Assembly (NCBI GenBank): GCA_964421015.1
Contig: CAYQUS010000004.1
Span: 53,744 to 117,743, forward strand
Reading direction: 5' to 3'
Source of the DNA: an uncultured Planctomycetia bacterium
GTDB taxonomy: Bacteria; Omnitrophota; Gorgyraeia; Tantalellales; Tantalellaceae
DNA length: 64,000 nt
Part shown: positions 1 to 64,000 of the stretch, one piece after another
Layout: each line of letters opens with the position of its first letter
How positions within the stretch are numbered: the first letter of the stretch is position 1
The notes under the pieces: generated by a model
The model's database searches: none
Seen by the model: only the letters and a program-made list of their open reading frames with translations
Told to the model about the DNA's origin: nothing
Translations under genes and position numbers: made by a program

Positions 1-1243
1 CGTATTTCTGTTTAGTCAATGTAATGTCACCGCTCAAAACGTTGTCGGTAGCGGTGAAACAGTCTATTCCGGCCACGAATTTATTCTCCACCCCGCGCTC
101 CGGGAAAAATAGCCCTATTTCGGCTTTCGGTTTGAACTCGAAAGAGTCTATCCTGTGATTGACTTCGTAAGGATTACTCCCACCCCTGGAAACGGAAGCC
201 GTCCTGCGCGACCTGTACGAGGTAAGAGCGGAAACAGCCCATTCTCCGGCGGTAAAAGACGATAAAATCCTGGGTATGGCCGTAAAGTAATAATCCTCCG
301 TTTTTGCCCTGTCATTTGGGAACCGGGAAGCTCTCGTTCCGTCGCTTTGTATGTTGCCGGGATACAAAGCCCCCGGCTGGCCATACCAGTCCCTGTGGTA
401 AGCCGACGAGAATTCTATCTCAAACGGATCCGCCGGCGTCATCGTAAGAGAACCGAAAACATCGTCGGCCTCAAGATTATTATTGACCCTGTATCCGTCA
501 GAGTCCTTATGCGCGAAATTAAAAAAATACCCTATGGATTTCTCGGAACCTTCCGCGGAAATATATTCTTTATGGGACCTAAAACTTCCCAAAGCCTGAG
601 CGTACTTTATCCGGTGCCCCTTTTTCCCGCGTTTGGTGATTATATTCACCACTCCTCCCGAGGCGTTGTCTCCGTAAAGCACCGAATTCGCCCCCTTAAC
701 TATTTCTATCCGATCTATGGAAGCTATATCTACCTGCGAAAGATCTGCCCCGGACATATCTATCTGATTCATACGGCGCCCGTCAATAAGCACATCGTAG
801 TTCAAAAGCCCGGTTTCACCGAACCCCATCATATCTACGTTATTGTCCTTGGAATTACCCATGTACCCGTTAATGTTTATACCGGCCTTGCGAAAAAGTA
901 CGTCTTGCACACTGCGAGCGGCGGAAAGCTCCATCTCTTCAGATGTTATCACCGTGACGTTCTTGTTGATATTTGTGGTGTATTCAGGCGTCCTGCCCGG
1001 GGTCGACACTATGCGCGAGGCGTCAAAAACGGGAAGCAGCAAGGCCTCCGCCGGAGCGACCATGCTTTTTGATGTCTCCTTTCCGAATACCGGAGCCAGG
1101 ACCATCTCGACTGGCCCTGTAATAATGTCGGACACCCCGATTTTATTTTTTTTCGCATCAGATCGCGGTGGTTCTTCCTCACATTTAACAATACCCGAAT
1201 ATGCAAATGTCAATAAAACCACTAGAAACCATGTCCTGCGCAT
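1..1243 (-). CDS. TonB-dependent outer-membrane receptor, BtuB-like. N-terminal part only; the C-terminus lies beyond the window start
   Basis: Hand translation of the minus strand from the ATG at 1243 (SD GGAGG 5 nt upstream) gives MRRTWFLVVLLTFAYSG... (signal peptide) followed by a plug domain (NVTVITSEEMELSAARSVQDVLFRKAGIN...IDGRRMNQ...IASIDRIEIVKGANSVLYGDNASGGVVNIITKRG). There is no stop before position 1. The ORF track omitted it because it is open-ended. It lies directly downstream of a cobalamin riboswitch. Confidence 0.85.
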   Translation of the reverse strand, partial: MRRTWFLVVLLTFAYSGIVKCEEEPPRSDAKKNKIGVSDIITGPVEMVLAPVFGKETSKSMVAPAEALLLPVFDASRIVSTPGRTPEYTTNINKNVTVITSEEMELSAARSVQDVLFRKAGININGYMGNSKDNNVDMMGFGETGLLNYDVLIDGRRMNQIDMSGADLSQVDIASIDRIEIVKGANSVLYGDNASGGVVNIITKRGKKGHRIKYAQALGSFRSHKEYISAEGSEKSIGYFFNFAHKDSDGYRVNNNLEADDVFGSLTMTPADPFEIEFSSAYHRDWYGQPGALYPGNIQSDGTRASRFPNDRAKTEDYYFTAIPRILSSFTAGEWAVSALTSYRSRRTASVSRGGSNPYEVNHRIDSFEFKPKAEIGLFFPERGVENKFVAGIDCFTATDNVLSGDITLTKQKY

Positions 1244-1329
1244 GCGTCCTCCGTCTTTTGGGGCATTCGGGCTTTACCGTTGCGCGACAGCTGCGAAATT
1301 TCATCGCATTTCCCCCTGTGAGAAACAAA

Positions 1330-1361
1330 CCCCCCCGGCGATGAACTTCCCCGCCGGGGGG
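1330..1361 (-). terminator. Intrinsic terminator (riboswitch expression platform) between the cobalamin aptamer and the receptor start codon
   Basis: Minus strand: CCCCCCGGCG-GGGAAGTTCAT-CGCCGGGGGG, a 10-bp GC stem, followed by GTTTGTTTCT. Confidence 0.6.
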
Positions 1362-1424
1362 CTACCGTTTTGACCCCTCAACACCGTCCCGGCCTCCTCG
1401 GGCCGTTACGTCACTTTAAAACCA

Positions 1425-1600
1425 AGGGCAGGTCTTCTGGCTCAACCTCTCTTTAGGGAACCTTCCCGTCCTTTGGACAGTGGCGTTCTAGCCCGAAAGT
1501 TCCGCGTCTTTTACGCGGACGGTTTTACAGCGGCGGGACCGCGCCCGATTTCAACGGGCTTCCCTATTAAAGCCTTTCATAACACAAAAGGCTACCCTTA
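1425..1600 (-). promoter_or_regulatory. Adenosylcobalamin (B12) riboswitch
   Basis: Minus strand reads AATAGGGAAGCCCGTTGAAATCGGGCGCGGTCCCGCCGCTGTAAAACCG...GCCACTGTCCAAAGGACGGGAAGG...GAGCCAGAAGACCTGCCC. This matches the conserved cobalamin-riboswitch core (AGGGAA, GGTGAAAtCC-like segment, GCGGTCCCGCC.CTGTAA) and the B12 box (AGYCMGGAGACCKGCC). Confidence 0.85.
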
Positions 1601-1634
1601 AGATCTAATGATCCTTTTCACTTCATTGTTGCGC

Positions 1635-2138
1635 CTATCGAGCAAGCAAAAAATTACTATACCGCGATCCTCCGAAAGATCTTACGAAAAACCCATAAAC
1701 CGAGAAAAGTATCGCTGAAAATATAAGATTCCCTGCGATCATATTCCTGAGAAATGGTAAAGCCATGGCGTAGCAGTTAAGTAACCCCTGAAAAGTAGGG
1801 GGGTACCAGAACAACCATACACCAAAGTTTGAAATGACGAAGAACATCAGGACTCCCCCCAATGTCATAAAAAAAACTCCGAGAGGACCGGTCCTACCCT
1901 TCAGAAGGGTTCCCGCTATGCCAACGATCAAAAAACCTCCCCAGGTAAACGGAATAATATCGTGAAAGCCTATGATCGCATCCGTGAGGACCATAACCGC
2001 CAGAGGAACCCATGGGGCTATCCGTCGGTCCAAATAGGCTCCCGAAAAAACAGCTATAGAAATAATGGGAGCCGCGTTGTGATCAAGCGGTAAAAGCCTC
2101 AAAGCGAACCCGGCAAGAATTAGCAAGTACGCCAGCAT
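1635..2138 (-). CDS. Small polytopic inner-membrane protein of unknown function (about 5 TM helices; N-terminal LLPLDHNxAPI motif)
   Basis: 167-aa ORF that is hydrophobic throughout. No catalytic motif recognised. Confidence 0.5.
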   Translation of the reverse strand: MLAYLLILAGFALRLLPLDHNAAPIISIAVFSGAYLDRRIAPWVPLAVMVLTDAIIGFHDIIPFTWGGFLIVGIAGTLLKGRTGPLGVFFMTLGGVLMFFVISNFGVWLFWYPPTFQGLLNCYAMALPFLRNMIAGNLIFSAILFSVYGFFVRSFGGSRYSNFLLAR

Positions 2139-2159
2139 TTTGTCTCCTTATATGGTTTG

Positions 2160-2906
2160 TTATAAAGAATTTCCGGAAGCCCGCTTATCTTTTTTTCTGA
2201 AAAACGGTCCGAACTGATATCTCAAGACCAGATAAAAAAATCTTATAGTGTCCCTCACCGGGTTTATCTGAGACTGTTCGTCCCCATATATGGTCCTAAC
2301 AGAAACCGATTTTATCTTAAACCCCTGCCTGGCGGCCTTTATGAGCATTTCCGACTCGATGTCGTACCTGGAAGACTCAAGTCGGAGCTGCTCAAGAGCG
2401 GAAGCCCTTACTATCCTGAACCCGCATTGGGTGTCGGGTATAGTCTGCCGGCACATTTTAGAAACAACAAAAGAAGTGAACCTGTTAGTAAGATAGCGAA
2501 GCGTAGGCATATTTTCCGTATACTGCATACGGTTACCGGTCACCATATCCGCTTCCCCGTCACGGGCTCCGGACATAAGAGCCATTATGTCTTCAGTGTG
2601 GTGCTGCCCGTCTCCATCCATCAACACAACCCATTCAAATCTGGTTTTCTGGGAAACGTAATCTATACCCTGCCGGACAGAACTGCCCTTGCCGAGGTTC
2701 CTTTTGTGTCTAATGACCATCGCCCCGTTGTCCAGGGCAGCGCGTTCCGTGGCGTCGGTTGACCCGTCGTCCACAACAAGCACGGACATCCCCATCTCAG
2801 TGATGTTCCTCACTATCGAACCTATGGTCTTAGCCTCGTTATACGAGGGTATGACCACTATCGTATTGCCTATTTTGGGTCCCATATTCTCCTGAAGGCA
2901 TACCAC
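2160..2906 (-). CDS. Family 2 glycosyltransferase (dolichyl/polyprenyl-phosphate sugar transferase-like)
   Basis: IVVIPSYNEAKTI...VLVVDDGSTD...DGDGQH motifs typical of GT2 / DPM1-like enzymes. Confidence 0.75.
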   Translation of the reverse strand: MVCLQENMGPKIGNTIVVIPSYNEAKTIGSIVRNITEMGMSVLVVDDGSTDATERAALDNGAMVIRHKRNLGKGSSVRQGIDYVSQKTRFEWVVLMDGDGQHHTEDIMALMSGARDGEADMVTGNRMQYTENMPTLRYLTNRFTSFVVSKMCRQTIPDTQCGFRIVRASALEQLRLESSRYDIESEMLIKAARQGFKIKSVSVRTIYGDEQSQINPVRDTIRFFYLVLRYQFGPFFRKKDKRASGNSL

Positions 2907-3730
2907 TGGTCGGGATACCTTATTATGTACTTCTCAAAAAGCCTGGCATATTCTCCGATAAGACCTCTCACGTCACTCTCATGATCCCCCGTAGAATGAT
3001 ATCTTATCGGCTTCTCAAAAACAAGCTTGAACTTATCTCCTTTCTCCCGGGTAAGCGCCGTAAAAACTATCGGCGCTCCTGTTCTCAGGGAAATAACTGC
3101 CGCTCCTCTCGGAAGAAGCGTTTTTCGGCCGAAAAATTCGACTTCCACTCCCGTCAAAGTATAATCCTTGTCCGCGGCTATAGCAACTATCTGATTCTTG
3201 TTCAAAGCCTTAAAACAACTGCGGACATTAGCGCCTGTCGGTATGCTTTTTACACGGTTAATTGCCCTCTGAGAGTTAAAGAAGTTATTTATCCTGGGAT
3301 TAGCGTGTTCAAGAGCTATAACACAAAGGTCGTATCCAAGCGCTCCTACAAGAGCAGCCCCCAATTCCCAGTTTCCGAGGTGTAATGCCACAAGAATGGC
3401 CCCTTTACCCTCAGAAAGGCAGATATCCAGATTTTCCCTTCCGGAAACATCGATGTTGGACGAGATGTATTCCTCCGAAAACCTGGGAAATCTGAAAAAA
3501 TCCACAAGGTACTTGGCGAAATTCTTGAATATCCTGAATATATTTCTGTCAATCTCTGTTTGGGAAGCCCCCGGACCAAGCACCACGCTGAGATTAGCGC
3601 ACAGATCCTGCCTGTCCCTTCGAGATAACCAGAAATACACCCACGCTATGGAACCCGCTATAGCGTAAGCGACCCTTATCGGGAAAAGCCTTGCCAGAAA
3701 GAAACCTGTCATGTAGACATAGTAGAGCAT
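2870..3730 (-). CDS. Lipid A biosynthesis lauroyl/myristoyl acyltransferase family (LpxL/HtrB-like lysophospholipid acyltransferase)
   Basis: N-terminal TM helix, then the HLGNWE motif and the overall LPLAT/LpxL architecture. 286 aa. Confidence 0.65.
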   Translation of the reverse strand: MLYYVYMTGFFLARLFPIRVAYAIAGSIAWVYFWLSRRDRQDLCANLSVVLGPGASQTEIDRNIFRIFKNFAKYLVDFFRFPRFSEEYISSNIDVSGRENLDICLSEGKGAILVALHLGNWELGAALVGALGYDLCVIALEHANPRINNFFNSQRAINRVKSIPTGANVRSCFKALNKNQIVAIAADKDYTLTGVEVEFFGRKTLLPRGAAVISLRTGAPIVFTALTREKGDKFKLVFEKPIRYHSTGDHESDVRGLIGEYARLFEKYIIRYPDQWYAFRRIWDPK

Positions 3731-4851
3731 CGCTGAGCCTCAAATAGGAGACGCGCCGTGTCCACCGCGCTTTCGGGATGGGCTATCTCCAACGCTTTGT
3801 CCTTCATACCTTTAAGTTTTTGTCTATCATCAAAGAGTTCATTTAGTTTAGCGTGCAAAATCCCCATATCCTTGACCTCTATGGCAACTCCCTTTGACAG
3901 GAGATAATCCGTGTTCATCCTCTCATGTCCCGGTATGGGTTTTACTATCACTATGGGCAGCCCCTTAACGAGGGCCTCAGAAGTTGTCATCCCTCCGGGT
4001 TTGCTGACAATAACGTCAGCGGCATCCATAAGGATGTCTACGTTGTCGACATAAGAAAAAAGCTTTACCTCACCTGCGTTACCCTGAATGACGGTTTTCT
4101 GAAGTCTCTTAAGAAGCCTGGTATTGGATCCCGTAACCACCATCAGTTGATAATCTCGTTTTCTATCCGAGACCAGTGAAAGCACTGTCTCCTCAACCGC
4201 GCCCAACCCTTGACTTCCTCCCATTATGAGAACAACCGGTTTGCCGGACTTAAGCCCGACCATGGAAAGCGCGATGTCCTTATCCCGCCTGGAAGCGAAA
4301 ACCGGATCCACCGGGATACCGTATACTCGTATCCGCTCTCCGGGAACACCTTTTTCCTTAAGCCTGTTCGCCGTTTCCACGGAAGGGGCCACATAATAAT
4401 CAACTTCGTTATTTAGCCAATAGGAGTGAGGCGCATGATCCGTAAGCACACCTATAAGGGGCACGTCTGACAAAAATTTCCTTTTATAGTCCGACATCAT
4501 TCCGCATGGGAAGGCCTGTGTGCAGAAAACCGCGTCAGGAGAATATTTTTTCACAAGCCTGCCGATTTTGGCCATATTGAACCTGTGCAATGCCTCGCGC
4601 ACTTTCTGGGTTCTTTTCATTACTTCCGGGTTATCGTACATCCGCTCCCATATCTCAGGTCTTTTCCGTATAACCTCCATGTAGGCCCTGTTTATTATCT
4701 TGCCCAATACAGGATTGGTATATCCAAGAGCATTTATTTTCGTGACTTCAACTTCTTCCGTAAGCTCCGCGAAACCCGCTTCAATAGCCCGTGCGGCTCT
4801 GTAATGCCCGGAAAACCTGGAGATGTAGAGAAGAAGCGCTTTTTTCTTCAT
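3709..4851 (-). CDS. GT28-family glycosyltransferase (MGDG synthase / processive diacylglycerol glycosyltransferase-like)
   Basis: 380 aa. The N-terminal half resembles the MGDG synthase N-domain; the C-terminal half is GT-B (GGSQG-like motif). Clustered with an acyltransferase and a GT2. Confidence 0.65.
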   Translation of the reverse strand: MKKKALLLYISRFSGHYRAARAIEAGFAELTEEVEVTKINALGYTNPVLGKIINRAYMEVIRKRPEIWERMYDNPEVMKRTQKVREALHRFNMAKIGRLVKKYSPDAVFCTQAFPCGMMSDYKRKFLSDVPLIGVLTDHAPHSYWLNNEVDYYVAPSVETANRLKEKGVPGERIRVYGIPVDPVFASRRDKDIALSMVGLKSGKPVVLIMGGSQGLGAVEETVLSLVSDRKRDYQLMVVTGSNTRLLKRLQKTVIQGNAGEVKLFSYVDNVDILMDAADVIVSKPGGMTTSEALVKGLPIVIVKPIPGHERMNTDYLLSKGVAIEVKDMGILHAKLNELFDDRQKLKGMKDKALEIAHPESAVDTARLLFEAQRCSTMST

Positions 4852-4867
4852 AAACCTACCGTAAAAT

Positions 4868-5113
4868 TCATTCCCTTACTTCGGCGATGACCTCTCCGGA
4901 AACAGCTTTCTGTCCTTTTTGCTTGAAGATATTGATTATCGTTCCGTCACACGGAGAAGACACGTCAAAAGTAGCCTTATCAGACGAAACCTCTACTATA
5001 TCCTGTCCTTTCTCTACTCTGGAATTGAGGCCCAAATACCAATGCGTGACCACGGCTCCGTCCCGGGAAGACACCTCAGGCATTTTTACCAGCATAAAGA
5101 CTCTCCTTCTCAA
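4868..5113 (-). CDS. Standalone lipoyl-attachment (biotinyl/lipoyl) domain protein
   Basis: 81 aa with VEVSSDKATFDVSSPCDGTI, the lipoyl-lysine DKA motif. The annotated start overlaps the lipB end, so the real start is probably an internal Met (MLVKMPEV). Confidence 0.6.
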   Translation of the reverse strand: MRRRVFMLVKMPEVSSRDGAVVTHWYLGLNSRVEKGQDIVEVSSDKATFDVSSPCDGTIINIFKQKGQKAVSGEVIAEVRE

Positions 5114-5738
5114 GCATACTCGAAAAACACTCCGAAAAAACTCTCTTTACATCGGGCATATTGAGCTTTTTCCCGGTTATCTCCCTGGCCGAAGTTACCT
5201 GTATGTCCGGCTCTCCGCACGGATCTATCATCTCAAAAGGATATATCTCGTTATTTATGTTGACGGCAACCCCATGCGAGGTCACCCATTTGCGCAGCTT
5301 TATCCCGGTAAACGCTATTTTTTTTCCAAAAACCCACACGCCTCTTCTCTCGGGGTTGCGAACGGCAGGTATTCCGATTTTTTGAAGAGAACGCATCGTG
5401 ACCTGCTCCAGAATATCCAGAAAACGCGAAACATCCCGCATTTCACCCTCCAGAGCTACGATCGGATAGACCAAAAGCTGTCCGGGAGCATGATATGTTA
5501 CTCCGCCCCCTCTTTGGGTTATTTTCATCTCTATCCCGCGTGAGGTAAAAAAATCCCTGTCACGTATATGTTCCGGCAGGAACGCTCTACCTAAGGTGAG
5601 CACGGGAGTGTGTTCCATCAAAAGCACGGTATCTCCTACTGTCCCTTTTATCCTTTTTTCAAGAAAAAGTTCCTGGGCCAAAACGCCCTCGTCGTAGGGA
5701 ACGGTGCCTAGATCCAAAACTTCTATTTTCATCTTCAC
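5076..5738 (-). CDS. lipB: Octanoyltransferase (lipoyl(octanoyl) transferase LipB)
   Basis: 220 aa; LMEHTPVLTLGR...GGGVTYHAPGQLLVYPI matches LipB conserved motifs. Confidence 0.8.
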   Translation of the reverse strand: MKMKIEVLDLGTVPYDEGVLAQELFLEKRIKGTVGDTVLLMEHTPVLTLGRAFLPEHIRDRDFFTSRGIEMKITQRGGGVTYHAPGQLLVYPIVALEGEMRDVSRFLDILEQVTMRSLQKIGIPAVRNPERRGVWVFGKKIAFTGIKLRKWVTSHGVAVNINNEIYPFEMIDPCGEPDIQVTSAREITGKKLNMPDVKRVFSECFSSMLEKESLYAGKNA

Positions 5739-5752
5739 TTTTGCGGAACAGT

Positions 5753-6256
5753 TCAGGCTATGTCGGAAAATCCGCCGTGAGCCTTGAAATATTCTATTAC
5801 TCCGCCCGCGTCGAGAAACTTTTTCATTATTTCGGGAATGGGCTTGATCTCTATATTCACTCCCTTGGAGATATTCTTGAGCACGTTCTTCTCCAGATCC
5901 AGCTCAAGCTCGTCCATGTCGTCTATATAGTTTGTCTCGCATTCTATCAGGCAAAGACCAACGTTGAAAGCGTTCCTATAGAATATCCTGGCGTAGCTTC
6001 TGGCTATAACAGCCGATATCCCGCTGGCCTTAAGCGCGACGGGGGCCTGCTCCCTGGAAGAACCGCACCCGAAATTATTTCCAGCCACCAGGAAATCCCC
6101 GGGTTTAAGGCGCTTATGAAAATCCTCCTCAAGATCCTCAAATATGTGCTTTGCTAGTTCCTTATGATCCTGTATTTTGAACTTGTACCTTCCCGAAATG
6201 ACGTAATCGGTGTTTATATCATTGGATATTTTAAGACGTCTAGCGAATTTCGCCAT
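5753..6256 (-). CDS. leuD: 3-isopropylmalate dehydratase small subunit (short LeuD type; could alternatively be a homoaconitase small subunit)
   Basis: 167 aa aconitase-swivel domain (GDNIDTD-like NDINTDYVI, GCGSSREQAP). Confidence 0.75.
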   Translation of the reverse strand: MAKFARRLKISNDINTDYVISGRYKFKIQDHKELAKHIFEDLEEDFHKRLKPGDFLVAGNNFGCGSSREQAPVALKASGISAVIARSYARIFYRNAFNVGLCLIECETNYIDDMDELELDLEKNVLKNISKGVNIEIKPIPEIMKKFLDAGGVIEYFKAHGGFSDIA

Positions 6257-6282
6257 ATACCTTCCTCCCTTCCCTTAAAAAC

Positions 6283-7548
6283 CTACTTTATGCGTCTCTT
6301 ATGTTCTCTGGGATCAGCTATTTTACCTTCCAAAGCGGTGGCCGCGGCCGTGGCGGGACTGCCGAGATATATTCCCGAGTTAGGATTCCCCATTCGTCCC
6401 TTAAAATTTCTGTTTGCCGTCGATAAGGCCACTTCACCGTCGGCAAGAACTCCCTGATGAGTTCCAACGCAGGGCCCGCATCCGGGATTATTGACCACGG
6501 CGCCGGAACTCACAAATATCTCTATGAGCCCGGATTTCAAAGCCTCAAGGTATATTTTCCGCGAAGCCGGAGTGATTATCAGTTTCATGCCGCGGGCTAT
6601 TTTCCTTCCCTTGAGTATACTGGCCGCTATCTCAAGGTCCTCCAGACGCCCGTTTGTGCATGTCCCGATGGAAACTTCATCAATGTGAGTGCCTAAAACT
6701 TCCTCTACAGAACATACATTGTCGACGGTATCCGGCCGGGCTATCTGAGGCGAGAGCCCGCTGACATCGAATTTCCTTTCCTCGGCGTATACGGCGTCAT
6801 CATCCGGAGCGACCGGCCTGGCCTCCCTTGAAGAGTGCTTTTTTATCCAGTCGATAGTCTTCTTGTCGGCTTCCATCAATCCGCACTTAGCTCCCATTTC
6901 AACGGCCATATTTGATATGGTCATCCTGGCGTCAACGCTAAGATCGCTTATGGTCTTTCCCGAAAACTCAACTGAACGATAATTAGCCCAGTCCGCTCCG
7001 ACGTCGCCGATTATCTTCAGTATTATGTCTTTCGAGTAAACCCCCTTATTGAGCTTGCCTTCGACCACTATCTTCACCGTTTCCGGGACCTTGAACCAGT
7101 TTTTGCCGCTGGCCAGGGCGACCGCCAGATCCGTAGACCCCACCCCCGTGGAAAGCGCGTTAAGAGCCCCGTAAGTACACGTGTGTGAATCAGCCCCGAG
7201 AACCAGGTCTCCGGAGACTACAAACCCGGACTCCGGAACAAGCTGGTGGCATACGCCGCAACCTACGTCAAAAACCCTTACTCCCTGCTCTGACCCGAAC
7301 CGCCTTATCTTGTCGTGTATCGCTGAAACCCCGATATTGGGGCTGGGAGCTGAATGGTCTATCACCATGCAGAAGGAATCCCTTTTAAAAACATTATCGA
7401 CTCCCATTCTTTTGAAGCTATCTATTATCATTCCGCTGGTCCCGTCCTGGCCGAAACAAAAATCAACATCCGCCATAACAATGTCCCCTGCCATGGCCCT
7501 TCGCCCGCTGTGTTTAGACAGTATTTTTTCAGCTATAGTCTGCGACAT
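6283..7548 (-). CDS. leuC: 3-isopropylmalate dehydratase large subunit
   Basis: 421 aa aconitase catalytic domain with cluster cysteines (GTCTNG, NPGCGPC). Adjacent to leuD. Confidence 0.8.
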   Translation of the reverse strand: MSQTIAEKILSKHSGRRAMAGDIVMADVDFCFGQDGTSGMIIDSFKRMGVDNVFKRDSFCMVIDHSAPSPNIGVSAIHDKIRRFGSEQGVRVFDVGCGVCHQLVPESGFVVSGDLVLGADSHTCTYGALNALSTGVGSTDLAVALASGKNWFKVPETVKIVVEGKLNKGVYSKDIILKIIGDVGADWANYRSVEFSGKTISDLSVDARMTISNMAVEMGAKCGLMEADKKTIDWIKKHSSREARPVAPDDDAVYAEERKFDVSGLSPQIARPDTVDNVCSVEEVLGTHIDEVSIGTCTNGRLEDLEIAASILKGRKIARGMKLIITPASRKIYLEALKSGLIEIFVSSGAVVNNPGCGPCVGTHQGVLADGEVALSTANRNFKGRMGNPNSGIYLGSPATAAATALEGKIADPREHKRRIK

Positions 7549-7592
7549 TTCTCAACTCCCCTTTTCATAAGTGTTAAAACAGCAACTTGAAA

Positions 7593-8792
7593 TCAGGCCT
7601 CTCTTACCCACTGCGTGATCCTTCCTACACCTTTTTTGATTGTCTCAAGATCGGTAGCGAAACTCAACCGGACATATTTATCATCACCGAACGGGCCTCC
7701 CGGAATAACAGCTACTTTTTTTTCCTTAAGCAGCCTTTCGGAAAACTCAACGGATCCCATCCCGGTACGGGAAACATCGCAGAACATATAGAACGCTCCC
7801 AGAGGAATGAACGGTTTTATCTTTTCCTGCCCCGAAAAAAGCTCCAGCATAACGTCCCTGCGCTTTCTATATTCGGCGCAGTTCCTCTTTATCTCATCTT
7901 CGAGTTCCAGTGAGGTCATGGCGTATTCCGCGGCCGCCTGGCTTATGGAACAGGGATTGGAGGTGGTCTGGCTCTGGAAATTGGATATTAGGGAAGCCAG
8001 TGTCCTCTCCGCGGCGGCATACCCTATCCGCCAGCCTGTCATGGCATAGCTTTTCGAAACACCGTTTATTACGACGGTAATGTCTCTTACTGCCGGCGAG
8101 ACAGCGGCTATGGAGAAATGTTTTTTGCCGTCGAACATAATTTTCTCGTAAATCTCGTCACTTATTATGACCACTCCCTTTTCCAGGCATACCTCCGCGA
8201 TATCCCTGAGCTCTTTCTCATCATACACCGCTCCCGCGGGGTTAGAGGGGCTGTTGATTATTATGGCCTTGGTTTTGGATGTAACGGCTTTTCTGATATC
8301 GCTGGGAGAGACCCTGAAACCGGCGTCCGCTGATGTATTTATTATGACCGGTTTACCCCCTGCGAGCGTTACCATCTCAGGATAGCTCAACCAGTACGGG
8401 TGAACCACTATTACCTCGTCCCCGGGGTTGCACAGAACCCTCAAAGTGTTATATATCGAATGTTTAGCCCCGCAGGAAACCACTATCTCCCCCGGAGAAT
8501 ATTCTACCCCGTTATCCCTCTTAAGTTTTTCGGCTATGGCTTTCCGCAAAGAAAGCGTCCCGGCGGCCGGAGTATACCTGGTTTCCCCTCTTTCCATGGC
8601 TTGCAAGGCCGCTTTCCTGACACTCACCGGTGTGTCAAAATCCGGTTCTCCCGCGGCGAGGATAACGACATCCTCTCCTTTCTTTACCATATCCTTGGCT
8701 TTTGATGTTATTTCAAGGGTCGCGGATGGCTCGAGGGAACTGATAGTTTCAGAGAATTTTATCTTTTTGCGGGAAAGAACATTCTCAGACAT
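7593..8792 (-). CDS. Class I pyridoxal-phosphate aminotransferase (aspartate aminotransferase-like)
   Basis: 399 aa fold-type I aminotransferase; SKSYAMTGWRIGY lysine motif. Confidence 0.8.
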   Translation of the reverse strand: MSENVLSRKKIKFSETISSLEPSATLEITSKAKDMVKKGEDVVILAAGEPDFDTPVSVRKAALQAMERGETRYTPAAGTLSLRKAIAEKLKRDNGVEYSPGEIVVSCGAKHSIYNTLRVLCNPGDEVIVVHPYWLSYPEMVTLAGGKPVIINTSADAGFRVSPSDIRKAVTSKTKAIIINSPSNPAGAVYDEKELRDIAEVCLEKGVVIISDEIYEKIMFDGKKHFSIAAVSPAVRDITVVINGVSKSYAMTGWRIGYAAAERTLASLISNFQSQTTSNPCSISQAAAEYAMTSLELEDEIKRNCAEYRKRRDVMLELFSGQEKIKPFIPLGAFYMFCDVSRTGMGSVEFSERLLKEKKVAVIPGGPFGDDKYVRLSFATDLETIKKGVGRITQWVREA

Positions 8793-8922
8793 TAAACTCC
8801 TCCTTAAAACAGTAATAGTAGTTATTCTTTAAAGGGATAGGCGTCAGGAAGACCTCAAGAAGGAAAACCACTTTTCTTCCGCGCAAGGCCCTACAGCGCA
8901 TTAAGATATCATAACAGTGTGT

Positions 8923-8951
8923 ATATTACAAGAGGGAAAAAGAACCTGCAA
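8923..8951 (-). promoter_or_regulatory. Candidate sigma-70 promoter for the aminotransferase gene
   Basis: Minus strand: TTGCAG, 17-nt spacer, TAATAT. Located about 130 nt upstream of the start. Confidence 0.3.
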
Positions 8952-8969
8952 ACACAAAAAAATAACGGA

Positions 8970-10394
8970 TTATTCTTTTAACACTTTTATCTGAAAAGGG
9001 TTATCAATTATCATTTCCGTCCCGGAAAGTGTTTTCTGGACCTTACCGAAAACCTCTACGGTTTTTCCATTATATCCATTTAAAGGATCGACGGCTTCAT
9101 CGTAAAAAAATCGCAAGTTCCTCGAAGGTATAATGATCCTCAGTTTTTCTTTCCCTTCGCCGAACATAAGACTTAGCCGTCCGGGAGATACTTCTGCCCC
9201 GGTTATCCTGTCCCTGATAAAACAATAAGAACCAGAGTAAGCAGAAGCTTCTTCGGCCTTGATTTTCGGGGCCCTCCCCCATATCCCTCTCCCGGAGGCA
9301 ACCGCTTTCTGCTGAGCCTGGTTCAAGGCCTTATAATATCTCACATTGGGAGGAAAAGTATATACGCTCGCCAACCCCTCCTCGATAAGTTTCAAATTTA
9401 CCATTTCCCCATCGGCGTAAACATAAGCCAGGTATCTGCCGTACTTATCCTTTATGTCCTGATCAAACTCAAGCGAAAGTTCTTTTCCCCTTACAAGCTC
9501 CTCATTTCTTTCCTTGGCCTCCACGGCTAACATTTCGGGAGAAAAAACCCACTCCGACCCTTGTTTTAGACGCGTTTCAGGAGCATCTATCCCCGTATAT
9601 CTGATCCTCTCTCCGGAGAAAAGTTCCACCGTATCACCGTCTATTACATATCGCGCCATCTGTTTTTTCCCCGAAAGCCGCTCGAATGAACCCTCGGCGC
9701 AACTTACAAGCGAAAAAAGGGTAAGAACGAGAAGAAGAAGCGCGCCTAACCTGCCGGATATCTTACGGCCTTTGGCAAAAAGACATTTCCCGCTGACAGG
9801 GCATTCCCCGCAAAGAGGCCTTATAGCGCGGCACACTTTCCTGCCATGCGATATTAGCACATTAGTGAGGTCCCCCCATTTGTCCCTGTCGAAAATTTTC
9901 ATAAGATCTTTCTCTACCCTGACAGGATCCGCGTTCCCGGTAAACCCTATCCTGCCGGAAACCCTCTTGACATGCGTATCGACTGCTATGCCTTCTATCT
10001 TACCGAATCCGTGATAAAGCACTATGTTGGCCGTTTTTCTGGCCACCCCGGGAAGGCTTACGAGTTCTTTCATGGTACCGGGAACCTTACCTCCGAAACT
10101 TTTCTCTATTTTTCTGGCCGATCCTATTATGTAGCGTGCCTTGCTCCTGTAGAAACCCGTAGACTTTATTATCCTCTCAATATCTCGCTGGCCAGCCGCC
10201 GCGATTTTTTCTATAGTCGGGTATTTTTTAAAAAGTTCCGGAGTGACCATGTTGACCCTTTTGTCGGTGCACTGAGCCGATAGGATCGTCGCTATAAGAA
10301 GCTCGTGAGGTTTCTGGTACTCGAGCGCTGTCGTGGATCCGGGGTAGGCTTTAGAAAGAATGCCGTAGATCTCGGAGGCTATCTTCTTGTTCAT
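8970..10394 (-). CDS. nth: Endonuclease III (Nth, 4Fe-4S) fused in frame to a thermonuclease (SNase) domain and a C-terminal domain of unknown function, through a hydrophobic lipoprotein-signal-like segment
   Basis: Residues 1-210 are EndoIII with CX6CX2CX5C. Residues 215-232 (LGALLLLVLTLFSLVSC) are hydrophobic and lipobox-like. Residues 240-375 are SNase (YVIDGDTVEL...YTGIDAPE). Residues 376-474 are unassigned. No canonical internal start precedes the hydrophobic segment. Confidence 0.7.
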   Translation of the reverse strand: MNKKIASEIYGILSKAYPGSTTALEYQKPHELLIATILSAQCTDKRVNMVTPELFKKYPTIEKIAAAGQRDIERIIKSTGFYRSKARYIIGSARKIEKSFGGKVPGTMKELVSLPGVARKTANIVLYHGFGKIEGIAVDTHVKRVSGRIGFTGNADPVRVEKDLMKIFDRDKWGDLTNVLISHGRKVCRAIRPLCGECPVSGKCLFAKGRKISGRLGALLLLVLTLFSLVSCAEGSFERLSGKKQMARYVIDGDTVELFSGERIRYTGIDAPETRLKQGSEWVFSPEMLAVEAKERNEELVRGKELSLEFDQDIKDKYGRYLAYVYADGEMVNLKLIEEGLASVYTFPPNVRYYKALNQAQQKAVASGRGIWGRAPKIKAEEASAYSGSYCFIRDRITGAEVSPGRLSLMFGEGKEKLRIIIPSRNLRFFYDEAVDPLNGYNGKTVEVFGKVQKTLSGTEMIIDNPFQIKVLKE

Positions 10395-10395
10395 T

Positions 10396-12177
10396 CTAGC
10401 TCCGCCTGAAACGTTTTTCCAGCTCTTTCAAGGAAATTTCAATTGTGGTGGGACGGCCATGAGGACAAGTGAACGGAAGCTCGCAACTTTCTAGCTGCGT
10501 TAACAGATCGCTCATTTCCTGGCAACTCATCATGTCGCCGGCTTTCACGGCCGACCGGCAGGAGACAAGCTTCACAAGCTCTTCCATACATTCCATCTCC
10601 CCGGACCCTGTATGCGCAAGATCGGATATGACATCTTTTACCGCTGTTTCAAGCTGGTCCGGCTTTATCGCGGCGGGAACCGATCTTATCACAAAGGATT
10701 TTTCGCCGAACGCGTCAATTTCAAATCCCAGCCGGGAAAGCCCCGGAACTATCTGTCGCATCACGGCGGACTCCGACGGCGAGAGATCTATCCTCAAAGG
10801 GAAAAGAAGGGTCTGCTTCTCCAGAGAACTCCCGTTCAGAGTCTTTGAAAAAAGCTCGTACAGCACACGCTCGTGGGCCGCATGCTGATCCGTGATCATT
10901 AGCTCTTCGCGGGTGACCCTGACGATGTATGAAAGCCCTAACTGGAACAATCTTAAATGGCCATTCCCTTGAGAGTGAAAAACTTCCGCGACAGCGCCCC
11001 ACGAACCAACGCTCCCGAGCCCCCCCGTCCTTGCGGAATTCACCCCATAATCAAACTCCGCCTGCTCTTGCGGTGAGCTCAAGATCTGCTCTCCCGCGAT
11101 ACTTTCCGACAAAACATCACTTTCTTTTTTAATGGCTGCGGGATAGGCGGAACTCTCTCCCGAAAAGACCTTTATATCCGCATTTTTCAGGTCTTCAAAA
11201 CTTTTTTTCACAGCCCGGGAGATAAGCCCTTTTACCTCGTTCTCGTTCTCAAACTTTATTTCTGTCTTTGAGGGATGTACGTTAACATCTATTCGGCCGG
11301 GATCGATCGTTATGAAAAGCAAGCCCCACGGATATCTTCCCCTCTCAAGCAGACTCCGGTAGGACGAATAAACGGCGTCGCCGAGAACTCTGCTGCGGAC
11401 AGACCTGCCATTTACAAAGAAAAACTGACCTCTTTTGTCTTTTTTGGTGAATGACGGCACGCTCACAAAACCTTCTACGACGATACCCTCTTCCGAAAGA
11501 GAGATCGGTGTCATCGCCTTTGGCACGTCCTCACCCATTATCATCCCCACGCGAGAAAGCGTATCAAGCCCTTTTGGGGCCTCTATCAAGGTTCTCCCTC
11601 CATGTATAAGCCTGAAGCTTATATCGGGCCTGGAAAGCACAAAATCCGAAAAAACATCTATTATTCCTGAGACCTCCGTGGATTCTCTCTTCATGAACTT
11701 CTTTCTGGCCGGAACGTTGTAAAAAAGGTTTCTTACCTCTATGGTAGTGCCTCTGTCCCTGGCGGCGGGCCGCTCTCTCTGCACTACCCCGCTCTCAACA
11801 TACATGTATATACCCGCGGGGTCCTCCGCCCGTTTAGTTACGATATCTATCTGCGAAACGGCTGCTATGCTCGCCAGGGCCTCACCCCTAAAACCCAGTG
11901 TTGTTATGTTCCCCAGATCTGTAATTCCGCGTATCTTGCTCGTGGCGTGGCGCTTGAATGCCATGCCGACATCCTCTTTGCCCATACCTGAACCGTTGTC
12001 CGCAACGCGTATGAGATTATGGCCTGACCGGTCTATTTCCACCTCCACGCTGTCAGCCCCCGCATCTATAGAGTTCTCAATAAGTTCCTTAACGGCTGAA
12101 GCCGGGCGTTCCACCACTTCCCCTGCGGCTATTTTGCCTATAGTGTCCTCATCAAGCATTATTATGCGAGCGCTCAT
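10396..12177 (-). CDS. mutL: DNA mismatch repair protein MutL
   Basis: GHKL ATPase N-terminus (KELIENSIDAGA) and C-terminal dimerisation/endonuclease region. 593 aa. Confidence 0.9.
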   Translation of the reverse strand: MSARIIMLDEDTIGKIAAGEVVERPASAVKELIENSIDAGADSVEVEIDRSGHNLIRVADNGSGMGKEDVGMAFKRHATSKIRGITDLGNITTLGFRGEALASIAAVSQIDIVTKRAEDPAGIYMYVESGVVQRERPAARDRGTTIEVRNLFYNVPARKKFMKRESTEVSGIIDVFSDFVLSRPDISFRLIHGGRTLIEAPKGLDTLSRVGMIMGEDVPKAMTPISLSEEGIVVEGFVSVPSFTKKDKRGQFFFVNGRSVRSRVLGDAVYSSYRSLLERGRYPWGLLFITIDPGRIDVNVHPSKTEIKFENENEVKGLISRAVKKSFEDLKNADIKVFSGESSAYPAAIKKESDVLSESIAGEQILSSPQEQAEFDYGVNSARTGGLGSVGSWGAVAEVFHSQGNGHLRLFQLGLSYIVRVTREELMITDQHAAHERVLYELFSKTLNGSSLEKQTLLFPLRIDLSPSESAVMRQIVPGLSRLGFEIDAFGEKSFVIRSVPAAIKPDQLETAVKDVISDLAHTGSGEMECMEELVKLVSCRSAVKAGDMMSCQEMSDLLTQLESCELPFTCPHGRPTTIEISLKELEKRFRRS

Positions 12178-14822
12178 TTTTTATCCCCGGTAATTTTTTG
12201 TGCCGTTGCTCCAGATGAAAGCTCTTTTTTTATTTCCGCTATGGCCTGTAAGGCCTCCATCGGTGTCATCCTGTCCGTATCCATATCCATTATCCTCTCC
12301 GCGATACCCGAGGACAAGGACTTTTCCCCAAAAAAATCCAGCTGTTTTTCCGATCCGGGAATTTTTTCTATGAATCTTGACCTTACATTCCCGGCAAAGG
12401 AGTCTCTATGCAGATTTGCCAGTATTTCCCTTGCCCTTTTTACCACCGCCTCAGGCAGACCCGCCAGCTTGGCTACATGTATACCAAAACTTTCGTCGCA
12501 ACTGCCTTTCTGAACCTTATAGAGGAAAATTATCTGATCCTCCCATTCCTGGACGGCCAGATGATAATTTACCACTCCTCTCATTACCTCTGAAAGCTCC
12601 GTAAGCTCATGGTAATGGGTCGCGAACATGGCCTTGGCGCCTTTAAGTTCGCCGTGTATGTATTCAACCACGGCCCACGCTATCGAAACTCCGTCAAAAG
12701 TACTGGTACCACGGCCAACCTCGTCCAGCACTATAAGGCTTCTCTCTGTGGCACTATTAAGAATATTGGCGGTCTCTATCATTTCTACCATAAAAGTGCT
12801 CATTCCCTGGTAAAGCCTGTCCGAAGCGCCTACCCGGGTAAATATCCGGTCAACTATCCCGATTTCAGCCGACGACGCCGGGACAAAGCTTCCCATCTGG
12901 GCCATTATGGTTATAAGAGCCACTTGTCTTATAAAAGTGGATTTCCCGGCCATATTGGATCCGGTTATTATGAAGACTCTCTCCTCGTCCGTATCCATAA
13001 AACAGTCATTACTGACAAACTCCTTACCCTTGAGTATCCTCTCGAGAACAGGGTGTCTCCCTTCTTTTATCGACATAACCCCGGAAGAGGTAACTTTCGG
13101 GCGAACGTACCTGTTGTTGAACGCCGTCTCGGCCAGCGCCGCGATAACATCTATCTTTGACGCGGATTCCGAGGCCTGCCTCACATTTTCTATACCCCCT
13201 GCCACTCTTTCTCTGAGCCGCACAAATATCTCATATTCAAGGTTCTTTATCCGCTCTTCGGCCCCGAGTATCCTATCCTCCTGTTCCTTGAGCCCTTGAG
13301 TGACAAAACGCTCCGCGTTGGCCAAAGTCTGTTTCCTTATGTAGTCAGCGGGAACGCTGGGAAGATTGGAATTGGTTATCTCTATATAGTACCCGAAAAC
13401 CCTGTTATATCCCACTTTAAGGGAATTTATACCGGTTCTCTTGGCCTCGTTAACCTGAAAGTCCACAAGCCAATCCCGCCCGGAACTCACAAGCTTCCTG
13501 AGCTCATCCACTCCCTGATCATACCCGTCCTTTATTATCCCCCCCTCTTTGAGTGCGGTCGAAGGATCCTCCCTCAGGCATGACCTTATATCAGCTATCA
13601 CTGAAAAAAAATCCTCCATACCCGAGGCCATATCAGCCAGGCTACCGGGAAATTTTTCCTTTGATAGTTTCACCATCATTCCGACTTTCTCAAGAGAATC
13701 GGCCAGCGACAGCATATCCCTTGGGTTTGCCGTGCCAAGCGCCACCTTGTTGGCGAGCCGCTCTATGTCATACATCCCGTCAAGGATCTCGCGCGTATCT
13801 ACCCTGACCTGATTATTATCGTGAAAAAACTCCACAGCATCGAGCCTCTCGGATATTTTCACGGTATCAAGCAGGGGATTCAGAAGCCATCTTTTCAGCT
13901 CCCGTTTCCCCATAGGGGTCTTCGTCTTGTCCAACACTTCGTAAAGTGTTCCCGAGGAAGTAAGGTCCTCCTGATTCTCCACCAGCTCCAGATGGCGATG
14001 CGATACCCTGTCCAATGTCATATACTCCGTAACATTGTAAACCCGCATCGACCTGACATTGCCAAGCGAGTTCTTCTGAGTGTCTTTAAGGTACCTTAAA
14101 AGCGCTCCAGCCGCACCGATCCCGGATCCCATCGCCGAACAGCCGAACGATTCAAGAGTTTTAACCTCAAACTGCCGTCTAAGTTCCTCCTCAGCTGTCA
14201 GAGAGTTAAAAGTCCAGTCTTCCCGGATAGTTATTGTCCCGAGGCCGGCCTCCCGTATCTCCTTCATTTCTGCAGAGTCTCTGAACGATTTAGGAATAAT
14301 GGTTTCAGCCGGACAGATCTTATAGATCTCAGGAAAAAGCCTCTCGGTACTGTCCACTTCTGTCAGCCTGAACTCCCCTGTGGAAATATCAGCATAGGCT
14401 ATACCGAACCCGCAGGAGTTAAAGTTAAGCGACATTATGTAGCTATTGGAGGCTTCAGTAGAAAACCCTTCCGCTATGAATGTTCCGGGAGTTACAATAC
14501 GCGCTATGCGACGCCCAAAAATCTTTTTCCCTTCCTCTGCGGCCTCTTCTATCTGCTCGCATACGGCTACTTTTTTCCCGCTTTTTATGAGCCTGGCTAT
14601 ATAGTTTTCTGCCGCATGATGCGGAACCCCACACATAGGCACCTTGACGCCCTTGTGCTGTCCCCTGGAAGTTAAAGTTATGTGCAGTATCCGGGAGGCC
14701 TCTACGGCATCCTCGAAAAACATCTCGTAAAAATCCCCAAGCCTGAAAAAGAGAATAGCCCCCTCACATTCCTTCTTTATCTCAAGATACTGGCGCATCA
14801 TGGGAGTGAGGTTATCGCTCAT
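12174..14822 (-). CDS. mutS: DNA mismatch repair protein MutS
   Basis: 882 aa with Walker A GSNMAGKST and the characteristic MutS domains. Confidence 0.9.
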   Translation of the reverse strand: MSDNLTPMMRQYLEIKKECEGAILFFRLGDFYEMFFEDAVEASRILHITLTSRGQHKGVKVPMCGVPHHAAENYIARLIKSGKKVAVCEQIEEAAEEGKKIFGRRIARIVTPGTFIAEGFSTEASNSYIMSLNFNSCGFGIAYADISTGEFRLTEVDSTERLFPEIYKICPAETIIPKSFRDSAEMKEIREAGLGTITIREDWTFNSLTAEEELRRQFEVKTLESFGCSAMGSGIGAAGALLRYLKDTQKNSLGNVRSMRVYNVTEYMTLDRVSHRHLELVENQEDLTSSGTLYEVLDKTKTPMGKRELKRWLLNPLLDTVKISERLDAVEFFHDNNQVRVDTREILDGMYDIERLANKVALGTANPRDMLSLADSLEKVGMMVKLSKEKFPGSLADMASGMEDFFSVIADIRSCLREDPSTALKEGGIIKDGYDQGVDELRKLVSSGRDWLVDFQVNEAKRTGINSLKVGYNRVFGYYIEITNSNLPSVPADYIRKQTLANAERFVTQGLKEQEDRILGAEERIKNLEYEIFVRLRERVAGGIENVRQASESASKIDVIAALAETAFNNRYVRPKVTSSGVMSIKEGRHPVLERILKGKEFVSNDCFMDTDEERVFIITGSNMAGKSTFIRQVALITIMAQMGSFVPASSAEIGIVDRIFTRVGASDRLYQGMSTFMVEMIETANILNSATERSLIVLDEVGRGTSTFDGVSIAWAVVEYIHGELKGAKAMFATHYHELTELSEVMRGVVNYHLAVQEWEDQIIFLYKVQKGSCDESFGIHVAKLAGLPEAVVKRAREILANLHRDSFAGNVRSRFIEKIPGSEKQLDFFGEKSLSSGIAERIMDMDTDRMTPMEALQAIAEIKKELSSGATAQKITGDKK

Positions 14823-14894
14823 TTTTCTATTTTCCTTTTTCGTTCATAAAACATGCAGACAGAACCAAATGAGACTACCTTATTAATGCCTCTC

Positions 14895-14963
14895 AAAACT
14901 AAAAACACAAAGGCCCAAAGCTCCACGGACGGACACCCTCTCCGCCTTTAGTAGCTCTGGGCC
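14895..14963 (-). terminator. Probable intrinsic terminator after rplQ (end of the alpha operon)
   Basis: Minus strand: GGCCCAGAGC...GCTTTGGGCC stem (one mismatch, long loop), followed by TTTGTGTTTTTAGTTTT. Confidence 0.4.
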
Positions 14964-14988
14964 CCTAAAGAACACATGTACAAAGCTT

Positions 14989-15600
14989 TTACCCCATCGA
15001 TTTGCGCTGAAACCTCTTGAAAAGACCCCTTTTTGCTACCTTCTGCTGCTCTGTTTTGGCCTTTTCTTTCTTTACGTCCTCAACAAGGCGCTTCTCTTTT
15101 TCCTCTTCTTCTATTTCAGGAGCCACATGCTTGGCTTCCTTAAGCGGCTGCTCTTTTTTATCCTTAGCTGTTTTTCCCTTTTTGGTCTTTTCCTTCTCTT
15201 TCTTAGCTTTTATTCCGAGAAGCTTATCATCGGATATCGTTCTTTTGGTAAACTCTATGATCGCAAGCTGAGCTCCGTCTCCCTTCCTGTTCCCGCACGC
15301 CATGACTCGAGTATAGCCACCCGGGACACCGTTAAAAAGAGGCGCAATATCCGTAAAAAGGCACTTTACCATGTCTTTATCACACAGTTCCTGAAAGGCT
15401 CTGCGTCTAGCCGTAACCGATTCAGGATCTTTCTTGGCCATTGTTATAAGAGGCTCCACGAACCTTTGCAGAGCTTTCGCTTTGGCAAAAGTTGTCTCTA
15501 TCCTCTGGTATTCCAAAAGATCGTTGGCCATGCTCTTAAGCGTAGCCTTTCTCCAGCTTGTTCTTCTGCTGAGTCTTCCTTTATTTTTACGATGCCTCAT
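14989..15600 (-). CDS. rplQ: 50S ribosomal protein L17 with a long lysine/glutamate-rich C-terminal extension
   Basis: N-terminal about 120 aa is canonical L17. It is followed by an about 80-aa KEKEK-rich tail. Confidence 0.85.
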   Translation of the reverse strand: MRHRKNKGRLSRRTSWRKATLKSMANDLLEYQRIETTFAKAKALQRFVEPLITMAKKDPESVTARRRAFQELCDKDMVKCLFTDIAPLFNGVPGGYTRVMACGNRKGDGAQLAIIEFTKRTISDDKLLGIKAKKEKEKTKKGKTAKDKKEQPLKEAKHVAPEIEEEEKEKRLVEDVKKEKAKTEQQKVAKRGLFKRFQRKSMG

Positions 15601-15627
15601 TTTTCCCTTCCCTGTTTAAAAGCTATA

Positions 15628-16605
15628 TTATTCCTCTTCGCCTATTTCCATACCAAGATGCATCCCCATGCTCTCCAGTACAGCATTTATCTCGTTCAAA
15701 GACTTCTTTCCGAAATTCTTGTATTTAAGCATCTCTGTCTCTTTCTTGGAAACAAGATCTCCGATAGTCCTTATGTTAGCCTCTGCCAGGCAGTTCGAGC
15801 TCCTTACAGAAAGTTCCAGCTCAGATATAGGCTTAGAAAGTTTTTTAACAAGATCCTTCCTGTCCCTGACGTCCCCGTCTTCCTCCTCTACGTCCTCAGG
15901 AAGTTTACCGATAGTCAGGAATACATCAAGATGCCTTTGCAGTATGTTGGCCGCGTAAAGCACCGTGTCCTTAGGCTCCATGCTGCCGTTGGTGAACACC
16001 TCAAGGATAAGCTTATCATAGTCGGTAATGTGTCCAACCCTGGTATTCTCAACTTCCACATTGACCCTTTTTACAGGAGAAAAAAGAGAATCTATAGCTA
16101 TTGCCCCTATCGGATCATCCTCCGACTTGTTCTTGTCCGCGGGAACATATCCCCTGCCTCTTTCCACCGTCATCTCGATCTCAAGCTTTACGTCTTCCGT
16201 GAGAGTGGCTATGTGGTGCTCCGGATTTATTATCTCCACTGTCTCATCTGTGGTTATGTCCTTCGCCTTAACCTCGCCCTTTTTACTGACGTTCAGGAAC
16301 ATAGGTTTCGGGGTCTTAAAATGAGACCTCAACACAAGACCCTTTATGTTCATTACGATCTCGGTAACATCCTCATATACTCCGGGAATAGTAGCGAACT
16401 CGTGGAGCACCCCGTTGATCTTTATCTTGGTCACCGCCGTACCCTCTATTGAGGAGAGGAGTATCCTTCTTAAAGAGTTCCCTACGGTCACTCCATACCC
16501 CTTTTCAAAAGGCTCCGCAAGTATCTTTCCATAGGTGGGAGTATATGTCGACTCGTCGAACGCTATCCTTTTAGGCAGCTCAAAGTTCTTCAGTTTTATT
16601 CCCAT
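15628..16605 (-). CDS. rpoA: DNA-directed RNA polymerase alpha subunit
   Basis: 325 aa, alpha NTD and CTD. Confidence 0.9.
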   Translation of the reverse strand: MGIKLKNFELPKRIAFDESTYTPTYGKILAEPFEKGYGVTVGNSLRRILLSSIEGTAVTKIKINGVLHEFATIPGVYEDVTEIVMNIKGLVLRSHFKTPKPMFLNVSKKGEVKAKDITTDETVEIINPEHHIATLTEDVKLEIEMTVERGRGYVPADKNKSEDDPIGAIAIDSLFSPVKRVNVEVENTRVGHITDYDKLILEVFTNGSMEPKDTVLYAANILQRHLDVFLTIGKLPEDVEEEDGDVRDRKDLVKKLSKPISELELSVRSSNCLAEANIRTIGDLVSKKETEMLKYKNFGKKSLNEINAVLESMGMHLGMEIGEEE

Positions 16606-16683
16606 TCCAAAATCCTCCTCGTATTATCTCCGCCTCAAGCTAATGAGGCTTTTTTTATTCCCAGTGACAGTCTTCCCCCGCCA

Positions 16684-17313
16684 TTACTTCGAGTATAACT
16701 CAACTATAAGGTTTTCCTGTATACCCTTGCCGGAATCACTCTTGGTAGGAAGCCGTTTTATTTTTATCGCAAGTTTCTCCCCCGAAACCTCAAGCCACTC
16801 GGGAACACCTTTCTCCGAGAGCTCCTTAAAAGTCTCTTTCAGGGCCTTCATCTGCGCCTCAGTGCCGTGAAGCGTTAACTCATCTCCGACAGACACCTGG
16901 TAAGAAGGTATATTCACCCTACGGCCGTTGACTTTGACGAACTTGTGCCCCACTACCTGGCGGGCTCCTGAAAGCGAAGGCGAAAAACACGACCTATAGA
17001 CCACGTTATCCAGCCTTCTTTCCAGAAGCTGCAGAAGAACTTCGCCCGTAGCTCCTTTGGACCTTTCAGCTTTAGCGAAATAATTCCTGAACTGTCTCTC
17101 CATCATGCCGTATATTCTCTTAGCCTTCTGCTTTTCTCTCAGCTGCAGAGCAAAGTTGGAAGGTTTACGCTTTCTCAACTGACCGTGCTGTCCCGGCCCG
17201 TATTCCCTCTTCTCCAACGCGCACTTGCTTGACGTGCATCGCGTACCTTTAAGAAAAAGTTTATCTCCCTCTGTTCTGCACAATCTGCATGAGGCTGTTA
17301 TTCTTCTCGCCAT
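16684..17313 (-). CDS. rpsD: 30S ribosomal protein S4
   Basis: Zinc-ribbon N-terminus (CRLCRTEG), S4 domain. Confidence 0.9.
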   Translation of the reverse strand: MARRITASCRLCRTEGDKLFLKGTRCTSSKCALEKREYGPGQHGQLRKRKPSNFALQLREKQKAKRIYGMMERQFRNYFAKAERSKGATGEVLLQLLERRLDNVVYRSCFSPSLSGARQVVGHKFVKVNGRRVNIPSYQVSVGDELTLHGTEAQMKALKETFKELSEKGVPEWLEVSGEKLAIKIKRLPTKSDSGKGIQENLIVELYSK

Positions 17314-17352
17314 CTATCTGCCGCTCCTTATTTATCCTCTTTTGATTTTTGA

Positions 17353-17745
17353 CTATACTCTTCTTCTCTTCCTGGGCCTGCATCCGTTATGCGGCGTCGG
17401 GGTAAGGTCTTTTATCATTTTTACATTAAGACCCTCGGACCTTATACTTCTTACGGCGCTCTCCTTACCCGATCCGGGCCCTCTAAGATACACGTCTACG
17501 TCCCTTATGCCATGGGTCTTTGCTTTCTTGACCGCGTCTTTCGCCGCTACAGTGGCCGCGAAAGGAGTGGATTTTCTCGACCCCTTATATCCTACGCTGC
17601 CCGGGGAACTCCAGCATAGAACCTTCCCGGCCTCATCCGTAACCGTAACTATCGTGTTATTGAAAGTGGCATGAACGTAAACACAACCCGTCGTTACTTT
17701 CCTGAACACTTTTTTCTTTTTTTTGGTGGCTTCTTTTTTCTGCAC
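17353..17745 (-). CDS. rpsK: 30S ribosomal protein S11
   Basis: 130 aa canonical S11. Confidence 0.9.
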
Positions 17746-17797
17746 TTTTAGTTTCTCCCGTTTTTATCGCATGCCTTTTACTGTTACAGCCAAAAGC

Positions 17798-18202
17798 CTA
17801 CTTTGCGGCCGGCTTTACAGCCGCCCTGGCGGCTTTGTCCTTAAACGCACCTATTGTCTTCTTAGGGCCCTTTCTCGTCCGGGCATTAGTCCTGGTTCTT
17901 TGCCCCCTGAGAGGCAGATTTTTCTTGTGCCTTAGACCTCTATATGTACCTATGCTCATCAGCCTTTTTATATTGCCGGTAACGATCCTGCGAAGGTCGC
18001 CCTCGACCTGAAACCTCTCCTGTATTATTTTGGTTATGGCGTTTATCTCCTGATCATCAAGATCCTTAGCTCTTTTATCGACCGATATCCCGGCCTCGGC
18101 CAATATTTCCTTGGATCTGGTCGGACCTATGCCGTAAATATATCGCAGAGCTACCTCGATCCGTTTTTCTTTCGGTATGTCTATTCCTATTATCCTTGGC
18201 AT
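17798..18202 (-). CDS. rpsM: 30S ribosomal protein S13
   Basis: 134 aa canonical S13. Confidence 0.9.
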
Positions 18203-18278
18203 CTTGGCTCCTTAAGATTTTACTTCTTCTTTCCCGTTTTATTACAAAAAATCCCGCTATCAGTACCGCCCGAAAAGA

Positions 18279-18392
18279 TCAGCCTTGTTTCTGTTTGTGT
18301 TTCGGCTCGGAACATATAACCCTGACGATACCGTTACGCCTGACTATTTTACACTTTGAACATATTTTTTTTACGCTTGGTCTGACTTTCAT
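18279..18392 (-). CDS. rpmJ: 50S ribosomal protein L36
   Basis: Hand-translated 37-aa [40 protein letters not shown] (zinc ribbon), between infA and rpsM. Below the ORF-track length cutoff. Confidence 0.85.
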
Positions 18393-18394
18393 GA

Positions 18395-18616
18395 TTATTT
18401 CTCTCTTTTTGTTATTCTGCCACGTCCGAGATCGTAGGGGGACAACTCAACCGTCACCCTGTCACCCGGAACTATTCTGATATAATACATTCTCATCTTT
18501 CCTGAAACATGGGCAAGGACCATATGCCCGTTATCCAGTTTCACCCTGAACATAGCGTTAGGCAGATTTTCAACGATCTCGCCCTCAGTAACAACCGCGT
18601 CTTCTTTGGGGCTCAC
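18395..18616 (-). CDS. infA: Translation initiation factor IF-1
   Basis: 73 aa S1-like OB fold. Confidence 0.9.
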
Positions 18617-19359
18617 GACGTCACCACCTCCACATTGCTCTTCCCTACTATCACCGTATTCTCAAAATGCGCTGAAAGCTTTCTGTCAGCCGTAACTGCC
18701 GTCCATCCGTCAGGCATTATTTCTACTTCTCGTGTTCCCTCATTGAACATGGGCTCTATTGCCAGGACCAGACCTTCTTCCAAAACCTTCCCCCGTCCCT
18801 TGACCCCCCAGTTCGGTACCTCGGGAAGCTCATGCAGATTACGCCCGGTACCATGCCCCACAAATGCTCTAACTTCCTTAAATCCCGAGCTCTGAGCCAC
18901 TTTCTGTATCGCTATGGATATATCTGAGACCCTGTTACCTGATACCGCATTCCTCGTACCTTCTTCAAGGCTTTTTCTCGTTGCCTCTACCAGCATGGAA
19001 GCTTTTTCGGAGATCTCTCCTACCGGAAAAGTCCGCGCGGCATCGGCATAGAAACCGTTAAGCTTTACGCCTACATCCACCCCAAGTATATCCCCCTCGC
19101 GGAGAATAACTTTTTCAGAAGGGATCCCGTGAACAACCACTTCGTTCCTTGAAGCACAAATAGTCGCAGGGTATCCCTTATAGCCCTTAAAAGCCGGTTC
19201 GGCCCCATTATCCCTTATCAACTCTTCGATCTTGGTGTCTATTGATAAAGTCGACACCCCGGGCCTAACCAGTTTTCCGGCAAGTAACAAGGCTTCCGCC
19301 ACCAATCTACCGGCGGCCCTCAGCCGTTCATATTCCTCTTCATTTCGAAGAATCGTCAC
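18613..19359 (-). CDS. map: Methionine aminopeptidase type I
   Basis: 248 aa pita-bread fold with metal ligands. Confidence 0.9.
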
Positions 19360-20035
19360 CCGTCAGCCCCTCTTTTCGGAAAAGGGCGGCAATAACTTCA
19401 AAGAGCTTATTTGCTGGCATATCGCCGTCAAGTTCGCGCAAAATATTCTTTTCCCGGTAGTACTTTATAAGTTCCTCGGTCTGGCGCTGATATACAGCCA
19501 ACCTGTTCTTAACCGTTTCGGCCTTATCATCCTCTCTTTGGAAAAGCTCTACACCGCAAGAATCACATATGCCGTTTTTAACAGGAGGCATATTGGTTAT
19601 ATGATAGTTCTTCTTGCATTCCGGGCAAACCCTTCTCCCTGAAAGCCTCTGCACCGCCACATCCTCAGATGTCCTGAAATAAAGAACAAGATCAACTTTT
19701 CCCGAAACATTTCCCATAGCCTGATCAAGGGACTCGGCCTGAGGCCTGGTCCTTGGGTACCCGTCAAGCATTACTCCGTTCTTCGCGTCCGGCTTCGACA
19801 TCCTCTCGAGAACAAGGCTGGTAACTATCTCATCCGGAACCAGCTCTCCTTTGGCCATATACTCTCCGGCTCTTAAGCCGGTCTTGGACTGCTCCTTTAT
19901 CGCAGCCCTGAGCATATCCCCTGTGGAAATATGCAAAAGCCCGTATTCTTTTATCAGAAGCGCCGCCTGTGTTCCTTTTCCGGCTCCGGGAGGCCCTAAA
20001 AGCACCAGATTCATCTTACTTTTGCACTTTGTCAC
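19340..20035 (-). CDS. adk: Adenylate kinase (long form with zinc-binding lid)
   Basis: P-loop GPPGAGKGT; lid CPECKKNY...CDSCG. Confidence 0.9.
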   Translation of the reverse strand: MTKCKSKMNLVLLGPPGAGKGTQAALLIKEYGLLHISTGDMLRAAIKEQSKTGLRAGEYMAKGELVPDEIVTSLVLERMSKPDAKNGVMLDGYPRTRPQAESLDQAMGNVSGKVDLVLYFRTSEDVAVQRLSGRRVCPECKKNYHITNMPPVKNGICDSCGVELFQREDDKAETVKNRLAVYQRQTEELIKYYREKNILRELDGDMPANKLFEVIAALFRKEGLTGDDSSK

Positions 20036-21384
20036 GCCATCCGTCCTTTTACTCTGCCTTTTTTCATGAAACCCTCGTAGTGACGCATCAGCATATGTGA
20101 CTCCACCTGGCGCATCGTGTCAAGCATTACCCCGACAACTATCAAAAGTCCCGTCCCTCCAAAAAAGCTGGCCACCATAAATGGAACCCCCATCTGCCTG
20201 TTTATTATGGAGGGCAGTATAGCGATTATCGTCAGGAATATAGCTCCTGGAAGAGTTATTCTGGTCATTATAAAATCCAGGTACTCCGCCGTTTGCCTGC
20301 CAGGTCTTATTCCGGGAACAAATCCCCCGAACCTTTTAAGGTTATTAGCTATGTCGATCGGATTAAAAGTTATCGCTGCGTAGAAATAGCAGAAGAAAAG
20401 TATCAGAAGAGAATAAACAACAAAATAAAGAGGTCTTCCCATCATAAGAGCGCTGGCAAACCCTTGAACTCCTCTGTGGGGTATAAAGCCCGCTATGGTA
20501 GAAGGGAACAAGATTATAGACTGAGCGAATATTATCGGGATTACTCCTCCCTGGTTCACCTTTAACGGGATGTAAGTGCTCTGTCCGCCGTAAACCCTTC
20601 TTCCAACCACCCTTTTGGCGTACTGCACAGGTATCTTTCTAACCCCCTGTGTCAAAAGCACGACAGCCACGACCACTATCACGAACATAAGAGCCAGCAA
20701 AACCATTTTAAACGCGTCTATCTGCACGTCCCCACCTGTGGTCCCGGGAGTAGCCAGCGCGATAAGCTGCGCGAAAGCTTCGGGCATTCGCGACACTATG
20801 CCTGCCGTTATAATGAGGGAAATACCGTTTCCTATTCCCTTTTCCTGGATCTGCTCGCCCAGCCACATGATGAACGCCGTTCCTGTGGTAAGCGTGATTA
20901 TCGTAAGGAACCTGAAGCCCCACCCCGGGAACTGCACTATCTCAAGCCCCTGGAACCTGTCCGGATTCTCCAACCACAAAGCTATAAAGAAAGACTGTAT
21001 GACCGACAGAATGACCGTAAAATAACGGGTGTACTGCGTTATCTGTTTTCTGCCCTCTTCCCCCTGTTTAGCAAGTCTCTCAAGAGCGGGTATAACCGTT
21101 GTCAAAAGCTGCAATATGATCGATGCCGAAATGTACGGCATTATCCCAAGAGCAAAAATAGTAAGACGCTCCATTGCTCCGCCGGCGAACATGTTAAGTA
21201 TTCCGAACAATGTTCCACCCTGACTTCTGGCCATATTGTCGAAGAACTGAGCCAGTTTAGCCCCGTCAATTCCGGGAGTCGGAATAAAAGCCCCTACCCT
21301 GTAAATAGCAAGGAGTCCCAAAGTCACAAAGATCTTCTTCCTGAGATCAGGTATCTTGAAGATATTTCCAACTGACTCGAACAC
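20032..21384 (-). CDS. secY: Preprotein translocase subunit SecY
   Basis: 450 aa, 10 TM. Confidence 0.9.
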   Translation of the reverse strand: MFESVGNIFKIPDLRKKIFVTLGLLAIYRVGAFIPTPGIDGAKLAQFFDNMARSQGGTLFGILNMFAGGAMERLTIFALGIMPYISASIILQLLTTVIPALERLAKQGEEGRKQITQYTRYFTVILSVIQSFFIALWLENPDRFQGLEIVQFPGWGFRFLTIITLTTGTAFIMWLGEQIQEKGIGNGISLIITAGIVSRMPEAFAQLIALATPGTTGGDVQIDAFKMVLLALMFVIVVVAVVLLTQGVRKIPVQYAKRVVGRRVYGGQSTYIPLKVNQGGVIPIIFAQSIILFPSTIAGFIPHRGVQGFASALMMGRPLYFVVYSLLILFFCYFYAAITFNPIDIANNLKRFGGFVPGIRPGRQTAEYLDFIMTRITLPGAIFLTIIAILPSIINRQMGVPFMVASFFGGTGLLIVVGVMLDTMRQVESHMLMRHYEGFMKKGRVKGRMA

Positions 21385-21894
21385 TTAGATCTCCTTTTCG
21401 TTCTTTGTCTGTCTTATCCGCATTTCACTGGCACGTACAGCGACTATTTCGGCTTTACCGCCCGCATCTTCAATGGCTTTTTTAGCCGAGGCCGAAAAAG
21501 CATTGGCCTTTACAGTGAGCTTTTTCTGAAGCACTCCCTTACCCAAGACCTTAAAAGGGATCCTCTTAGAGTTCATTATCCCGTTCCCCAGCAGAAACTC
21601 CCTGTCCACAACTGAACCTGAACTCAAGGAATCCATCTTTTCCAGTGTTCCTATATTGACTATTCCCCATTCTTTCTTAAACTTATTCGTAAAACCCCTT
21701 TTGGGGAGTTTCCTTATAAGCGGCATCTGTCCGCCTTCGAACCCCGCAGGATAATTTCCTCCTCCGGAACGCGCTTTGGCTCCCTTATGTCCTTTTCCGG
21801 CCGTCTTTCCTCTGCCGGAACCTATACCTCTTCCCTTTCTCTTACCTTTGCCCTTTATGACCGGCTTTGGTATATTCTCTATCCTGAGCACCAT
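21385..21894 (-). CDS. rplO: 50S ribosomal protein L15
   Basis: Glycine-rich N-terminus typical of L15. Confidence 0.9.
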
Positions 21895-21929
21895 GTCGTT
21901 TCCTTTTCGAGTTTTATATCGTCTTTACG

Positions 21930-22577
21930 TTAATTTTCAGCCAAGGAACCCTTACGTTTCAGCATAAGGTTCTTGAACCCGTTTTCCGTCGCCTTCACCA
22001 CATTGACCGCGTTCCTGGAACCAAGAGTTTTCGTAAGTATATTTTTTATCCCCGCAGCGTCACACATGGCCCTTACCGGACCTCCGGCTATAACTCCCGT
22101 ACCAGGACCTGCCGGTTTAAGGATAACACGTGACGCTTTGAACTTCCCTATGGTCTCGTGAGGGATAGTGTCCTCTCTCATGTTTACTTTAATGAACGCT
22201 TTATTGGCCTGGGCTGTACCTTTTTTAATAGCTTCCACAACTTCGTTGGATTTTCCCAGGCCTATGCCCACATTACCTTTGCCGTCACCCGTTACAACAA
22301 GAGCACTGAACGAAAAATTCTTACCGCCTTTTACTACCTTCGACACCCTGCTTATCTTTATGACCCTCTCGATAAAACCTGAATCGGTCTTCTTTTCCCC
22401 CTGGGAACGCGAAAAACCGTCTTTCTTTTTGCGCTCTCCGCCTTTACCGTCCCGTCCTCTGGATCTCCCGGATCTAGCTTCCGCGGGCTTCTCGGTCTGC
22501 TCCGTGCCGCTTACGGTCTCATTTTCTTTCAGGTTTTCCTCTGTTCCGTCATTTTTAAGTTTCTCATCGCCAGGCAT
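21930..22577 (-). CDS. rpsE: 30S ribosomal protein S5 with an about 65-aa low-complexity N-terminal extension
   Basis: C-terminal 150 aa is canonical S5. The N-terminus is [18 protein letters not shown]-rich. Confidence 0.9.
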
Positions 22578-22602
22578 TTCGTTTTCTCCTTAAATTAAAC
22601 AA

Positions 22603-22965
22603 CTAAAATTCCAAACCGGCTTTTCTCGCCCCTTCAGCAAGAGCCTTCACGGCCCCGTGATACTTGTAACCGCCCCGGTCAAAAACGATCTTTTTTACTC
22701 CTTTACCGATCGCAGCCTCAGCTATCCTCCCGCCAAGCGCCTCAGCGTGTTTGGTGCTGGTTTTTGTCGTCCCTTTGGCGGAAGTCTTAGAACCCCCGGT
22801 TTTAGTGGACGCTCCGCATATCGTCTTTCCGGTTATGTCGTCTATAACCTGCACATAGATGTTCTTATTGGACTTATGCACAGCCATCCTGGGCCTATCA
22901 ACCGTCCCGGAAACTTTTTTTCTTACTGATTTTTTACGCCGTTCTTTCTGCTTAAGCTTGTCCAT
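22603..22965 (-). CDS. rplR: 50S ribosomal protein L18
   Basis: 120 aa. Confidence 0.9.
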
Positions 22966-23000
22966 ATATTTCCTTTTTAGATTTTATCAGGTTACAGCTT

Positions 23001-23537
23001 TTATGCCACGCTCTTGCCCTGTTTCTGCCTTACATATTCGCCCTCATACCTTATTCCTTTGCCTTTATACGGTTCGGGCGGGTAAAAATTCCTTATGTCA
23101 GCCGCTACCTGTCCTACAACCTGTTTATCCGGACCTTTGATCACTATCTGGGTAGGCGCCGGGGTCTCTATGGTAATATCCTTAGGCGGGGTAAACTTCA
23201 CGCTATGAGAAAAACCTATATCCAGAACAAGCTCTTTACCCTTCATCTGGGCTTTATATCCTACGCCCTGTATCTCCAGTTTCTTCTGAAAACCAACCGT
23301 AAGTCCGGTTATAGTGTTCTGTATCAAGCTCCTCGTTGTCCCATGCAGGGCTCTGTTTATACCCGAATCGGAAGGTCTGGATATGGTGAGAGCCGTGCCT
23401 TTAACTTCCGCTGTAAAACCTTCGGGAAGAACATGCTGCACTGTCTTTCCCTTGGCCTCAACACTCACTACTTTTCCTTTTACTTCCACCTTTATACCCG
23501 AAGGGATCTCAACGGGTTTCTTCCCTACTCTCGACAT
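23001..23537 (-). CDS. rplF: 50S ribosomal protein L6
   Basis: 178 aa. Confidence 0.9.
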   Translation of the reverse strand: MSRVGKKPVEIPSGIKVEVKGKVVSVEAKGKTVQHVLPEGFTAEVKGTALTISRPSDSGINRALHGTTRSLIQNTITGLTVGFQKKLEIQGVGYKAQMKGKELVLDIGFSHSVKFTPPKDITIETPAPTQIVIKGPDKQVVGQVAADIRNFYPPEPYKGKGIRYEGEYVRQKQGKSVA

Positions 23538-23556
23538 TACAATTCTCCTTTTTCAA

Positions 23557-23955
23557 TTACCAGAGATGACAGATAACTTCTCCGCCTATACCCTGCTCTT
23601 TTGCCTCTTTATCCGTCATCATACCTTTGTTCGTGGAGATCACGGCTATTCCCACTCCCGCTACCACGCTTTTTATGCTTTTAGCCTTAAGGAATTCTCT
23701 CCTTCCCGGCTTTGAGACCCTCACAAGTTTCGTAAGCACAGGGGTTTCGTCGACCTCATATTTCAGATAGACCTTTACCTCACCCTGTTTCTTATCCTCG
23801 ATCTCCTTGAAATTCTCTATAAAACCTTCCCTTTTAGCTATCTCCAGGACCTGAACCAGCATTTTAGACCTTTTTACCGTAACCGTCTTTTTGCCGGCCA
23901 TTATCGCGTTCCTTATAACTGTTAGCTGATCCGCTATAAAATCCGAAACACTCAT
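23557..23955 (-). CDS. rpsH: 30S ribosomal protein S8
   Basis: 132 aa. Confidence 0.9.
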   Translation of the reverse strand: MSVSDFIADQLTVIRNAIMAGKKTVTVKRSKMLVQVLEIAKREGFIENFKEIEDKKQGEVKVYLKYEVDETPVLTKLVRVSKPGRREFLKAKSIKSVVAGVGIAVISTNKGMMTDKEAKEQGIGGEVICHLW

Positions 23956-23993
23956 TTACTTTTTCTCCTTGTTTTTCGCCCGTACAACCGCTT

Positions 23994-24179
23994 CTACCAG
24001 CTCGCTTTCTTCACGCCCGGTATATCCCCTTTGGACGCCAACTCCCTGAAACATATCCTGCAAAGCTTGAATCGTTTCAAATACCCCTTTTTCCTTCCGC
24101 ATATCTGACAACGCGTTATAACACGCGTGGAAAACTTGGGGGTCATTCTGCTCTTTTCCAATAATCCTTTTTTCGCCAT
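23994..24179 (-). CDS. rpsN: 30S ribosomal protein S14, zinc-binding type Z
   Basis: 61 aa with CQICGRKKG...CRIC. Confidence 0.9.
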
Positions 24180-24221
24180 TTTTTCCTCTTGTATTCCTTA
24201 TTTTTGTCGAAGATGCCTTTT

Positions 24222-24764
24222 TTACTTTTTGGTAAAGGGCATTCCAAAAGCCTCCAGAAGCCCCATGGCCTCTTCAGCTGTTCCAGCCGTTGTTACTATG
24301 CATATATCCATCCCATGGCTCATCGGGATCTTGTCGAGTTCAAGCTCTGGAAATATAGTCTGTTCCTTTATTCCCAGGGTGTAATTCCCATTCTGGTCAA
24401 AAGCGGTCCTTGAAACGCCCCTGAAGTCCTTTATACGAGGTATCACAAAATTAATGACCCTGTCGAGAAATTCATACATTTTATCCTTCCTCAGAGTCAC
24501 CTTATAACCTACCGGCACGCCTTCTCTTATTTTAAAGTTAGAAATGGCTTTCTTCGACCTGGTTATGCTGGGCCGCTGCCCGGTTATAGCCGCAAGCTCG
24601 TTACGGACAGGCTCTATAAGGTCCTTTTGGTGAGCCATTTCGCCCATACCGACATTGACAACTATCTTTTGGAGCTTCGGTACCTGCATCTTGTTGGCGT
24701 AACCGAACTTTTTCATAAGACCCGGAACTATTTCCTTGTCATACATCTCTTTAAGTCTTGCCAT
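24222..24764 (-). CDS. rplE: 50S ribosomal protein L5
   Basis: 180 aa. Confidence 0.9.
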   Translation of the reverse strand: MARLKEMYDKEIVPGLMKKFGYANKMQVPKLQKIVVNVGMGEMAHQKDLIEPVRNELAAITGQRPSITRSKKAISNFKIREGVPVGYKVTLRKDKMYEFLDRVINFVIPRIKDFRGVSRTAFDQNGNYTLGIKEQTIFPELELDKIPMSHGMDICIVTTAGTAEEAMGLLEAFGMPFTKK

Positions 24765-24811
24765 ATTGTATCTTCCTCTTTCGTGTAGCCTTTTTTATTG
24801 AGTTACCGATA

Positions 24812-25123
24812 TCAAAGCACTTCTTTACACTTCCGGCAGAACCTTACCTTTGACCCGTCGCTGAGTATATCCATACCGACCCTTGTAGGCCTGTTGCAAC
24901 CTTTACACACAACAGCCAGATTGGATATATTTATCGGCGATTCCTTATGCATTATCCCGCCCTGGTCGTCCTGTCTTGTCCTGCGTTTATGCTTAACGGC
25001 GAAATTCACTCCCTGTACTATGGCTCTGTTGGTGGAAGGATACACCTTCAGCACCTTCCCTGTCTTGCCTTTATCCTTGCCGGCAAGCACCTTTACCGTA
25101 TCGTTCTTCTTTATACTTAACAT
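24812..25123 (-). CDS. rplX: 50S ribosomal protein L24 with a C-terminal Cys4 zinc-ribbon-like tail
   Basis: KOW motif at the N-terminus. The C-terminus is [11 protein letters not shown]...CRKC. Confidence 0.85.
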
Positions 25124-25155
25124 GTCTCTCCCGAAATATTTTCCTTTTCCCCTGA

Positions 25156-25524
25156 CTATATTACCTCTGGGGCAAGCGATATTATCTTCATAAAGTTTTT
25201 GCGTCTAAGCTCACGGGCGACCGGACCAAAAACACGTGTCCCTCTCGGGTTTCCGTCCTTGTCTATTATGACGACCGCGTTATGGTCAAAACGTAAAAGA
25301 GTTCCGTCTTCCCGGTGTATGGGATAAGCCGTTCTCACTACTACTCCCCTTACAACCTCTCCTTTTTTAACCTCGGCCGTGGGAGTGGACTCTTTTATAT
25401 TGCACGTTATAACGTCCCCTATCTCCGCCGTGCTTCTTCCCGACCTTCCTATCACACCTATCATGGATGCCTTTTTAGCGCCGCTATTGTCGGCCACATC
25501 CAGTATAGTTCCCATTATTATCAT
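25156..25524 (-). CDS. rplN: 50S ribosomal protein L14
   Basis: 122 aa. Confidence 0.9.
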
Positions 25525-25796
25525 TTCTTCTTTACCTCCTCCGCCTTCTGGATTATCTCTCTAAGTATCCAGGTCTTCTCCTTAGATATAGGGCGGACCT
25601 CCTCTACCATAACAAGATCTCCCTCAGAAGCCTCGTTTTTCTCGTCATGAGCTTTTATCTTTTTGTGCCCTCTGACAAATTTCTTATAGATGGGGTGCCT
25701 TTTCCGGGTCTCCCAGAGCACTGTCACTGTTTTGTCCATCTTATCGCTTATAACAGTGCCGATTATGGTCTTTTTAAGAGGTTTTTGTGAGTTCAC
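25521..25796 (-). CDS. rpsQ: 30S ribosomal protein S17
   Basis: 91 aa. Confidence 0.9.
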
Positions 25797-25980
25797 CTTT
25801 CTTCTCCTTTAAAATTGTAAGGCAGCGTGCTATATCCTTTTTAAGCAGTGAAAAACCGCTGGGCCTTTCCACTCTTCCCGTAACCATTTCAGCTCTCATC
25901 TTAAAAAGCTGTTCCTTTAAGCCCGCTAGTTTGTCCTCTAACTCCGGGACCGTCATTTCTCTGACCTCTTTCGGCTTCAA
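25774..25980 (-). CDS. rpmC: 50S ribosomal protein L29
   Basis: 68 aa. Confidence 0.9.
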
Positions 25981-26396
25981 CTTTTTCCTCCTCTGGTGAT
26001 AAATCTTGTCTTCATGGGGAGTTTATGCGCCGACAGCCGGAAAGCCTCTCGAGCCATGTCCAACGGTACACCTTCCATTTCGAATATCACTCGTCCCTTC
26101 TTAACAACAGCCACCCAGCCGACGGGCGTTCCTTTTCCCTTACCCATACGAGTTTCCGCCGGAGTTTCGGTATATGGCTTGTCAGGAAAAACCCTTATCC
26201 ATAGTTTCCCCGCTCGTCCGGTCTCTCTCATAAGAGCTACCCTGGCCGCTTCGATCTGTCTGTCGGTCATCCATGCTGTCTCTATGGCCTTGAGGCCGAA
26301 TTCACCGAAACTTAAACTGCAAGCCCCTGAACTCACACCCCTTCTTTTTCCTCTCTGCTGCTTCCTGAATTTGACCCTCTTGGGCATCATAGCCAT
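25977..26396 (-). CDS. rplP: 50S ribosomal protein L16
   Basis: 139 aa. Confidence 0.9.
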
Positions 26397-26410
26397 CGCT
26401 TACTGCTCCT

Positions 26411-27109
26411 CTATTCGCTAACGTTCTTCTTTTCTTTTTCCGGAGACTTATCTTTCGCTATACCCGGAACTTCTCTTGTGAACTTTTCCCCTTTGTATAT
26501 CCATACCTTTACGCCTATCAAACCATAAGCTGTCCTTGCCTCGGAAAAACCGTAATCTATATCAGCTCTTAGCGTATGAAGAGGTATCTTGCCCCACTTA
26601 TATCCTTCGGACCTGGCTATTTCCGCACCCGCCAGACGCCCGGAACACTTCACCTTTATACCTTCTCCGCCAGCGTCCTTAAGCGACTGTATCGTCTTTT
26701 TCATCGCTCGCCTGAACGCTATCCTTTTAACAAGCTGGAAAGCGATACTGTCAGCCACTATTTTCGCGTCCAACGCAGGATTAGAAATTTCCTTAACATC
26801 GATAAAAAGCTTGTTCTGATCCCCTATTATCTGCTGTATCTCCTCTTTAAGCGTCTCTATCTGGGCTCCCTTGCGTCCTATTATCATACCGGGTCTTCCG
26901 GCGTGTATTATCACCCTGACCCTCTGATTGGCCCGTTCAATATCCACACGCGATACCATCGCCTGCGTCAATGTTTTCTCGGCTATCTTCCTGATCTTGC
27001 AATCCTGCAGAAGCTGATCAGCGTACGCTCCCTTAGAAGCATACCATCTACTGTTCCAGTCGCGTATCACACCCAGTCTGAAACTTATAGGGTTGACCTT
27101 TTGTCCCAT
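26411..27109 (-). CDS. rpsC: 30S ribosomal protein S3
   Basis: 232 aa, KH domain. Confidence 0.9.
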   Translation of the reverse strand: MGQKVNPISFRLGVIRDWNSRWYASKGAYADQLLQDCKIRKIAEKTLTQAMVSRVDIERANQRVRVIIHAGRPGMIIGRKGAQIETLKEEIQQIIGDQNKLFIDVKEISNPALDAKIVADSIAFQLVKRIAFRRAMKKTIQSLKDAGGEGIKVKCSGRLAGAEIARSEGYKWGKIPLHTLRADIDYGFSEARTAYGLIGVKVWIYKGEKFTREVPGIAKDKSPEKEKKNVSE

Positions 27110-27110
27110 A

Positions 27111-27512
27111 TTAACTCTCCGCCTTGGTTTTCTTTTTCTTTTTGCTTTTCTCCGCTATTTTAACTGCTCTCTCAGGAACAACCTCAAGCTCAACCTTCAG
27201 ATGAGTCGTCCTGTGCCTGACCGAAGTGGCTCTTCCCATCGTGGCAGCCCTGTACCGTACCAGCATAGGCCCGCCGTTAGCTGACAATTGTGATATGTAA
27301 AGATCGTTCGTAAGAAACTTTTCCTGACGGTTGAAATTCGCGTTAGCGAAAGCCGAACTTAAGACCTTCCTTATCGGGACAGCCGCCATCTTATTGACGT
27401 TATCCAGAATAAAGTTCGCTTCTTCAACTGTCTTTCCCTTTATGAGGGCTACCACAAGCCCTGCTTTTCGGGGAGACATTCTTATGTATTTCGCTTCTGC
27501 CTTGGCAATCAT
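27111..27512 (-). CDS. rplV: 50S ribosomal protein L22
   Basis: 133 aa. Confidence 0.9.
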   Translation of the reverse strand: MIAKAEAKYIRMSPRKAGLVVALIKGKTVEEANFILDNVNKMAAVPIRKVLSSAFANANFNRQEKFLTNDLYISQLSANGGPMLVRYRAATMGRATSVRHRTTHLKVELEVVPERAVKIAEKSKKKKKTKAES

Positions 27513-27561
27513 TTTTCTTTTTCCCTTTTATTAGAAATCAACTTTTCCTACAGCTCTACCT

Positions 27562-27846
27562 TTAGGTCTTCTCAAGAGAAGTCTTAGTAGCCGCTCCGTG
27601 ACTCCTGAAAGTACGCGTTGGAGCGAACTCTCCCAACTTGTGTCCTACCATGTTCTCCGTGATGAATACCGGATGGAACTTTCTTCCGTCGTGTATTGAT
27701 ATGGTCAACCCAACGAAATCAGGAAGAACGGTAGACTCTCTCGCCCAGGTCTTTATGGGCTTCTTGCTCCCCGTTTCTATCATTTTGTCGACTTTTTTCT
27801 TAAGCTTTTCGTCTACAAACGGGCCTTTTTTGACCGACCTTGACAT
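27562..27846 (-). CDS. rpsS: 30S ribosomal protein S19
   Basis: 94 aa. Confidence 0.9.
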
Positions 27847-27848
27847 CT

Positions 27849-28670
27849 CTATCCCCTCCGTTTAATTATCTTCTTGGAAGACGCCTTTTTGCGCTTCCTG
27901 GTCTTAAGACCCTTAGTTATTTTTCCCCAGGGAGTAACCGGATGTCTTCCGCCGGACGATTTCCCCTCGCCTCCGCCCATCGGATGGTCAACCGGGTTCT
28001 TTGCTACGGCTCTGGAAAGAGGGGCTATTCCCCTGTGCCTGCTTCTCCCTGCTTTGCCTATGGATATATTCTCATGGTCCGCATTACCCACCTTACCCAG
28101 AGTAGCGTAACAATTCTCGTTAACAAGCCTGACCTCACCGCTGGGCATTCTCAAGTGTATGTTCTTGCCGTCTTTGGCTTCAAGAACCGCGTTATTTCCT
28201 GCGGATCTAGCTATCTTAGCCCCACGGCCAGGATCCATTTCTACACAATAAACCTCCGACCCTAGAGGAACCCTCCTGAGAGGCATCGAATTACCCACCT
28301 CTATCGCGGCCTCCGGGCCGCTTTCAAGCCGTGTTCCTATCTTTAACCCTTCCGGGGCTATCGTGTAACACTTAACCCCATCGGGATATTGTAAGAGGGC
28401 TATGTTAGCGGAACGGTTCGGATCATACTCGATGGAAAGAACCTCCCCCGACATACCCTTCTTTGTGTAATCAAAATCGATAAGCCTGTATCGTCTCTTA
28501 TGTCCGCCGCCTATTCCTCTCGAGGTTATGCGCCCCAGATTATTCCGCCCGCCGGTTTTACGCAAAGTAACAGTAAGAGACTTTTCCGGATAGGACCTGG
28601 TTATCTCTGAACCTTCTGAAACCGACGACCATCTTGTTCCTGGTGTTCTTGGCCTGTACTTCTTAACCAT
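27849..28670 (-). CDS. rplB: 50S ribosomal protein L2
   Basis: 273 aa. Confidence 0.9.
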
Positions 28671-28671
28671 A

Positions 28672-28950
28672 TCAAGTTACCTCTATTCTGTTTTCCGGTT
28701 TGAGCGTGACTATGGCTTTCTTCCAGGAGGGAGTCATTCCCTGTTTCAGTCTCACTCTTTTCTTCTTTCCCCTGACAATCATCACATTGACGCTGTCGAC
28801 TTTTACCTTATAGACGTTTTCAACGGCATTCTTTATCTCTATCTTATTGGCCCGGCTGTCGACCTTAAAGAGATATTTGTTCTGAGCCAATATCGACGAG
28901 CCTTTCTCTGTCCGTATCATATGTTTCAACACTTCATGGGAATTTCTCAT
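28672..28950 (-). CDS. rplW: 50S ribosomal protein L23
   Basis: 92 aa. Confidence 0.9.
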   Translation of the reverse strand: MRNSHEVLKHMIRTEKGSSILAQNKYLFKVDSRANKIEIKNAVENVYKVKVDSVNVMIVRGKKKRVRLKQGMTPSWKKAIVTLKPENRIEVT

Positions 28951-29582
28951 CTTAACCTCTCGATCAGTTTTTCAAAGGCTTCTTTTTCTATCACGATATG
29001 ATCGTGAAGAAGAACATCCCTCGCGTTCAAATTCCTCCCCTCCATCAGCCTGACCCCGTCAAGATTCCGGAAAGAAAGTTTAACGTTATCAGACATAACA
29101 TCCACTATCACGAGGGCTTTTCCGTCCACATTAAGCTTATCCAGTATCCCTCTGGAAACTTTGGCTTTCGGTTCAGCCATCTCTATCTTAACTACCGCTT
29201 TTATCATCTGCTCCAAAAGCCTCGCGTTAAGGCCTGAAAGCAGAGCCTTTCGCGCGGCTTTTTTGGGCATAGCGTAACCGAAATCCCTCGGGGTGGGGCC
29301 GAAAACAACTCCTCCGTGCCGCCATAGAGGGTTACGAGTTGACCCGACTCTCGCCCTGCCCGTACCCTTCTGACGCCATGGTTTTATTCCTCCGCCGGAA
29401 ACATCCCCTCTGGTTTTGGTAGATGCCGTACCCCTGCGCCTGTTGTTCTCATACATCTTTTTGGCCTCGTACAACAGGGTAGTGTTAACCGTGCCGTCGA
29501 AAAGATCCTTATCAAGAAGGATGTTCCCAACTACCTTTCCCTCGAGGTCATATACCGGTAATCTGTTATTGATTTTTTCCAT
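28947..29582 (-). CDS. rplD: 50S ribosomal protein L4
   Basis: 211 aa. Confidence 0.9.
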   Translation of the reverse strand: MEKINNRLPVYDLEGKVVGNILLDKDLFDGTVNTTLLYEAKKMYENNRRRGTASTKTRGDVSGGGIKPWRQKGTGRARVGSTRNPLWRHGGVVFGPTPRDFGYAMPKKAARKALLSGLNARLLEQMIKAVVKIEMAEPKAKVSRGILDKLNVDGKALVIVDVMSDNVKLSFRNLDGVRLMEGRNLNARDVLLHDHIVIEKEAFEKLIERLR

Positions 29583-29641
29583 TTTGTGGCTCTTCCTTAC
29601 ATTTTCCCGTTGTAACCGGATTTCGATTGATTTTTAATATC

Positions 29642-30340
29642 CTACTTTTTGCCTTTTTCTTCGGACGGTTCCGCCTCAGCTTCCGCCGACTCTTCTTTTC
29701 TTGGAGCTATCTCGCACTTCTTCGCATACCTGACGATAACGAAAGAACCATTGGCTCCGGGAACGGCGCCTTTTACCATCAGTATGTTCTCCTCTTTATT
29801 GACATCTACTACCTCGAGGTTCTGCACCGTAACTCTTTCAGCCCCCATATGTCCGGCCATCCCCAGTCCTTTAAAAACCCTGGAAGGGAAAGAACTCTGG
29901 CCTATGGAACCCGGGGCCCTGTGCGACATCGAGCCGTGCGTATCTCCGCCTCCGTACCAGTTGCAGCGTTTCATACCTCCCTGAAAACCCTTTCCCTTTG
30001 AAATACCCGCGACATCCACCATATCGCCCTTCTGGAATATCCTGCTTGTCACCTCGTCGCCCACTTTAACATCGGCCACGTTGTCGCATCTTATCTCCCT
30101 GACGAATTTTTTAGGCTTAAGACCCAGAGCCTTCAGAAGATCCCGCTGCGGTTTATTGGTCCTTTTTTCCTTTGCGTCGCAAAACCCGAGCTGCACCGCG
30201 TTATACCCGTCGCGTTCCGACACCTTTATGGCTTGGACCGTGCACGGGCCCGCTTCAAGAACCGTGACCGGGATGCTTATCCCGTCTTCCGTAAAAACCC
30301 TTGTCATTCCTATTTTCTTGCCCAATATTCCTGGTATCAT
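29642..30340 (-). CDS. rplC: 50S ribosomal protein L3
   Basis: 232 aa. Confidence 0.9.
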   Translation of the reverse strand: MIPGILGKKIGMTRVFTEDGISIPVTVLEAGPCTVQAIKVSERDGYNAVQLGFCDAKEKRTNKPQRDLLKALGLKPKKFVREIRCDNVADVKVGDEVTSRIFQKGDMVDVAGISKGKGFQGGMKRCNWYGGGDTHGSMSHRAPGSIGQSSFPSRVFKGLGMAGHMGAERVTVQNLEVVDVNKEENILMVKGAVPGANGSFVIVRYAKKCEIAPRKEESAEAEAEPSEEKGKK

Positions 30341-30391
30341 CTTTTCCTCTCTATGGTCTCTATCTCCGTTTTAGCGTTTTATTATGGGGGC

Positions 30392-30712
30392 TCATTGCTT
30401 TATTTCGACATCAACACCAGCGGGAAGGTCCAGCTTACGTAAAGCGTCGATCGTCTTCGACGTAGCGTCGACAATGTCAAGAAGCCTCTTATGGGTCTTG
30501 AGCTCAAACTGCTCTCGCGACTTCTTATCCACGTGCGGCGACCTCAAAACAGTGTAGAGCTCCCTCTTGGTAGGCAGCGGTATCGGTCCAAGGACCGTTG
30601 CGCCCGTCTTCTTCACCGTATCGACTATTTCGCTCATAGAAATATCCAGAAGCTTATGATCGAAAGACTTTAACCGTAAACGTATTTTCGCCTGTTTTAC
30701 CTTTTTTGCCAT
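30392..30712 (-). CDS. rpsJ: 30S ribosomal protein S10
   Basis: 106 aa. Confidence 0.9.
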
Positions 30713-30791
30713 TTTACCCTCTGTTTTTACTGTATAATTGCCGCGAGCACTTTATCAACTTTGCTTTTGCGGTCTTTCTGTTAATCAAAAC

Positions 30792-31988
30792 TTACTGCAA
30801 TATTTCCGCCACTACTCCGGCGCCTACCGTATGTCCGCCTTCTCTTATGGCGAACCTCAGTTCCTTCTCTATGGCTACCGGCGTTATAAGCTCAACTTCG
30901 ACCGTAACGTTGTCGCCCGGCATTACCATCTCCACTCCCTTAGCCAGCGTAACCACTCCGGTAACGTCCGTCGTCCTTATGTAGAACTGCGGCCTGTACC
31001 CGTTGAAGAAAGGCGTATGCCTTCCACCTTCTTCTTTGCTCAGTATGTACACCTCGGCCTTGAACTTGGTGTGCGGTGTTATAGACCCCGGAGCGGCAAG
31101 TACCTGTCCCCTCTCAAGATTGTTCTTGTCTATACCCCTCAAAAGCACTCCAACGTTGTCTCCGGCCTGACCCTCGTCAAGCAGCTTACGGAACATCTCT
31201 ATTCCCGTAACCGTGCTCTTCTTCGTGTCCCCAAGTCCCACTATCTCCACTTCTTCCCCGACCTTTACCTTACCTCTCTCTATCCTGCCCGTACCGACCG
31301 TTCCTCTTCCGGTTATGCTGAACACGTCCTCTATCGGCATAAGAAAAGGCTTGTCAACGTCTCTCACCGGCGTGGGTATGAAATTGTCGCAGGCGTCCAT
31401 AAGCTCGTCTATGAACTTGCAGTCCGGGCTATTGAGCGCTCCCTCCGCCTGAAGGGCCTTAAGCGCGCTGCCCTTGATTATCGGGGTCGTGTCGCCAGGA
31501 AAATTGTACTTCGTCAAAAGCTCTCTTATCTCAAGCTCAACAAGGTCAAGAAGCTCGGGATCGTCAACCATGTCCACCTTGTTCATGCATACCACTATCG
31601 CGGGCACGTTTACCTGCCTGGCCAGAAGTATGTGCTCTCTCGTCTGCGGCATCGGGCCGTCAGCCGCCGAAACTACAAGTATCGCCCCGTCCATCTGCGC
31701 CGCGCCCGTTATCATGTTCTTGATGTAGTCGGCGTGACCGGGACAGTCTATGTGCGCGTAATGCCTGGCGTTCGTCATGTACTCAACGTGCGCCACGGCT
31801 ATGGTAATTCCTCTTTCCTTTTCCTCGGGAGCCTTGTCTATGGTGTCAAAAGCCCTCTTCTCGGCCATGCCTTTATTCGCCAGGTACAACGTTATCGCGG
31901 ACGTAAGCGAAGTCTTGCCGTGGTCTACGTGACCTATCGTGCCTATGTTAAGATGCGGCTTTGTTCGTTCGAATTTTTCCTTGGCCAT
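30792..31988 (-). CDS. tuf: Elongation factor Tu, str-operon copy
   Basis: 398 aa; [17 protein letters not shown] motifs. The protein string is identical to the 46473..47669 copy. Confidence 0.95.
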
Positions 31989-32057
31989 GAGTCCTCCTAA
32001 AATTTTTTATCTGAAAATATATCCCTTTTTCAAGTGAACGTTACTCTATAATAACTA

Positions 32058-34136
32058 TTATTTCGTACCTTGCAATATCTTCTCCATTATATCCCGTGGA
32101 ACTTCCTTGTAAAATGAAGGTTCCATTGTATACGTTGCCCTTCCTTGTGTCAAGCTTCTTAACGCTGTCGAGTAACCGAACATCTGCGCGAGAGGAGCGG
32201 CCCCGGTAACGATCTTTGTCGTGGCTTTCTGGTCTATATTCTCGACCTTTATCCTTCTCATGTTCATATCGCCTATGACATCTCCAAGATACTCGTCAGG
32301 CGTAGTCACCTCGAGCTTCATTATGGGCTCAAGAAGAAGCGATCCGCCTTTATTAAGCCCGTCCTTAAGAGCTATCGACGCGGCATTCGAGAACGCTATT
32401 TCAGAGGAGTCAACCTCGTGATAAGATCCGTCATATAAAGTAACCTTTACGTCGGTCACGGGAAACCCTGCCAGAACGCCGGTTTTAGAGGCATCCATTA
32501 TTCCCTTTTTAATGGCCGAAAAATATTCGCGCGGGATCGAACCTCCCTTTATAGCCTCTATGAACTCAATGCCCGCGCCCTTTTCGTTGGGTTCGACTAT
32601 TACCTCAACGTGCCCGTACTGACCACGGCCTCCGCTCTGTTGTATGAATTTACCTGTCGTCTTTACAGACTTGGTTATCGTTTCCCTGTAGGCAACCTGG
32701 GGACTTCCGACATTAGCTTTCACGCCGAATTCCCTTTTCAGCCTGTCCACTATTATTTCCAGATGAAGCTCTCCCATTCCGCATATGAGCGTCTGGGCCG
32801 TCTCTTCGTTGTACATTACTTTGAACGACGGGTCTTCGCTCTCAAGTTTTCTTAAACCCTGGGCCAGTTTATCCTGCTCGGCCCTTGTGCCAGGCTCGAT
32901 AGACATTGAAATTACGGGCTCCGGATATTTGATCCTTTCCATCACTATGGGTTTCGATTCGTTACAGAGAGTATGCGCCGTTGTGGTATTTTTAAGGCCC
33001 ACAAGACCAACAATATCTCCCGGGCCCGCCATTTTTATCATCTCTCTTTCCGCGGCGTGCATCTTTACGATCTGTCCTATTCTTTCTCTTTTTCCGCACG
33101 AGGCGTTATATATGGAAGTCCCGGCCTCGATCTTTCCGGAATATACTCTCGTAAAAGTGAGAGTTCCTATAAAAGGATCCGACATTATCTTGTACGCGTA
33201 AGCGCAAAGCGGGCCATCCTCATCCGGAGAAAGTTTGATCGGCTCTTCTGTTTCCGGGTCCACGGCCTTGGGAAGTTCTACATCAAGAGGAGAAGGAAGA
33301 TAGTCCGCCACGGCGTCCAGCACCAACCTCATTCCCTTGTTCTTAAGGGCCGAGGCGCAAACCACCGGCACAAATAGATTCTTATTGGTAACTCTGCGGA
33401 TATGTTTTTTAAGGTCTTCGGGATAGATGCCTTTATCATTAAGATAAAGGTCTTCGACCTCGGGATCTACATCCGCGATCTTTTCTATAAGGTTATGTCT
33501 CCAGTGGCTGGCCAGTTCCTTCATATCCTCCGGTATCTCACATTCCTCATATGATTCCCCGAGATCTCCTTTCTCTCCGAACATGTAGGCCTTGCAGGAA
33601 ACAAGATCAATGACCCCCTTAAATTCGTCTTCTTTCCCTATAGGAAGCTGTATGGGAGTAGCGTTGGCCCCGAGCTTTTTGTGCATTTCGACTATGACCC
33701 TGAAAAAGTCTGCCCCTACACGGTCTACTTTATTGACAAGCGCTATCTTGGGAACATCATAGTGGTCTGCCTGTCTCCATACCGTTTCTGTCTGGGGCTG
33801 CACTCCGCCTACCGCGCAGAAAACTACAAGCGTGCCGTCAAGGACCTTAAGCGACCTTTCGACCTCAATAGTAAAATCGACATGCCCGGGTGTATCAATT
33901 ATGTTTATCCTCTTACCCTTCCATGAACAAGTTGTTACGGCGCTCGTAATGGTTATTCCTCTTTCCTGTTCCTGTTCCATCCAGTCCATTACGGCCGTTC
34001 CCTCGTGCACTTCCCCTATACGGTGTATCTTTCCCGTGAGAAAAAGTATTCTTTCCGTGGTCGTGGTCTTGCCGGCGTCGATATGAGCTATTATGCCTAT
34101 ATTTCTTATGTCCGCTAATTCGTCAGATTTAGCCAC
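32058..34136 (-). CDS. fusA: Elongation factor G
   Basis: 692 aa; AHIDAGKTT motif. Confidence 0.95.
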
Positions 34137-34186
34137 TTATATACCCCTTATTTTCAAGCATACGCTTGAGTTGTTTTGTTAAAAAA

Positions 34187-34657
34187 TCACCACTTGTAAT
34201 GGGCGAATGCTTTATTCGCCTCGGCCATTCTGTGAGTATCATCACGTTTTTTCATGGCCGCGCCCTCTTTCTTGTAGGCCAGCATTATTTCCGCCGCCAA
34301 TTTCTCGCCCATGGCTTTTCCCTTCTGCTGCCTGGCGAAATCCCTAAGCCATCTCATGGCGATGAACTGTCCTCTCTCGGACTTTACTTCAACAGGCACC
34401 TGATACGTGGCTCCGCCTATACGCCTCGACTTTACTTCGAGAAGGGGCCTGGCATTGTCCAGCGCCTGCACGAATACCTCAAGCGGATCTTTGTCCGGCA
34501 TCTTCTCTTTTATGTCCTCAAGGGCGCCGTAAACTATCTTCTCGGCTATGGATTTTTTCCCTCTTTCCATCACCATGTTTACGAACTTGCCAAGTATCTT
34601 GCTGCGGTATTTTGGATCGGCCGCCGCCACTCTTGTTTCAGCTCTTCTTCTTCTCAT
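34187..34657 (-). CDS. rpsG: 30S ribosomal protein S7
   Basis: 156 aa. Confidence 0.9.
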
Positions 34658-34677
34658 TCTTTATCCGTTCCTTCTTA

Positions 34678-35052
34678 TTATTGTTTCGGTTTTTTTGCCC
34701 CGTATTTCGACCTGCTTCTCCTTCTAGCCTCGACCCCCGAGGAATCAAGCGTTCCTCTTACTATGTGATATCTTACGCCCGGAAGGTCTTTTACCCTTCC
34801 GCCTCTTATTGTAACTATAGAGTGCTCCTGCAGATTGTGTCCTTCTCCCGGAATGTAGGCGGTAACTTCCATTTTGTTGGTAAGGCGCACCCTGGCCACT
34901 TTTCTTAAAGCCGAGTTAGGTTTTTTAGGGGTACGCGTCTTTACCTGAAGGCAGACCCCTCTCCTTTGCGGGCAGTTCATCAGGGCCGGCGAGCTGCTTT
35001 TGTACTTAACGGCCTTTCTGCCCTTTCTTATCAGCTGGTTTATCGTAGGCAT
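34678..35052 (-). CDS. rpsL: 30S ribosomal protein S12
   Basis: 124 aa; PKKPNSA motif. Confidence 0.95.
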
Positions 35053-35094
35053 TACTTTTTCCCCTTGTGTTTTTTATTTGTTCTCCGTTGGATA

Positions 35095-39141
<4,047 letters not shown>

Positions 39142-39182
39142 AAGTTTTGCCCCTCTATTGGGTTTGTTAGCGCTTTTACAAT

Positions 39183-42100
39183 TTACAGCACAGCTTTGTT
39201 TTCCGCGCTTTCACTCTGCTCAAGATGCACATCAAGCCCAAGGCTCTGCAACTCTTTTATAAGAACGTTAAAAGATTCGGGAGTAGAAGGTTCCAGCATA
39301 TTCTCCCCCTTTACTATGGTCTCATATATCTTCGTTCTTCCGGCGACATCGTCGCTTTTCACTGTAAGAAGTTCCTGAAGCGTGTACGCGGCGCCGTAGG
39401 CCTCAAGCGCCCACACTTCCATTTCGCCGAACCTCTGTCCTCCGAACTGCGCCTTTCCTCCCAGAGGCTGCTGGGTCACAAGCGAGTACGGCCCTATCGA
39501 CCTGGCGTGCATCTTATCGTCTGCAAGATGAGCCAGTTTCATCATGTAAATATAGCCCACTGTGACTTCCTGGTCGAAAGGCCTGCCTGAGAAACCGTCT
39601 CTCAGCATTATCTTCCCGGAAACCGGAAGCTTCGCCTTCCTCATCATTTCTTCTATGTCGGCTTCCTTGGCCCCGTCGAAAACAGGGGTTTTAACATGTA
39701 AGCCAAGCGCCTTGGCGGCCCACGCGAGCTGTGTTTCAAGAAGCTGGCCGATATTCATACGGCTGGGAACTCCGAGAGGGTTAAGCACTATGTCAAGCGG
39801 GGTTCCGTCCGACATGTAGGGCATATCCTCTTCCCTTACTATCTTAGCTATAACGCCTTTGTTCCCGTGCCTTCCGGCCATCTTGTCTCCGGCCTGAAGT
39901 TTCTTTTTACTGGCGACGTAAACCGTTATCCTGCGGAGCACCCCGGCGGGAAGTTCATCGCCGTGTTTTATCTGATCCATGTCGCGTTCCATGTCGCTCA
40001 TGGTCTGCTCTATCTGTCCGTCTATCGTCATCAATATGGAGTTTATCCGAGACTGCATCTTTTCGTCGCCTTCCACATAGATGTTCTCCAGATCGGCTTT
40101 CTTGAACTTGGCCATATCGCTTTCCGTTATTACCTGCCCGGCCTTTATCAGGACTTTTCCGGTCTCCAGATCTTCCAGCGGGTTCATCAGCCTGCAGCCG
40201 AGCAGTTTCTGATGAACTCTCTCGGCCTTTTTCTCCTCAAGCTGCTGCAGTATGTTCTCGTACCCTTCTTTCACTACCTTGCGCTGCTTTGAATCCATAC
40301 GTTTCTGTTCTTTGGAAAGAGTTTTCGCCGATTTCCTCGAAAGCTCCTTTACATCCACGACAATACCGTTTATCCCCGAGGGAACCCTCAACGACACATC
40401 CTTTACATCGCCCGCTTTCTCTCCGAATATGGCCCTTAAAAGCTTTTCTTCCGGAGAAAGCTCTGTTTCAGACTTAGGAGCGATCTTCCCGACAAGAATA
40501 CTTCCCGGAGAAACCTCGGCTCCTATGCGGATAACACCGGCCTCATCCAAATCCTTCAGGGCGTCTTCTCCCACATTCGGGATGTCCCTTGTTACTTCTT
40601 CGTTCCCCAGTCTGGTGTCCCTGGCTTCGAGTTCGAATTTGTGTATGTGTATAGAGGTGAACGCGTCCTCGCGGATAAGTTTTTCGCTTACGAGTATAGC
40701 GTCCTCAAAATTGTAACCTCTCCAGGACATGAAACCTACCAGAACGTTCCTTCCGAGAGCCAGTTCGCCTTTGTCAGTGGCAATACCGTCGGCCAGTATA
40801 TCCCCGGCTTTTACGACATCTCCAGGCTTGACCATAGGTCTCTGGTTTATACATGTTCTGGCATTGGTCCTTTGGAACTTCTTAAGCTTGATTTTCTCTC
40901 CTGATACAGTTATCTCAGAGCCGTCCACTTTCGTGACCTTGCCTTCTTTCCTGGAAACAAGCAAAGCCCCGGAGTCTTTCGCGGTGCGGTGCTCAAGCCC
41001 CGTACCCACTATCGGGGTCTCCGGAAAAAGCAGAGGCACAGCCTGTCTCTGCATGTTCGCACCCATCAGCGCCCTGTTAGCGTCGTCGTGCTCCAGAAAC
41101 GGTATAAGCCCGGCGCAAACGCTGACAAGCTGAAGAGGCGAAACGTCCATGTACTTAACTTCTTTGGCGTCAGCCTGTATAAAATCGTCCTTGAAACGTG
41201 AAAAAACCTTCTCATTCTTGAAATACCCGCGGCCGTCAACTTCGGTATTGGCCTGAGCTATAACGTAGTTGTCTTCTATGTCGGCGGTAAGGTACTCTAT
41301 TTCATCCAGGACCTTCCCGTTCTCCACCTTGCGGTAGGGAGTAACAAGAAAACCGAACTCATCAAGACCCGAGTGGCACGTTAGGGAGTTTATAAGCCCT
41401 ATGTTCGGACCTTCCGGCGTCTCAATAGGGCAAAGCCTTCCGTAATGTGAATAGTGGACGTCCCTGACCTCGAACCCAGCCCTTTCACGGTTAAGTCCTC
41501 CCGGACCCAGGGCGCTGAGCCTTCTGAGATGCGTGAGTTCAGCCAGAGGATTTGTCTGATCCATGAACTGGGACAATCTGCCCCTGGCAAAAAAATCATG
41601 TATAACGCTGGTTATAAGCTTGGTGTTCACGAGATTATGGGGCATGACGTCCTCCATATCGTAAACACTCATTCTTTCCCTGGCAACTCTTTCCACCCTG
41701 GCCATGCTTATTCTTATCTGATTAACAAGCTGCTCTCCTACGCACCTGACCCTTCTGTTGCCAAGATGGTCTATATCGTCCGTGCTCTGCTTTCCGTTCT
41801 TTATGTCAAGAAGTCTCTGTATAGCTCCCACCAGGATGTCTGAATCAAGAAGCTGTGAGTCAAGAGGCTTATCCAGGCCAAGTTTACGGTTTATCATCCT
41901 GAGCCCGACCTCGGTAAGATTGTAGCGCCTCTTATCGAAAAACATCTGGTCTATGAGCTCTCTCGCGGAATCAAGCGTTGGCGGGTCACCCGGCCTCAGT
42001 TTGCGGTACATATCCAGATACGCTTCCTCGCGTGTCTTTGTCCCGTCGTGCTCGAGCGTTCGCACTATCTCTTTTGGAACATCAAGGAGAACTTTAAGTT

Positions 42101-42914
42101 TTCGGATCTTCGCGTCCCATATCCTCGAAGCTATGCTCGGCGTTATCTTTTCTGTTTGCTGCGCCAGTATCGAAGAAGATGTCTCGTCTATTATGTCCTC
42201 TGCAAGAACGCTTCCCACCAGTTCTTCGCACTGGTTTTGCCTTGTAAGCGTTATCTCTTTAACGCCTCCGAAAGCCTTAAGGATATCCTCCTCGCCCGAA
42301 AGCCCGAATATCCTCAGAAAAGTCGTGGCGAGGAATTTTCTCTTCCTGTCTATATACACATGCAGAAGCTCGCTTTTGTCGAACAGGAATTCTATCCACG
42401 CGCCCCTATCGGGTATCAGCCTGGCTGAAAAGATCGACTTGCCGCCCGGTACGGGCGTTTCCTCGAAAGATATACCGGGAGACCTGTGAAGCTGGCTTAC
42501 GACAACCCTCTCGTCCCCGTTCACTATGTATGTTCCGTAATCGGTCATAAGCGGTATCTCTCCGACATAAACCTCCTGCTCCTTGACTTCCTGAGGAAGC
42601 CTCAAACGCAATTTCACCCTCAAAGGAGCGGAAAATGTCAAAGAACGCCTTTTGCACTCTTCCGGATCGTACTTCGGCTGTTTAATGTCATAATAAAGGT
42701 ACTCCAGGACATACTCGTGGTTGGAACTCTCTATGGGAAAAACTTCCCTAAAAAGACCTTCCAACCCCTTGTTCTCTCTCTTCGTCTTAGGAGTATCTTT
42801 CTGGAGAAACTCGTCGTAAGAATCCTTCTGGATCTCTATCAGGTTGGGAATATCGTGCGTCTCCTGCAACCTGGCATAACTGGCACGCTTGACCATTCCA
42901 GACATACGTTTCAT
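39183..42914 (-). CDS. rpoB: DNA-directed RNA polymerase beta subunit
   Basis: 1243 aa canonical RpoB. Confidence 0.95.
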
Positions 42915-43019
42915 TGCTCCCGTTTTATGGCTTAAACATTAAAAGCGCAAAAATACACACAGCTTCGAACCGCGCGGCATCAACACATCTATCACGCGCA
43001 AAAGTAAACGGACCTTACC

Positions 43020-43448
43020 TTACTTAAGCTCTACCTTGGCGCCGGCTTCTTCGAGCTGTTTCTTTATCTTCTCGGCTTCATCTTTGGTAGCGCCTTCCTT
43101 TATCGTTTTGGGAGCGCCTTCCACAAGATCCTTAGCTTCCTTGAGACCGAGGCTGGTAAGAGCCCTTATTTCCTTGATGACGTTTATCTTCTTGTCACCG
43201 GCCGAAGCGAGAACCACCGTGAACACGCTCTTCTCTTCCTCGGCTGCGGCTCCGGCTGCGCCGGCGGCAGGAGCGGCCCCGCCTACCATAACTCCCATGG
43301 GAGCGGCCGCGGATACCCCAAACCTGTCCTCAAGAGCCTTTACCAGGTCCGAAAGTTCAAGCACTGTCATCTCTTCTATGGTCTTTATGAAACTTTCCAT
43401 TTTCTGAGAAACGGCCTTTTTTTCTGTTTCCTTTATTTCCTCTACCAT
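43020..43448 (-). CDS. rplL: 50S ribosomal protein L7/L12
   Basis: 142 aa with an alanine-rich hinge. Confidence 0.9.
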
Positions 43449-43488
43449 CGCACTTCCTCCTTGATTTACCTGTTGCGTTGCACTATAC

Positions 43489-44028
43489 CTACTTCGACTC
43501 CTTTTTATCCTTTACCGCGTTAAGCGCGTATAAAAGACTTCTCATTACACCTGAAAGAACGGTCACAAAGCCCCTCGCGGGAGCGTTCATTGTTCCAAGC
43601 AGCATGGAAAGCAGCTGCTCGCGTGAAGGAAGATCGGCCAGATCGCTCACTCTTTCGGCTGTTATGACCCTTCCCTCGACATAGCCCATCGATATGTTAA
43701 AACCCTTATTCTGTTTGGAAAAATCCTTGAGGATCTTCACTACCTGCACGGGATCGTCCTTTATGACCCCTATACCCAGTATCTTTTTCTCCTTGGATAT
43801 CCCCTCGAACCCCTCTATCCCAGATTCTTTAAGAGCAATGTTCGCCAGACGATTCTTAAGGACCAGATACCTGGACCCACTCTTTTTCATGGTCTTACGA
43901 AGAACGTCTATATCGGAAGCCTTCATTTTCTCCATGCTGGAGAGGATGAACCCTCCGTCACCGGAGACAATGCTTTTCATCTCCTTTACCATCTTTTCCC
44001 GGACTTTTTTCCCGTATTTCTGCGACAT
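43489..44028 (-). CDS. rplJ: 50S ribosomal protein L10
   Basis: 179 aa. Confidence 0.9.
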
Positions 44029-44100
44029 TTTTACCTCTTGTTTTTTGTCTTATCTCTTCCGCCCTTTAGCAAGGGTTTTTTCCGTCTCTTCCCCGAAAGG

Positions 44101-44796
44101 CTACTGCGCCTGCCGGTAATGATTCTTATCTATCTTTATCCCAGGCCCCATGGTGGAGCTTATAGCTATGGATTTTACATTGTGTATTTTCTGCAATTTG
44201 GGGCTTGAAGCCATTACGGCCTTTATGAACGCGTCTATATTGTCGGCGAGATGCTCCTCAGGGAATGAAAGTTTGCCTACCACACCTTTGACACCGGACT
44301 GTTTGTCCATCCTGTACTCTATTTTCCCGCCCTTAAGATCCTTTACTGCCTTACCTATCTCGGTAGTGACAGTCCCGGATTTCGGGTTGGGCATAAGACC
44401 TCTGGGACCGAGCACTTTACCGAGTTTCGCAAGCTCTCTCATCATATCCGGCGTGGTGACCGCCACATCGAACTCAAGCCATCCCTCCGACACCTTCTTC
44501 ATCAGATCCTCAGCCCCTACATAGTCGGCGCCGGCGTCCTCGGCCTGCTTGGCGAAATCACCTTTGCAGAATACAGCCACCCTCGCCGTTTTTCCGGTCC
44601 CGTGAGGAAGGCTGACCGTACCCCTTATGGGGTTAGTGCTCTGCTCAAGTGTCAGCTTTATAGAAACTTCCACGGTCTGGTCGAATTTGGTCGCGGGTCC
44701 TTTCTTAAGAAGCGCAACCGCTTCCTTTACAGGCATATCGCTCTTGGATTCCACCAATTTTGCTATTGCCTTGTTCCTCTTAGTCGGTTTTGCCAT
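44101..44796 (-). CDS. rplA: 50S ribosomal protein L1
   Basis: 231 aa. Confidence 0.9.
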   Translation of the reverse strand: MAKPTKRNKAIAKLVESKSDMPVKEAVALLKKGPATKFDQTVEVSIKLTLEQSTNPIRGTVSLPHGTGKTARVAVFCKGDFAKQAEDAGADYVGAEDLMKKVSEGWLEFDVAVTTPDMMRELAKLGKVLGPRGLMPNPKSGTVTTEIGKAVKDLKGGKIEYRMDKQSGVKGVVGKLSFPEEHLADNIDAFIKAVMASSPKLQKIHNVKSIAISSTMGPGIKIDKNHYRQAQ

Positions 44797-44822
44797 CTAA
44801 ATCCACCTCGTTGTATTTAATG

Positions 44823-45248
44823 TCAGCCTTCGACCTCTATACCCATGCTTCTGGCCGAGCCCTTTATAATTTTTACCGCCGCGTCCATATCGGCCGCGTT
44901 AAGATCCTGCATCTTCTGCTTAGCTATTTCCTTGACCTGTTCGATGGTGACTTTCCCGACTTTCTCGGTCTTAGGGTTGCTGCTGGCCTTAGCTATTCCG
45001 GCGGCCATTTTCAGTAAAACACTCGCCGGGGGGCTCTTGATGATAAAAGAGAAGGTCCTGTCCTCATAAAGACTGATTATTACCGGCAGCACAAGCCCGG
45101 GTCTGTCTTTGGTCCTCTCGTTGAATTGCTTGCAGAATTCCATTATTGGTATTCCGTGCTGTCCCAAAGCCGGTCCTACCGGGGGCGCCGGATTAGCCTG
45201 TCCTCCCGGACACTGCAGCTTTATCATTGCTTTTACTTTCTTGGCCAT
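44823..45248 (-). CDS. rplK: 50S ribosomal protein L11
   Basis: 141 aa. Confidence 0.9.
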
Positions 45249-45293
45249 TTTTTTTCCTTTTTTATTTTGTTCAGCCCCGATCTTTCCGGGAAA

Positions 45294-45830
45294 CTACATT
45301 TTTTCTATCTGCCACGCTTCCAGTTCAACGGGAGTGGGCCTTCCAAAGATGGATATCATAACCCTTATTTTGCCTTTTTCCAGATTAGCGTCTTCGATAT
45401 TTCCTGTGAAGTTCTTGAACGGGCCCTCTTTGACCCTCACGGCCTCGCCGGACTTGAACATTATCTTGGGAACAGGCCTTTCCTTGCCTTCCTTGGTCTG
45501 CTCAAGGATTTCCTTGACCTCGTCTTCTCCGAGAGGTACGGGCCTCGTCTTTGTGCCAACAAAACCCGTAACACCGGGTGTATTTTTTACCATGTACCAT
45601 GTTTTGTCGTTAAGTTCCATTTCGACAAGTATGTAACCCGGGAAAAACTTCCTCTCAGTTATCTTTTTCTCGCCCTCTCGAACCTCGGCCACTTTTTCCG
45701 TAGGGACAAAAATGTTCGAAAAGAACTTCTGGTCTTCCGGGGAGTTCATTATCTGACTCTCCAGAGCCTTTTTAACCGTAAATTCCTTGCCGGTAAGTGT
45801 ATGAACAACATACCATCGCATGTTCGTCAT
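45294..45830 (-). CDS. nusG: Transcription termination/antitermination factor NusG
   Basis: 178 aa, NGN and KOW domains. Confidence 0.9.
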   Translation of the reverse strand: MTNMRWYVVHTLTGKEFTVKKALESQIMNSPEDQKFFSNIFVPTEKVAEVREGEKKITERKFFPGYILVEMELNDKTWYMVKNTPGVTGFVGTKTRPVPLGEDEVKEILEQTKEGKERPVPKIMFKSGEAVRVKEGPFKNFTGNIEDANLEKGKIRVMISIFGRPTPVELEAWQIEKM

Positions 45831-46021
45831 CGAAAAACCCCGCTTATTAGCAGATTTACTACTCTCGAGAGGATAATGTCAGCTACCCCCACAAAAATAG
45901 CCAGAAAGAACGTGGATATGAGCACCACGACCGTGGACGCCACAAGCTCATCTTTCGTGGGCCAGGCTACTTTCTTCATTTCCCCGTTAACCTGACCGAA
46001 AAAATTACCTATCTTAAGCAT
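45827..46021 (-). CDS. secE: Preprotein translocase subunit SecE
   Basis: 64 aa, single TM. Confidence 0.85.
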   Translation of the reverse strand: MLKIGNFFGQVNGEMKKVAWPTKDELVASTVVVLISTFFLAIFVGVADIILSRVVNLLISGVFR

Positions 46022-46056
46022 TTTTCACCTGTTCTTTTTACAGCGAGTCCGAAACA

Positions 46057-46132
46057 TGGCAGGAGAGACAGGCCTCGAACCTGCAACCCCCGGTTTTGGA
46101 GACCGGTGCTCTGCCAATTGAGCTACTCTCCT
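46057..46132 (-). tRNA. tRNA-Trp (anticodon CCA)
   Basis: Minus strand AGGAGAG-TA-GCTC...CTCCAAA...CTCTCCT-G-CCA folds as a cloverleaf. Lies between rpmG and secE. Confidence 0.85.
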
Positions 46133-46193
46133 AAGATAAACATGCGGCTATTCGTCGGACGGTAAGTCCGTGAAAAGGCTCACAATACTCCGT

Positions 46194-46361
46194 TTATTTC
46201 ACTTCCTTGTGCTGGGTATGTTTGCGGTCGAACCGGCAGAACTTGCTTACCTCCAACCTCTCGGGAGTGTTCTTCCTGTTCTTAACTGAAGTGTAATTCC
46301 GCCTCTTACAAACCTCACACTGCATGGTTATGATCTCGGTATTGTCCTTTTTCTTCGCCAT
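46194..46361 (-). CDS. rpmG: 50S ribosomal protein L33
   Basis: Hand-translated 55-aa [58 protein letters not shown] (zinc ribbon). Below the ORF-track cutoff. Confidence 0.85.
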
Positions 46362-46472
46362 TTTACCCTCGGTTTCTATCGCTCCGGCTGCTGTAATTCC
46401 GCCAGCCGTCTCTTCGCACTTTTCTCCAAAAACCCGTCAGGGACCACACCCCACAAGACCGGGCCCTGTTCC

Positions 46473-47669
46473 TTACTGCAATATTTCCGCCACTACTCCG
46501 GCGCCTACCGTATGTCCGCCTTCTCTTATGGCGAACCTCAGTTCCTTCTCTATGGCTACCGGCGTTATAAGCTCAACTTCGACCGTAACGTTGTCGCCCG
46601 GCATTACCATCTCCACTCCCTTAGCCAGCGTAACCACTCCGGTAACGTCCGTCGTCCTTATGTAGAACTGCGGCCTGTACCCGTTGAAGAAAGGCGTATG
46701 CCTTCCACCTTCTTCTTTGCTCAGTATGTACACCTCGGCCTTGAACTTGGTGTGCGGTGTTATAGACCCCGGAGCGGCAAGTACCTGTCCCCTCTCAAGA
46801 TTGTTCTTGTCTATACCCCTCAAAAGCACTCCAACGTTGTCTCCGGCCTGACCCTCGTCAAGCAGCTTACGGAACATCTCTATTCCCGTAACCGTGCTCT
46901 TCTTCGTGTCCCCAAGTCCCACTATCTCCACTTCTTCCCCGACCTTTACCTTACCTCTCTCTATCCTGCCCGTACCGACCGTTCCTCTTCCGGTTATGCT
47001 GAACACGTCCTCTATCGGCATAAGAAAAGGCTTGTCAACGTCTCTCACCGGCGTGGGTATGAAATTGTCGCAGGCGTCCATAAGCTCGTCTATGAACTTG
47101 CAGTCCGGGCTATTGAGCGCTCCCTCCGCCTGAAGGGCCTTAAGCGCGCTGCCCTTGATTATCGGGGTCGTGTCGCCAGGAAAATTGTACTTCGTCAAAA
47201 GCTCTCTTATCTCAAGCTCAACAAGGTCAAGAAGCTCGGGATCGTCAACCATGTCCACCTTGTTCATGCATACCACTATCGCGGGCACGTTTACCTGCCT
47301 GGCCAGAAGTATGTGCTCTCTCGTCTGCGGCATCGGGCCGTCAGCCGCCGAAACTACAAGTATCGCCCCGTCCATCTGCGCCGCGCCCGTTATCATGTTC
47401 TTGATGTAGTCGGCGTGACCGGGACAGTCTATGTGCGCGTAATGCCTGGCGTTCGTCATGTACTCAACGTGCGCCACGGCTATGGTAATTCCTCTTTCCT
47501 TTTCCTCGGGAGCCTTGTCTATGGTGTCAAAAGCCCTCTTCTCGGCCATGCCTTTATTCGCCAGGTACAACGTTATCGCGGACGTAAGCGAAGTCTTGCC
47601 GTGGTCTACGTGACCTATCGTGCCTATGTTAAGATGCGGCTTTGTTCGTTCGAATTTTTCCTTGGCCAT
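46473..47669 (-). CDS. tuf: Elongation factor Tu, second copy, in a tRNA-Thr-tuf-rpmG-tRNA-Trp-secE-nusG context
   Basis: The 398-aa protein string is identical to the 30792..31988 copy. Nucleotide identity runs from the stop codon to about 10 nt upstream of the ATG and then stops. Confidence 0.95.
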
Positions 47670-47779
47670 GAGTCCTCCTTCAGACTTGGTTTTTCCCGAC
47701 CGTGCCTCATCCGTGGCACCGGCATTTTTCAGCTATTTTTTCCCGCGCTCCGTTGCGTTTACGGCGCGCGCTAAATTCC

Positions 47780-47855
47780 TGGAGCCCTCGGCCGGAATTG
47801 AACCGGCGACCCCATCCTTACCATGGATGTGCTCTACCGGCTGAGCTACAAGGGC
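47780..47855 (-). tRNA. tRNA-Thr (anticodon GGT)
   Basis: Minus strand GCCCTTG-TA-GCTC-AGCCGGTA-GAGC...CATCC-ATGGTAA-GGATG...GCCGG-TTCAATT-CCGGC-CGAGGGC-T-CCA. 76 nt. Confidence 0.85.
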
Positions 47856-47983
47856 GCGCTTTTTCCACCGTTTCTTTTCCTCTATATCTTATCGGCTAAA
47901 GCTCAAAACCACACCATATGCTCGGCTTTAACGCCGGCACTGCATGTGCGGTATATGTATATTTTCGCCTAACCGAGATGTCG

Positions 47984-48011
47984 GAGTTAAGATTTTACCA
48001 AATAAGTCTTT
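47984..48011 (-). promoter_or_regulatory. Candidate sigma-70 promoter of the tRNA-Thr-tuf operon
   Basis: Minus strand: TTGACA (48011..48006), 16-nt spacer, TAAAAT (47989..47984). An AT-rich tract lies upstream. Confidence 0.45.
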
Positions 48012-48103
48012 TTTGTCAAGCCATATTTGCCATTTTTTTATTTTCTATTGTTTTTCACCCCGAACCGCCGCCACGGAAAGTTTTTTTTAGAAAATAACGG
48101 CAC

Positions 48104-48132
48104 TTTACTCCGAAGAGTTCATCGGATATACT
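48104..48132 (+). promoter_or_regulatory. Candidate promoter of the plus-strand small-protein operon
   Basis: TTTACT, 17-nt spacer, TATACT. It ends 8 nt before the ATG, so the transcript would be nearly leaderless. Confidence 0.3.
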
Positions 48133-48139
48133 TAATGCT

Positions 48140-48535
48140 ATGAAAAAACCGCCTTCTATGAGCTCTGCCTTAACAATGTGGACATTTTTCAGCCTCGGCA
48201 TACTTTCGTCGCTGGCCTTCCGTGTTCTCATAGTCTTCCACCACATCGATCCCGGAATGGTCCGCCCTGTGTGGTACGCCGGGGTCGCGGGCTATACTTT
48301 CTTTTTTTTCTACAGGTACGGCATATCGAAAAAACGTAAAAAAGCTGTTACGGATTTTGGCCTGCTTGAAAAAATATCCTCGGGGGAGTGCCTTTCGGGA
48401 GACGACAGAAAAGCCGCGGAGTATCTTTTTAGATCAATAACCAAGTCAAAAGAGGATATCAACTACCTTGTTATTTTTATTCTGTCGATAGTGGCAGTGG
48501 GCATAGACCTGGCCCTTAAAGCCGCGGGGAGATAG
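48140..48535 (+). CDS. Small integral membrane protein (3 predicted TM helices), unknown function
   Basis: 131 aa with hydrophobic segments at about 13-33, 43-60 and 108-128. First gene of a tightly spaced 4-gene plus-strand cluster. Confidence 0.55.
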   Translation: MKKPPSMSSALTMWTFFSLGILSSLAFRVLIVFHHIDPGMVRPVWYAGVAGYTFFFFYRYGISKKRKKAVTDFGLLEKISSGECLSGDDRKAAEYLFRSITKSKEDINYLVIFILSIVAVGIDLALKAAGR

Positions 48536-48538
48536 GCT

Positions 48539-49015
48539 ATGAGAAAACTGCCTGCCTTTGTCATATTAGCGCTGTGCCTGTCATCATGGGCCTATCCCGA
48601 AGCGGTTCACGCTCAACCTCTTTCGTCACGCCCCTCCGCTCCGGTCGTCGACCCCTCAGATCCGATGGATGCCGTACGGGAGAAGGTAGCCGACCAGATC
48701 TATCTTTATCGGGAGGTAATGCAGCACATATCTGATATCTCTGAAAGTTTCAGTTACGGGTACAATACCCCCGACGAAGCTCTCAAAAGGGTCCTTGTTC
48801 TGAGGCACGCCTACAACACCAAATCCGAGCCGCTTTGCCCCGAGATAAAGCGGTTCAATGACCTAATGAACCAGATGTTCTCGCGGCTCGAGAACTATTT
48901 CATCCATTTTAAGCAGATATACCGGGAGGATCCTTACCTGAACGCGAAACTTGCCGAGACAAAATTCTACACCGCCGAGGAAGCCGAAAGGCTTGAATAT
49001 ACTTACCTTAAATAG
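48539..49015 (+). CDS. Secreted protein of unknown function (signal peptide MRKLPAFVILALCLSSWAYPEAVHA)
   Basis: 158 aa. Starts 4 nt after the upstream gene. No recognisable motif. Confidence 0.5.
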   Translation: MRKLPAFVILALCLSSWAYPEAVHAQPLSSRPSAPVVDPSDPMDAVREKVADQIYLYREVMQHISDISESFSYGYNTPDEALKRVLVLRHAYNTKSEPLCPEIKRFNDLMNQMFSRLENYFIHFKQIYREDPYLNAKLAETKFYTAEEAERLEYTYLK

Positions 49016-49023
49016 GAGAAAAA

Positions 49024-49140
49024 ATGAAACTTTCATCGTCTCAGATAATTTCTTTGGCTGTCCTGGTGGCAATTACGATGATCGTGGTGTATATTCTTAG
49101 ACAGGAAATATCCGACATGCTTTTTCTCGGGGGGAAATAA
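49024..49140 (+). CDS. 38-aa single-TM peptide
   Basis: Hand-translated MKLSSSQIISLAVLVAITMIVVYILRQEISDMLFLGGK. Its stop overlaps the next start (TAACATG). Confidence 0.35.
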   Translation: MKLSSSQIISLAVLVAITMIVVYILRQEISDMLFLGGK

Positions 49141-49141
49141 C

Positions 49142-49465
49142 ATGACACTTGTATCGACCAAAACAAAATGCCGAATGATCGCAGCGGCAACTTTATCCTT
49201 TTCCCTATTCGCGTCCCCTTGTCCCGCCGACCCCATGGACAATCTTAGCAGAACAAGCATAGACCAGGCGACGCGTGAAGTCGACAAAGAGGTGATCCCG
49301 GAAAACTTTCAATGGGTGGTCCGCAAAAAGGCGGACATAAGAAAAGAAGACGGCCAGCTCATAGAGGATCCCGATAAAGACCTGGAAGGTTTTCCTCTCG
49401 AAGAAACCGCCGACGACTTCCCCCCATGCGCCCCGTGCTCCATCAAACCGCAAAAGAGCCGTTAA
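49142..49465 (+). CDS. Small secreted protein of unknown function (signal peptide; acidic; C-terminal PPCAPC)
   Basis: 107 aa. Last gene of the plus-strand cluster. Confidence 0.45.
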   Translation: MTLVSTKTKCRMIAAATLSFSLFASPCPADPMDNLSRTSIDQATREVDKEVIPENFQWVVRKKADIRKEDGQLIEDPDKDLEGFPLEETADDFPPCAPCSIKPQKSR

Positions 49466-49512
49466 CATTTACCGGCTACAAGCGGCGCGGATACTTTTTT
49501 TCAGCAAATCAA

Positions 49513-49541
49513 TTGACAAGAATTCAGAAAGAGTATATCAT
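49513..49541 (+). promoter_or_regulatory. Candidate promoter of tRNA-Gly
   Basis: TTGACA, 17-nt spacer, TATCAT. Located about 20 nt upstream of the tRNA 5' end. Confidence 0.45.
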
Positions 49542-49560
49542 TTTCCTTCGTGGCACAAGG

Positions 49561-49634
49561 GCGAGCGTAGCACAATGGTAGTGCAGAAGCCTTCCAAGCT
49601 TCCTACGTGGGTTCGATTCCCATCGCTCGCTCCA
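49561..49634 (+). tRNA. tRNA-Gly (anticodon TCC)
   Basis: GCGAGCG-TA-GCAC-AATGGTA-GTGC-A-GAAGC-CTTCCAA-GCTTC...GTGGG-TTCGATT-CCCAT-CGCTCGC-T-CCA. Confidence 0.85.
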
Positions 49635-49649
49635 TCTTTCCCGCGCTCC

Positions 49650-50108
49650 CTACTCCGCGTCTTGGCGATACTCAGATATAGGACTGCCTTCCGCTCCGGC
49701 ATAAAAAACAACTATTTCCGCCGGCTTATCGCCCTCGTTATAGCCGTAATGCCATGTATCTACCACCTCGACTATGGCCTCTCCTTCTTTTAGATGAAGA
49801 ATGTCCCCACGCTCGGTAACAACAGTAAGCTCTCCGCTCACCATGTATCCCGCGTTCATAACAGGATGCAAGTGCGTCGGAAGCTTTACCCCGGGAGGTA
49901 TTTTTATATCAAGAACGGTAATTTCGCTCTGCCCTTGAGGGTACCCTGGAAGAATGTTACCGTCCCATGAATTTGAAGTTTTAGCCAGTACTCGGGTTTC
50001 AATCGCCGTCTTTTCCGCTACCGCCTCTTCTCCACATGCCCCGGAATGTATCAAAAAAGCGAAACCCCATACAAATACACATCTTGCGATCTTCCTATAG
50101 GTTAACAC
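49650..50108 (-). CDS. Periplasmic cupin-domain protein
   Basis: Signal peptide, then a cupin_2 barrel with metal-site histidines (PTHLHP...H). Confidence 0.65.
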   Translation of the reverse strand: MLTYRKIARCVFVWGFAFLIHSGACGEEAVAEKTAIETRVLAKTSNSWDGNILPGYPQGQSEITVLDIKIPPGVKLPTHLHPVMNAGYMVSGELTVVTERGDILHLKEGEAIVEVVDTWHYGYNEGDKPAEIVVFYAGAEGSPISEYRQDAE

Positions 50109-50136
50109 TTATCCCCCTCTGCCCGGAAGTTATAAA

Positions 50137-50469
50137 CTATTTCTTATCGGTGCCCATAAGGGCTCCGCGTCTTTCCTCTCTCCTCTCTTGCCTTCTTTCT
50201 ATGCCGGCTTCTACTATGCCGGTGGCTTCCTTACCCACTTCTGATACGGCGGAAACAGCCGGTAGAGATGCTTTTTCGGAAGAAGCCGCGGTTTCCTGTA
50301 CAGCCGGGGTTTCTGTAACGATAGGGGCAGATCCCTCGGTAACAGCCGGAGCTTGAACGGAAACTTGCGTTTCATTGGCCTGCTGATCTACATTCTCTGG
50401 CTCTTCCGCGGCGAACGCCATACTGGAAACGAAAACTAATGCCATCACCATACTAATAATTTTTTTCAT
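50137..50469 (-). CDS. Small secreted low-complexity (Ala/Glu/Val/Thr-rich) protein with an Arg/Glu-rich C-terminus
   Basis: 110 aa; signal peptide MKKIISMVMALVFVSSMAFA. Confidence 0.45.
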   Translation of the reverse strand: MKKIISMVMALVFVSSMAFAAEEPENVDQQANETQVSVQAPAVTEGSAPIVTETPAVQETAASSEKASLPAVSAVSEVGKEATGIVEAGIERRQERREERRGALMGTDKK

Positions 50470-50730
50470 ACTGTCCCTCCTCCGGTCTGTTCTTCAGACT
50501 TTTTAATAAAGGTTTTCACCACCGGGGCGGTAAAAAAACATTCTCCCGGTGAACCATAAACCCGTTTATTATAACTCCGGGCTTCAAGATTGTAAACTTA
50601 ATGCCGTATCAACATATTACGTCTTTTTACGATACGCCCGGTCACCGGATCTGAGGAAATACGCTCTAAATTTTCCAGGGGTTACGCAAAGCCGAACATA
50701 AAAAAACTTCGCGGGCTTTCGCCTCGGCTT

Positions 50731-51522
50731 CTACTCCGCTATCTCGATGCAGTTAATAAGGAAGGTCCTGAGCTCCTGACGGAGATGACAGAAAGAATAA
50801 ACATAATCGCCTTTTATGCTCAGGGGGGTGATAGTCCTTTCCGTGATCTTTTCTTTCCACGAAGACCTGTACCTGATCTTTACGGGATCCTGTGTCTTTA
50901 TGGCTCGGTTCAATACCGTTAGCACATTCCCGCCGGCGGCAGCCGGGCCGGCCGTCTGCGTATAGGTCCTGGCTATATCCTCAACGTTCTCTATACCTCG
51001 TTCTTTCAGGACCTCTAAGGCCTTATTAAAAACTCTCCAGGTGGATATTACATCTGCCAGTGCCCTGTGCTGGAGTTCCGCCTTGATATCGAAATATGAA
51101 ACCACATTACCAAGACTATAACCGCCCGGAACGGTGAAACAGCTCCTTGCCAGCTCAAGAACGTCTATAACAAGATAATCGTTAAGTTCGGTCCTTTTAG
51201 GCCCCAGGGCCGCGGCCAGAAAACTTATGTCGAACCTGGCGTTATACGCTAGAAGAACTGAACCCCTTATGAATTCCATAAACCCGGGCAATACTTGGTC
51301 TATTACTGGCCTGCCTTTAAGCATGTCAGAAGATATCCTGTTCACTCTGTAAGCGCCTGGTGAAACGGGCCTTAAAGGGTCCACAAGCTCCTCAAAAACG
51401 CTCTCTTTACCGTCAGGCTCGCGGCGCATTGCCCCGATCTCGCATATAGCGTCACCTGAACCGGCAAAAAGCCCGGTAGTTTCAAAGTCGAAAACCGTAT
51501 ATGTAGCTTCACTTAAATTCAT
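50731..51522 (-). CDS. DnaQ-like (DEDDh) 3'-5' exonuclease fused to a C-terminal WYL-like domain
   Basis: Exo I motif FDFETTGL; Exo III H...D motif (QHRALADV). C-terminal about 70 aa is VKIRYRSSWKEKITERTITPLSIKGDYVYSFCHLRQELRTFLINCIEI, which matches the WYL-domain pattern. Confidence 0.7.
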   Translation of the reverse strand: MNLSEATYTVFDFETTGLFAGSGDAICEIGAMRREPDGKESVFEELVDPLRPVSPGAYRVNRISSDMLKGRPVIDQVLPGFMEFIRGSVLLAYNARFDISFLAAALGPKRTELNDYLVIDVLELARSCFTVPGGYSLGNVVSYFDIKAELQHRALADVISTWRVFNKALEVLKERGIENVEDIARTYTQTAGPAAAGGNVLTVLNRAIKTQDPVKIRYRSSWKEKITERTITPLSIKGDYVYSFCHLRQELRTFLINCIEIAE

Positions 51523-51579
51523 AGTGTTGTGTTCGGGGTATTGAGTATCGAGGATGCTCCTATCGGCCCCGGCGCCATT

Positions 51580-52386
51580 TTATCCCGATACTTTATAAGT
51601 GATACCCTCGCGACTTCCCTCTGCCGGGTATTTATTTATCTCCTCTTTGGCCGCGGCTATCCTTTCGTACAGATACGGATGGCTGCGGAGAAAATACACC
51701 CATTTCGCATCCCCTCCAAGCCGCTGTAATTTCTCGAGGAATGTAACTATGGCGTTCGGGTCATATCCCGCCTGATACATGTACTTTATGGAAAGCCTGT
51801 CAGCCGCGTATTCGTCCTGTCGCGAAAACCCGTTGGCCGCCAAAGTGTAAACAACGTTGGCCGCCTGCGAAAAATACTGCCATGCCTGGTCTTTTTTATC
51901 GGCGGGCCGCGTATCTAAAAGATATGCCAGGTTAAGGGCCATCTCGGCGCCGAGCCCTTTTTCCACCATTTTCATCACATGCCTTGCCTCATCATGGCCC
52001 ATCTCATGGGCTATAACCGCGGCAAGCTCGTCATCCGTAGCCGCGGCCAGAAGGCCCGTGGAAACCACTATGTAACCGCCTCCCGGAGTGAAGGCCTGTA
52101 TTTCCTTATCCTCGTAAACTATTATGTGTTTGTCGCGGATACGCGGAGAACCTATGGGAGAGGCCAGAGCGCGGGCCGTCTCAAGGGCCCGGGCATCCTT
52201 AACCAAGACTTTTCCCTGAAGTTTAGCTCTCAGGGTATTGATCGCGATGGAATCTTCCTGCTCTAGAGAAAGCCAGGCAGCCTCGTTTTTCTGAGTAGCA
52301 GGATTGTAATAGGTCGCGCAGCCCGAAAAGACCGCGCACATGAAAACCGCCAGAAAAAAATTTAAATACCTCAACGCCCTCATCAT
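51580..52386 (-). CDS. M48-family zinc metallopeptidase lipoprotein
   Basis: Lipobox FSGC; HEMGH zinc motif (AHEMGHDEARH). Confidence 0.75.
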   Translation of the reverse strand: MMRALRYLNFFLAVFMCAVFSGCATYYNPATQKNEAAWLSLEQEDSIAINTLRAKLQGKVLVKDARALETARALASPIGSPRIRDKHIIVYEDKEIQAFTPGGGYIVVSTGLLAAATDDELAAVIAHEMGHDEARHVMKMVEKGLGAEMALNLAYLLDTRPADKKDQAWQYFSQAANVVYTLAANGFSRQDEYAADRLSIKYMYQAGYDPNAIVTFLEKLQRLGGDAKWVYFLRSHPYLYERIAAAKEEINKYPAEGSREGITYKVSG

Positions 52387-52522
52387 AATTCACCATGCAT
52401 TCTCTGTCCGGGCTTTTTAAATCGCCGCGCTCATGCCCAACCTTTTCGTCTCAAAAAAATAAACGGTCCGGGGACGCCATACACCCGGGCCCCGGACCGT
52501 TCTACACACGAATAATTCCGGA

Positions 52523-53191
52523 TCAGAACGACCAGTTAGCAAGGACCATGAATTCCATAGGATCCTTGTTGCCGTTATAGTTACCCAGGCCTATTTGAAG
52601 GCCGTTCAGGTTGTTGGTGTAATTCACAAGCCCGAGCTGAAATCCCTTCATTTCGGCGGCGTAATTTACAAGCCCTCCCTGAAAACCCTTAAAAGTACCG
52701 TCGTTGAAATTTACGACGCCAAGCTGGGCGCCTACGGATTCTCCTTTGGAAACGTTAAGAACACCGCACTGCCCCCCGTGCAGAGTCCCTTCCGTCCAGT
52801 TCACAAGACCCCACTGTATGCCTGTGGTGTCACCGCCTACAATATTAGCCATGCCGTACTGAAGCCCCACAAAGCGCTGTTTAACGTAGTTTACCATTCC
52901 TATCTCTATACCGTAAGCGGATCCCTCAACCCAGTTACCAAGACCGAACTCTACTCCGCTCATGTCGCCGGTGGTCCTGTTGACACCGAACCACACAAGG
53001 CTTAGACCCGTAACGTCCTTGTTGACGGTGTAAAAAACGCTGAGCCTAAGCCCCTTTATTGACTGGTCCTCAGGCACGGTCTGTACAGGGTTGAAAAGCG
53101 CGAGCTGTAAAGGCTGTGCCTCCGTGGCAAAAGCCGTCCTGGCCATTGCCGAGATCAAAATAACTGCCGCCACAAAAAATTTTTTCATCAT
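52523..53191 (-). CDS. Secreted outer-membrane-type repeat protein: about ten tandem 15-residue repeats (consensus h-Q-x-G-h-V-N-aromatic-x-x-G-x-x-x-G) and a C-terminal Phe
   Basis: Signal peptide, then repeats such as IEIGMVNYVKQRFVG / LQYGMANIVGGDTTG / IQWGLVNWTEGTLHG / FQGGLVNYAAEMKG / FQLGLVNYTNNLNG. The protein ends ...LANWSF. Confidence 0.6.
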   Translation of the reverse strand: MMKKFFVAAVILISAMARTAFATEAQPLQLALFNPVQTVPEDQSIKGLRLSVFYTVNKDVTGLSLVWFGVNRTTGDMSGVEFGLGNWVEGSAYGIEIGMVNYVKQRFVGLQYGMANIVGGDTTGIQWGLVNWTEGTLHGGQCGVLNVSKGESVGAQLGVVNFNDGTFKGFQGGLVNYAAEMKGFQLGLVNYTNNLNGLQIGLGNYNGNKDPMEFMVLANWSF

Positions 53192-53297
53192 GTTTTTCTC
53201 TCCTCCTTTTAACCCCCGGTTTTATATTTTCCGATTTCCCTATTCAGATTCTACGCCTTAGGGAACATATTTTCAAACTTTATCTTTTTGAACGTCT

Positions 53298-53720
53298 CTA
53301 TTCCCCGATCACTTTTATCAAAACCCTTTTACGGCGCTGTCCGTCGAACTCTCCGTAAAATATCTGTTCCCACGGCCCCAGATCAAGTCTGCCGTTCGTG
53401 ACCGCTACCACCACTTCTCTTCCCATAACGGTCCTTTTAAGATGAGCGTCGGCGTTGTCCTCTCCGGTGAGGTTATGTTTATATTTGTCCACTCCGTAGG
53501 GCGCGAGTTTTTCAAGCCACACCAGAAAATCCTGATGCAGTCCGGACTCATTATCGTTGATAAAAACAGAACTTGTTATGTGCATGGAGTTAACAAGACA
53601 CATCCCTTCCTTAGCCCCGCACTTTTTTACGGCTGCCTCCACCTGTGGCGTTATATTAATAATGTCGTACCTTTTTTCGGTGTTTAACCATAGATAATCC
53701 GTATGAACTTTCATCGCCAT
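53298..53720 (-). CDS. YjbQ-family (UPF0047) secondary thiamine-phosphate synthase-like protein
   Basis: 140 aa matching the YjbQ fold motifs (DITP...[13 protein letters not shown]...HLKRTVMG). Confidence 0.7.
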
Positions 53721-53827
53721 TCCTTTTTCTTTTTACCGGCCTTGAGTTTGAACGCCAGGCTCTCTTTTTTCTCTCTCTGAAGGCGCGATATGTCTTTCTG
53801 GCGCCGGGTTATTGTGTGTTTAGTCAT
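53711..53827 (-). CDS. Possible 38-aa highly basic peptide overlapping the yjbQ start (speculative)
   Basis: Hand-translated [43 protein letters not shown] sits 8 nt upstream. Its TGA overlaps the yjbQ ATGGCGATGA start region. Confidence 0.2.
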
Positions 53828-53838
53828 TCGCTCGCTCC

Positions 53839-54045
53839 TCACTTTAAAGGTTCAGGATCTTTGCACGCGGCCCAGACCAAAGCCGCCACCCATCCTATAA
53901 AAGTCCAGCCAAGGAGCAGGTTCAGTATAAAAATAGCCCCGGCATTACGTTTTCTTCGGCCGACTATGGCGGGCAGAAAATAAAAGAACAGGCTGAATAT
54001 GACCGCTAACGCGATGATAAGTACCGCGATCGTTCCTTCTTGCAT
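53839..54045 (-). CDS. Imm-type superinfection immunity family small membrane protein
   Basis: 68 aa; LPAIVGRRKRNAGAIFILNLLLGWTFIGWVAALVWAA matches the conserved core of the T4 Imm-like (PF14373-type) family. Confidence 0.6.
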   Translation of the reverse strand: MQEGTIAVLIIALAVIFSLFFYFLPAIVGRRKRNAGAIFILNLLLGWTFIGWVAALVWAACKDPEPLK

Positions 54046-54242
54046 GTAAGCCTCCTTAAGTCAGGTTTTAACACACCCCAACTCTAATTATAAGTGGCAC
54101 GGTTTTGGGGGGAAGGTCCCCATCACAACCCTTAGGTCACGTTTTTGTAAACACTTGCATTATAGACTTTATCGACAAGGTTTTCAACAGCTTGGTGGCC
54201 AATTTACAGGGTAGATTTGGCCGACCGTGGGCATATAAGAAC

Positions 54243-54276
54243 AAAACCCAGGATCTCTCTGAGATCCTGGGTTTTG
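54243..54276 (-). terminator. Intrinsic terminator, potentially bidirectional, downstream of tRNA-Tyr
   Basis: AAAA-CCCAGGATCTC-tct-GAGATCCTGGG-TTTT: a perfect 11-bp stem with an A tract and a T tract on either side. Confidence 0.7.
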
Positions 54277-54404
54277 GCCTCGGTTATTATTTGTCTTGGT
54301 GTCCCTTGGAGCCGGGGTCGGCTCCAAGGATCCCCCATCTTTCCGGGAATCTCACAAAAACTTTCCGCCCAAGGTAAGGAAAGTTTTTGTGTATAGGTTA
54401 AGCT

Positions 54405-54489
54405 GGTGGGGAGGGAAGGATTCGAACCTTCGAAGGCGTAAGCCGGCAGATTTACAGTCTGATGCGTTTGGCCACTTCGCTACCTCCCC
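54405..54489 (-). tRNA. tRNA-Tyr (anticodon GTA), class II with a long variable arm
   Basis: Minus strand GGGGAGG-TA-GCG...CTGTAAA...long variable arm...GAAGG-TTCGAAT-CCTTC-CCTCCCC-A-CCA. 85 nt. Confidence 0.85.
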
Positions 54490-54750
54490 GAACGAGGTGT
54501 ATTCTATGTTATAGAGCGCTTTTTGTCAAATAGCCTAAACTTTGACCTGTGATTGCTACTTGCATATTACTGTTTTTTTAGATCCTTCGGTCGCTTCGCT
54601 CCCTCAGGATGACGAACTTTAGGCTCAGGAAAACACCTTGGTGACAGGCACCTTTGTATCACAACATAGACCAGACAAAGTTGCCAGTCACCAGTCGCGG
54701 CAAAGTTGCCAAACACCTTTGAAAACACATTGGTGCCAGGCACCAATTGC

Positions 54751-54799
54751 TTCCTCCTTCCTCCTTCCTCCTTACTCCTTACTCCTTACTACTTTCTAC
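54751..54799. repeat. Seven tandem degenerate heptamers (TTCCTCC x3, TTACTCC x2, TTACTAC, TTTCTAC) in the tRNA-Thr/tRNA-Tyr spacer
   Basis: Direct reading of the plus strand. On the transcribed (minus) strand it is a purine tract (GGAGGAA)3(GGAGTAA)2.... Confidence 0.8.
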
Positions 54800-54808
54800 T
54801 TAAAGACA

Positions 54809-54884
54809 TGGAGCCGGCGGAGGGATTTGAACCCCCGACAGGCTGATTACAAATCAGCTACTCTACCAACTGAGTTACGCCGGC
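54809..54884 (-). tRNA. tRNA-Thr (anticodon TGT)
   Basis: Minus strand GCCGGCG-TA-ACTC-AGTTGGTA-GAGT-A-GCTGA-TTTGTAA-TCAGC-CTGTC-GGGGG-TTCAAAT-CCCTC-CGCCGGC-T-CCA. Confidence 0.85.
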
Positions 54885-54918
54885 ATTCTATCGTTTTAAA
54901 GAGCATCGACCCGTAAAA

Positions 54919-54945
54919 GATATACTAAATGATGCGTAAAGTCAA
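54919..54945 (-). promoter_or_regulatory. Candidate promoter of the tRNA-Thr(TGT)-tRNA-Tyr transcription unit
   Basis: Minus strand: TTGACT, 15-nt spacer, TATATC. About 35 nt upstream of the tRNA 5' end. Confidence 0.3.
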
Positions 54946-55051
54946 GTAGCACGGGAACAGAACCGGGATTGGGATTTTTTTGCTGTTAAGTTCACCACAT
55001 TGGTGAAAGGCACCGGCGGTTCCAGTCACCGGAACCAGAGCCTCTTTGCCT

Positions 55052-55915
55052 CTAAAGCCCGGCTTTGGCGAACGCCTCGTTGAGCGAATCCAGAACATCA
55101 GAAGCTATCATGCTGAAAATACCTTTTTTCTGCGCAGCTATGTCGCCGGCAAGGCCGTGAAGATAAACCCCGGAAACGGCCGCGCTGTAAGCATTGAGCC
55201 CCTGCCCTATAAAAGAAGCTATTATCCCGGTAAGCACGTCGCCTGTACCTCCCGTTGCCATGCCGGAGTTCCCGGTATCGTTAACGAAAGTCTCTCCTTC
55301 GGGAGAAACTACAACGGTCCCGTGCCCTTTAAGGCACACTACCGCTCCCGTAATGTCGGCAAGACGTTTGGCCGAACCCACCCTTTCCTTCTGCACATCG
55401 GATGTTTTTTTTCCAAGTAAACGAGCGGCCTCGCCCGGATGCGGTGTTATGACCGTAGCGGCTTTCCTGCCCTTTATGGTTTCAGCCTCGCCTTCCATAA
55501 CGTTAAGTCCGTCGGCGTCAAGCACCACCGGAACACCAAGTTTACGCAAAAGCGCTCTTACCAGTTTATGCACATCTTGACTTTGCCCCAGACCGGGCCC
55601 CATCGCCACGACATCGCATTTTTCCGACGCCTCAAGTATTTCCTTTTCCGCTTTCTTCGAAAAAGCCGACCCATCGGCTCCGGCGGCCACGGGCAGGGTC
55701 ATTACTTCAGTAAGTTTGGTTTCCATTACGCCGTTTAGCGTCTCCGGGACGGCGCATGTCACAAGGCCGCTTCCCGCTCTTAAAGCGCCCATCGCCGTAA
55801 GACAGGCCGCGCCAGTCATGCCTCTTGACCCGGCGACCACAAGAACTTTTCCGTAATCCCCTTTATGAGAATCTTCCTTCCTGGAACTTATCTTGCCCAT
55901 GTGTGTTTTAAACAT
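55052..55915 (-). CDS. nnr: ADP-dependent (S)-NAD(P)H-hydrate dehydratase (YjeF C-terminal domain family)
   Basis: 287 aa; KGDYGKVLVVAGS...GMTGAA...GTGDVL motifs of the carbohydrate-kinase-like YjeF_C fold. Confidence 0.75.
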   Translation of the reverse strand: MFKTHMGKISSRKEDSHKGDYGKVLVVAGSRGMTGAACLTAMGALRAGSGLVTCAVPETLNGVMETKLTEVMTLPVAAGADGSAFSKKAEKEILEASEKCDVVAMGPGLGQSQDVHKLVRALLRKLGVPVVLDADGLNVMEGEAETIKGRKAATVITPHPGEAARLLGKKTSDVQKERVGSAKRLADITGAVVCLKGHGTVVVSPEGETFVNDTGNSGMATGGTGDVLTGIIASFIGQGLNAYSAAVSGVYLHGLAGDIAAQKKGIFSMIASDVLDSLNEAFAKAGL

Positions 55916-56294
55916 CTTTCACCGCCAATGCGTTTGATGTAGCTATGTTTTCTGTGTGTGATACGCTCACAAGAACGCGCGTCAGGTCGAACTCCCGCAT
56001 TATCTGCCCGGCTCGCCCGTGAAGCTCAACATAGGGTTTGCCATCGGGATGGTTCAAAACCTCTATGTCGGACCAGTTGAGGCCTATCCTCGCGCCGTCA
56101 GGAAGAGCCTTCTTGACGGCTTCTTTGGCGGCGAACTTGCCGGCCATGTGCTCGTAAAAAAATTTTTTGCTGGAAGCGTGTTCAAGCTCTTTTTCGGTAA
56201 AGATCTTGCGGAGAAAATCTTTTCCTCTTTTTTCCACGACTTTCCGGAACCTTTTTATGTCAACTATGTCCGTCCCCAGACCGAAGACCCTCAC
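55908..56294 (-). CDS. acpS: Holo-[acyl-carrier-protein] synthase
   Basis: 128 aa; GTDIVDIKRF and SVSHTENIA motifs. Confidence 0.8.
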   Translation of the reverse strand: MRVFGLGTDIVDIKRFRKVVEKRGKDFLRKIFTEKELEHASSKKFFYEHMAGKFAAKEAVKKALPDGARIGLNWSDIEVLNHPDGKPYVELHGRAGQIMREFDLTRVLVSVSHTENIATSNALAVKDV

Positions 56295-57007
56295 GAGATC
56301 AGCTCCTTCATTCGCCTGACGGCCTCTTTTATCCCCCAGAAAACGGAATTTGAGATTATGGAATGTCCTATATTAAGTTCGTATATTCCGGATATATGAG
56401 CCACTGCCGCCACGTTGCCGTAAGTAAGGCCGTGCCCGGCAGCCACGATAAGCCCCATTTCCAGGGCCCGTGCCGTCATGTTTTTTATCTCTTCAAGCTC
56501 CTTTTCCGCCGCCATACCTGTTAAAAACCCTTCGGCGTAACGCCCTGTATGAAACTCTACCATCTTTACTCCCGCGGAAACCGACGCTTCCAGCTGTTTG
56601 AGTTCGGGATCTATGAAAAGGCTCGCTCTTATCCCCGAATCTTTCAGCCTTCCCGCGACTTCCCGTATCTTTTTCAGGTTGCATGCTACGTCGAGACCTC
56701 CTTCGGTGGTTATCTCCCGGCGGTTTTCAGGAACGATCGTGGCCTGCTGCGGCCTTAAAAGGCATGCGATATCCACTATTTCAGAGTCTACTGACATTTC
56801 CATATTAAGAGGCGCATTGATCGCCCGCTTTATCATGAAAAGATCTTCGTCCTGGATATGCCGACGGTCCTTCCTGAGATGACATACTATGCTGTCGCAG
56901 CCCGCCTCGACACACTCAATTGCCGCCCTCACAGGATCTGGCTCAACGGTCTTCCTGGCTTCTCTCAGGGTAGCTACATGGTCTATGTTAACACCGAGTT
57001 TTATCAT
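56291..57007 (-). CDS. pdxJ: Pyridoxine 5'-phosphate synthase
   Basis: 238 aa; GVNIDHVATLR N-terminus; TIM barrel. Confidence 0.85.
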   Translation of the reverse strand: MIKLGVNIDHVATLREARKTVEPDPVRAAIECVEAGCDSIVCHLRKDRRHIQDEDLFMIKRAINAPLNMEMSVDSEIVDIACLLRPQQATIVPENRREITTEGGLDVACNLKKIREVAGRLKDSGIRASLFIDPELKQLEASVSAGVKMVEFHTGRYAEGFLTGMAAEKELEEIKNMTARALEMGLIVAAGHGLTYGNVAAVAHISGIYELNIGHSIISNSVFWGIKEAVRRMKELIS

Positions 57008-57032
57008 GTCGTTTTGGAAAAGGCGCCGCGCC

Positions 57033-57476
57033 TTATCGCGAGGTATTCTCCGCGGGTTCTACGGGCAGGTATACGTCCACCACCTTGTTATCCAGATTTA
57101 TGTACTTCACGTCTGAACTCAGCCCCAGACGGAGCTGAACCGCGGCCGTGTATTCCCTGAGATCTATCCTGTCGGTCCTGAGCTCCTCCACCTGGTCCAG
57201 AGCGCTCTTGGGACCGAATATCGCCATTTTTTCAGGTTCGACCTTAACTTTTTCGAACGGAACACGGTACCCTTTGGGAGACTTACCGTAGAAAACCGGT
57301 TTTATAGGTACCTCTTTAAGAGAAAAATTAAAATTCGAAAGTATCTCTTCAGTGGACTCTCGCCTGTGAGCATAAGGATCGCTGTTCATAAGATCAAAAA
57401 CATAGAACCACGTCGCTACGGCAAACGCCAGCGTTACCACCTTGGCCCAGAAATTGTTCGTAATTATGCTTTTCAT
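57033..57476 (-). CDS. YbbR-like domain protein, probable diadenylate-cyclase regulator CdaR
   Basis: N-terminal TM helix plus a single YbbR-like domain. Immediately downstream of cdaA and overlapping it. Confidence 0.55.
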   Translation of the reverse strand: MKSIITNNFWAKVVTLAFAVATWFYVFDLMNSDPYAHRRESTEEILSNFNFSLKEVPIKPVFYGKSPKGYRVPFEKVKVEPEKMAIFGPKSALDQVEELRTDRIDLREYTAAVQLRLGLSSDVKYINLDNKVVDVYLPVEPAENTSR

Positions 57477-58279
57477 CTGGAGATCTTCCCCGGGTTGCGC
57501 ATACCTGTTATCTTTTTTATCACCGAAGGAACATGTCTTTTTTTGTCTTTCGGCGTATAGGCTTTTTCTATTATCCCCGCCAGGTTCTTCGGGTCGATAT
57601 CCGTGTTTATTCGCCCGCCCGACGCCACGGATATGGCGCCGGTCTCCTCGCTTACCACCACGACCACGGCATCGGTCTCTTCCGAAAGACCCAGGGCCGC
57701 GCGGTGCCTTGTGCCCATGCTTTTAGGCACGTCAGGGTTCTGCGTGAGAGGAAAAAGGCATGCCGCGGCTTCAAGCCTCTGGTGCGACACTATTATCCCG
57801 CCGTCATGAAGCGGTGTAGTCACCGAAAATATGGTGTTTATAAGTTCACTGGTTATCTTGGCGTCCAGGCTTACCCCGCTCTCAACGTAACGCCGTAAAC
57901 CGATCTCCCTCTCTATGGCTATAAGGCCGCCTATACGCCTCTTCGACATTATGGCGCATGACTTTGATATCTCGCCTATTATTTCTTTCTCTTCTTGAAA
58001 AACACCGAAACGCCCTATCCTGGCCAATCCTCTTCGTATCTCAGGCTGGAAAATTATGAGGAACGCTACAACGGATATTGCCAGAAGCCTTGTAAGCATC
58101 CAGTTGATGATAACGAGGTTCAATCCCCTGGTAAGGAGGACTATAAGAGAAATGACGATTATCCCCTTGAGCACCTGTTCGGCGGCGGTTCCTTTGAAGA
58201 GAAGGTACACCATGTAGTACATTCCCCACAAAAGCAGTATTTCAAGCACAACTTCCCAGCCTAGAAAAAAACCCATCAT
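57473..58279 (-). CDS. cdaA: Diadenylate cyclase CdaA (c-di-AMP synthase)
   Basis: Three N-terminal TM helices, then a DAC domain with the LHDGG and TRHRAALG motifs. Confidence 0.85.
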   Translation of the reverse strand: MMGFFLGWEVVLEILLLWGMYYMVYLLFKGTAAEQVLKGIIVISLIVLLTRGLNLVIINWMLTRLLAISVVAFLIIFQPEIRRGLARIGRFGVFQEEKEIIGEISKSCAIMSKRRIGGLIAIEREIGLRRYVESGVSLDAKITSELINTIFSVTTPLHDGGIIVSHQRLEAAACLFPLTQNPDVPKSMGTRHRAALGLSEETDAVVVVVSEETGAISVASGGRINTDIDPKNLAGIIEKAYTPKDKKRHVPSVIKKITGMRNPGKISR

Positions 58280-59127
58280 CCCGCGCCTTTTATGGCGTCC
58301 GCTACAAGCGCCGCGTCGCGTATCTCCGCGACGTCGTGCACCCGTACTATGTCCGCCCCGTTAAGTATGGCGGCCGTCACAGCGGCGGCCGTCCCGAAAA
58401 TCCTCTCACCCGAAGTCTTTCCCGTTATCTCGCCCAAAAAACTTTTTCTGGACACACCTACCATTATAGGCCTTGAGAGAACCTTAAAACAAGAAAGTTT
58501 TTTCAATATCTCAAGATTGTGCTCTTTTGTCTTGCCGAACCCTATACCCGGATCTATGATTATCCTTTCGTGGTCTATTCCCGCCTCTAAAGCTGCCTCG
58601 ACGGACAAGGAAAGGTACTCCGTTATTTCCCCGATAAGGTCTACGTAGCTGGGGGACCTCTGCATATCCCTGGGAGTCCCCTTCATATGCATAAGGCACA
58701 CCGCTGCGCCCCGTGAAGCGACGACTTCTGCCATGCGGCTATCCCCATGAAGCGCGGTTATGTCGTTAATTATCCCGGCCCCTTCGTCCAGTGCCAGCCT
58801 TGCCACTTCGCTTTTCGCCGTATCTACAGATATCACAGCGCCGCATTTTTTTCTAAGGAGCCTTACGACCGGGATAACCCGCCTTATCTCTTCTTTTTCG
58901 TCTACCGGAGAAGCCCCAGGCCTTGAGGACTCTCCACCCACGTCGATGATCCCGGCTCCCGCCGATACCATCTCAAGAGCCCTGTCCAGAGCTTTCTCCG
59001 GAGCCATGTACCGCTCGCCGTCGCTGAAAGAATCAGGCGTAACGTTCAATATGCCCATCAGGCACGTCCCGCCCGACAGGCGTATCACATGTTCCCCAAG
59101 ACGCAAGTCTTTCCCGAAAAAAGCCAT
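58276..59127 (-). CDS. folP: Dihydropteroate synthase
   Basis: 283 aa; GILNVTPDSFSDGG motif; pterin-binding TIM barrel. Confidence 0.85.
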   Translation of the reverse strand: MAFFGKDLRLGEHVIRLSGGTCLMGILNVTPDSFSDGERYMAPEKALDRALEMVSAGAGIIDVGGESSRPGASPVDEKEEIRRVIPVVRLLRKKCGAVISVDTAKSEVARLALDEGAGIINDITALHGDSRMAEVVASRGAAVCLMHMKGTPRDMQRSPSYVDLIGEITEYLSLSVEAALEAGIDHERIIIDPGIGFGKTKEHNLEILKKLSCFKVLSRPIMVGVSRKSFLGEITGKTSGERIFGTAAAVTAAILNGADIVRVHDVAEIRDAALVADAIKGAG

Positions 59128-59141
59128 TTAAAAAACCCGCC

Positions 59142-61052
59142 TCAAGCGTTATCCGTGTCGTCCTGCGACATGGACGCGAACCCGAGAAGCTCGGCCACCT
59201 CATTTTCGTAAAGTGTCTCTTTCTCTATGAGTTTGCCGGCAAGAAGGTCCAGCTTATCTTTGGCCGCGGACAGTTTAGAAACCGCCTGATTGTAACAGCC
59301 GTCTACTATCGACTTCACCTCGTCGTCTATGAGCTTAGCGGTATCCTCGCTGTAATTCCTTTCTTCGGCTATGTCCCTTCCGAGGAATATCTGGTCGTGC
59401 CTTCTGCCGAAAGTAAGATGTCCGAGTTTTTCGCTCATGCCGTACTGGGTGACCATATCGCGCGCTATGGTCGTGGCCCGTTTTATGTCGTCACGGGCGC
59501 CGTTGGAAACATCCCTGAACGTTATCTCTTCGCTGGCCCTGCCGCCGAGAAGCCCCGTTATTATGCCGAGGAATTTACTTTTCATGTAAAAATCCTGGTC
59601 TTTTCTGGGAAGCTGTATCGTGTACCCTCCGGCCATGCCGCGAGAAACTATGGTCACCTTATGCAGAGGATCCGCCCCTTCCACAAGATACGCCAGAAGA
59701 GCGTGTCCGGCCTCGTGATACGCCGCTATCTTTTTATCCTCTTCGGTTTTTTTCTTTGACTTTCTTTCGGGGCCGGCTATGACCCTCTCCATAGCCTCCT
59801 GCAGCTCTTCTGTCCCGACAGCTCGCTTATTTCTCCTGGCTCCCAACAGCGCCGCTTCATTGATGAGATTGGCAAGATCAGCCCCGGAAAAACCGGTTGT
59901 TTGTTTGGCTATCTTACCAAGGTTTATGTCCTTCTCCATTTTGACTTCTTTGGAATGGACCTTAAGGACTTCCTCTCTCCCCTGAAGGTCCGGTAGCCCT
60001 ACTACCACCTGGCGATCGAACCTTCCCGGACGCAGAAGCGCCGGGTCAAGAACATCTGGCCTGTTGGTGGCCGCCACAAGTATTACTCCAGTCTCCGTGT
60101 CAAACCCGTCCATCTCGGAAAGAAGCGCGTTAAGGGTCTGCTCGCGTTCGTCGTGCCCTCCCCCTATACCCGAGAACCTCTGTCTTCCCACGGCGTCTAT
60201 TTCGTCGATGAAAATTATACAGCCTTTCTGGCTCAGCTTGACCGACTTCTTAGCCTGATCAAAAAGGTCGCGGACCCTTGAGGCCCCTACGCCGACGAAC
60301 ATCTCTACAAAATCGGATCCTGAGAGGCTGAAGAAAGGAACACCGGCTTCCCCGGCGACAGCCTTTGCCAGAAGGGTTTTACCGGTACCGGGAGGCCCCA
60401 TAAGAAGGACCCCTTTGGGCATCTTACCGCCAAGACGCTGGAATTTTCTGGGGTCCTTAAGGAACTCTATGACCTCTTTGAGCTCTTCCTTGGCCTCTTC
60501 TATGCCGGCCACCTGATCGAATGTGACCCTTGTCTTGTCTTTAGCCGCAAGTTTCGCCCTAGACTTACCGAATGAAAGCATCCTTCCGCCTCCGGCCGAA
60601 GCTCCTCGGTAAACAAAGAACCAGAGGAAAAATATGAAAAGTATCATCGGCCCAAGCGAGTAAAAAAGGTTCGCCAGGAAAGTCTGCGGAGGTTTGATGT
60701 CAAAGTCCGGGATATTGGACCGCATCGCGTTAAGAAGCACGGTATCCTCTTCCGGCACTATCACCGAAAAAGCAAGGCCGCTGTTCAGCTTACCCGCCAC
60801 TCTGTCCTCCACTTTAACCGCGGAAACTATTGTGCCGGAACGGTCGTTCGTCATGACCGTGTCGTAGAACTCTTTGTATGTCATGGATTTAGCTGTCTGC
60901 TCAAAAGATGAAAAAACCCACTGAAAAATAGACAGAACGGCCACTATGATAAATATCCACGTCACCAGGTTCTTGTCAGAACCGGGCGTTTTGCTTCCTT
61001 CCGGGGGTGTCATGCCCTTTTTACCCCGTTCAGGTTTTTGCCTGTTTTCCAT
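59142..61052 (-). CDS. ftsH: ATP-dependent zinc metalloprotease FtsH
   Basis: 636 aa; two TM helices, AAA+ Walker [15 protein letters not shown] zinc motif. Confidence 0.95.
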
Positions 61053-61151
61053 GCCGCTTTTCTCCCTCCGATATAATACCGTTGTAGCTCTTCGTAAAAA
61101 CTGTTCCGGTCATTGTAGCATACGCCCGCGCCGGGGGTCAATTCGAGTATA

Positions 61152-62171
61152 TCAGGCGGACCGGGAAAAAGAGATCTTCCCTCCGCTCTTGACAGCCGTC
61201 ACGCCTCCCGGAAGATCCAGCGAACGGCCTTTTGACTGTGTCCGGGCGAAATTGTCCAGGAGCATCCAGTGCCTGTAAGAAAGTTTTTTTACGCTGCCTC
61301 CCGATGAAACAAAAAACCTTTTAAATATTTCTCTCCTTACCGCCGCTGGCTGAGCGAGATACTCCCTTAGTTTTACCCCCGTGCGGGGCTGTCCGTCAGG
61401 GACCACACATTCCGCCTTTTCTTTTCTGCAGGCCGCGGCGAAGAGCAGATCTTCTCTGACTGAATCGGCGATATTGACCAGCGAAGACCTAACCTCCGGA
61501 TTTATCTTTTCAAGAAAAGGCAGGACTTCCATCCTGATACGGTTGCGCAGAAATTTTTGATCCGCGTTGGAACTATCTTCCACATGTTTTATGCCGTTCA
61601 CGTTCACAAATGACACAATATCCTTTCTTGATATCCTGATGAGCGGCCGTATGAACCTTATCCCCTGTTCTGTTCTGACAGGCGGTATCCCGGCAAGACC
61701 GTCAGCGGAAGAACCTTTTATGACTCTCATAAGAACAGTCTCCGCCTGGTCGTCCATATTGTGTCCCGTGGCCACGCATGAGCATCCTTGAGCTTTAGCT
61801 GTCCTTATAAAAAACTCGTATCTTTTTTTCCTGAGCTTTTCCTCCAGAGATATCCTGCCTTGATGGCGCGATGGGAACCTCAGTTTTTCGCTCACGCACT
61901 TTAGTCCGAGACTTTCCGCGAGATGCGCCACAAAAAGAGCTTCCCGGGCGGATTCGCCCGCGCGGGTCCCGTGATCGAGCGTGGCCACGACTATCTCTAT
62001 CCCTAGCCCCGAAGAAAGCGCCCTGAGCGCCGTAACAAGAGACACGGAATCCGCTCCGCCCGATACCGCGACCAGGACCTTTTCGCCCTTTCTGACCATA
62101 TCGTAATGAGATACGGTATCTTTGACCTTTTTGAGAAAATCGGGATACCTGGTTTTAACTTTTTTCTTCAT
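61152..62171 (-). CDS. tilS: tRNA(Ile)-lysidine synthetase
   Basis: PP-loop SGGADS at the N-terminus. 339 aa. Confidence 0.8.
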   Translation of the reverse strand: MKKKVKTRYPDFLKKVKDTVSHYDMVRKGEKVLVAVSGGADSVSLVTALRALSSGLGIEIVVATLDHGTRAGESAREALFVAHLAESLGLKCVSEKLRFPSRHQGRISLEEKLRKKRYEFFIRTAKAQGCSCVATGHNMDDQAETVLMRVIKGSSADGLAGIPPVRTEQGIRFIRPLIRISRKDIVSFVNVNGIKHVEDSSNADQKFLRNRIRMEVLPFLEKINPEVRSSLVNIADSVREDLLFAAACRKEKAECVVPDGQPRTGVKLREYLAQPAAVRREIFKRFFVSSGGSVKKLSYRHWMLLDNFARTQSKGRSLDLPGGVTAVKSGGKISFSRSA

Positions 62172-62721
62172 TTTTACCTTTTACGGCTCTCGCCAGCTGT
62201 ATCTCGTGACCGTACACGCAGCCGCAGTAATCCTGCCTGTAAAGCCCCAGTTCCGCGGCTATTTCCAATGACCTTTTGAACCCGTCTTTTTTCTTGAAGT
62301 CGTCCTGAATGAACCTGTCACGGCCGATCTCGCGTCCTGCAAGATTTATCATCGAGGCGTCTTTCATGGGCCCCATGGTGAGCGTGGTCGTAAACGCGTC
62401 ATACATGTGCGCTCTGGCGTATTCGTAAGTTCTTTGGAGCCGCATCCTGAAACATATATCGCATCTTTTCCCGCCCTCTTTCTCATATTCGCAACCCTTT
62501 ACCGCCTCAAACCATTTTTCGCGGTCGTATTTGCCCTCTATAAGTTCTATACCCCAGTTAGCCAGGCACTTCCGCGCGGAATCAAGCCTCTTCTGGTATT
62601 CATCGGCAGGCTGTATGTTGGGATTATAAAAATACCCGGTAAGCGTGTATCCCCTGACAAGCAGTTTTTCCACAACTCCTCCGGCGCAAACCCCGCAGCA
62701 TACGTGAAGCAAAACTTTCAT
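62155..62721 (-). CDS. queH: Epoxyqueuosine reductase QueH (DUF208 family)
   Basis: 188 aa with the HVCCGVC and CGC cysteine motifs typical of QueH. Confidence 0.65.
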   Translation of the reverse strand: MKVLLHVCCGVCAGGVVEKLLVRGYTLTGYFYNPNIQPADEYQKRLDSARKCLANWGIELIEGKYDREKWFEAVKGCEYEKEGGKRCDICFRMRLQRTYEYARAHMYDAFTTTLTMGPMKDASMINLAGREIGRDRFIQDDFKKKDGFKRSLEIAAELGLYRQDYCGCVYGHEIQLARAVKGKNEEKS

Positions 62722-62743
62722 TTCTCTCCCTTATCTCAAAGCG

Positions 62744-63667
62744 TCAAAGCGTTATACTGTAAAAATCCTCGGCGGCCTCAAAAACAGGGTTCCCGGCGAA
62801 CATTTTCCTTACTTTTCCGGTCTCACCGTACTTACGGCTGAAATGCGTAAGGATAACTTTCTTTATCCCCAGATCTGAAGTCATCCTGAGTATCTCGGGA
62901 AAAGACGCGTGACAATGCGGCCTGTCTTCTCCCTGCTCGTCGATGTATGTGCAGTCCTGAATAAGGATGTCAGCCCCCTCGGCCAGCCTGACAAGATTAT
63001 CGCATATTTCCGTATCACCGGAATACACTATCTTTCTACCCGCTGTCCTTACGGATATGTCCTCTTCCCTGACCCTCCTGCCCGCAACGACACAGCTCCC
63101 TTTTTCCTTGATAACCCCGAACATTTTATCATTTTGGGAAAAGCCCATGCCCGCGGCCTTTTCGGGATCTATCGAATATCTGTCATTCTCGATAAAAGCA
63201 TAGGAAACAGCCGGCACACTATGGCGCGCCGGAACCGACACAACCCGAAACTCTCCGCAGCCATACACTTCCGATACCCTGGAGCCTTTATACGGCACGT
63301 CACGGTTCTCTACCTTGAACTTTCCCATGGGATAAAGAAGGCCTCCTCGCGGACGCATCTTTCTGGCCTCGGGCCCATGTATATAAAGGGTACGGTCCCG
63401 GCCCTCGAAACCCATAGTGTCCACAAGCCCCGGTATGCCAAGACAGTGGTCCCCGTGCCAATGGGTAACAAAGATCCTGTCGACGCTGTTTATCCCTATC
63501 CCGGAAATAAGCATCTGCCTCTGAGTGCCTTCACCGCAGTCAAAAAGACCGGTGAACCTGGAAGCGCTTTCGTATCTGAGACATATGGCCGTGTGCGCCC
63601 TTTCTTTGGTGGGCACGCCGGCCGCCGTTCCAAGTATAGTGATCTCTATTTTAGGCAAACTTTCCAC
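62744..63667 (-). CDS. rnz: Ribonuclease Z (tRNA 3' processing metallo-beta-lactamase)
   Basis: 307 aa; HWHGDH motif. Short form of RNase Z. Confidence 0.8.
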   Translation of the reverse strand: MESLPKIEITILGTAAGVPTKERAHTAICLRYESASRFTGLFDCGEGTQRQMLISGIGINSVDRIFVTHWHGDHCLGIPGLVDTMGFEGRDRTLYIHGPEARKMRPRGGLLYPMGKFKVENRDVPYKGSRVSEVYGCGEFRVVSVPARHSVPAVSYAFIENDRYSIDPEKAAGMGFSQNDKMFGVIKEKGSCVVAGRRVREEDISVRTAGRKIVYSGDTEICDNLVRLAEGADILIQDCTYIDEQGEDRPHCHASFPEILRMTSDLGIKKVILTHFSRKYGETGKVRKMFAGNPVFEAAEDFYSITL

Positions 63668-63721
63668 TCTCCCTTGTTCGATGCTGAAAACTAAAGCTCC
63701 GCCTCACTGCCTGACACTGCC

Positions 63722-64000
63722 CTATACTTCCTGTTTAGGAAGGATCTCCGAGATCTTCTTATTCTGGGACTCCCCGTAAAGGTTCCAGTGACGCGCCGTC
63801 ATCCTGAGCCCCTCCTCGGTAGAAACCCTCGGGACATAGCCCAGCACATCCCTTAAACGGGAAATGTCATAGACCCTGTCCTTGAATATACGGCCCATCT
63901 TGCGCCTCACAGACGGTAAAATCCTCGCCGTCTTTACCGCCCACGCCGGTATCACGAAAGGATCGGGAGATCCGAGTTCCTCAGCGATTATGTTTATGAA
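63722..64000 (-). CDS. C-terminal fragment of a probable NAD-dependent epimerase/dehydratase family protein; the start lies beyond the window end
   Basis: The frame is open to position 64000. The C-terminal ...DISRLRDVLGYVPRVSTEEGLRMTARHW resembles the end of SDR-type sugar epimerases. Confidence 0.35.
   Translation of the reverse strand, partial: FINIIAEELGSPDPFVIPAWAVKTARILPSVRRKMGRIFKDRVYDISRLRDVLGYVPRVSTEEGLRMTARHWNLYGESQNKKISEILPKQEV

Follow-up and report, generated by a model that had tools for sequence, protein, structure and literature searches.

Both tandem riboswitches and cobalamin riboswitches in front of genes for outer-membrane receptors are commonplace. The L5-L13 kissing loop is common to all classes of cobalamin riboswitches (PMC7367189), and the class-II riboswitch env8 works by this interaction (PMC6158498). 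Class-II aptamers are described as having a P3-P6 junction, no P2 arm, a simply capped P6, and a bulged J1/3 (PMC7367189). Sherlock et al. 2022 counted 26 AdoCbl doublets and named, as bi-mechanism tandems, SAM-II followed by SAM-V as well as some SAM-II doublets; not every tandem in that survey was checked for mixed mechanisms, and AqCbl (class II) was among the classes never found in tandem (PMC9481103). In a contiguous-riboswitch survey from 2025, all cobalamin models were pooled in one family, so that mixed tandems were neither reported nor excluded. In the searchable literature (AqCbl together with tandem, and Omnitrophota together with cobalamin), we found no mixed class-I/class-II cobalamin tandem.

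Here, we analyzed the leader of a gene for a TonB-dependent receptor at one end of a 64,000-nucleotide stretch of DNA from an uncultured Omnitrophota bacterium (the window in the following). By its sequence features, the region carries cobalamin aptamers of class I and class II in tandem and goes beyond an ordinary pair of a riboswitch and a receptor gene (Table 1). We consider it probable that the leader holds two complete and independent cobalamin riboswitches in series, both of them OFF switches, of which the first would terminate transcription and the second would block translation.

Table 1. Features of the receptor leader and its two flanking genes, listed in the direction of transcription (window positions)
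Feature	Position	Strand	Description
DUF6580 membrane protein gene	1635..2138	-	Pfam PF20221, E 2.1e-39; upstream of both switches
Riboswitch 1 aptamer	1614..1410	-	RF00174; class-I cobalamin, with P6 extension and B12 box
P13/L13 hairpin of riboswitch 1	1385..1410	-	stem C1405-C1401 with G1394-G1390, loop CGAGGA 1400..1395
Intrinsic terminator of riboswitch 1	1321..1362	-	10-bp GC stem 1361..1352 with 1340..1331, U tract GUUUGUUUCU 1330..1321
Riboswitch 2 aptamer	1330..1253 (core 1316..1259)	-	RF01689; class-II cobalamin, no P6 extension
Shine-Dalgarno GGAGG	1252..1248	-	read from the sequence; in the 8-nt linker (J1/13) from aptamer 2 to the start-codon hairpin
Predicted P13/L13 of riboswitch 2	1230..1244	-	stem C1244-A-U-G1241 with C1233-A-U-G1230, loop CGCAGGA 1240..1234
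TonB-dependent receptor gene, 5' part (414 codons)	1..1243	-	signal peptide and Plug domain; runs off the window

Two aptamers in the leader of a receptor gene

The leader contains two Rfam matches above the gathering score and no ORF between them. The first match, to RF00174, has a score of 101.2 bits (gathering score, 31.5; E value, 3.8e-24) and covers model positions 1 to 189; the B12 box AGCCAGAAGACCUGCC and GCCACUG...GGGAAGG align with the consensus, and the aptamer has the long P6 extension (P7-P11). A few nucleotides after this aptamer, the P13 hairpin, with a core stem at 1405..1390 and a 3-bp extension to 1410..1385, folds at −13.4 kcal/mol, and its loop is complementary to the L5 loop of the aptamer (UCCCG, 1538..1534), with which it is predicted to kiss. 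The P13 stems covary among lineages (GGCC/GGCC, AACC/GGUU, and ACC/GGU), and L13 is CGAGGA in four of the lineages with the tandem and CGCGGA in the fifth (L097). L5 of class-I aptamers is invariant, and therefore the L5-L13 loops show no covariation. By a simple search of 68 class-I leaders, a hairpin with a CG-N-GGA loop was found at this position in 25.

The terminator hairpin downstream of P13 (C1361-G1352 paired with C1340-G1331, loop at 1351..1341) has a folding energy of −26.2 kcal/mol and is followed by an interrupted U tract. The region from 1412 to 1318 folds at −46.8 kcal/mol (z = −3.2), and none of 200 shuffled sequences was as stable. A simple consensus scan for terminators did not flag this hairpin because its loop of 11 nt exceeds the limit of 8 nt in that scan. 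Equivalent hairpins with a U tract but different stem sequences were identified by folding in L089 and L091 and by eye in L096 and L097; among lineages, the stems differ yet stay paired. In strain variants of the window species, G1362A together with G1330U lengthens the terminator stem at its base by one A-U pair, and with C1340U, the position stays paired as G-U. Two anti-terminators are candidates, one formed by GGGGU (1377..1373) with GCCCC (1362..1358) and the other by the 3' strand of P13 (GCCGGG) with CCCGGC; folding of the nascent RNA did not decide between the two.

When the leaders were read directly, L092, L009, and the tandem leaders all had an AAAACGG tract followed by a GC hairpin with a U tract. 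AAAACGG lies just before the 5' strand of the terminator (1371..1365 in the window, 2956-2962 in L092, and 2381-2387 in L009) and is invariant in the tandem and class-I-only leaders read directly; part of it may serve as the A tract for pairing with the U tract.

The second match, to RF01689 (AdoCbl-II), scores 51.5 bits (gathering score, 36.5), covers model positions 1 to 81, and has an E value of 1.3e-9 in a scan of the whole window against all Rfam families. This aptamer occupies all of the sequence from the terminator to the Shine-Dalgarno sequence; it starts with the first base of the U tract and ends 1 nt before GGAGG. It has a four-way junction of P3-P6, no P2 arm, a P6 capped by a loop of 6-7 nt, and, in the window, a bulged J1/3; its L5 loop is UCGCG (1287..1283). 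P1 is weak, with the U tract of the terminator as its 5' strand: in the window, four of six pairs form around a 7-nt bulge, and L089, L091, and L054 have two to four mismatches, on which grounds we rejected P1 as a conserved switch helix. The match is also above threshold in these three relatives (44.0 bits in L089, 47.5 bits in L091, and 42.3 bits in L054). Minimum-free-energy folding of aptamer 2 was uninformative (z = +0.45), as expected for an aptamer that depends on tertiary structure.

In a leader alignment of three lineages, 55 of 59 columns of the core of aptamer 2 (93%) are invariant, while the corresponding numbers are 111 of 233 (48%) for aptamer 1 and 10 of 31 for the terminator. 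Strains of the window species differ by 2 to 10 SNPs in the leader, none of which is in aptamer 2. In an alignment of aptamer 2 and the start region from six lineages, with 22 pairs considered, 97% of the cells hold standard pairs (100% in P3-P6), and five pairs have changed on both sides (eight cells). The covariation score was reached by none of 500 shuffles, and only 21-62% of the cells pair when the partners are slid by one to three columns. Three of the compensatory pairs are in P4 (UGCGA/UCGCA versus CACGG/CCGUG), and J1/3 differs in every lineage. As judged from these alignments, conservation in the leader is highest in aptamer 2 together with the small start-codon hairpin.

The preliminary description of this region had recognized one riboswitch with its terminator in front of the receptor gene. 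The class-I riboswitch is borne out by the match to the full RF00174 model, which includes the core and B12 box quoted there, and the GC hairpin with its T tract is present at 1361..1321; all sequence features named there were confirmed, and aptamer 1 begins 14 nt beyond the boundary given (1600). What was overlooked is the second aptamer: the 78 nt between the terminator and the Shine-Dalgarno sequence, treated as a plain spacer, are a class-II cobalamin aptamer. Adenosylcobalamin was named as the ligand, which is an assumption from class membership.

GGAGG and the receptor ATG (1243..1241) are where the same description placed them, and the reading frame that starts there is open for 414 codons up to the edge of the window and encodes a Plug domain (E value, 2.1e-21). 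On a 51.5-kb contig from the same organism (L001), the receptor is complete with 720 aa, a Plug domain, and a beta-barrel domain. The suggestion that the ORF was missed and that annotation would miscall the region traces back to the window edge: the ORF list omits ORFs that run off the window, and for this reason, only short spurious ORFs were listed in the receptor region. Nine public contigs encode the neighboring DUF6580 protein, and wherever the receptor is complete on them, gene callers find the same ATG and the 720-aa product. The full receptor was thereby recovered beyond the window, but on L001, neither btuFCD nor any ABC-transporter genes are present within 10 kb on either side of the receptor gene. 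Beyond the window, L001 encodes a peptidase M16, Memo, a patatin, a DUF1844 protein, an LPG-synthase-like protein, dehydroquinase II, an M24 peptidase, and EF-P. Five ordinary-looking tRNA genes are found far off in the window (46060-46132, 47783-47855, 49561-49631, 54407-54489, and 54812-54884).

By the NCBIfam cut-offs, the protein is a TonB-dependent receptor but not a BtuB equivalog (100.8 versus 599.7 bits for TIGR01779 and 83.1 versus 836 for NF007926). Because these scores are far below the cut-offs, a corrinoid or B12 substrate is suggested by the regulation of the gene and not by orthology. Homologues of the receptor are found nearly exclusively in Candidatus Omnitrophota MAGs. The DUF6580 gene ends 20 nt before riboswitch 1, and synteny is conserved. 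The predicted fold of the DUF6580 protein is that of the S component of an ECF transporter, with BtuM among the top fold matches; however, searches of PDB sequences, NCBIfam models, and the literature returned nothing for DUF6580, and distant DUF6580 genes adjoin neither receptor genes nor B12 genes. A link between DUF6580 and B12 transport is, therefore, speculative.

Occurrence of the tandem in Omnitrophota

The order class-I aptamer, P13, terminator, class-II aptamer, Shine-Dalgarno sequence, and AUGCGCAGGACAU was found in five lineages, i.e., the window species, L089/L090, L091, L096, and L097. L089 and L091 encode the closest relatives of the receptor (79% and 69% protein identity, respectively), and in both, a match to RF00174 is followed by a match to RF01689 that ends ∼10 nt before the ATG. 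L096 and L097 were found among the relatives of the receptor of L054 and have the full tandem. A covariance model built without these two lineages matches both of them (118.2 and 103.5 bits, respectively), and a profile of 33 Rfam-validated class-I aptamers matches L096 with an E value of 1e-21 and L097 with an E value of 1e-28; the same profile gave no match in L054 or L051. In an exact-pattern scan of metagenome contigs for the subtype of aptamer 2, only the window species itself was recovered and no new lineages. Judged by the sequences compared, the tandem is confined to these five Omnitrophota lineages.

We also carried out a census of 80 species-representative loci that encode other relatives of the receptor. 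A cobalamin riboswitch precedes the gene in 66 of them, namely, a class-I aptamer only in 64 and a class-II aptamer only in two (L051 and L054); none has both. In L054, the class-II aptamer is the sole riboswitch and is followed by the same Shine-Dalgarno sequence, first codons, and start-codon hairpin. The class-I-only leaders of L092 and L009, when read directly, have the same design of P13 and terminator as the tandem. Each half of the tandem, thus, occurs alone in relatives, and therefore each half is a self-sufficient riboswitch.

Two widely divergent receptors share the class-II module and the first codons (MRRT.F), as seen when the receptor of the window (1..1243) is compared with those of L054 (2450-4576), L096 (1501-3633), and L097 (1501-3648). 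The latter three are only 34% identical to the receptor of the window, while their neighboring DUF6580 genes are 57-60% identical to that of the window. In L089 and L091, DUF6580 is as close to that of the window as in L054, L096, and L097, and the receptors are 69-79% identical. The class-I-only loci L092, L093, and L009 have closer receptors (53-56%) and more distant DUF6580 genes (48-49%). It may be that the receptor body was exchanged while the leader in front of it was conserved.

Other leaders vary the layout. A stable but unconserved hairpin spacer separates the terminator from aptamer 2 in L089 (2875-2912), L091 (2880-2914), L096 (∼1381-1413), and L097 (∼1282-1407), and class-I-only L009 has a stable hairpin spacer between the terminator and the Shine-Dalgarno sequence (2430-2473). 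The window is without such a spacer, and the U tract doubles there as the 5' edge of aptamer 2. In L033 (2180-2316), L034 (2201-2342), and L035 (1986-2124), of which two are Candidatus Aceula, the matches to RF00174 are unusually short (137-142 nt), and the model of the class-II module also matches with 32-45 bits; these aptamers may be class-II-like or hybrids that Rfam assigns to class I. In the more distant relative L051, the class-II aptamer stands alone (1940-2014), and a hairpin with a T tract follows ∼60 nt later (2070-2125). This hairpin resembles a terminator more than it does a start-codon hairpin, in which case class-II aptamers in this receptor family would use both kinds of expression platform.

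Start-codon hairpin, proposed mechanism, and alternative readings

The start codon of the receptor gene is contained in the predicted P13 stem of riboswitch 2, and the predicted L5-L13 kissing pairs (G1285-C1238, C1284-G1239, and G1283-C1240) involve codon 2. On its own, the start-codon hairpin is weak (−1 to −5 kcal/mol), and at its outer position, one lineage has a C-G pair, two have an A-U pair, and three have a C.U mismatch; GGAGG is kept in all six lineages with the class-II module. The motif ATGCGNAGNACATNG is found only where a class-II aptamer is directly upstream (13 of 95 loci, in four independent lineages), and it also occurs next to a class-II aptamer in L096 and L097, which are outside the 95 loci. 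The sole substitution in L5 of aptamer 2 is a G-to-A change in L091 (at window position 1285), and it is matched by a synonymous C-to-U change in codon 2 (at 1238), so that the three-pair interaction is kept. By duplex energies, the compensated combinations reach −3.2 and −1.5 kcal/mol versus +0.6 and −1.1 kcal/mol for the uncompensated ones. This is one compensatory event among six lineages, and the palindromic GCGC site makes another kissing register possible. We therefore regard the kissing pair of riboswitch 2 as supported by sequence comparison but not proven.

The two regulatory loops are near-copies of each other, i.e., CGAGGA (1400..1395) after aptamer 1 and CGCAGGA (1240..1234) at the start codon, the latter resembling the CG-N-GGA partner of class-I aptamers. 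This likeness may reflect chance, shared ancestry of the expression platforms, or cross-talk, and duplex energies favor the cognate loop pairs only modestly. We considered cross-kissing of the class-I L5 (UCCCG) with the start-codon loop and rejected it: the duplex is weaker (−2.1 versus −3.0 and −3.2 kcal/mol), the GGA-to-GAA change in L091 would break the pairing, and the loop is also present in L054, which has no class-I aptamer.

In the mechanism that we propose, L5 of corrinoid-bound aptamer 1 would kiss the CGAGGA loop of P13 (1405..1390), by which the GC hairpin and U tract (1361..1321) could form and transcription would end at ∼1325. Transcripts that escape termination would run on through riboswitch 2 (1330..1253). 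L5 of corrinoid-bound aptamer 2 (G1285-C1284-G1283) would then kiss codon 2 (C1240-G1239-C1238) in the loop of the weak hairpin whose stem holds the AUG; this would lock the start codon and bury the adjacent Shine-Dalgarno sequence (1252..1248), so that ribosomes could not start. Synthesis of the receptor would require that corrinoid is scarce at the first checkpoint and at the second. The first switch has a terminator and the second abuts the Shine-Dalgarno sequence and start codon, as in a bi-mechanism tandem with a transcriptional switch first and a translational switch second. No ORF fits between the two because the U tract runs into aptamer 2 at 1330 and leaves no unassigned bases.

An alternative with the same architecture and different inputs is possible but somewhat doubtful. 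In this reading, the two aptamers prefer different corrinoid forms, for instance, AdoCbl for class I and methyl- or aquocobalamin for class II, or cobamides with different lower ligands, and the leader is a NOR gate that turns off the receptor when either form is plentiful. That class I and Cbl-IIa were originally assigned to AdoCbl and HyCbl/MeCbl, respectively (PMC7367189), fits with this idea, as does the Cbl-IIa layout of aptamer 2 with its simple P6 loop and, in the window, bulged J1/3; moreover, five lineages keep two structurally different aptamers instead of one that was duplicated, which hints at different jobs. However, class-II members span MeCbl-selective, AdoCbl-selective, and non-discriminating riboswitches, and the determinant, J1/3, is variable (PMC6158498). 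J1/3 is indeed different in each of the lineages compared here. Selectivity is not predicted by anything in the sequence, and whether the two aptamers read the same or different B12 forms cannot be told from it. In addition, SAM-II/SAM-V tandems are a case of two aptamer classes that sense one ligand (PMC9481103). Tentatively, the gate could operate at two levels, with class I reading the coenzyme form during transcription and class II reading methyl- or aquocobalamin, or another cobamide, on the finished mRNA.

For two OFF switches in series to act as proposed, both elements would have to lie on one transcript, as we assume here. It is unlikely that a promoter between the terminator and aptamer 2 instead gives rise to two separate transcripts, in which case the class-I aptamer and its terminator would only gate read-through from the DUF6580 operon, while the class-II aptamer alone would control the receptor's own mRNA. 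The spacers of ∼40-150 nt between the terminator and aptamer 2 in L089, L091, L096, and L097 could hold a promoter; moreover, riboswitch 1 starts only 20 nt past the stop codon of DUF6580, and our promoter scan, a weak test for Omnitrophota, found no promoter-like site upstream of it. However, in the window, aptamer 2 begins within the terminator, with the U tract as its 5' edge, and the two switches leave no space for a promoter between them. The same scan, with the same weakness, found no promoter-like sites between the elements and no sigma-70-like site on the sense strand of the L089 and L091 spacers, and the spacers fold into stable hairpins.

Finally, it is very improbable that the RF01689 match is a decaying relic or a chance match and that regulation is by the class-I aptamer and terminator alone: aptamer 2 has a weak P1, and class I alone suffices in most relatives (64 of 80), but the E value holds for the whole window and all Rfam families, the core of aptamer 2 stayed 93% invariant while other parts of the leader diverged, P4 has compensatory changes, and the class-II module is the sole riboswitch in L054.

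Comparison with described riboswitches

If the two inputs differ, then the leader would be the first described tandem with a class-II cobalamin riboswitch, and one could use it as a natural system to study why aptamers of different upper-ligand selectivity are kept in cells. The five Omnitrophota lineages provide natural examples, and the halves that stand alone in relatives are built-in controls. With this system, one could test directly if the two classes respond to different B12 forms within the same cell and what a second, translational checkpoint adds. There is also a practical warning, i.e., a riboswitch match and a terminator do not imply that the remaining leader is empty.

With the class-I riboswitches in front of btuB-type receptor genes (RF00174), riboswitch 1 shares the full aptamer, the B12 box, and the P6 extension and, as predicted here, the L5-L13 kissing design, the OFF logic, and the control of an outer-membrane receptor. 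Here, in contrast, the platform is an intrinsic terminator, the riboswitch is the first of two, and the receptor is not a BtuB orthologue by the NCBIfam cut-offs. Riboswitch 2 shares with env8 Cbl-IIa (RF01689; Johnson et al. 2012, via PMC6158498 and PMC7367189) the small aptamer without a P6 extension and, as predicted here, translational control. The short linker that leads to P13 has 8 nt here, as compared with 7 nt in env8 (PMC6158498), and the hairpin loop that kisses L5 in env8 is predicted to do so here. Different from env8, the linker contains the Shine-Dalgarno sequence, the P13 stem contains the start codon, codon 2 is the predicted kissing partner, P1 is weak, and the switch is directly behind the terminator of another riboswitch.

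With the proposed mechanism, the leader as a whole resembles the SAM-II/SAM-V bi-mechanism tandem (PMC9481103), which also combines two aptamer classes for one cofactor family with a terminator first and control of ribosome access second. The ligand family differs, and a cobalamin version is absent from that survey (PMC9481103). The AdoCbl-AdoCbl doublets and the SAM-I/AdoCbl NOR gate (Sudarsan et al. 2006; Sherlock et al. 2022) likewise have independent OFF switches in one leader; however, their cobalamin aptamers are of class I only and those described have terminators, whereas the leader described here mixes both classes and, as proposed, both mechanisms.

Follow-up and report, generated by a model that had tools for sequence, protein, structure and literature searches.

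A recent in-frame fusion of endonuclease III with a lipoprotein-type thermonuclease in Omnitrophota, joined through an internal signal segment

Introduction

Endonuclease III (Nth), as described from E. coli (2ABK) and G. stearothermophilus (1P59/1ORN), has a full-length HhH-GPD fold with catalytic lysine and aspartate residues and an Fe-S loop, and its chain stops 4-14 residues past the last cysteine of that loop. Lipoprotein or membrane-anchored thermonucleases include YncB and YokF of B. subtilis and Nuc and Nuc2 of S. aureus. Stand-alone Omnitrophota lipoproteins of 260-290 aa (P0004, P0005, P0008, P0009 and others) share a lipobox signal peptide, a staphylococcal-nuclease (SNase) domain with an intact active site, and a C-terminal OB fold. 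Lipoproteins of this kind are matured by Lgt and LspA, which recognise the lipobox in a membrane-embedded segment, at the outer leaflet of the membrane; to our knowledge neither enzyme has a requirement involving a free N-terminus. Canonical lipoprotein predictors need the lipobox cysteine within about 35-40 residues of the N-terminus.

Bitopic proteins commonly combine a large cytoplasmic N-terminal domain with one transmembrane (TM) helix and an exported C-terminal domain; RseA, FecR and RodZ are examples. In the structural polyproteins of flaviviruses and alphaviruses, internal signal peptides are cut by host signal peptidase. Here we describe a gene of the window (the whole stretch of 64,000 nucleotides that was analysed) in which an Nth and a thermonuclease of the Omnitrophota type form one reading frame, with the lipoprotein signal peptide of the latter lying inside the chain.

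Results

The fused gene is an open reading frame (ORF) of 474 codons plus a stop codon (8970-8972) at 8970..10394, taken from the ORF list and present with the same architecture at a second locus, L002. It lies on the minus strand, as do the parts and signals of the gene described below; this is a correction to the earlier note. Its four parts are an Nth module (residues 1-207), a basic tether leading to a hydrophobic stretch and lipobox (216-232), an SNase domain (245-372) and a C-terminal domain (373-474). The gene stands directly downstream of mutS (12174..14822) and mutL (10396..12177), as had been observed before, but it does not overlap mutL as had also been claimed: the single base 10395 separates the mutL stop TAG (10396-10398) from the ATG of the fused gene (10392-10394). 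Direct reading of the sequence places a GGAG Shine-Dalgarno motif at 10400..10403, 5 nt upstream of this ATG. The mutL stop thus falls between the Shine-Dalgarno motif and the nth ATG, and translation of the fused gene is therefore probably coupled to that of mutL. An AF2 model of the full-length protein (pTM 0.53) contains three confident, mutually independent domains and a disordered or low-confidence helical linker at residues 213-235; the modules look independent of each other in this prediction.

The Nth module occupies 9774..10394 and was delimited by Pfam, NCBIfam and PDB matches and by the AF2 model, in which its pLDDT is above 90. The Pfam HhH-GPD model (PF00730) matches residues 34-168 with 95 bits, and the NCBIfam nth model TIGR01083 gives a whole-protein score of 240.1 bits against an equivalog cutoff of 211.7. 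In a PDB search the module aligned end to end with the EndoIII structures 1P59, 1ORN and 2ABK (E=1e-43). The catalytic residues K120 (in GVARKTA) and D139 (in VDTH) are present and align to 1P59 (K120 and D138 in E. coli). The [4Fe-4S] motif C188-X6-C195-X2-C198-X5-C204 (9783..9833) was found by regular expression and is covered by a PF10576 match at residues 188-204. All the sequence features that we tested place this half in the Nth family, in agreement with the earlier description of a complete Nth with an HhH-GPD domain and a CX6CX2CX5C cluster, and glycosylase/AP-lyase activity on oxidised pyrimidines would be predicted. In contrast to canonical Nth, the chain does not end shortly after the last cysteine and continues into a membrane segment and a further 240 residues.

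The SNase domain (residues 245-372; 9279..9662) was defined by the Pfam model and by alignment to S. aureus nuclease. PF00565 matches residues 263-372 with 77.8 bits (gathering threshold 21), and a PDB SNase match has E=1.7e-17. In the PDB alignment the motifs DGDT (252), RYTGIDAPE (265) and YGRYLAY (318) fall on D19/D21, R35/D40/E43 and Y85/R87 of S. aureus nuclease. Residue by residue, D254, D270, R265, E273 and R320 align with D21, D40, R35, E43 and R87, so that the residues for Ca2+ binding and catalysis are intact, and the position of T41, which is a backbone ligand in SNase, is occupied by Ala271. Every sequence feature tested assigns the C-terminal half to the thermonuclease family, and the classic SNase domain recognised previously (YVIDGDTVEL...YTGIDAPE) is confirmed by these matches. 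The remaining C-terminal stretch of about 100 residues had been left unassigned. This domain (residues 373-474; 8973..9278) is an OB fold of the nucleic-acid-binding type, with a five-stranded closed beta-barrel, a helix between strands 3 and 4, and a structural match to known OB folds. The stand-alone Omnitrophota lipoproteins are collinear with residues 212-474 at 44-56% identity. The fused ORF differs from them in that its signal peptide lies inside the chain, behind 211 residues of a cytoplasmic enzyme, and in that the codon at the start position is ATA.

Between the two enzymes, the junction LFAKGRKISGR (residues 205-215; 9750..9782), delimited by junction comparison, carries four positive charges (K208, R210, K211 and R215) and reads as what used to be the Nth tail, now continuous with what used to be the n-region of a signal peptide. 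It is followed, at 9699..9749, by what hydropathy, a lipobox regular expression and homologue alignment together identify as an internal, former lipoprotein signal peptide, with an h-region (L216-S228) and the lipobox L229-V230-S231-C232. The protein has a single hydrophobic segment, residues 216-231 (Kyte-Doolittle 2.77 over 15 residues), and a single lipobox match, LVSC at 229-232. The match agrees with the pattern [LVI][ASTVI][GAS]C (PROSITE PS51257 type) and has an uncharged hydrophobic h-region (216-228) and a positive n-region before it. C232 aligns with the lipobox cysteine in 8/8 close stand-alone homologues. AF2 models the signal segment as a low-confidence helix. Residues 216-232 are predicted to form a signal-anchor with an LspA cleavage site, and the earlier recognition of a lipoprotein-signal-like hydrophobic segment ending in LVSC is borne out by the hydropathy, the lipobox match and the homologues' own signal peptides.

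The cysteine is residue 232 of the chain, far from the position in a lipoprotein precursor, which is among about the first 15-40 residues; a start at codon 212, ATA, would place it at position 21. The segment has all the features of a lipoprotein signal peptide except its N-terminal position, and we therefore do not class the ORF as a canonical lipoprotein precursor, although we expect it to act as one. The N-in/TM/C-out topology proposed for the protein had been thought unusual; the topology is of a common bitopic type, and it is the lipobox 232 residues into the chain that is unusual. Elsewhere in the window there is a single further candidate lipoprotein.

No ATG, GTG or TTG stands in frame from codon 187 up to Met246, in line with the earlier remark that none with a Shine-Dalgarno motif precedes the hydrophobic segment, and this rules out a missed canonical start. 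Met246 itself falls past the lipobox and is not conserved among homologues. A search for promoter consensus matches near the junction found none, and a separate nuclease transcript from an internal promoter was rejected on this ground.

The gene block recurs in the Logan assembly of SRR27544757 (locus L002), where the DNA is 99.37% identical, ungapped over 13.4 kb with 85 substitutions. Twelve substitutions lie within the fused ORF (6 synonymous and 6 non-synonymous), and the junction is identical. Since this assembly is independent, the identical junction argues that the Nth-SNase fusion is real and not an error, and we hold this with high confidence. The fused and unfused states differ by one base, so that a single base missed at the junction could in principle simulate a fusion. 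However, the same junction in two independent assemblies, a longest homopolymer of at most 5 nt at the window junction, and a second lineage fused in four distinct, independent sequences make a sequencing or assembly artefact extremely improbable, and we treat it as ruled out. A true in-frame fusion, as opposed to adjacent genes with a missed start, had been proposed earlier and is upheld by the second assembly, by the lack of a canonical start codon at the junction and by the lipoprotein signal peptides of the homologues. The earlier note had also allowed that homologues of the two halves might prove to be two genes, with an internal start overlooked in the window. They are separate genes almost always (12 loci, against 2 fused lineages), but the overlooked start fails: the separate genes lie in different frames and the homologous start in the window is ATA.

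Our survey of relatives covered one genome per species together with JGI metagenomes. The nth gene lies immediately upstream of a separate SNase-OB gene at 12 loci (L003/L090, L004, L005, L006, L009, L084, L085, L086, L091, L092, L104 and L105), and the two are fused only in the window and L002 and in L001 and L171. Most proteins that match the C-terminal half as stand-alone homologues come from Candidatus Omnitrophota, and in related members of this group the separate pairs are adjacent or overlapping genes in different frames. An Omnitrophota MAG contig (L003) has the order L17-mutS-mutL-nth(210 aa)-SNase(279 aa)-aminotransferase-aconitase, the same synteny as the window except that the nth TAA overlaps the nuclease ATG as TAATG. 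The block from L17 to aconitase looks like plain synteny, and we found no support for a functional coupling of Nth and nuclease beyond their conserved adjacency, which is seen in both gene orders.

Comparison of these loci indicates that the ancestral state was two translationally coupled genes in different frames, mutS-mutL-nth followed by a lipoprotein SNase-OB gene, which overlapped slightly or were separated by no more than a few bases. From the last Fe-S cysteine codon to the nuclease start, the spacer measures 22 nt in the nearest relatives (L084, L085 and L170), which sets their nuclease in the +1 frame, with the nth stop 11-17 nt further on. In the window, L001 and L171 it measures 21 nt. 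Loss of one base from the 22-nt stretch puts nth into the nuclease frame and eliminates the nth stop, and a 1-nt deletion within this purine-rich Shine-Dalgarno stretch is, by this comparison, the event that fused the frames. In the window, junction comparison places an ATA codon (Ile212; 9759..9761) at the ancestral SNase start ATG, with KIS aligned to KMS of P0002; ATA-TCC stands where relatives carry ATG-TCA or ATG-TCT. Seven nucleotides upstream of this codon, a residual Shine-Dalgarno-like AAAGG can be read directly (9769..9773), at a position where relatives have AAGGTGA, AGGGGAAAG or AGGA. The comparison places the change of the internal ATG to ATA after the deletion, and in the window lineage only. 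The fusion is evolutionarily recent.

The second fused lineage is 57% identical overall and is known from four distinct sequences of 497 aa (ENA, Logan and NCBI GCA_964518895.1); it keeps the internal ATG with an AGGA Shine-Dalgarno motif (...GCAGGAAAAAAAATGTCTAAA). Within the same 90%-identity cluster, L170 is unfused, with a 22-nt spacer and an Nth that ends ...AGERNV before its stop, and an unfused allele thus exists alongside the second fusion within a single species. Neighbour-joining on the SNase-OB part placed the window as outgroup (89% bootstrap) to the second fused lineage together with five unfused lineages. This tree position and the unfused L170 beside the second fusion point to at least two independent origins; a single origin of both fused lineages is rejected on the tree and the L170 junction.

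In a word-indexed search of 5.8 billion proteins, the only full-coverage matches were the two fused clusters. An HMMER pass over 1.84 billion cluster representatives, in which unfused representatives can mask fused members, gave no two-domain match among the best 150, each of which covered one half. A widespread Nth-SNase architecture is not supported by either search; the architecture is rare, and its parts are ordinary.

Neither half shows signs of decay in the sequence. The catalytic residues of both enzymes are present, no damage is seen in h-region or lipobox, and all 66 family-invariant columns of the nuclease half are kept in the window protein. The ratio of SNase-OB to Nth divergence is 1.34-1.58 for pairs that include the window and 1.11-2.02 in unfused pairs, a comparison that reveals no acceleration in the fused protein. 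Between the window and L002, pN/pS is 0.29 for the fused gene and 0.09 for nine neighbouring genes, a difference that is not significant (12 substitutions, Fisher p=0.08).

Discussion

With both a stop codon and a canonical internal start absent, the polypeptide must, as the gene reads, be one chain from the nth start. A fate for this chain can be proposed from what is established about Sec/SRP targeting and about the maturation of lipoproteins. The Nth domain would fold and receive its Fe-S cluster in the cytoplasm. The emerging internal signal peptide, with its KGRKISGR n-region, hydrophobic core and LVSC, would then act as an N-in signal-anchor that engages SRP/Sec, and translocation of the SNase-OB part would follow. 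Lgt would lipidate Cys232, and signal peptidase II (LspA) would cut before it. The product outside would be the same mature lipoprotein nuclease as that of the relatives, and Nth (residues 1-231) would remain inside, held to the inner membrane face by a signal-peptide tail 11 residues from the Fe-S loop. We give this reading, of Sec export of the full chain, cleavage by Lgt/LspA at Cys232 and a membrane-tailed Nth inside, a probability of about 0.5. The tether between the DNA-contacting Fe-S loop and the anchor would be only 11 residues long, and membrane-bound Nth may therefore work poorly. An S2P or an SppA-type signal-peptide peptidase may release Nth from its tail; RseP is reported to rid the membrane of signal peptides (PMC8144685).

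A fusion processed in this way is probably self-resolving. A self-resolving, nearly neutral fusion would account for its two origins and its persistence, and near-neutrality would fit its recurrence, its polymorphism with an unfused allele and the later loss of a redundant internal ATG. We suggest more tentatively, as a possibility that falls somewhat short of an even chance, that all or nearly all of the nuclease that this organism exports is synthesised as the C-terminal part of an Nth chain. The gene would then encode a natural 'polyprotein' that is split by Lgt/LspA, with Nth freed by an intramembrane protease.

The chain may instead be inserted and remain uncleaved, as a single bitopic protein whose one TM helix separates an inner Nth from an outer SNase-OB, if Lgt and LspA are inactive on a lipobox so far from the N-terminus. 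The hydrophobic segment and the positive charges on its N side fit an N-in signal-anchor, and large cytoplasmic N-domains are common in bitopic proteins. Moreover, our literature search found no precedent for an internal lipobox, for an internal lipoprotein signal peptide or for the processing of either; internalised prolipoprotein signal peptides were reportedly engineered by the Inouye laboratory in the 1980s. Against this, the lipobox is fully conserved, though the time since fusion may be short, and lipobox recognition takes place in the membrane with no free N-terminus known to be needed. We consider an uncleaved protein unlikely. Much the same low probability attaches to the view that the fusion is a neutral or slightly deleterious accident on the way to gene loss, with one half out of function, either the nuclease through being trapped in the cytoplasm or Nth through being mislocalised to the membrane, and tolerated in an organism with a small population and a reduced genome. 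Such an accident would be in keeping with the rarity of the fused state (2 lineages against 12 separate-gene loci, and no two-domain match among the best 150 of 1.84 billion representatives), with the unfused allele that persists in one species and with the pN/pS of 0.29 against 0.09 (p=0.08). However, inactivating changes are absent from both halves, which keep their catalytic and invariant residues, h-region and lipobox, and the relative divergence of the halves is normal. The fusion of the window lineage is also old enough for the internal ATG to have been lost, and it is common to two strains.

It is also conceivable that the cell still produces two separate proteins, with translation of the nuclease starting at the near-cognate ATA212 with help from the residual AAAGG, and with the full-length chain a minor or irrelevant by-product. 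The ATA occupies the very position of the ancestral start, AAAGG lies 7 nt before it, and the other fused lineage retains its internal ATG and AGGA Shine-Dalgarno motif. AUA does initiate translation in E. coli, at about 1-2% of the level of AUG (10.1101/063800), but at 1-2% the output of nuclease would fall steeply. Internal initiation would be occluded by elongating ribosomes, and a promoter-like site is absent near the junction. Without a stop, each ribosome that translates nth reads into the nuclease, and the fusion chain would be the major product. Separate synthesis of the nuclease thus seems improbable to us, and we retain export of the full chain with cleavage at Cys232 as the preferred reading.

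In mechanism, the nearest analogues of the fate so preferred are polyproteins split at an internal signal peptide and bitopic regulators processed at site 1 and site 2. The topology predicted for the fusion, with a cytoplasmic N-terminal domain, a single TM segment and an exported C-terminal part, is that of RseA and FecR, which are cut by a site-1 protease and then by RseP. By inference, the fate predicted here would resemble theirs, with an outer-side cut (by LspA in the fusion) that leaves a TM stub clearable by S2P. They differ in that they bear no sequence relationship to the fusion, for which a regulatory role is not implied and the processing is predicted. By analogy, the flavivirus and alphavirus polyproteins are alike in that one ORF yields two differently localised products split at an internal signal sequence. 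These belong to eukaryotic viruses and rely on signal peptidase I in the ER, whereas the fusion would use bacterial Lgt/LspA and arose by accident from two cellular genes.

The enzymes themselves, and fusion by loss of a stop, are textbook matters, and no new system is revealed; the domain architecture is new and rare, its parts are ordinary, and the kind of accident that joined them is well understood. It nevertheless offers a clean, datable example of gene fusion, from overlapping coupled genes through a 1-nt deletion to the loss of the internal start. Every intermediate state persists in related genomes, and the event occurred, as far as the sequences indicate, twice independently. The fusion also puts to a natural test the ability of Sec, Lgt and LspA to deal with a lipoprotein signal peptide that follows a folded Fe-S enzyme of 200 residues. 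Should the internal signal prove to be processed, a fusion upstream of a secreted protein would be 'self-resolving' and hence nearly neutral, which would affect how domain fusions ('Rosetta stone' inferences) are read as evidence of functional linkage. If the polyprotein reading is true, lipobox recognition would be independent of distance from the N-terminus, and gene pairs with a downstream lipoprotein member could fuse free of cost. We note that annotation pipelines are likely to mislabel such ORFs, as in one assembly in which the nuclease is given as a partial record that begins at Met246.

Alleles and a possible alternative start of the fused gene

Within the second, independent fused lineage, one protein cluster defined at 90% identity contains both states of the locus, unfused in L170 (1440-1475) and fused in L001 (1360-1400) and L171. 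The spacer between the last Fe-S cysteine codon of nth and the nuclease start reads GGGGAAAGAA-ATG in the unfused allele, whereas the fused allele reads GGAAAAAAA-ATG, with an A8 run immediately 5' of the ATG that is possibly a slippage-prone site.

In the window's fusion, an in-frame ATG encoding Met246 (9657-9659) lies downstream of the lipobox, and a start at this codon, if used, would give a cytoplasmic nuclease without a signal. P0386 (HPN72740.1), a sequence of a different assembly that NCBI labels 'thermonuclease family protein, partial', has its first residue exactly at the Met246 position. Homologues do not conserve this Met.

Gene order and domain architecture

In the window, a 4-nt overlap (ATGA, 12174-12177) joins mutS and mutL, and the block L17-mutS-mutL-nth-SNase-aminotransferase-aconitase-lipB-like is kept in several Omnitrophota contigs, with nth and nuclease fused (L002, L171) or separate (L003, L084, L086). 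The opposite order, in which the nuclease precedes nth, was observed in an Omnitrophota chromosome (CP070655.1; L025, 3944-5102) and in locus L024; here the lipoprotein SNase is short (170 aa), has the lipobox LSGC and no OB domain, and lies 4 nt upstream of nth. That nth and nuclease are neighbours in both orders hints at a linkage beyond chance.

Among proteins P0144-P0147, P0169 and P0189, the SNase domain is in some cases preceded by an N-terminal Ada Zn-binding domain (PF02805), a further case of a DNA-repair domain joined to SNase. In other SNase homologues the partner is an LTD (PF00932) or an excalibur (PF05901) domain. The SNase-OB lipoprotein-like homologue P0323 (380 aa) has an additional C-terminal region of ~120 aa (...VHLTDLHY...GDIVDRG...) which resembles a metallophosphoesterase.

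Other features of the window

Besides the fused ORF, a crude filter for lipoprotein signals picked out the N-terminus of only one ORF in the window (MMRALRYLNFFLAVFMCAVFSGC), of ~268 aa at 52386 (minus strand). Tandem cobalamin-class riboswitch matches, AdoCbl-II (1253-1330, 51.5 bits) and Cobalamin (1410-1614, 101 bits), lie on the minus strand.

Follow-up and report, generated by a model that had tools for sequence, protein, structure and literature searches.

A dispersed tRNA-Thr/Tyr/Gly/Thr-tuf cluster with an inverted tRNA-Gly module in an Omnitrophota genome

We analyzed a stretch of 64,000 nucleotides (the window) from an Omnitrophota metagenome-assembled genome (MAG). tRNA calling with ARAGORN and Rfam showed that tRNA-Thr(TGT), tRNA-Tyr, tRNA-Gly(TCC), tRNA-Thr(GGT), and tuf have the same order and anticodons as in the Escherichia coli thrU-tyrU-glyT-thrT-tufB-secE-nusG region. 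The four tRNA genes, which are normally grouped ahead of tuf, are here dispersed across 7 kb, with 319 bp between tRNA-Thr(TGT) and tRNA-Tyr, 4,769 bp (about 4.8 kb) between tRNA-Tyr and tRNA-Gly, and 1,705 bp (about 1.7 kb) between tRNA-Gly and tRNA-Thr(GGT). The tRNA calls and the E. coli comparison bear out a preliminary description of this locus, according to which all five cluster members are present, the cluster is split, and tRNA-Gly is inverted (Table 1). The tufB-like copy, which has 85 to 90% identity to the EF-Tu of relatives, is followed by rpmG, tRNA-Trp, secE, and nusG. It is 100% identical over 1,208 nt (blastn and tblastn) to the tufA-like copy, whose neighbors are fusA and rpsJ. 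To the right, nnr closes a folP-cdaA-ybbR-pdxJ-acpS-nnr run.

Table 1. Features of the tRNA-tuf locus, in window coordinates
Feature	Position	Strand	Evidence
Second tuf copy, tufA-like, after fusA	30792-31988	-	blastn, tblastn
tRNA-Trp	46057-46132	-	ARAGORN, Rfam
tuf, tufB-like copy, downstream of tRNA-Thr(GGT)	46473-47669	-	398-aa ORF
tRNA-Thr(GGT)	47780-47855	-	ARAGORN, Rfam
Promoter-like site TTGACA-16-TAAAAT with TG, for tRNA-Thr(GGT)-tuf	47992-48019	-	consensus match
Inverted module (operon and tRNA-Gly), ~1.6 kb	48045-49649		orientation versus relatives
sp131, small membrane protein, first operon gene	48140-48535	+	orthologs in L072 (71%), L073 (60%)
sp158, secreted four-helix-bundle protein, most conserved operon gene	48539-49015	+	homologs
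sp38, single-pass membrane peptide	49024-49140	+	orthologs L073_38, L070_37
sp107, final gene ahead of tRNA-Gly in all lineages	49142-49465	+	orthologs in L072, L073, L074, L075
Promoter-like site TTGACA-17-TATCAT, dedicated to tRNA-Gly	49513-49541	+	consensus match
tRNA-Gly(TCC), opposite strand to other tRNAs and tuf	49561-49634	+	ARAGORN, Rfam
Cupin_2 protein	49650-50108	-	Pfam; absent from relatives' intervals
p110, 110-aa secreted protein, no family match (Pfam, NCBIfam)	50137-50469	-	ORF
DEDDh (DnaQ-like) exonuclease with WYL domain	50731-51522	-	Pfam, NCBIfam, PADLOC
M48 peptidase	51580-52386	-	Pfam
LA_2272-repeat/VC2662-family surface protein	52523-53191	-	NCBIfam
YjbQ/UPF0047	53298-53720	-	Pfam, NCBIfam
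Imm_superinfect small membrane protein	53839-54045	-	Pfam
Two stacked terminator-like hairpins downstream of tRNA-Tyr	54242-54276, 54353-54391		at limit of conserved sequence
tRNA-Tyr(GTA)	54404-54489	-	ARAGORN, Rfam
Promoter-like site of tRNA-Tyr	54501-54529	-	consensus match
tRNA-Thr(TGT)	54809-54884	-	ARAGORN, Rfam
NAD(P)H-hydrate dehydratase (Nnr), conserved right-hand anchor	55052-55915	-	homologs with same neighbors

Promoters and terminators were called as consensus matches only. Promoter-like sites lie ahead of tRNA-Tyr, tRNA-Gly, and tRNA-Thr(GGT), each with a score of 11/12. The site of tRNA-Thr(GGT) falls within sequence conserved with L072 (window 47535-48044, 77% identity), and in 8 of 10 lineages tRNA-Gly is preceded by a TTGACA...TATATCAT/TATATTAT box. 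Hairpins had been noted at the right junction, and both are predicted to be terminator-like, the one farther from tRNA-Tyr having perfect 16-bp arms. Terminator-like hairpins follow tRNA-Gly in relatives, and none was found after tRNA-Gly in the window.

Immediately upstream of tRNA-Gly are four small plus-strand ORFs (48140-49465), sp131-sp158-sp38-sp107. Homologs of sp158 are 51 to 69% identical in five other lineages (L070 and L072 to L075), and the family alignment has 36 invariant columns. The AF2 model of sp158 (pLDDT 82) has no match in the PDB, and sp158 accounts for 34 clusters among 1.84e9 proteins. No match to sp131 was found in Pfam or NCBIfam. Of the six lineages compared, the window included, between three and six have an ortholog of each of sp131, sp38, and sp107, and the 81-aa protein of L070 is tied to sp107 through other orthologs, with no direct match. 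The operon-tRNA-Gly module is thus present in six lineages, and in the five others it lies between tRNA-Tyr and tRNA-Gly. The preliminary description had counted the four genes as lineage-variable cargo, which does not agree with orthologs beside tRNA-Gly in five other lineages. The operon is a conserved chromosomal module tied to tRNA-Gly.

The orientation of this module varies. In L070, L073, L074, and L075, the operon and tRNA-Gly run in the direction of nnr and tuf, and they are reversed in the window and in L072, which is collinear with the window: tuf(-), tRNA-Thr(GGT)(-), operon(+), tRNA-Gly(+), and M48(-). The housekeeping sequence of L072 consists of 45 EF-Tu residues only, and its distance to the window was judged from the module genes and M48. 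Coding-strand GC skew is -0.12 for sp158 and -0.13 for sp107 in the window and -0.07 and -0.19, respectively, in L072. The orthologs in non-inverted relatives have values of +0.05 to +0.31, relative to which the sign of the inverted genes is flipped, and all neighboring genes have values of +0.07 to +0.33. The GC skew of the inverted module is already re-equilibrated, and the inversion is therefore old. The flanking promoter and gene ends would place the breakpoints within 48020-48103 and 49635-49649; a repeat scan found no inverted repeats of at least 14 nt bracketing the module. The preliminary description had suggested an inversion centered on tRNA-Gly. The orientation in the four non-inverted relatives supports an inversion involving this gene, but tRNA-Gly forms one end of the inverted segment rather than its midpoint.

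The seven genes between tRNA-Gly and tRNA-Tyr include the families already named in the preliminary description (cupin, RNase_T and WYL exonuclease, peptidase M48, LA_2272-repeat/VC2662 family, YjbQ, and Imm_superinfect), which hold in Pfam and NCBIfam. M48 is 74% identical to its counterpart in L072 and 72% to that in L062, similar to the flanking housekeeping genes Nnr and PdxJ, for which identities of 70 to 74% were found with L067 and L069, the nearest relatives. The M48/DnaQ-WYL adjacency is common to the window and L062 only; the contig of L062 carries no tRNA, and its shared M48 neighborhood suggests that it belongs to the same locus. DnaQ-WYL matches CRISPR-associated and PDC-S48 models in PADLOC, and its homologs occur in three unrelated contexts in relatives, including an island with an integrase and IS66. 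None of the relatives examined carries the cupin, p110, DnaQ-WYL, LA_2272-repeat, YjbQ, or Imm gene in the corresponding interval, and, apart from DnaQ-WYL, none of these genes turned up in any relative. The earlier view that the intervening genes are lineage-variable therefore holds for these six, but not for the conserved operon or for M48. Cargo content varies gene by gene among the lineages compared, none of which has both flanks and comes from the same species or genus, and the seven genes are a mosaic in a gap with lineage-specific content.

The split of the cluster is found throughout the relatives. tRNA-Tyr and tRNA-Gly are 2.0 to 9.6 kb apart in every Omnitrophota locus with readable flanks: in addition to the gap in the window, we found 2,026 bp in L075, 2,039 bp in L074, 3,384 bp in L073, 3,782 bp in L070, and 9,600 bp in L071/L015, two contigs joined through a 7,564-nt overlap of 100% identity. 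The gene content of this gap is different in each lineage. nnr followed by tRNA-Thr(TGT) and tRNA-Tyr is a conserved flank in L067 to L071 and L073 to L075, and tRNA-Gly followed by tRNA-Thr(GGT)-tuf is conserved in L015, L022, and L033. The clade has kept the order nnr, tRNA-Thr(TGT), tRNA-Tyr ... tRNA-Gly ... tRNA-Thr(GGT), tuf, rpmG, tRNA-Trp, secE, nusG, with the tRNAs as separate units and genes in between. Because tRNA-Tyr and tRNA-Gly are apart in all readable loci, and with other content, the single insertion of about 6.3 kb put forward in the preliminary description is not borne out, and the split is old and lineage-wide rather than specific to this genome. This reconstruction rests on about 10 informative loci, none of them same-genus with both flanks, and nearly all contigs of relatives end in the duplicated tuf or just past tRNA-Tyr.

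The dispersed arrangement might instead be the original state of the phylum, a loose ancestral linkage, with the real events limited to the inversion and the turnover of cargo. Four contiguous tRNAs were found at none of the Omnitrophota loci examined, and the occurrence of the operon-tRNA-Gly module in six lineages fits this possibility as well. However, the anticodon set and order, continued by tuf-(rpmG-tRNA-Trp)-secE-nusG, match E. coli, tRNA-Thr(TGT)-Tyr-Thr(GGT) are contiguous in Patescibacteria loci, and the tufB operon with its four tRNA genes has been placed in an ancient conserved supercluster (PMC6735719). We therefore consider an originally dispersed state unlikely. E. coli, the partial Patescibacteria clusters, and the published supercluster suggest that the four tRNAs were contiguous in the ancestor of the phylum.

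Quite unlikely, in our view, is that the block between the tRNAs represents a single integrative island or prophage remnant, old and decayed, that entered at a tRNA gene and whose integrase has since disappeared. This had been the main reading in the preliminary description, which spoke of an old or decayed insertion. tRNA genes are present on both flanks, Imm_superinfect and the DEDDh-WYL exonuclease with its PADLOC matches look like mobile cargo, and similarity to all relatives ends exactly at the tRNA-Tyr 3' end. On another Omnitrophota contig, a tyrosine integrase and an IS66 transposase share an island with a DnaQ-WYL homolog of 66% identity, and in L067/L068 a stretch of 28 nt duplicates the 3' end of tRNA-Thr(TGT), so integrative elements have used the cluster. 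Against this, an integrase or transposase domain was not found in any block protein with Pfam or NCBIfam, as the preliminary description had stated, and the gaps between block ORFs, at most about 260 bp, offer no room for a remnant. A fuzzy search of the whole window, run with the last 16 and 24 nt and the first 20 nt of each of the five tRNAs and tolerating as many as 4 mismatches per 24 nt, returned no tRNA-fragment repeats, and a repeat scan returned no direct repeats at the block boundaries. The composition of the block is native, with a GC content of 0.46 to 0.52 versus 0.45 to 0.54 elsewhere in the window, and with GC3 and tetranucleotide distance inside the range of the window (|z| < 1.7 for intervals within the block). 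The only interval with z > 2, 51001-56000, overlaps repeat-rich tRNA spacers. No phage or plasmid similarity was found for the block except at tRNA-Gly. Moreover, the block is not one unit, as the operon and tRNA-Gly are a conserved module and M48 occurs in relatives with otherwise different neighbors. Two signs to which the preliminary description had pointed thus came out negative: composition is not island-like, and direct repeats matching tRNA 3' ends are missing from the boundaries. As for synteny, all relatives carry the split with other content, five other lineages share the operon, and the nearest relatives share M48.

An assembly or binning artifact, such as a metagenome contig wrongly joined through tRNA genes or through the duplicated tuf, is very hard to credit although the window comes from a MAG with two identical 1,208-nt tuf copies and most related assemblies end exactly in tuf or after tRNA-Tyr, because the layout is reproduced both by an independent Logan assembly from a different sequencing run (L001, spanning 54608 to 49370 at 99.6% identity and reaching from tRNA-Tyr across all cargo and the inverted tRNA-Gly into sp107) and by L072, from a different species and sample, with the same tuf/tRNA-Thr(GGT)/operon/tRNA-Gly/M48 order and orientations, and the reversed GC skew is a biological signature not expected from a mis-join.

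The locus is thus probably the outcome of an old lineage-wide loosening, an inversion that is small and likewise old, and a gradual turnover of genes, rather than a recent integrase-mediated island. An ancient tRNA-Thr/Tyr/Gly/Thr-tuf (tufB-type) operon would have loosened long ago in the Omnitrophota and been remodeled later. The orientations point to a flip in place, as the presumed mechanism, of the 1.6-kb segment with the operon and tRNA-Gly in an ancestor common to this genome and L072; the module now points away from tRNA-Thr(GGT)-tuf. The content observed directly 3' of tRNA-Tyr suggests that this gap is a permissive slot with piecemeal gain and loss. In this genome it holds seven genes, each apparently with its own promoter; M48 would come from an ancestor that also gave rise to L072 and L062, the M48/DnaQ-WYL adjacency recurs in L062 alone, and the remaining cargo is apparently unique. 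Dispersal may have been tolerated because each tRNA, as well as tRNA-Thr(GGT)-tuf, seems to have its own near-consensus promoter, with terminator-like hairpins after tRNA-Tyr here and, in relatives but not in the window, after tRNA-Gly, so that broken contiguity or a flipped tRNA-Gly need not stop expression. On this reading the locus exemplifies ordinary genome rearrangement of an already known kind.

Like the tufB-type operon, the window has a tuf copy preceded by tRNA genes with these four anticodons in an identical order, continues downstream with secE-nusG-rplKAJL-rpoBC-rpsLG-fusA-tuf-rpsJ, and keeps its second tuf copy identical, as in tufA/tufB. Unlike that operon, the cluster is non-contiguous, has tRNA-Gly on the other strand and a promoter-like site for each unit, and carries rpmG and tRNA-Trp between tuf and secE. 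From the predicted layout, it cannot be one transcript. In complete Omnitrophota genomes, variable loci overlapping EF-Tu and ribosomal genes were reported in 150 of 223 (bioRxiv 10.64898/2026.06.07.730766); these calls rest on read soft-clipping within populations, and the tRNA cluster is not described there. Our window belongs to the same phylum, and three related assemblies break at most 300 bp past tRNA-Tyr. Identical tuf copies may be an alternative source of hypervariable-region signals near EF-Tu. With tRNA-associated genomic islands, the locus shares variable content starting exactly at a tRNA 3' end and a relative with an att-like duplicate in the cluster, but the window has no integrase, att repeat, or compositional deviation, and its content is a mosaic, not one unit. 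Erosion of the supercluster has been described as the lineage-specific insertion of small sets of ordinary non-mobility genes, with further rearrangement in some lineages (PMC6735719). Here, too, a few non-mobile genes lie lineage-specifically inside a conserved translation-gene cluster. In contrast to those insertions, which are between operons, the present ones are within a tufB-type operon, between tRNA genes; the gaps are common to a whole clade of another phylum, and one of them holds a conserved lineage-specific operon.

The genes around tuf in the window follow, on the minus strand, the order tRNA-Thr(TGT), tRNA-Tyr, a gap of 4,769 bp, tRNA-Gly (inverted), a gap of 1,705 bp, tRNA-Thr(GGT), tuf, rpmG, tRNA-Trp, secE, and nusG, and beyond nusG come rplKAJL, rpoBC, rpsLG, fusA, a second tuf, and rpsJ. 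tRNA genes were called by ARAGORN, and all five were confirmed by Rfam, which found nothing but tRNAs in the window; sub-threshold matches to sX4 and snR76 were dismissed. The preliminary description had the coordinates and this layout right, as well as the four plus-strand small genes (encoding 131, 158, 38, and 107 aa and here called sp131, sp158, sp38, and sp107), two hairpins, and the protein families in the larger gap (Cupin_2, an RNase_T and WYL exonuclease [DnaQ-WYL], peptidase M48, an LA_2272-repeat/VC2662-family protein, YjbQ, and Imm_superinfect). It took positions 48060-54404 to be a block of lineage-variable genes that splits an ancestral tRNA-Thr/Tyr/Gly/Thr-tuf cluster, and suggested an old or decayed insertion or else an inversion centered on tRNA-Gly. 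The split and the inverted tRNA-Gly are real, while only part of that interpretation is supported: the tRNA-tuf cluster eroded long ago and throughout the clade, a conserved operon is attached to tRNA-Gly, an ancient inversion of ~1.6 kb also occurs in at least one further species, and genes turn over slowly in a 4.7-kb slot directly 3' of tRNA-Tyr.

Coordinates of features in the window and in contigs of other assemblies (L numbers)
Feature	Sequence	Position	Strand
tuf copies, identical region	window	30791-31998; 46472-47679	
tRNA-Trp	window	46057-46132	-
tuf	window	46473-47669	-
tRNA-Thr(GGT)	window	47780-47855	-
Promoter-like site, tRNA-Thr(GGT)	window	48019-47992	
18-nt inverted match	window	48074-48091; 54350-54367	
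Small-protein operon	window	48140-49465	+
Promoter-like site, tRNA-Gly	window	49513-49541	
tRNA-Gly(TCC)	window	49561-49634	+
tRNA-Gly to cupin stop codon	window	49635-49649	
Seven cargo genes	window	49650-54045	
16-bp hairpin	window	54242-54276	
Second hairpin	window	54353-54391	
tRNA-Tyr	window	54404-54489	-
Promoter-like site, tRNA-Tyr	window	54529-54501	
CACNTTGGTGNCAGGCACC copies	window	54634-55014	
CT-rich tandem repeat	window	54750-54802	
tRNA-Thr(TGT)	window	54809-54884	-
nnr	window	55052-55915	-
tRNA-Thr(TGT) 3'-end duplicate	L067	9231-9260	
Giant gene	L070	15370-20861+	
Giant gene	L073	12566-19111	
Giant gene	L074	7185-14570	
Giant gene	L075	8575-12576	
Palindromic element	L072	1982-2221	
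Palindromic element	L067	2530-2768	
Palindromic element	L068	1688-1926	
Inverted contig ends	L062	4-58; 7954-8007	

An independent Logan assembly (L001) spans positions 54608-49370 of the window at 99.6% identity, so the joins between tRNA-Tyr, the cargo, the inverted tRNA-Gly, and sp107 are reproduced. The NusG protein and its counterparts in Candidatus Omnitrophota MAGs share 90-92% identity, and a 137.6-kb NCBI contig of an Omnitrophota MAG carries identical proteins. The two tuf copies lie in direct orientation 14.5 kb apart and are 100% identical over 1,208 nt (the coding sequence with 10 nt upstream and 1 nt downstream), which, judged from the sequence, implies ongoing gene conversion. 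Because the copies are identical, some 30 contigs of related Omnitrophota MAGs have their start within tuf or beside it, and for this reason a NusG-anchored genome scan with 51 loci revealed the upstream side only in L015, L022, L025, L033, and L036. The ends of contig L062 are 55-nt inverted copies (93% identical), probably an assembly artefact.

We compared the locus in relatives using the conserved right-hand anchor Nnr (NAD(P)H-hydrate dehydratase), whose homologues are 62-74% identical and lie within the same folP-cdaA-ybbR-pdxJ-acpS-nnr run. In eight relatives (L067, L068, L069, L070, L071, L073, L074, and L075), nnr is followed by tRNA-Thr(TGT) and tRNA-Tyr, and in all eight the 3' end of tRNA-Tyr is the exact limit of nucleotide similarity to the window; the assemblies of L067, L068, and L069 stop <300 bp past it. 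On the tuf side, tRNA-Gly (plus strand) lies upstream of tRNA-Thr(GGT)-tuf by 486 (L015), 316 (L022), and 222 bp (L033), with no tRNA-Tyr found within 2.0 to 7.8 kb upstream, and L036 has an inverted tRNA-Gly 339 bp from tRNA-Thr(GGT). A stretch of 7,564 identical bases joins L071 to L015, which sets the distance from nnr-Thr-Tyr to Gly-Thr-tuf in that genome at 9,600 bp. This gap encodes a 1345-aa HAD protein, a Fic/RHH pair, PilZ, DUF6941, a response regulator, and STAS, and contains none of the block genes of the window.

Other relatives carry homologues of the small-protein genes. L073 reads nnr, tRNA-Thr(TGT), tRNA-Tyr, a radical-SAM/SPASM gene, sp131 and sp158 homologues, genes for 38, 98, 157, and 89 aa, tRNA-Gly, a 2181-aa gene, tRNA-Thr(GGT), and tuf, all on one strand. 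L070, L074, and L075 have tRNA-Tyr, (ZIP), an sp158 homologue, more small genes, tRNA-Gly, and a giant gene. L072 runs from tuf and tRNA-Thr(GGT), both on the minus strand, through plus-strand genes for 131, 157, and 98 aa to a plus-strand tRNA-Gly, past which a 252-aa gene, M48, a 149-aa gene, a response regulator, HisKA, and a 1190-aa gene lie on the minus strand. The single giant gene (1,333 to >2,461 aa) that fills the tRNA-Gly/tRNA-Thr(GGT) gap in four relatives is absent from the window and L072; those of L073, L074, and L075 share 25-52% identity over aligned segments and have almost no Pfam matches.

All-against-all BLASTP of the operon genes gave four orthologue groups: sp158 in all six lineages (the window, L070, L072, L073, L074, and L075), sp107 in the same six and in every case the last gene before tRNA-Gly, sp131 in the window, L072, and L073, and sp38 in the window, L070, and L073. 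The sp158 homologues are 51-69% identical, are found on the same contigs as Nnr, and align with 36 invariant columns; at 50% identity they belong to just 34 clusters among 1.84 billion representatives, a small family. The operon is predicted to encode a membrane protein, a secreted four-helix bundle (sp158, a signal peptide plus bundle, pLDDT 82), a 38-aa membrane peptide, and a secreted 107-aa protein. The operon has no family assignment or structural match, and the PDB fold search with the sp158 model returned a generic four-helix bundle without a significant match (best E value, 0.16). Since the orthologues stay beside tRNA-Gly in six lineages, the operon is a conserved but lineage-specific chromosomal module and not the lineage-variable cargo for which it had been taken.

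Among contigs long enough to read, that of L072 has the sp158 homologue nearest to the window's (69% identity). Its DNA is collinear with that of the window, so the inverted operon plus tRNA-Gly is common to both. The module is co-oriented with its neighbors in L070, L073, L074, and L075, and tRNA-Gly is also co-oriented in Escherichia coli, L015, L022, and L033. An inversion involving tRNA-Gly thus did take place, as an old event in a ~1.6-kb segment of operon plus tRNA-Gly, with tRNA-Gly at one end of the segment and not at its center. Its age follows from coding-strand GC skew, which has changed sign: sp158 and sp107 have -0.12 and -0.13 in the window and -0.07 and -0.19 in L072, against +0.05 to +0.31 for the same orthologues in non-inverted relatives and +0.07 to +0.33 for all neighboring genes in the window and relatives. 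A repeat scan of the window found no inverted repeats bracketing the segment. In-place inversion of about 48045-49649 would give the layout, provided that the operon and tRNA-Tyr were already separated by the cargo; L071/L015 offers a precedent for other genes between tRNA-Tyr and tRNA-Gly. Inversion of operon, tRNA-Gly, and cargo in one piece was rejected, as it would put the cargo opposite tuf and the cargo is actually on the tuf strand. A common origin with the inverted tRNA-Gly of L036 is unlikely: in an unrooted tree of two proteins, L022 and L015, with co-oriented tRNA-Gly, are closer to L036 and the window than those two are to each other, and L036, unlike the window, has no operon between tRNA-Gly and tRNA-Thr(GGT). 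The L036 inversion was probably a separate event, as far as gene order and this tree indicate.

A palindromic element of ~165 to 240 nt with ~21-nt terminal inverted repeats (ATACAAGGGTCTGGCATTCCC...) looks MITE-like in sequence. It lies between the sp107 homologue and tRNA-Gly in L072 and, 87% identical, in the unrelated tilS-ftsH spacer of L067 and L068; it is absent from the window.

Variability of the block was borne out for the cupin, p110, LA_2272-repeat protein, YjbQ, and Imm genes, none of which was found by tBLASTn in any relative's interval. M48 is common to the window, L072 (74%), and L062 (72%), the 149/150-aa gene upstream of it to L062 and L072 (56% identity), and the DnaQ-WYL gene downstream of it to L062 and the window (71%). 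Other DnaQ-WYL homologues (63-66% identity) have different surroundings, one adjoining a WYL regulator, DUF2130, a tyrosine integrase, and IS66 and another AddAB and HIRAN genes; a metagenome scan returned only 28-37% identical exonucleases, with no synteny information. The cargo appears to be a mosaic, with single genes added around an inherited M48. Promoter-like sites precede imm, the repeat protein gene, and p110, which fits separate transcription units. The tRNA-Gly 3' end is 15 nt from the convergent cupin stop codon, with no terminator-like hairpin between them in the window (most relatives have one after tRNA-Gly), so that transcription could run on, antisense, into the cupin gene.

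The slot, bounded by a lineage-specific secreted/membrane small-protein operon welded to tRNA-Gly and conceivably coupled to it in function, could instead be a clade-wide, integrase-independent hotspot of gene exchange 3' of tRNA-Tyr (elsewhere in the Gly-Thr(GGT) gap). The cargo differs in every lineage examined and in some includes giant genes of 1,300 to 2,500 aa, toxin-antitoxin pairs, and WYL-type nucleases, and assemblies of three populations break close to the tRNA-Tyr 3' end. We nevertheless consider this improbable. A 2026 preprint (bioRxiv 10.64898/2026.06.07.730766) reports that hypervariable loci overlap EF-Tu and ribosomal genes in many complete Omnitrophota genomes; if a hotspot, the locus would be a defined example of these.

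A genomic island splitting the operon is contradicted by negative integrase, att, composition, and phage/plasmid tests and by a split that is clade-wide. Domain searches found no integrase or transposase among the block proteins, the att-repeat search no partial tRNA copies anywhere in the window, and neither direct repeats nor tRNA 3'-end repeats occur at the block ends. The block is native in composition (GC content of 0.46 to 0.52 versus 0.45 to 0.54 elsewhere in the window), with GC3 and tetranucleotide distance inside the window's own range. Its sole match in phage and plasmid DNA was tRNA-Gly, and PADLOC identified no defence system: all that the exonuclease matched were generic DEDDh, WYL, and PDC-S48 models. 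An 18-nt inverted match at the block ends is AT-rich, overlaps the tRNA-Tyr terminator hairpin, and was treated as chance. L067 and L068 carry, 166 bp downstream of tRNA-Thr(TGT), a 28-nt duplicate of its 3' end plus 4 nt beyond; this att-like scar suggests past use of the cluster by an integrative element in that lineage. Around tRNA-Thr(TGT) of the window, the motif CACNTTGGTGNCAGGCACC occurs in 3 to 4 copies, on both sides and nowhere else (chance expectation, 0.08), one of them forming a perfect palindrome, and the tRNA is closely followed by a tandem repeat (7.6 copies) of a 7-nt CT-rich unit.

Immediately before tRNA-Tyr, tRNA-Gly, and tRNA-Thr(GGT) there are sites that agree with the sigma-70 consensus in 11 of its 12 positions, and tRNA-Thr(TGT) is preceded by a 9/12 site. 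The tRNA-Gly box (TTGACA, 17 nt, TATATCAT or TATATTAT) is kept in 8 of 10 lineages in either tRNA orientation, and tRNA-Tyr is followed by strong hairpins. The tRNAs thus seem to be units in their own right, which would make the gaps and the inversion tolerable.

The main value of these results is a correction: the apparent island reflects operon erosion, the ancient inversion of a short segment, and genes that turn over slowly, and the locus should not carry a mobile-element annotation. They also lend modest support to the view that an ancient translation-gene supercluster can open where each piece has its own promoter. In Omnitrophota, MAG contigs break systematically at the identical tuf duplicates and the tRNA-Tyr boundary, the tRNA-Tyr/tRNA-Gly gap is a useful variable marker locus, and tRNA-Gly is accompanied in the clade by a conserved, uncharacterised four-gene secreted/membrane operon.

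In E. coli K-12, thrU-tyrU-glyT-thrT-tufB-secE-nusG are contiguous within 1.4 kb, whereas the cluster of the window is interrupted, and the tufB operon is a single transcript, whereas the tRNAs here appear autonomous. The locus adds one more case to a known kind of event and is of limited general interest. What comes nearest to it is the account by Brandis, Cao and Hughes (PMC6735719), from which it differs in that the gaps lie inside a tufB-type operon, are common to a clade of another phylum, and in one case hold a conserved lineage-specific operon.

Follow-up and report, generated by a model that had tools for sequence, protein, structure and literature searches.

A module of small genes beside tRNA-Gly in an Omnitrophota genome and its possible role in the cell envelope

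Four adjacent small genes of a Candidatus Omnitrophota MAG, all annotated as hypothetical proteins, lie immediately upstream of a tRNA-Gly gene and raise the question of what kind of unit they form. An initial annotation of the window, by which we mean the whole 64,000-nucleotide stretch of DNA that was analysed, described them as a tightly packed operon of envelope proteins and suggested an immunity, bacteriocin or anti-phage function. We asked whether the four ORFs are genes, how they appear to be expressed, which of them belong together in related genomes, and what their products might do.

Gene arrangement and expression signals

The features of the locus are as follows.

47992..48019, minus strand: putative divergent promoter TTGACA-16-TAAAAT with an extended -10 TG, found by scan (11/12 positions); drives tRNA-Thr(ggt) and tuf
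48104..48132, plus strand: putative module promoter TTTACT-17-TATACT, found by promoter scan (-35 box at 48104-48109, -10 box at 48127-48132)
48140..48535, plus strand: ORF1, 131 aa, pI 9.8, three predicted transmembrane (TM) helices and a cytoplasmic helical loop
48539..49015, plus strand: ORF2, 158 aa, predicted exported protein, core module member
49024..49140, plus strand: ORF3, 38-aa single-TM micro-protein, accessory module member
49142..49465, plus strand: ORF4, 107 aa, predicted exported, acidic protein, core module member
49513..49541, plus strand: putative tRNA-Gly promoter TTGACA-17-TATCAT, found by scan (11/12 positions matched)
49561..49634, plus strand: tRNA-Gly(tcc), always directly 3' of the module

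All four ORFs reported by the initial annotation were found, with the coordinates and lengths that it gave, and the genes do form, as it described, a closely spaced unit in one orientation whose small, envelope-targeted products lack known domains. The intergenic distances of 3, 8 and 1 nt were also correct, but the last pair, which had been called overlapping, is separated by a 1-nt gap (TAA-C-ATG) and does not truly overlap. The unit is, as had been stated, the only sizeable plus-strand coding unit in the window: the other long plus-strand ORFs that we examined overlap either confirmed minus-strand genes, among them L17, RpoA and LplA/B, or a receptor-like gene extending past the start of the window. 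The tRNA-Gly gene is likewise on the plus strand.

Comparison of related loci revealed homologues in the same gene order in other species. For ORF1 and ORF2, pN (0.20-0.30) was far below pS (0.72-0.90, with synonymous sites saturated), and for ORF4 pN was clearly lower as well (0.43-0.46 versus a pS of 0.69-0.92, again with saturated synonymous sites). Homologues in the same order, together with the reduced pN of ORF1, ORF2 and ORF4, indicate that the four ORFs are genuine genes rather than ORFs that arose by chance. The pN/pS comparison points to purifying selection on the module genes; it is strong for ORF2, and the comparison gives ORF3 weak support.

The promoter proposed for the unit, TTTACT-17-TATACT, was recovered, and its exact pattern, expected 0.02 times in the window, was observed twice. 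Its -10 box ends shortly before ORF1, with the ATG 7 nt past it. The arrangement CTTTAC(T/G)-17-TATACT followed by 6-8 nt and an ATG is kept in seven species-level loci (L021, L024, L025, L007, L010, L013 and L022), whichever gene comes first, and in L028, a distant family member, a -10 box lies 6 nt ahead of the ATG. Since the conserved promoter lies only 6-8 nt before the start codon, the first cistron is probably leaderless or nearly so. Most of the other window genes examined carry a GGAGG-type Shine-Dalgarno sequence; ORF1 carries none, and Shine-Dalgarno-like sequences precede ORF2, ORF3 (a strong AGGAGA) and ORF4. For a putative single operon, the observations were a conserved promoter, gaps of a few nucleotides, and a gene order that is kept across loci with variable membership; the only terminator-like match within the unit was a weak hairpin inside ORF2.

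At the 3' end of the unit, the 95-nt spacer between ORF4 and tRNA-Gly contained no detectable terminator, and its folding was ordinary (z -0.8). The same spacer in L010 also lacks a terminator, and terminators follow the tRNA-Tyr and the tRNA-Gly of that locus. The mRNA would be expected to read through into tRNA-Gly, because no terminator precedes that gene. The tRNA-Gly gene has a strong promoter of its own, conserved as TTGACA-17-TAT(C/T)AT in L007, L010, L013, L021 and L022, so that it may be linked to the module by position alone. At the 5' end, the module promoter shares one intergenic region with the divergent promoter, the stretch of which was nearly invariant in a five-locus alignment.

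Related loci and the tRNA array

The comparison comprised about ten related loci, several of which come from almost identical strains or are repeated contigs of a single organism; scans of genomes and metagenomes for more loci yielded few, two of them from species representatives and three from metagenome contigs. ORF2, ORF4 and a downstream tRNA-Gly occur together in the window, L001-L005, L007/L008, L010, L013, L021 and L022. L024 carries ORF2 and ORF4 and ends before any tRNA-Gly, and an ORF4 homologue lies directly 5' of tRNA-Gly in all loci long enough to include that gene. The pair persists through an inversion, intervening insertions and about 50% divergence. ORF1 is missing from L010, L013 and L022; ORF3 occurs in L007, L010 and L013/L014 and is lacking in L021, L022 and L024. 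Three additional module members were found in relatives and are absent here, namely a 157-aa protein whose N-terminus is hydrophobic, a hydrophobic protein of 98 aa and a CheY-like receiver. The last of these, a receiver-only response regulator, is encoded within the module of L010, L013 and L014 and is absent from the window, L007, L021, L022 and L024. The four genes are therefore not one co-conserved set: ORF2 and ORF4 are always paired and constitute the conserved core, and ORF1 and ORF3, with their patchy distribution, are accessory. More distant relatives of ORF2 can occur singly, L028 being an example, and the ORF2-ORF4 pairing may therefore be limited to this subclade.

The orientation of the module also differed between loci. 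Relative to the carbohydrate kinase, tRNA-Thr(tgt) and tRNA-Tyr, the module of the window is opposite to that of L007, L010, L013 and L022, in which it is colinear with tRNA-Thr and tRNA-Tyr. A divergent layout with tRNA-Thr(ggt) and tuf is common to the window, L021, L024 and L025. These comparisons indicate that the block of module and tRNA-Gly is inverted here as in three sister species, which accounts for its position on the plus strand; the orientation is a lineage-specific inversion and not a mark of foreign origin. An invertible segment, considered because several assemblies break near 48171 and 50177, was rejected, since neither point carries inverted repeats. An 18-nt inverted match between 48074-48091 and the tRNA-Tyr terminator (54350-54367) was also observed; it is of low complexity and is not kept in sister loci, and we do not rely on it as a relic of the inversion.

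The placement of the genes among tRNA genes in a variable region was confirmed, as gene content differs between relatives; neighbours in the window include a cupin, an RNase T-WYL protein, an M48 peptidase and a UPF0047 protein. Four kinds of evidence for a mobile or variable tRNA-associated island were lacking. No integrase was detected in the window. A second, att-like copy of the tRNA-Gly 3' end was not found in the window either, and integration at this gene was rejected on that ground. The base composition is native, with a GC of 0.41-0.52 and a GC3 of 0.50-0.61 in the module, similar to the neighbouring genes. Searches of plasmid, phage and IMG/VR contigs returned no relatives of the module. 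Species that share only about 50-60% amino-acid identity carry the module at the same chromosomal position, beside tRNA-Gly.

Predicted properties of the encoded proteins

Profile searches were carried out as the initial annotation had proposed, and its statement that the proteins have no recognisable domains was upheld. Neither the four proteins nor the extra proteins of relatives matched any Pfam, NCBIfam, PADLOC or PHROGs profile above noise, and no known housekeeping family was found in Pfam or NCBIfam. Profile searches of the PDB with ORF1, ORF2 and ORF4 gave no acceptable match. The sole match below 0.01, the MotA/ExbB-like chain 8vvi_F (E 1e-4), was rejected, being the sum of four weak repeat matches with E >= 4 each.

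In ORF1, hydrophobic stretches and AF2 helices fall at residues 10-36, 38-72 and 105-128, which fits the three TM segments that had been assigned to it. Its homologues form a wider 3-TM family that extends beyond the module, since they occur alone in unrelated neighbourhoods, including in Nitrospirota.

ORF2 was modelled as a hydrophobic, signal-like N-terminus and a low-confidence linker followed by a confidently predicted up-down four-helix bundle (residues 42-157, pLDDT 82). The hydrophobic N-terminus suggests that the protein is exported, in line with its earlier designation as a secreted protein. Among its fold neighbours are numerous chemoreceptor and histidine kinase domains that bind ligands in the periplasm; identity to the fold neighbours is just 4-14% and designed bundles score as well, and the match says little beyond the predicted fold itself. 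Only F71, E118 and E148 are invariant in the wider ORF2 family. H63, H90, M61 and M113 are kept in close relatives and lost across the wider family, and a metal or haem site of the cytochrome b562 or ferritin-like kind was rejected because these His/Met ligands are not kept.

ORF3 consists of a single hydrophobic helix with the conserved pattern QI...LR(Q/E)E..M(L/F), and ORF4 of a short hydrophobic N-terminus, which points to export, and an acidic mature part (pI 4.5) whose composition suggests that it is largely disordered. The earlier descriptions of a single-TM peptide and of a secreted acidic protein with a PPCAPC tail thus agree with the features present. The tail is limited to the closest relatives; an A-T-x-E-x-D motif (ATREVD) is invariant in ORF4, and several relatives have a semi-conserved aromatic C-terminus. 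A radical SAM/SPASM maturase for the Cys-containing tail was considered and rejected: such an enzyme is encoded in L007-L009 only, upstream of the module promoter, where ORF4 has no Cys, and the window encodes none.

Interpretation and comparison with known systems

The reading that we prefer, at roughly even chances, is that the locus is a vertically inherited, Omnitrophota-lineage-specific gene module that acts in the cell envelope. Its conserved core is the two putatively exported proteins, ORF2 and ORF4, around which small membrane proteins are gained or lost in different species. Judging from sequence conservation, the module would be transcribed from its own sigma-70-type promoter, its first cistron translated without a leader, and ORF2-4 translated next through Shine-Dalgarno-dependent close coupling. 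Transcription would continue into tRNA-Gly, with tRNA processing probably setting the 3' end. The module itself sits within an old array of tRNA-Thr, tRNA-Tyr, tRNA-Gly, tRNA-Thr and tuf. As to function, we can only guess that the ORF2 bundle might bind the conserved motif of ORF4, or a small ligand, in the periplasm, and that the membrane subunits might anchor the bundle or relay a signal, making this a structural or sensing module of the envelope and not a set of genes for toxin, immunity or defence functions.

Three other explanations were weighed. The four genes may be functionally unrelated neighbours, packed together by a compact small genome and an insertion-tolerant tRNA array. The clearly independent distribution of ORF1, the dispensability of ORF3 and the solitary distant relatives of ORF2 would all follow from this, but the ORF2-ORF4 pair in every close locus, which has withstood inversion, insertions and divergence, and the single conserved promoter serving whichever gene leads, with Shine-Dalgarno sequences at gaps of 1-8 nt, make it unlikely. 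Peptide signalling or sensing, in which ORF4 would be a secreted pro-peptide, ORF2 its periplasmic binder and the membrane proteins a route inward to the CheY-like receiver, would suit the chemoreceptor and histidine kinase domains among the fold neighbours of ORF2, the receiver within three of the loci, and the small size, predicted export, conserved motif and aromatic C-terminus of ORF4. However, none of the loci encodes a histidine kinase or other transducer, five, including the window, lack the receiver, the four-helix bundle is the most generic of helical folds, and beyond its three invariant residues ORF2 shows no standout ligand-binding positions; we regard signalling as distinctly unlikely.

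The suggestion of the initial annotation, a surface module for immunity, bacteriocin or anti-phage functions within a variable island flanked by tRNA genes, fares worst and is very improbable. It would explain small TM and exported proteins between tRNA genes, neighbouring content that varies among relatives, and the failure to match a housekeeping family. Against it, the four window proteins and two extra proteins of L007 matched none of 5027 PADLOC-DB models at E <= 1, PHROGs gave no match for the module proteins, and no bacteriocin family of Pfam or NCBIfam was hit. The window contains no ABC transporter or C39 peptidase, and in none of the loci does a dedicated transporter or peptidase lie in or beside the module. 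The native GC and GC3, the fixed position, the strong purifying selection on ORF2, and the lack of an integrase, an att-like duplicate and mobile relatives described above argue in the same direction.

A bolder version of the preferred envelope reading can be framed, and we consider it a long shot. Here the ORF2-ORF4 pair, along with its varying membrane partners, would be a new envelope system of host-dependent Omnitrophota nanobacteria, in which ORF4, as a secreted acidic ligand or pro-peptide, would be captured by the free periplasmic ORF2 bundle, and expression would be tied to the translation machinery through the leaderless first cistron and an mRNA that ends, and is processed, at tRNA-Gly within the tRNA-tuf array. 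Separately, ORF1 would represent a new widespread 3-TM family with conserved membrane-embedded Arg and Asp in several phyla.

If the envelope reading is true, the locus provides a clean, conserved case of protein genes nested in a tRNA-tuf array and probably co-transcribed with it, and, in a genome otherwise dependent on Shine-Dalgarno sequences, a first cistron that is probably leaderless; it would also remove a false lead for genome mining, as the locus would be neither a defence nor a bacteriocin island. Two undescribed families could be named and studied, the free exported four-helix bundle (about 34 clusters at 50% identity) and the 131-aa 3-TM protein of Omnitrophota and Nitrospirota. 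The present value lies mainly in a corrected annotation and in offering structural and expression studies a candidate from an uncultured phylum.

The module resembles class II bacteriocin-immunity sets as a cluster of very small genes for TM or exported peptides. Unlike these sets, it is not accompanied by a dedicated transporter or peptidase, lies in no mobile context, is conserved and syntenic across species, and its ORF3 and ORF4 lack a double-glycine leader. With the 4HB_MCP, TorS and NarQ sensor domains and the CZB domain, the ORF2 model shares the four-helix-bundle fold, but in contrast to 4HB_MCP-type sensors ORF2 would be a free exported protein with no TM2, no output domain and no Pfam match. 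CpxP, Spy and ZraP resemble it in being small, helical and periplasmic (as predicted for ORF2), of similar length and in an envelope-related gene context. ORF2 differs from them in lacking the LTXXQ motif, which was seen neither in its sequence nor in the alignment, in matching none of their Pfam or NCBIfam models even at E <= 10, and in being modelled as a monomeric four-helix bundle instead of a helical-hairpin dimer.

For the array as a whole, the counterpart is the thrU-tyrU-glyT-thrT-tufB operon of E. coli and many other bacteria. The array described here differs in that a protein module of 2-7 genes lies between tRNA-Tyr and tRNA-Gly, in that it is split into units with their own promoters and terminators, and in that, in the window, the module and tRNA-Gly are inverted, with six more genes before tRNA-Tyr. 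The two arrays share the same set of tRNAs in the same order, Thr(tgt), Tyr(gta), Gly(tcc) and Thr(ggt), followed by tuf, and in both, tRNAs and protein-coding sequence would occupy common transcription units.

A packed plus-strand unit and its promoter

The initial annotation had described four small, tightly packed plus-strand ORFs, and we found them as follows.

Plus-strand features of the module (ORF1 to ORF4 and their counterparts in relatives) and the divergent promoter, in window coordinates
48104-48132, plus, module promoter TTTACT-17-TATACT, supported by phylogenetic footprinting
48140-48535, plus, ORF1, 131 aa
48539-49015, plus, ORF2, 158 aa
49024-49140, plus, ORF3, 38 aa
49142-49465, plus, ORF4, 107 aa
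49561-49634, plus, tRNA-Gly(tcc), the sole other plus-strand gene found in the window
48019-47992, minus, conserved divergent promoter for tRNA-Thr(ggt) and tuf, in the same intergenic region as the module promoter

The spacers of 3, 8 and 1 nt were present, the last being a gap (TAA-C-ATG) and not the overlap that had been proposed. Shine-Dalgarno-type sequences precede ORF2 (GGGGAGA), ORF3 (AGGAGA) and ORF4 (GGGGGG); none precedes ORF1, unlike most of the other window genes examined, which have GGAGG-like sequences. The rest of the window is minus-strand (ribosomal proteins, rpoA, rpoB/C, two tuf copies, nusG and a run from FtsH to carbohydrate kinase), and the long plus-strand ORFs checked elsewhere overlap minus-strand genes, in agreement with the view that the module is the only sizeable plus-strand coding unit.

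Helix and hydrophobicity predictions matched the topology suggested earlier. ORF1 is predicted to form three long hydrophobic helices (residues 10-36, 38-72 and 105-128; AF2 model, pLDDT 89.8), and ORF3 a single one. In the ORF2 model (pLDDT 82; 89 residues at >=90), a low-confidence linker joins a hydrophobic N-terminus to a four-helix bundle predicted with confidence (residues 42-157). In ORF4, a short hydrophobic N-terminus precedes the acidic mature part (pI 4.5) of 78 residues, including 19 Asp/Glu and 8 Pro.

Sequence conservation indicates that ORF1 to ORF4 are genuine genes. ORF1 has 61 homologues; ORF2 has 18 at at least 49% identity, with a nearly invariant mature domain. ORF4 evolves rapidly, yet keeps an A-T-x-E-x-D motif (ATREVD), and the length of ORF3 and its pattern QI...LR(Q/E)E..M(L/F) are kept in four species. 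Since synonymous sites were saturated, we compared proportions of non-synonymous (pN) and synonymous (pS) differences in place of dN/dS. The values were 0.20-0.30 and 0.72-0.90 for ORF1 and ORF2, 0.43-0.46 and 0.69-0.92 for ORF4, and 0.43-0.48 and 0.51-0.63, a weak separation, for ORF3. Changes between near-identical strains were mostly synonymous or conservative, without frameshifts. The NCBI annotation (Candidatus Omnitrophota MAG) lists ORF2 and ORF4 as hypothetical proteins PKZ41_04300 and PKZ41_04295.

The promoter named in the initial annotation was supported by footprinting across related loci (handles L001-L028). CTTTAC(T/G)-17-TATACT, followed after 6-8 nt by ATG, precedes ORF1 in L021, L024, L025 and L007 and ORF2 in L010, L013 and L022; the exact pattern TTTACT-17-TATACT is expected 0.02 times per window. 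With a -10 box so near the ATG and a Shine-Dalgarno sequence lacking, the first cistron is probably leaderless. The distant locus L028 has TATAAT, 6 nt and ATG. L013 carries, at ~6180-6215, a tandem duplication of TATACTATACCTATGAAA, the string that includes its -10 box and the start of ORF2.

No terminator was found after ORF4 in the window. In L010, terminators after tRNA-Tyr and after tRNA-Gly bracket the unit, with none between ORF4 and tRNA-Gly, from which we infer that module transcripts would continue into tRNA-Gly and be trimmed there. A conserved TTGACA-17-TAT(C/T)AT promoter for tRNA-Gly also lies between the two genes.

A constant pair with variable membrane accessories

The four genes did not co-occur as a fixed set. 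ORF2 and ORF4 were found in all close loci extending far enough, with tRNA-Gly 70-140 nt after ORF4 in all loci reaching that far; ORF3 is missing in L021, L022 and L024, which have too little space to accommodate it, and ORF1 in L010, L013 and L022. Homologues of ORF1 in other lineages, including Nitrospirota, stand alone or beside unrelated genes: a sigma-54 activator; exosortase and Lon; a Tricorn/PD40 protein and an M28 peptidase; or a rhodanese-domain gene on the upstream side and, on the downstream side, inositol-1-phosphate synthase or AdoMet synthase. These results show a core pair (ORF2 and ORF4) with lineage-variable membrane accessories, of which ORF1 belongs to an independent, wider family.

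The ORF1 family (alignment A2) comprises 3-TM proteins of ~131 aa from Omnitrophota and Nitrospirota, with 23 invariant positions, including a TM1 Arg, a VRPVWY loop, a KRK cytoplasmic patch and a TM3 Asp. Pfam has no model for this family, so it could be described as a new one. Among 1.84 billion proteins, the ORF2 family was represented by 34 clusters, all except two of 102-165 aa; a distant member, L028, lacks tRNAs and an obvious ORF4.

Arrangement of the locus in relatives

The related loci showed two arrangements. In type B (L007-L009, L010-L012, L013/L014 and L022), all genes are on one strand: FtsH, FolP, CdaA, YbbR, PdxJ, AcpS, carbohydrate kinase, an optional DUF6973 gene, tRNA-Thr(tgt), tRNA-Tyr, an optional radical SAM/SPASM gene, optional ORF1, ORF2, optional ORF3, an optional 98-aa hydrophobic protein, a 157-166-aa protein with a hydrophobic N-terminus, an optional CheY-like receiver, ORF4 and tRNA-Gly(tcc), followed by a gene of >1300-2400 codons in L007-L013 or, instead, a 474-aa ORF in L022. 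Type A comprises the window with its strain variants (L001-L006) and three separate species (L021, L024 and L025); here one strand carries tuf and tRNA-Thr(ggt), and ORF1, ORF2, optional ORF3, ORF4 and tRNA-Gly diverge on the other.

Window counterparts of the type B 5' part
55052-61052, minus, FtsH-to-carbohydrate-kinase run
54884-54809, minus, tRNA-Thr(tgt)
54489-54404, minus, tRNA-Tyr

Since all three are minus-strand, the module is oriented opposite to type B. The gap at 49650-53720 contains six unrelated minus-strand genes (cupin, 110-aa protein, RNase T-WYL, M48 peptidase, 222-aa protein and UPF0047). On the most parsimonious view, the module and tRNA-Gly were inverted as one block in an ancestral array (tRNA-Thr, tRNA-Tyr, [module], tRNA-Gly, tRNA-Thr, tuf), which would explain why this block is the only plus-strand unit.

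Just upstream of the module promoter, 18 nt (48074-48091) match in inverted orientation (89%) one arm of the hairpin 3' of tRNA-Tyr (54350-54367); the match could be an inversion relic, but it is rich in T and sister loci do not conserve it. A 325-aa radical SAM/SPASM gene before the module (L007-L009) or a 385-aa DUF6973 gene before tRNA-Thr (L010, L013 and L014) adjoins the tRNA-Thr/tRNA-Tyr pair, and loci with either mostly carry very long domain-less genes after tRNA-Gly, including incomplete calls of 2181-2461 aa. L007 contains a perfect 83-nt direct repeat (9932-10014 and 10125-10207, copies 193 nt apart) of the last 17 nt of tRNA-Gly and its downstream terminator, a putative local duplication or att-like scar with no counterpart in the window.

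The minus-strand tuf genes (30792-31988 and 46473-47669) are 100% identical over 1197 nt, the identity ending within 1-10 nt of the gene ends, which points to gene conversion or assembly collapse; this probably explains why short-read assemblies fragment in this region. Five contigs, taken from different NCBI, ENA and JGI assemblies (two or more of them apparently from one assembly), stop at nearly identical points, about 48171-48183 and 50155-50177. No inverted or direct repeats were found there, and the shared ends could reflect strain variation. The RNase T-WYL protein (50731-51522, minus strand, 263 aa) has an RNase T/DnaQ-like exonuclease domain and a C-terminal WYL domain; such WYL domains frequently serve as ligand-sensing regulators in defence settings. 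Tandem minus-strand cobalamin riboswitch aptamers (1253-1330 and 1410-1614; Cobalamin 101 bits, AdoCbl-II 51.5 bits) lie upstream of a minus-strand ORF that runs from ~1250 past position 1 out of the window start (frame open for 424 aa) and, by eye, looks like a TonB-dependent receptor.

Possible function and known tRNA-tuf systems

Searches of Pfam, NCBIfam, PADLOC and PHROGs gave no match to known families, in agreement with the earlier remark that the proteins lack recognisable domains. The sole PDB sequence-profile match, 8vvi_F, was spurious and multi-repeat, and a metal or haem site in ORF2 was rejected, the His/Met residues being kept in close relatives and gone in the wider family.

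The suggestion of a defence, bacteriocin or immunity role found no support: besides the lack of PADLOC and PHROGs matches, no relatives were found on plasmids, phages or IMG/VR contigs, the base composition is native, and the window has no integrase or att-like repeat. We give roughly even chances to a vertically inherited envelope module in which the exported four-helix bundle would work together with acidic ORF4 and with membrane partners. Its main functional rival, a sensing or signalling version of such a module, is prompted by the receiver gene in some relatives. ORF1 and ORF3 may possibly be unrelated neighbours of the pair.

The four proteins represent undescribed families in an uncultured phylum, and there is no sign of a new mechanism. 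The layout is a variant of the classic tRNA-tufB arrangement, from which it differs in its putative leaderless promoter and in having, within the tRNA-tuf array, a module tied to tRNA-Gly.
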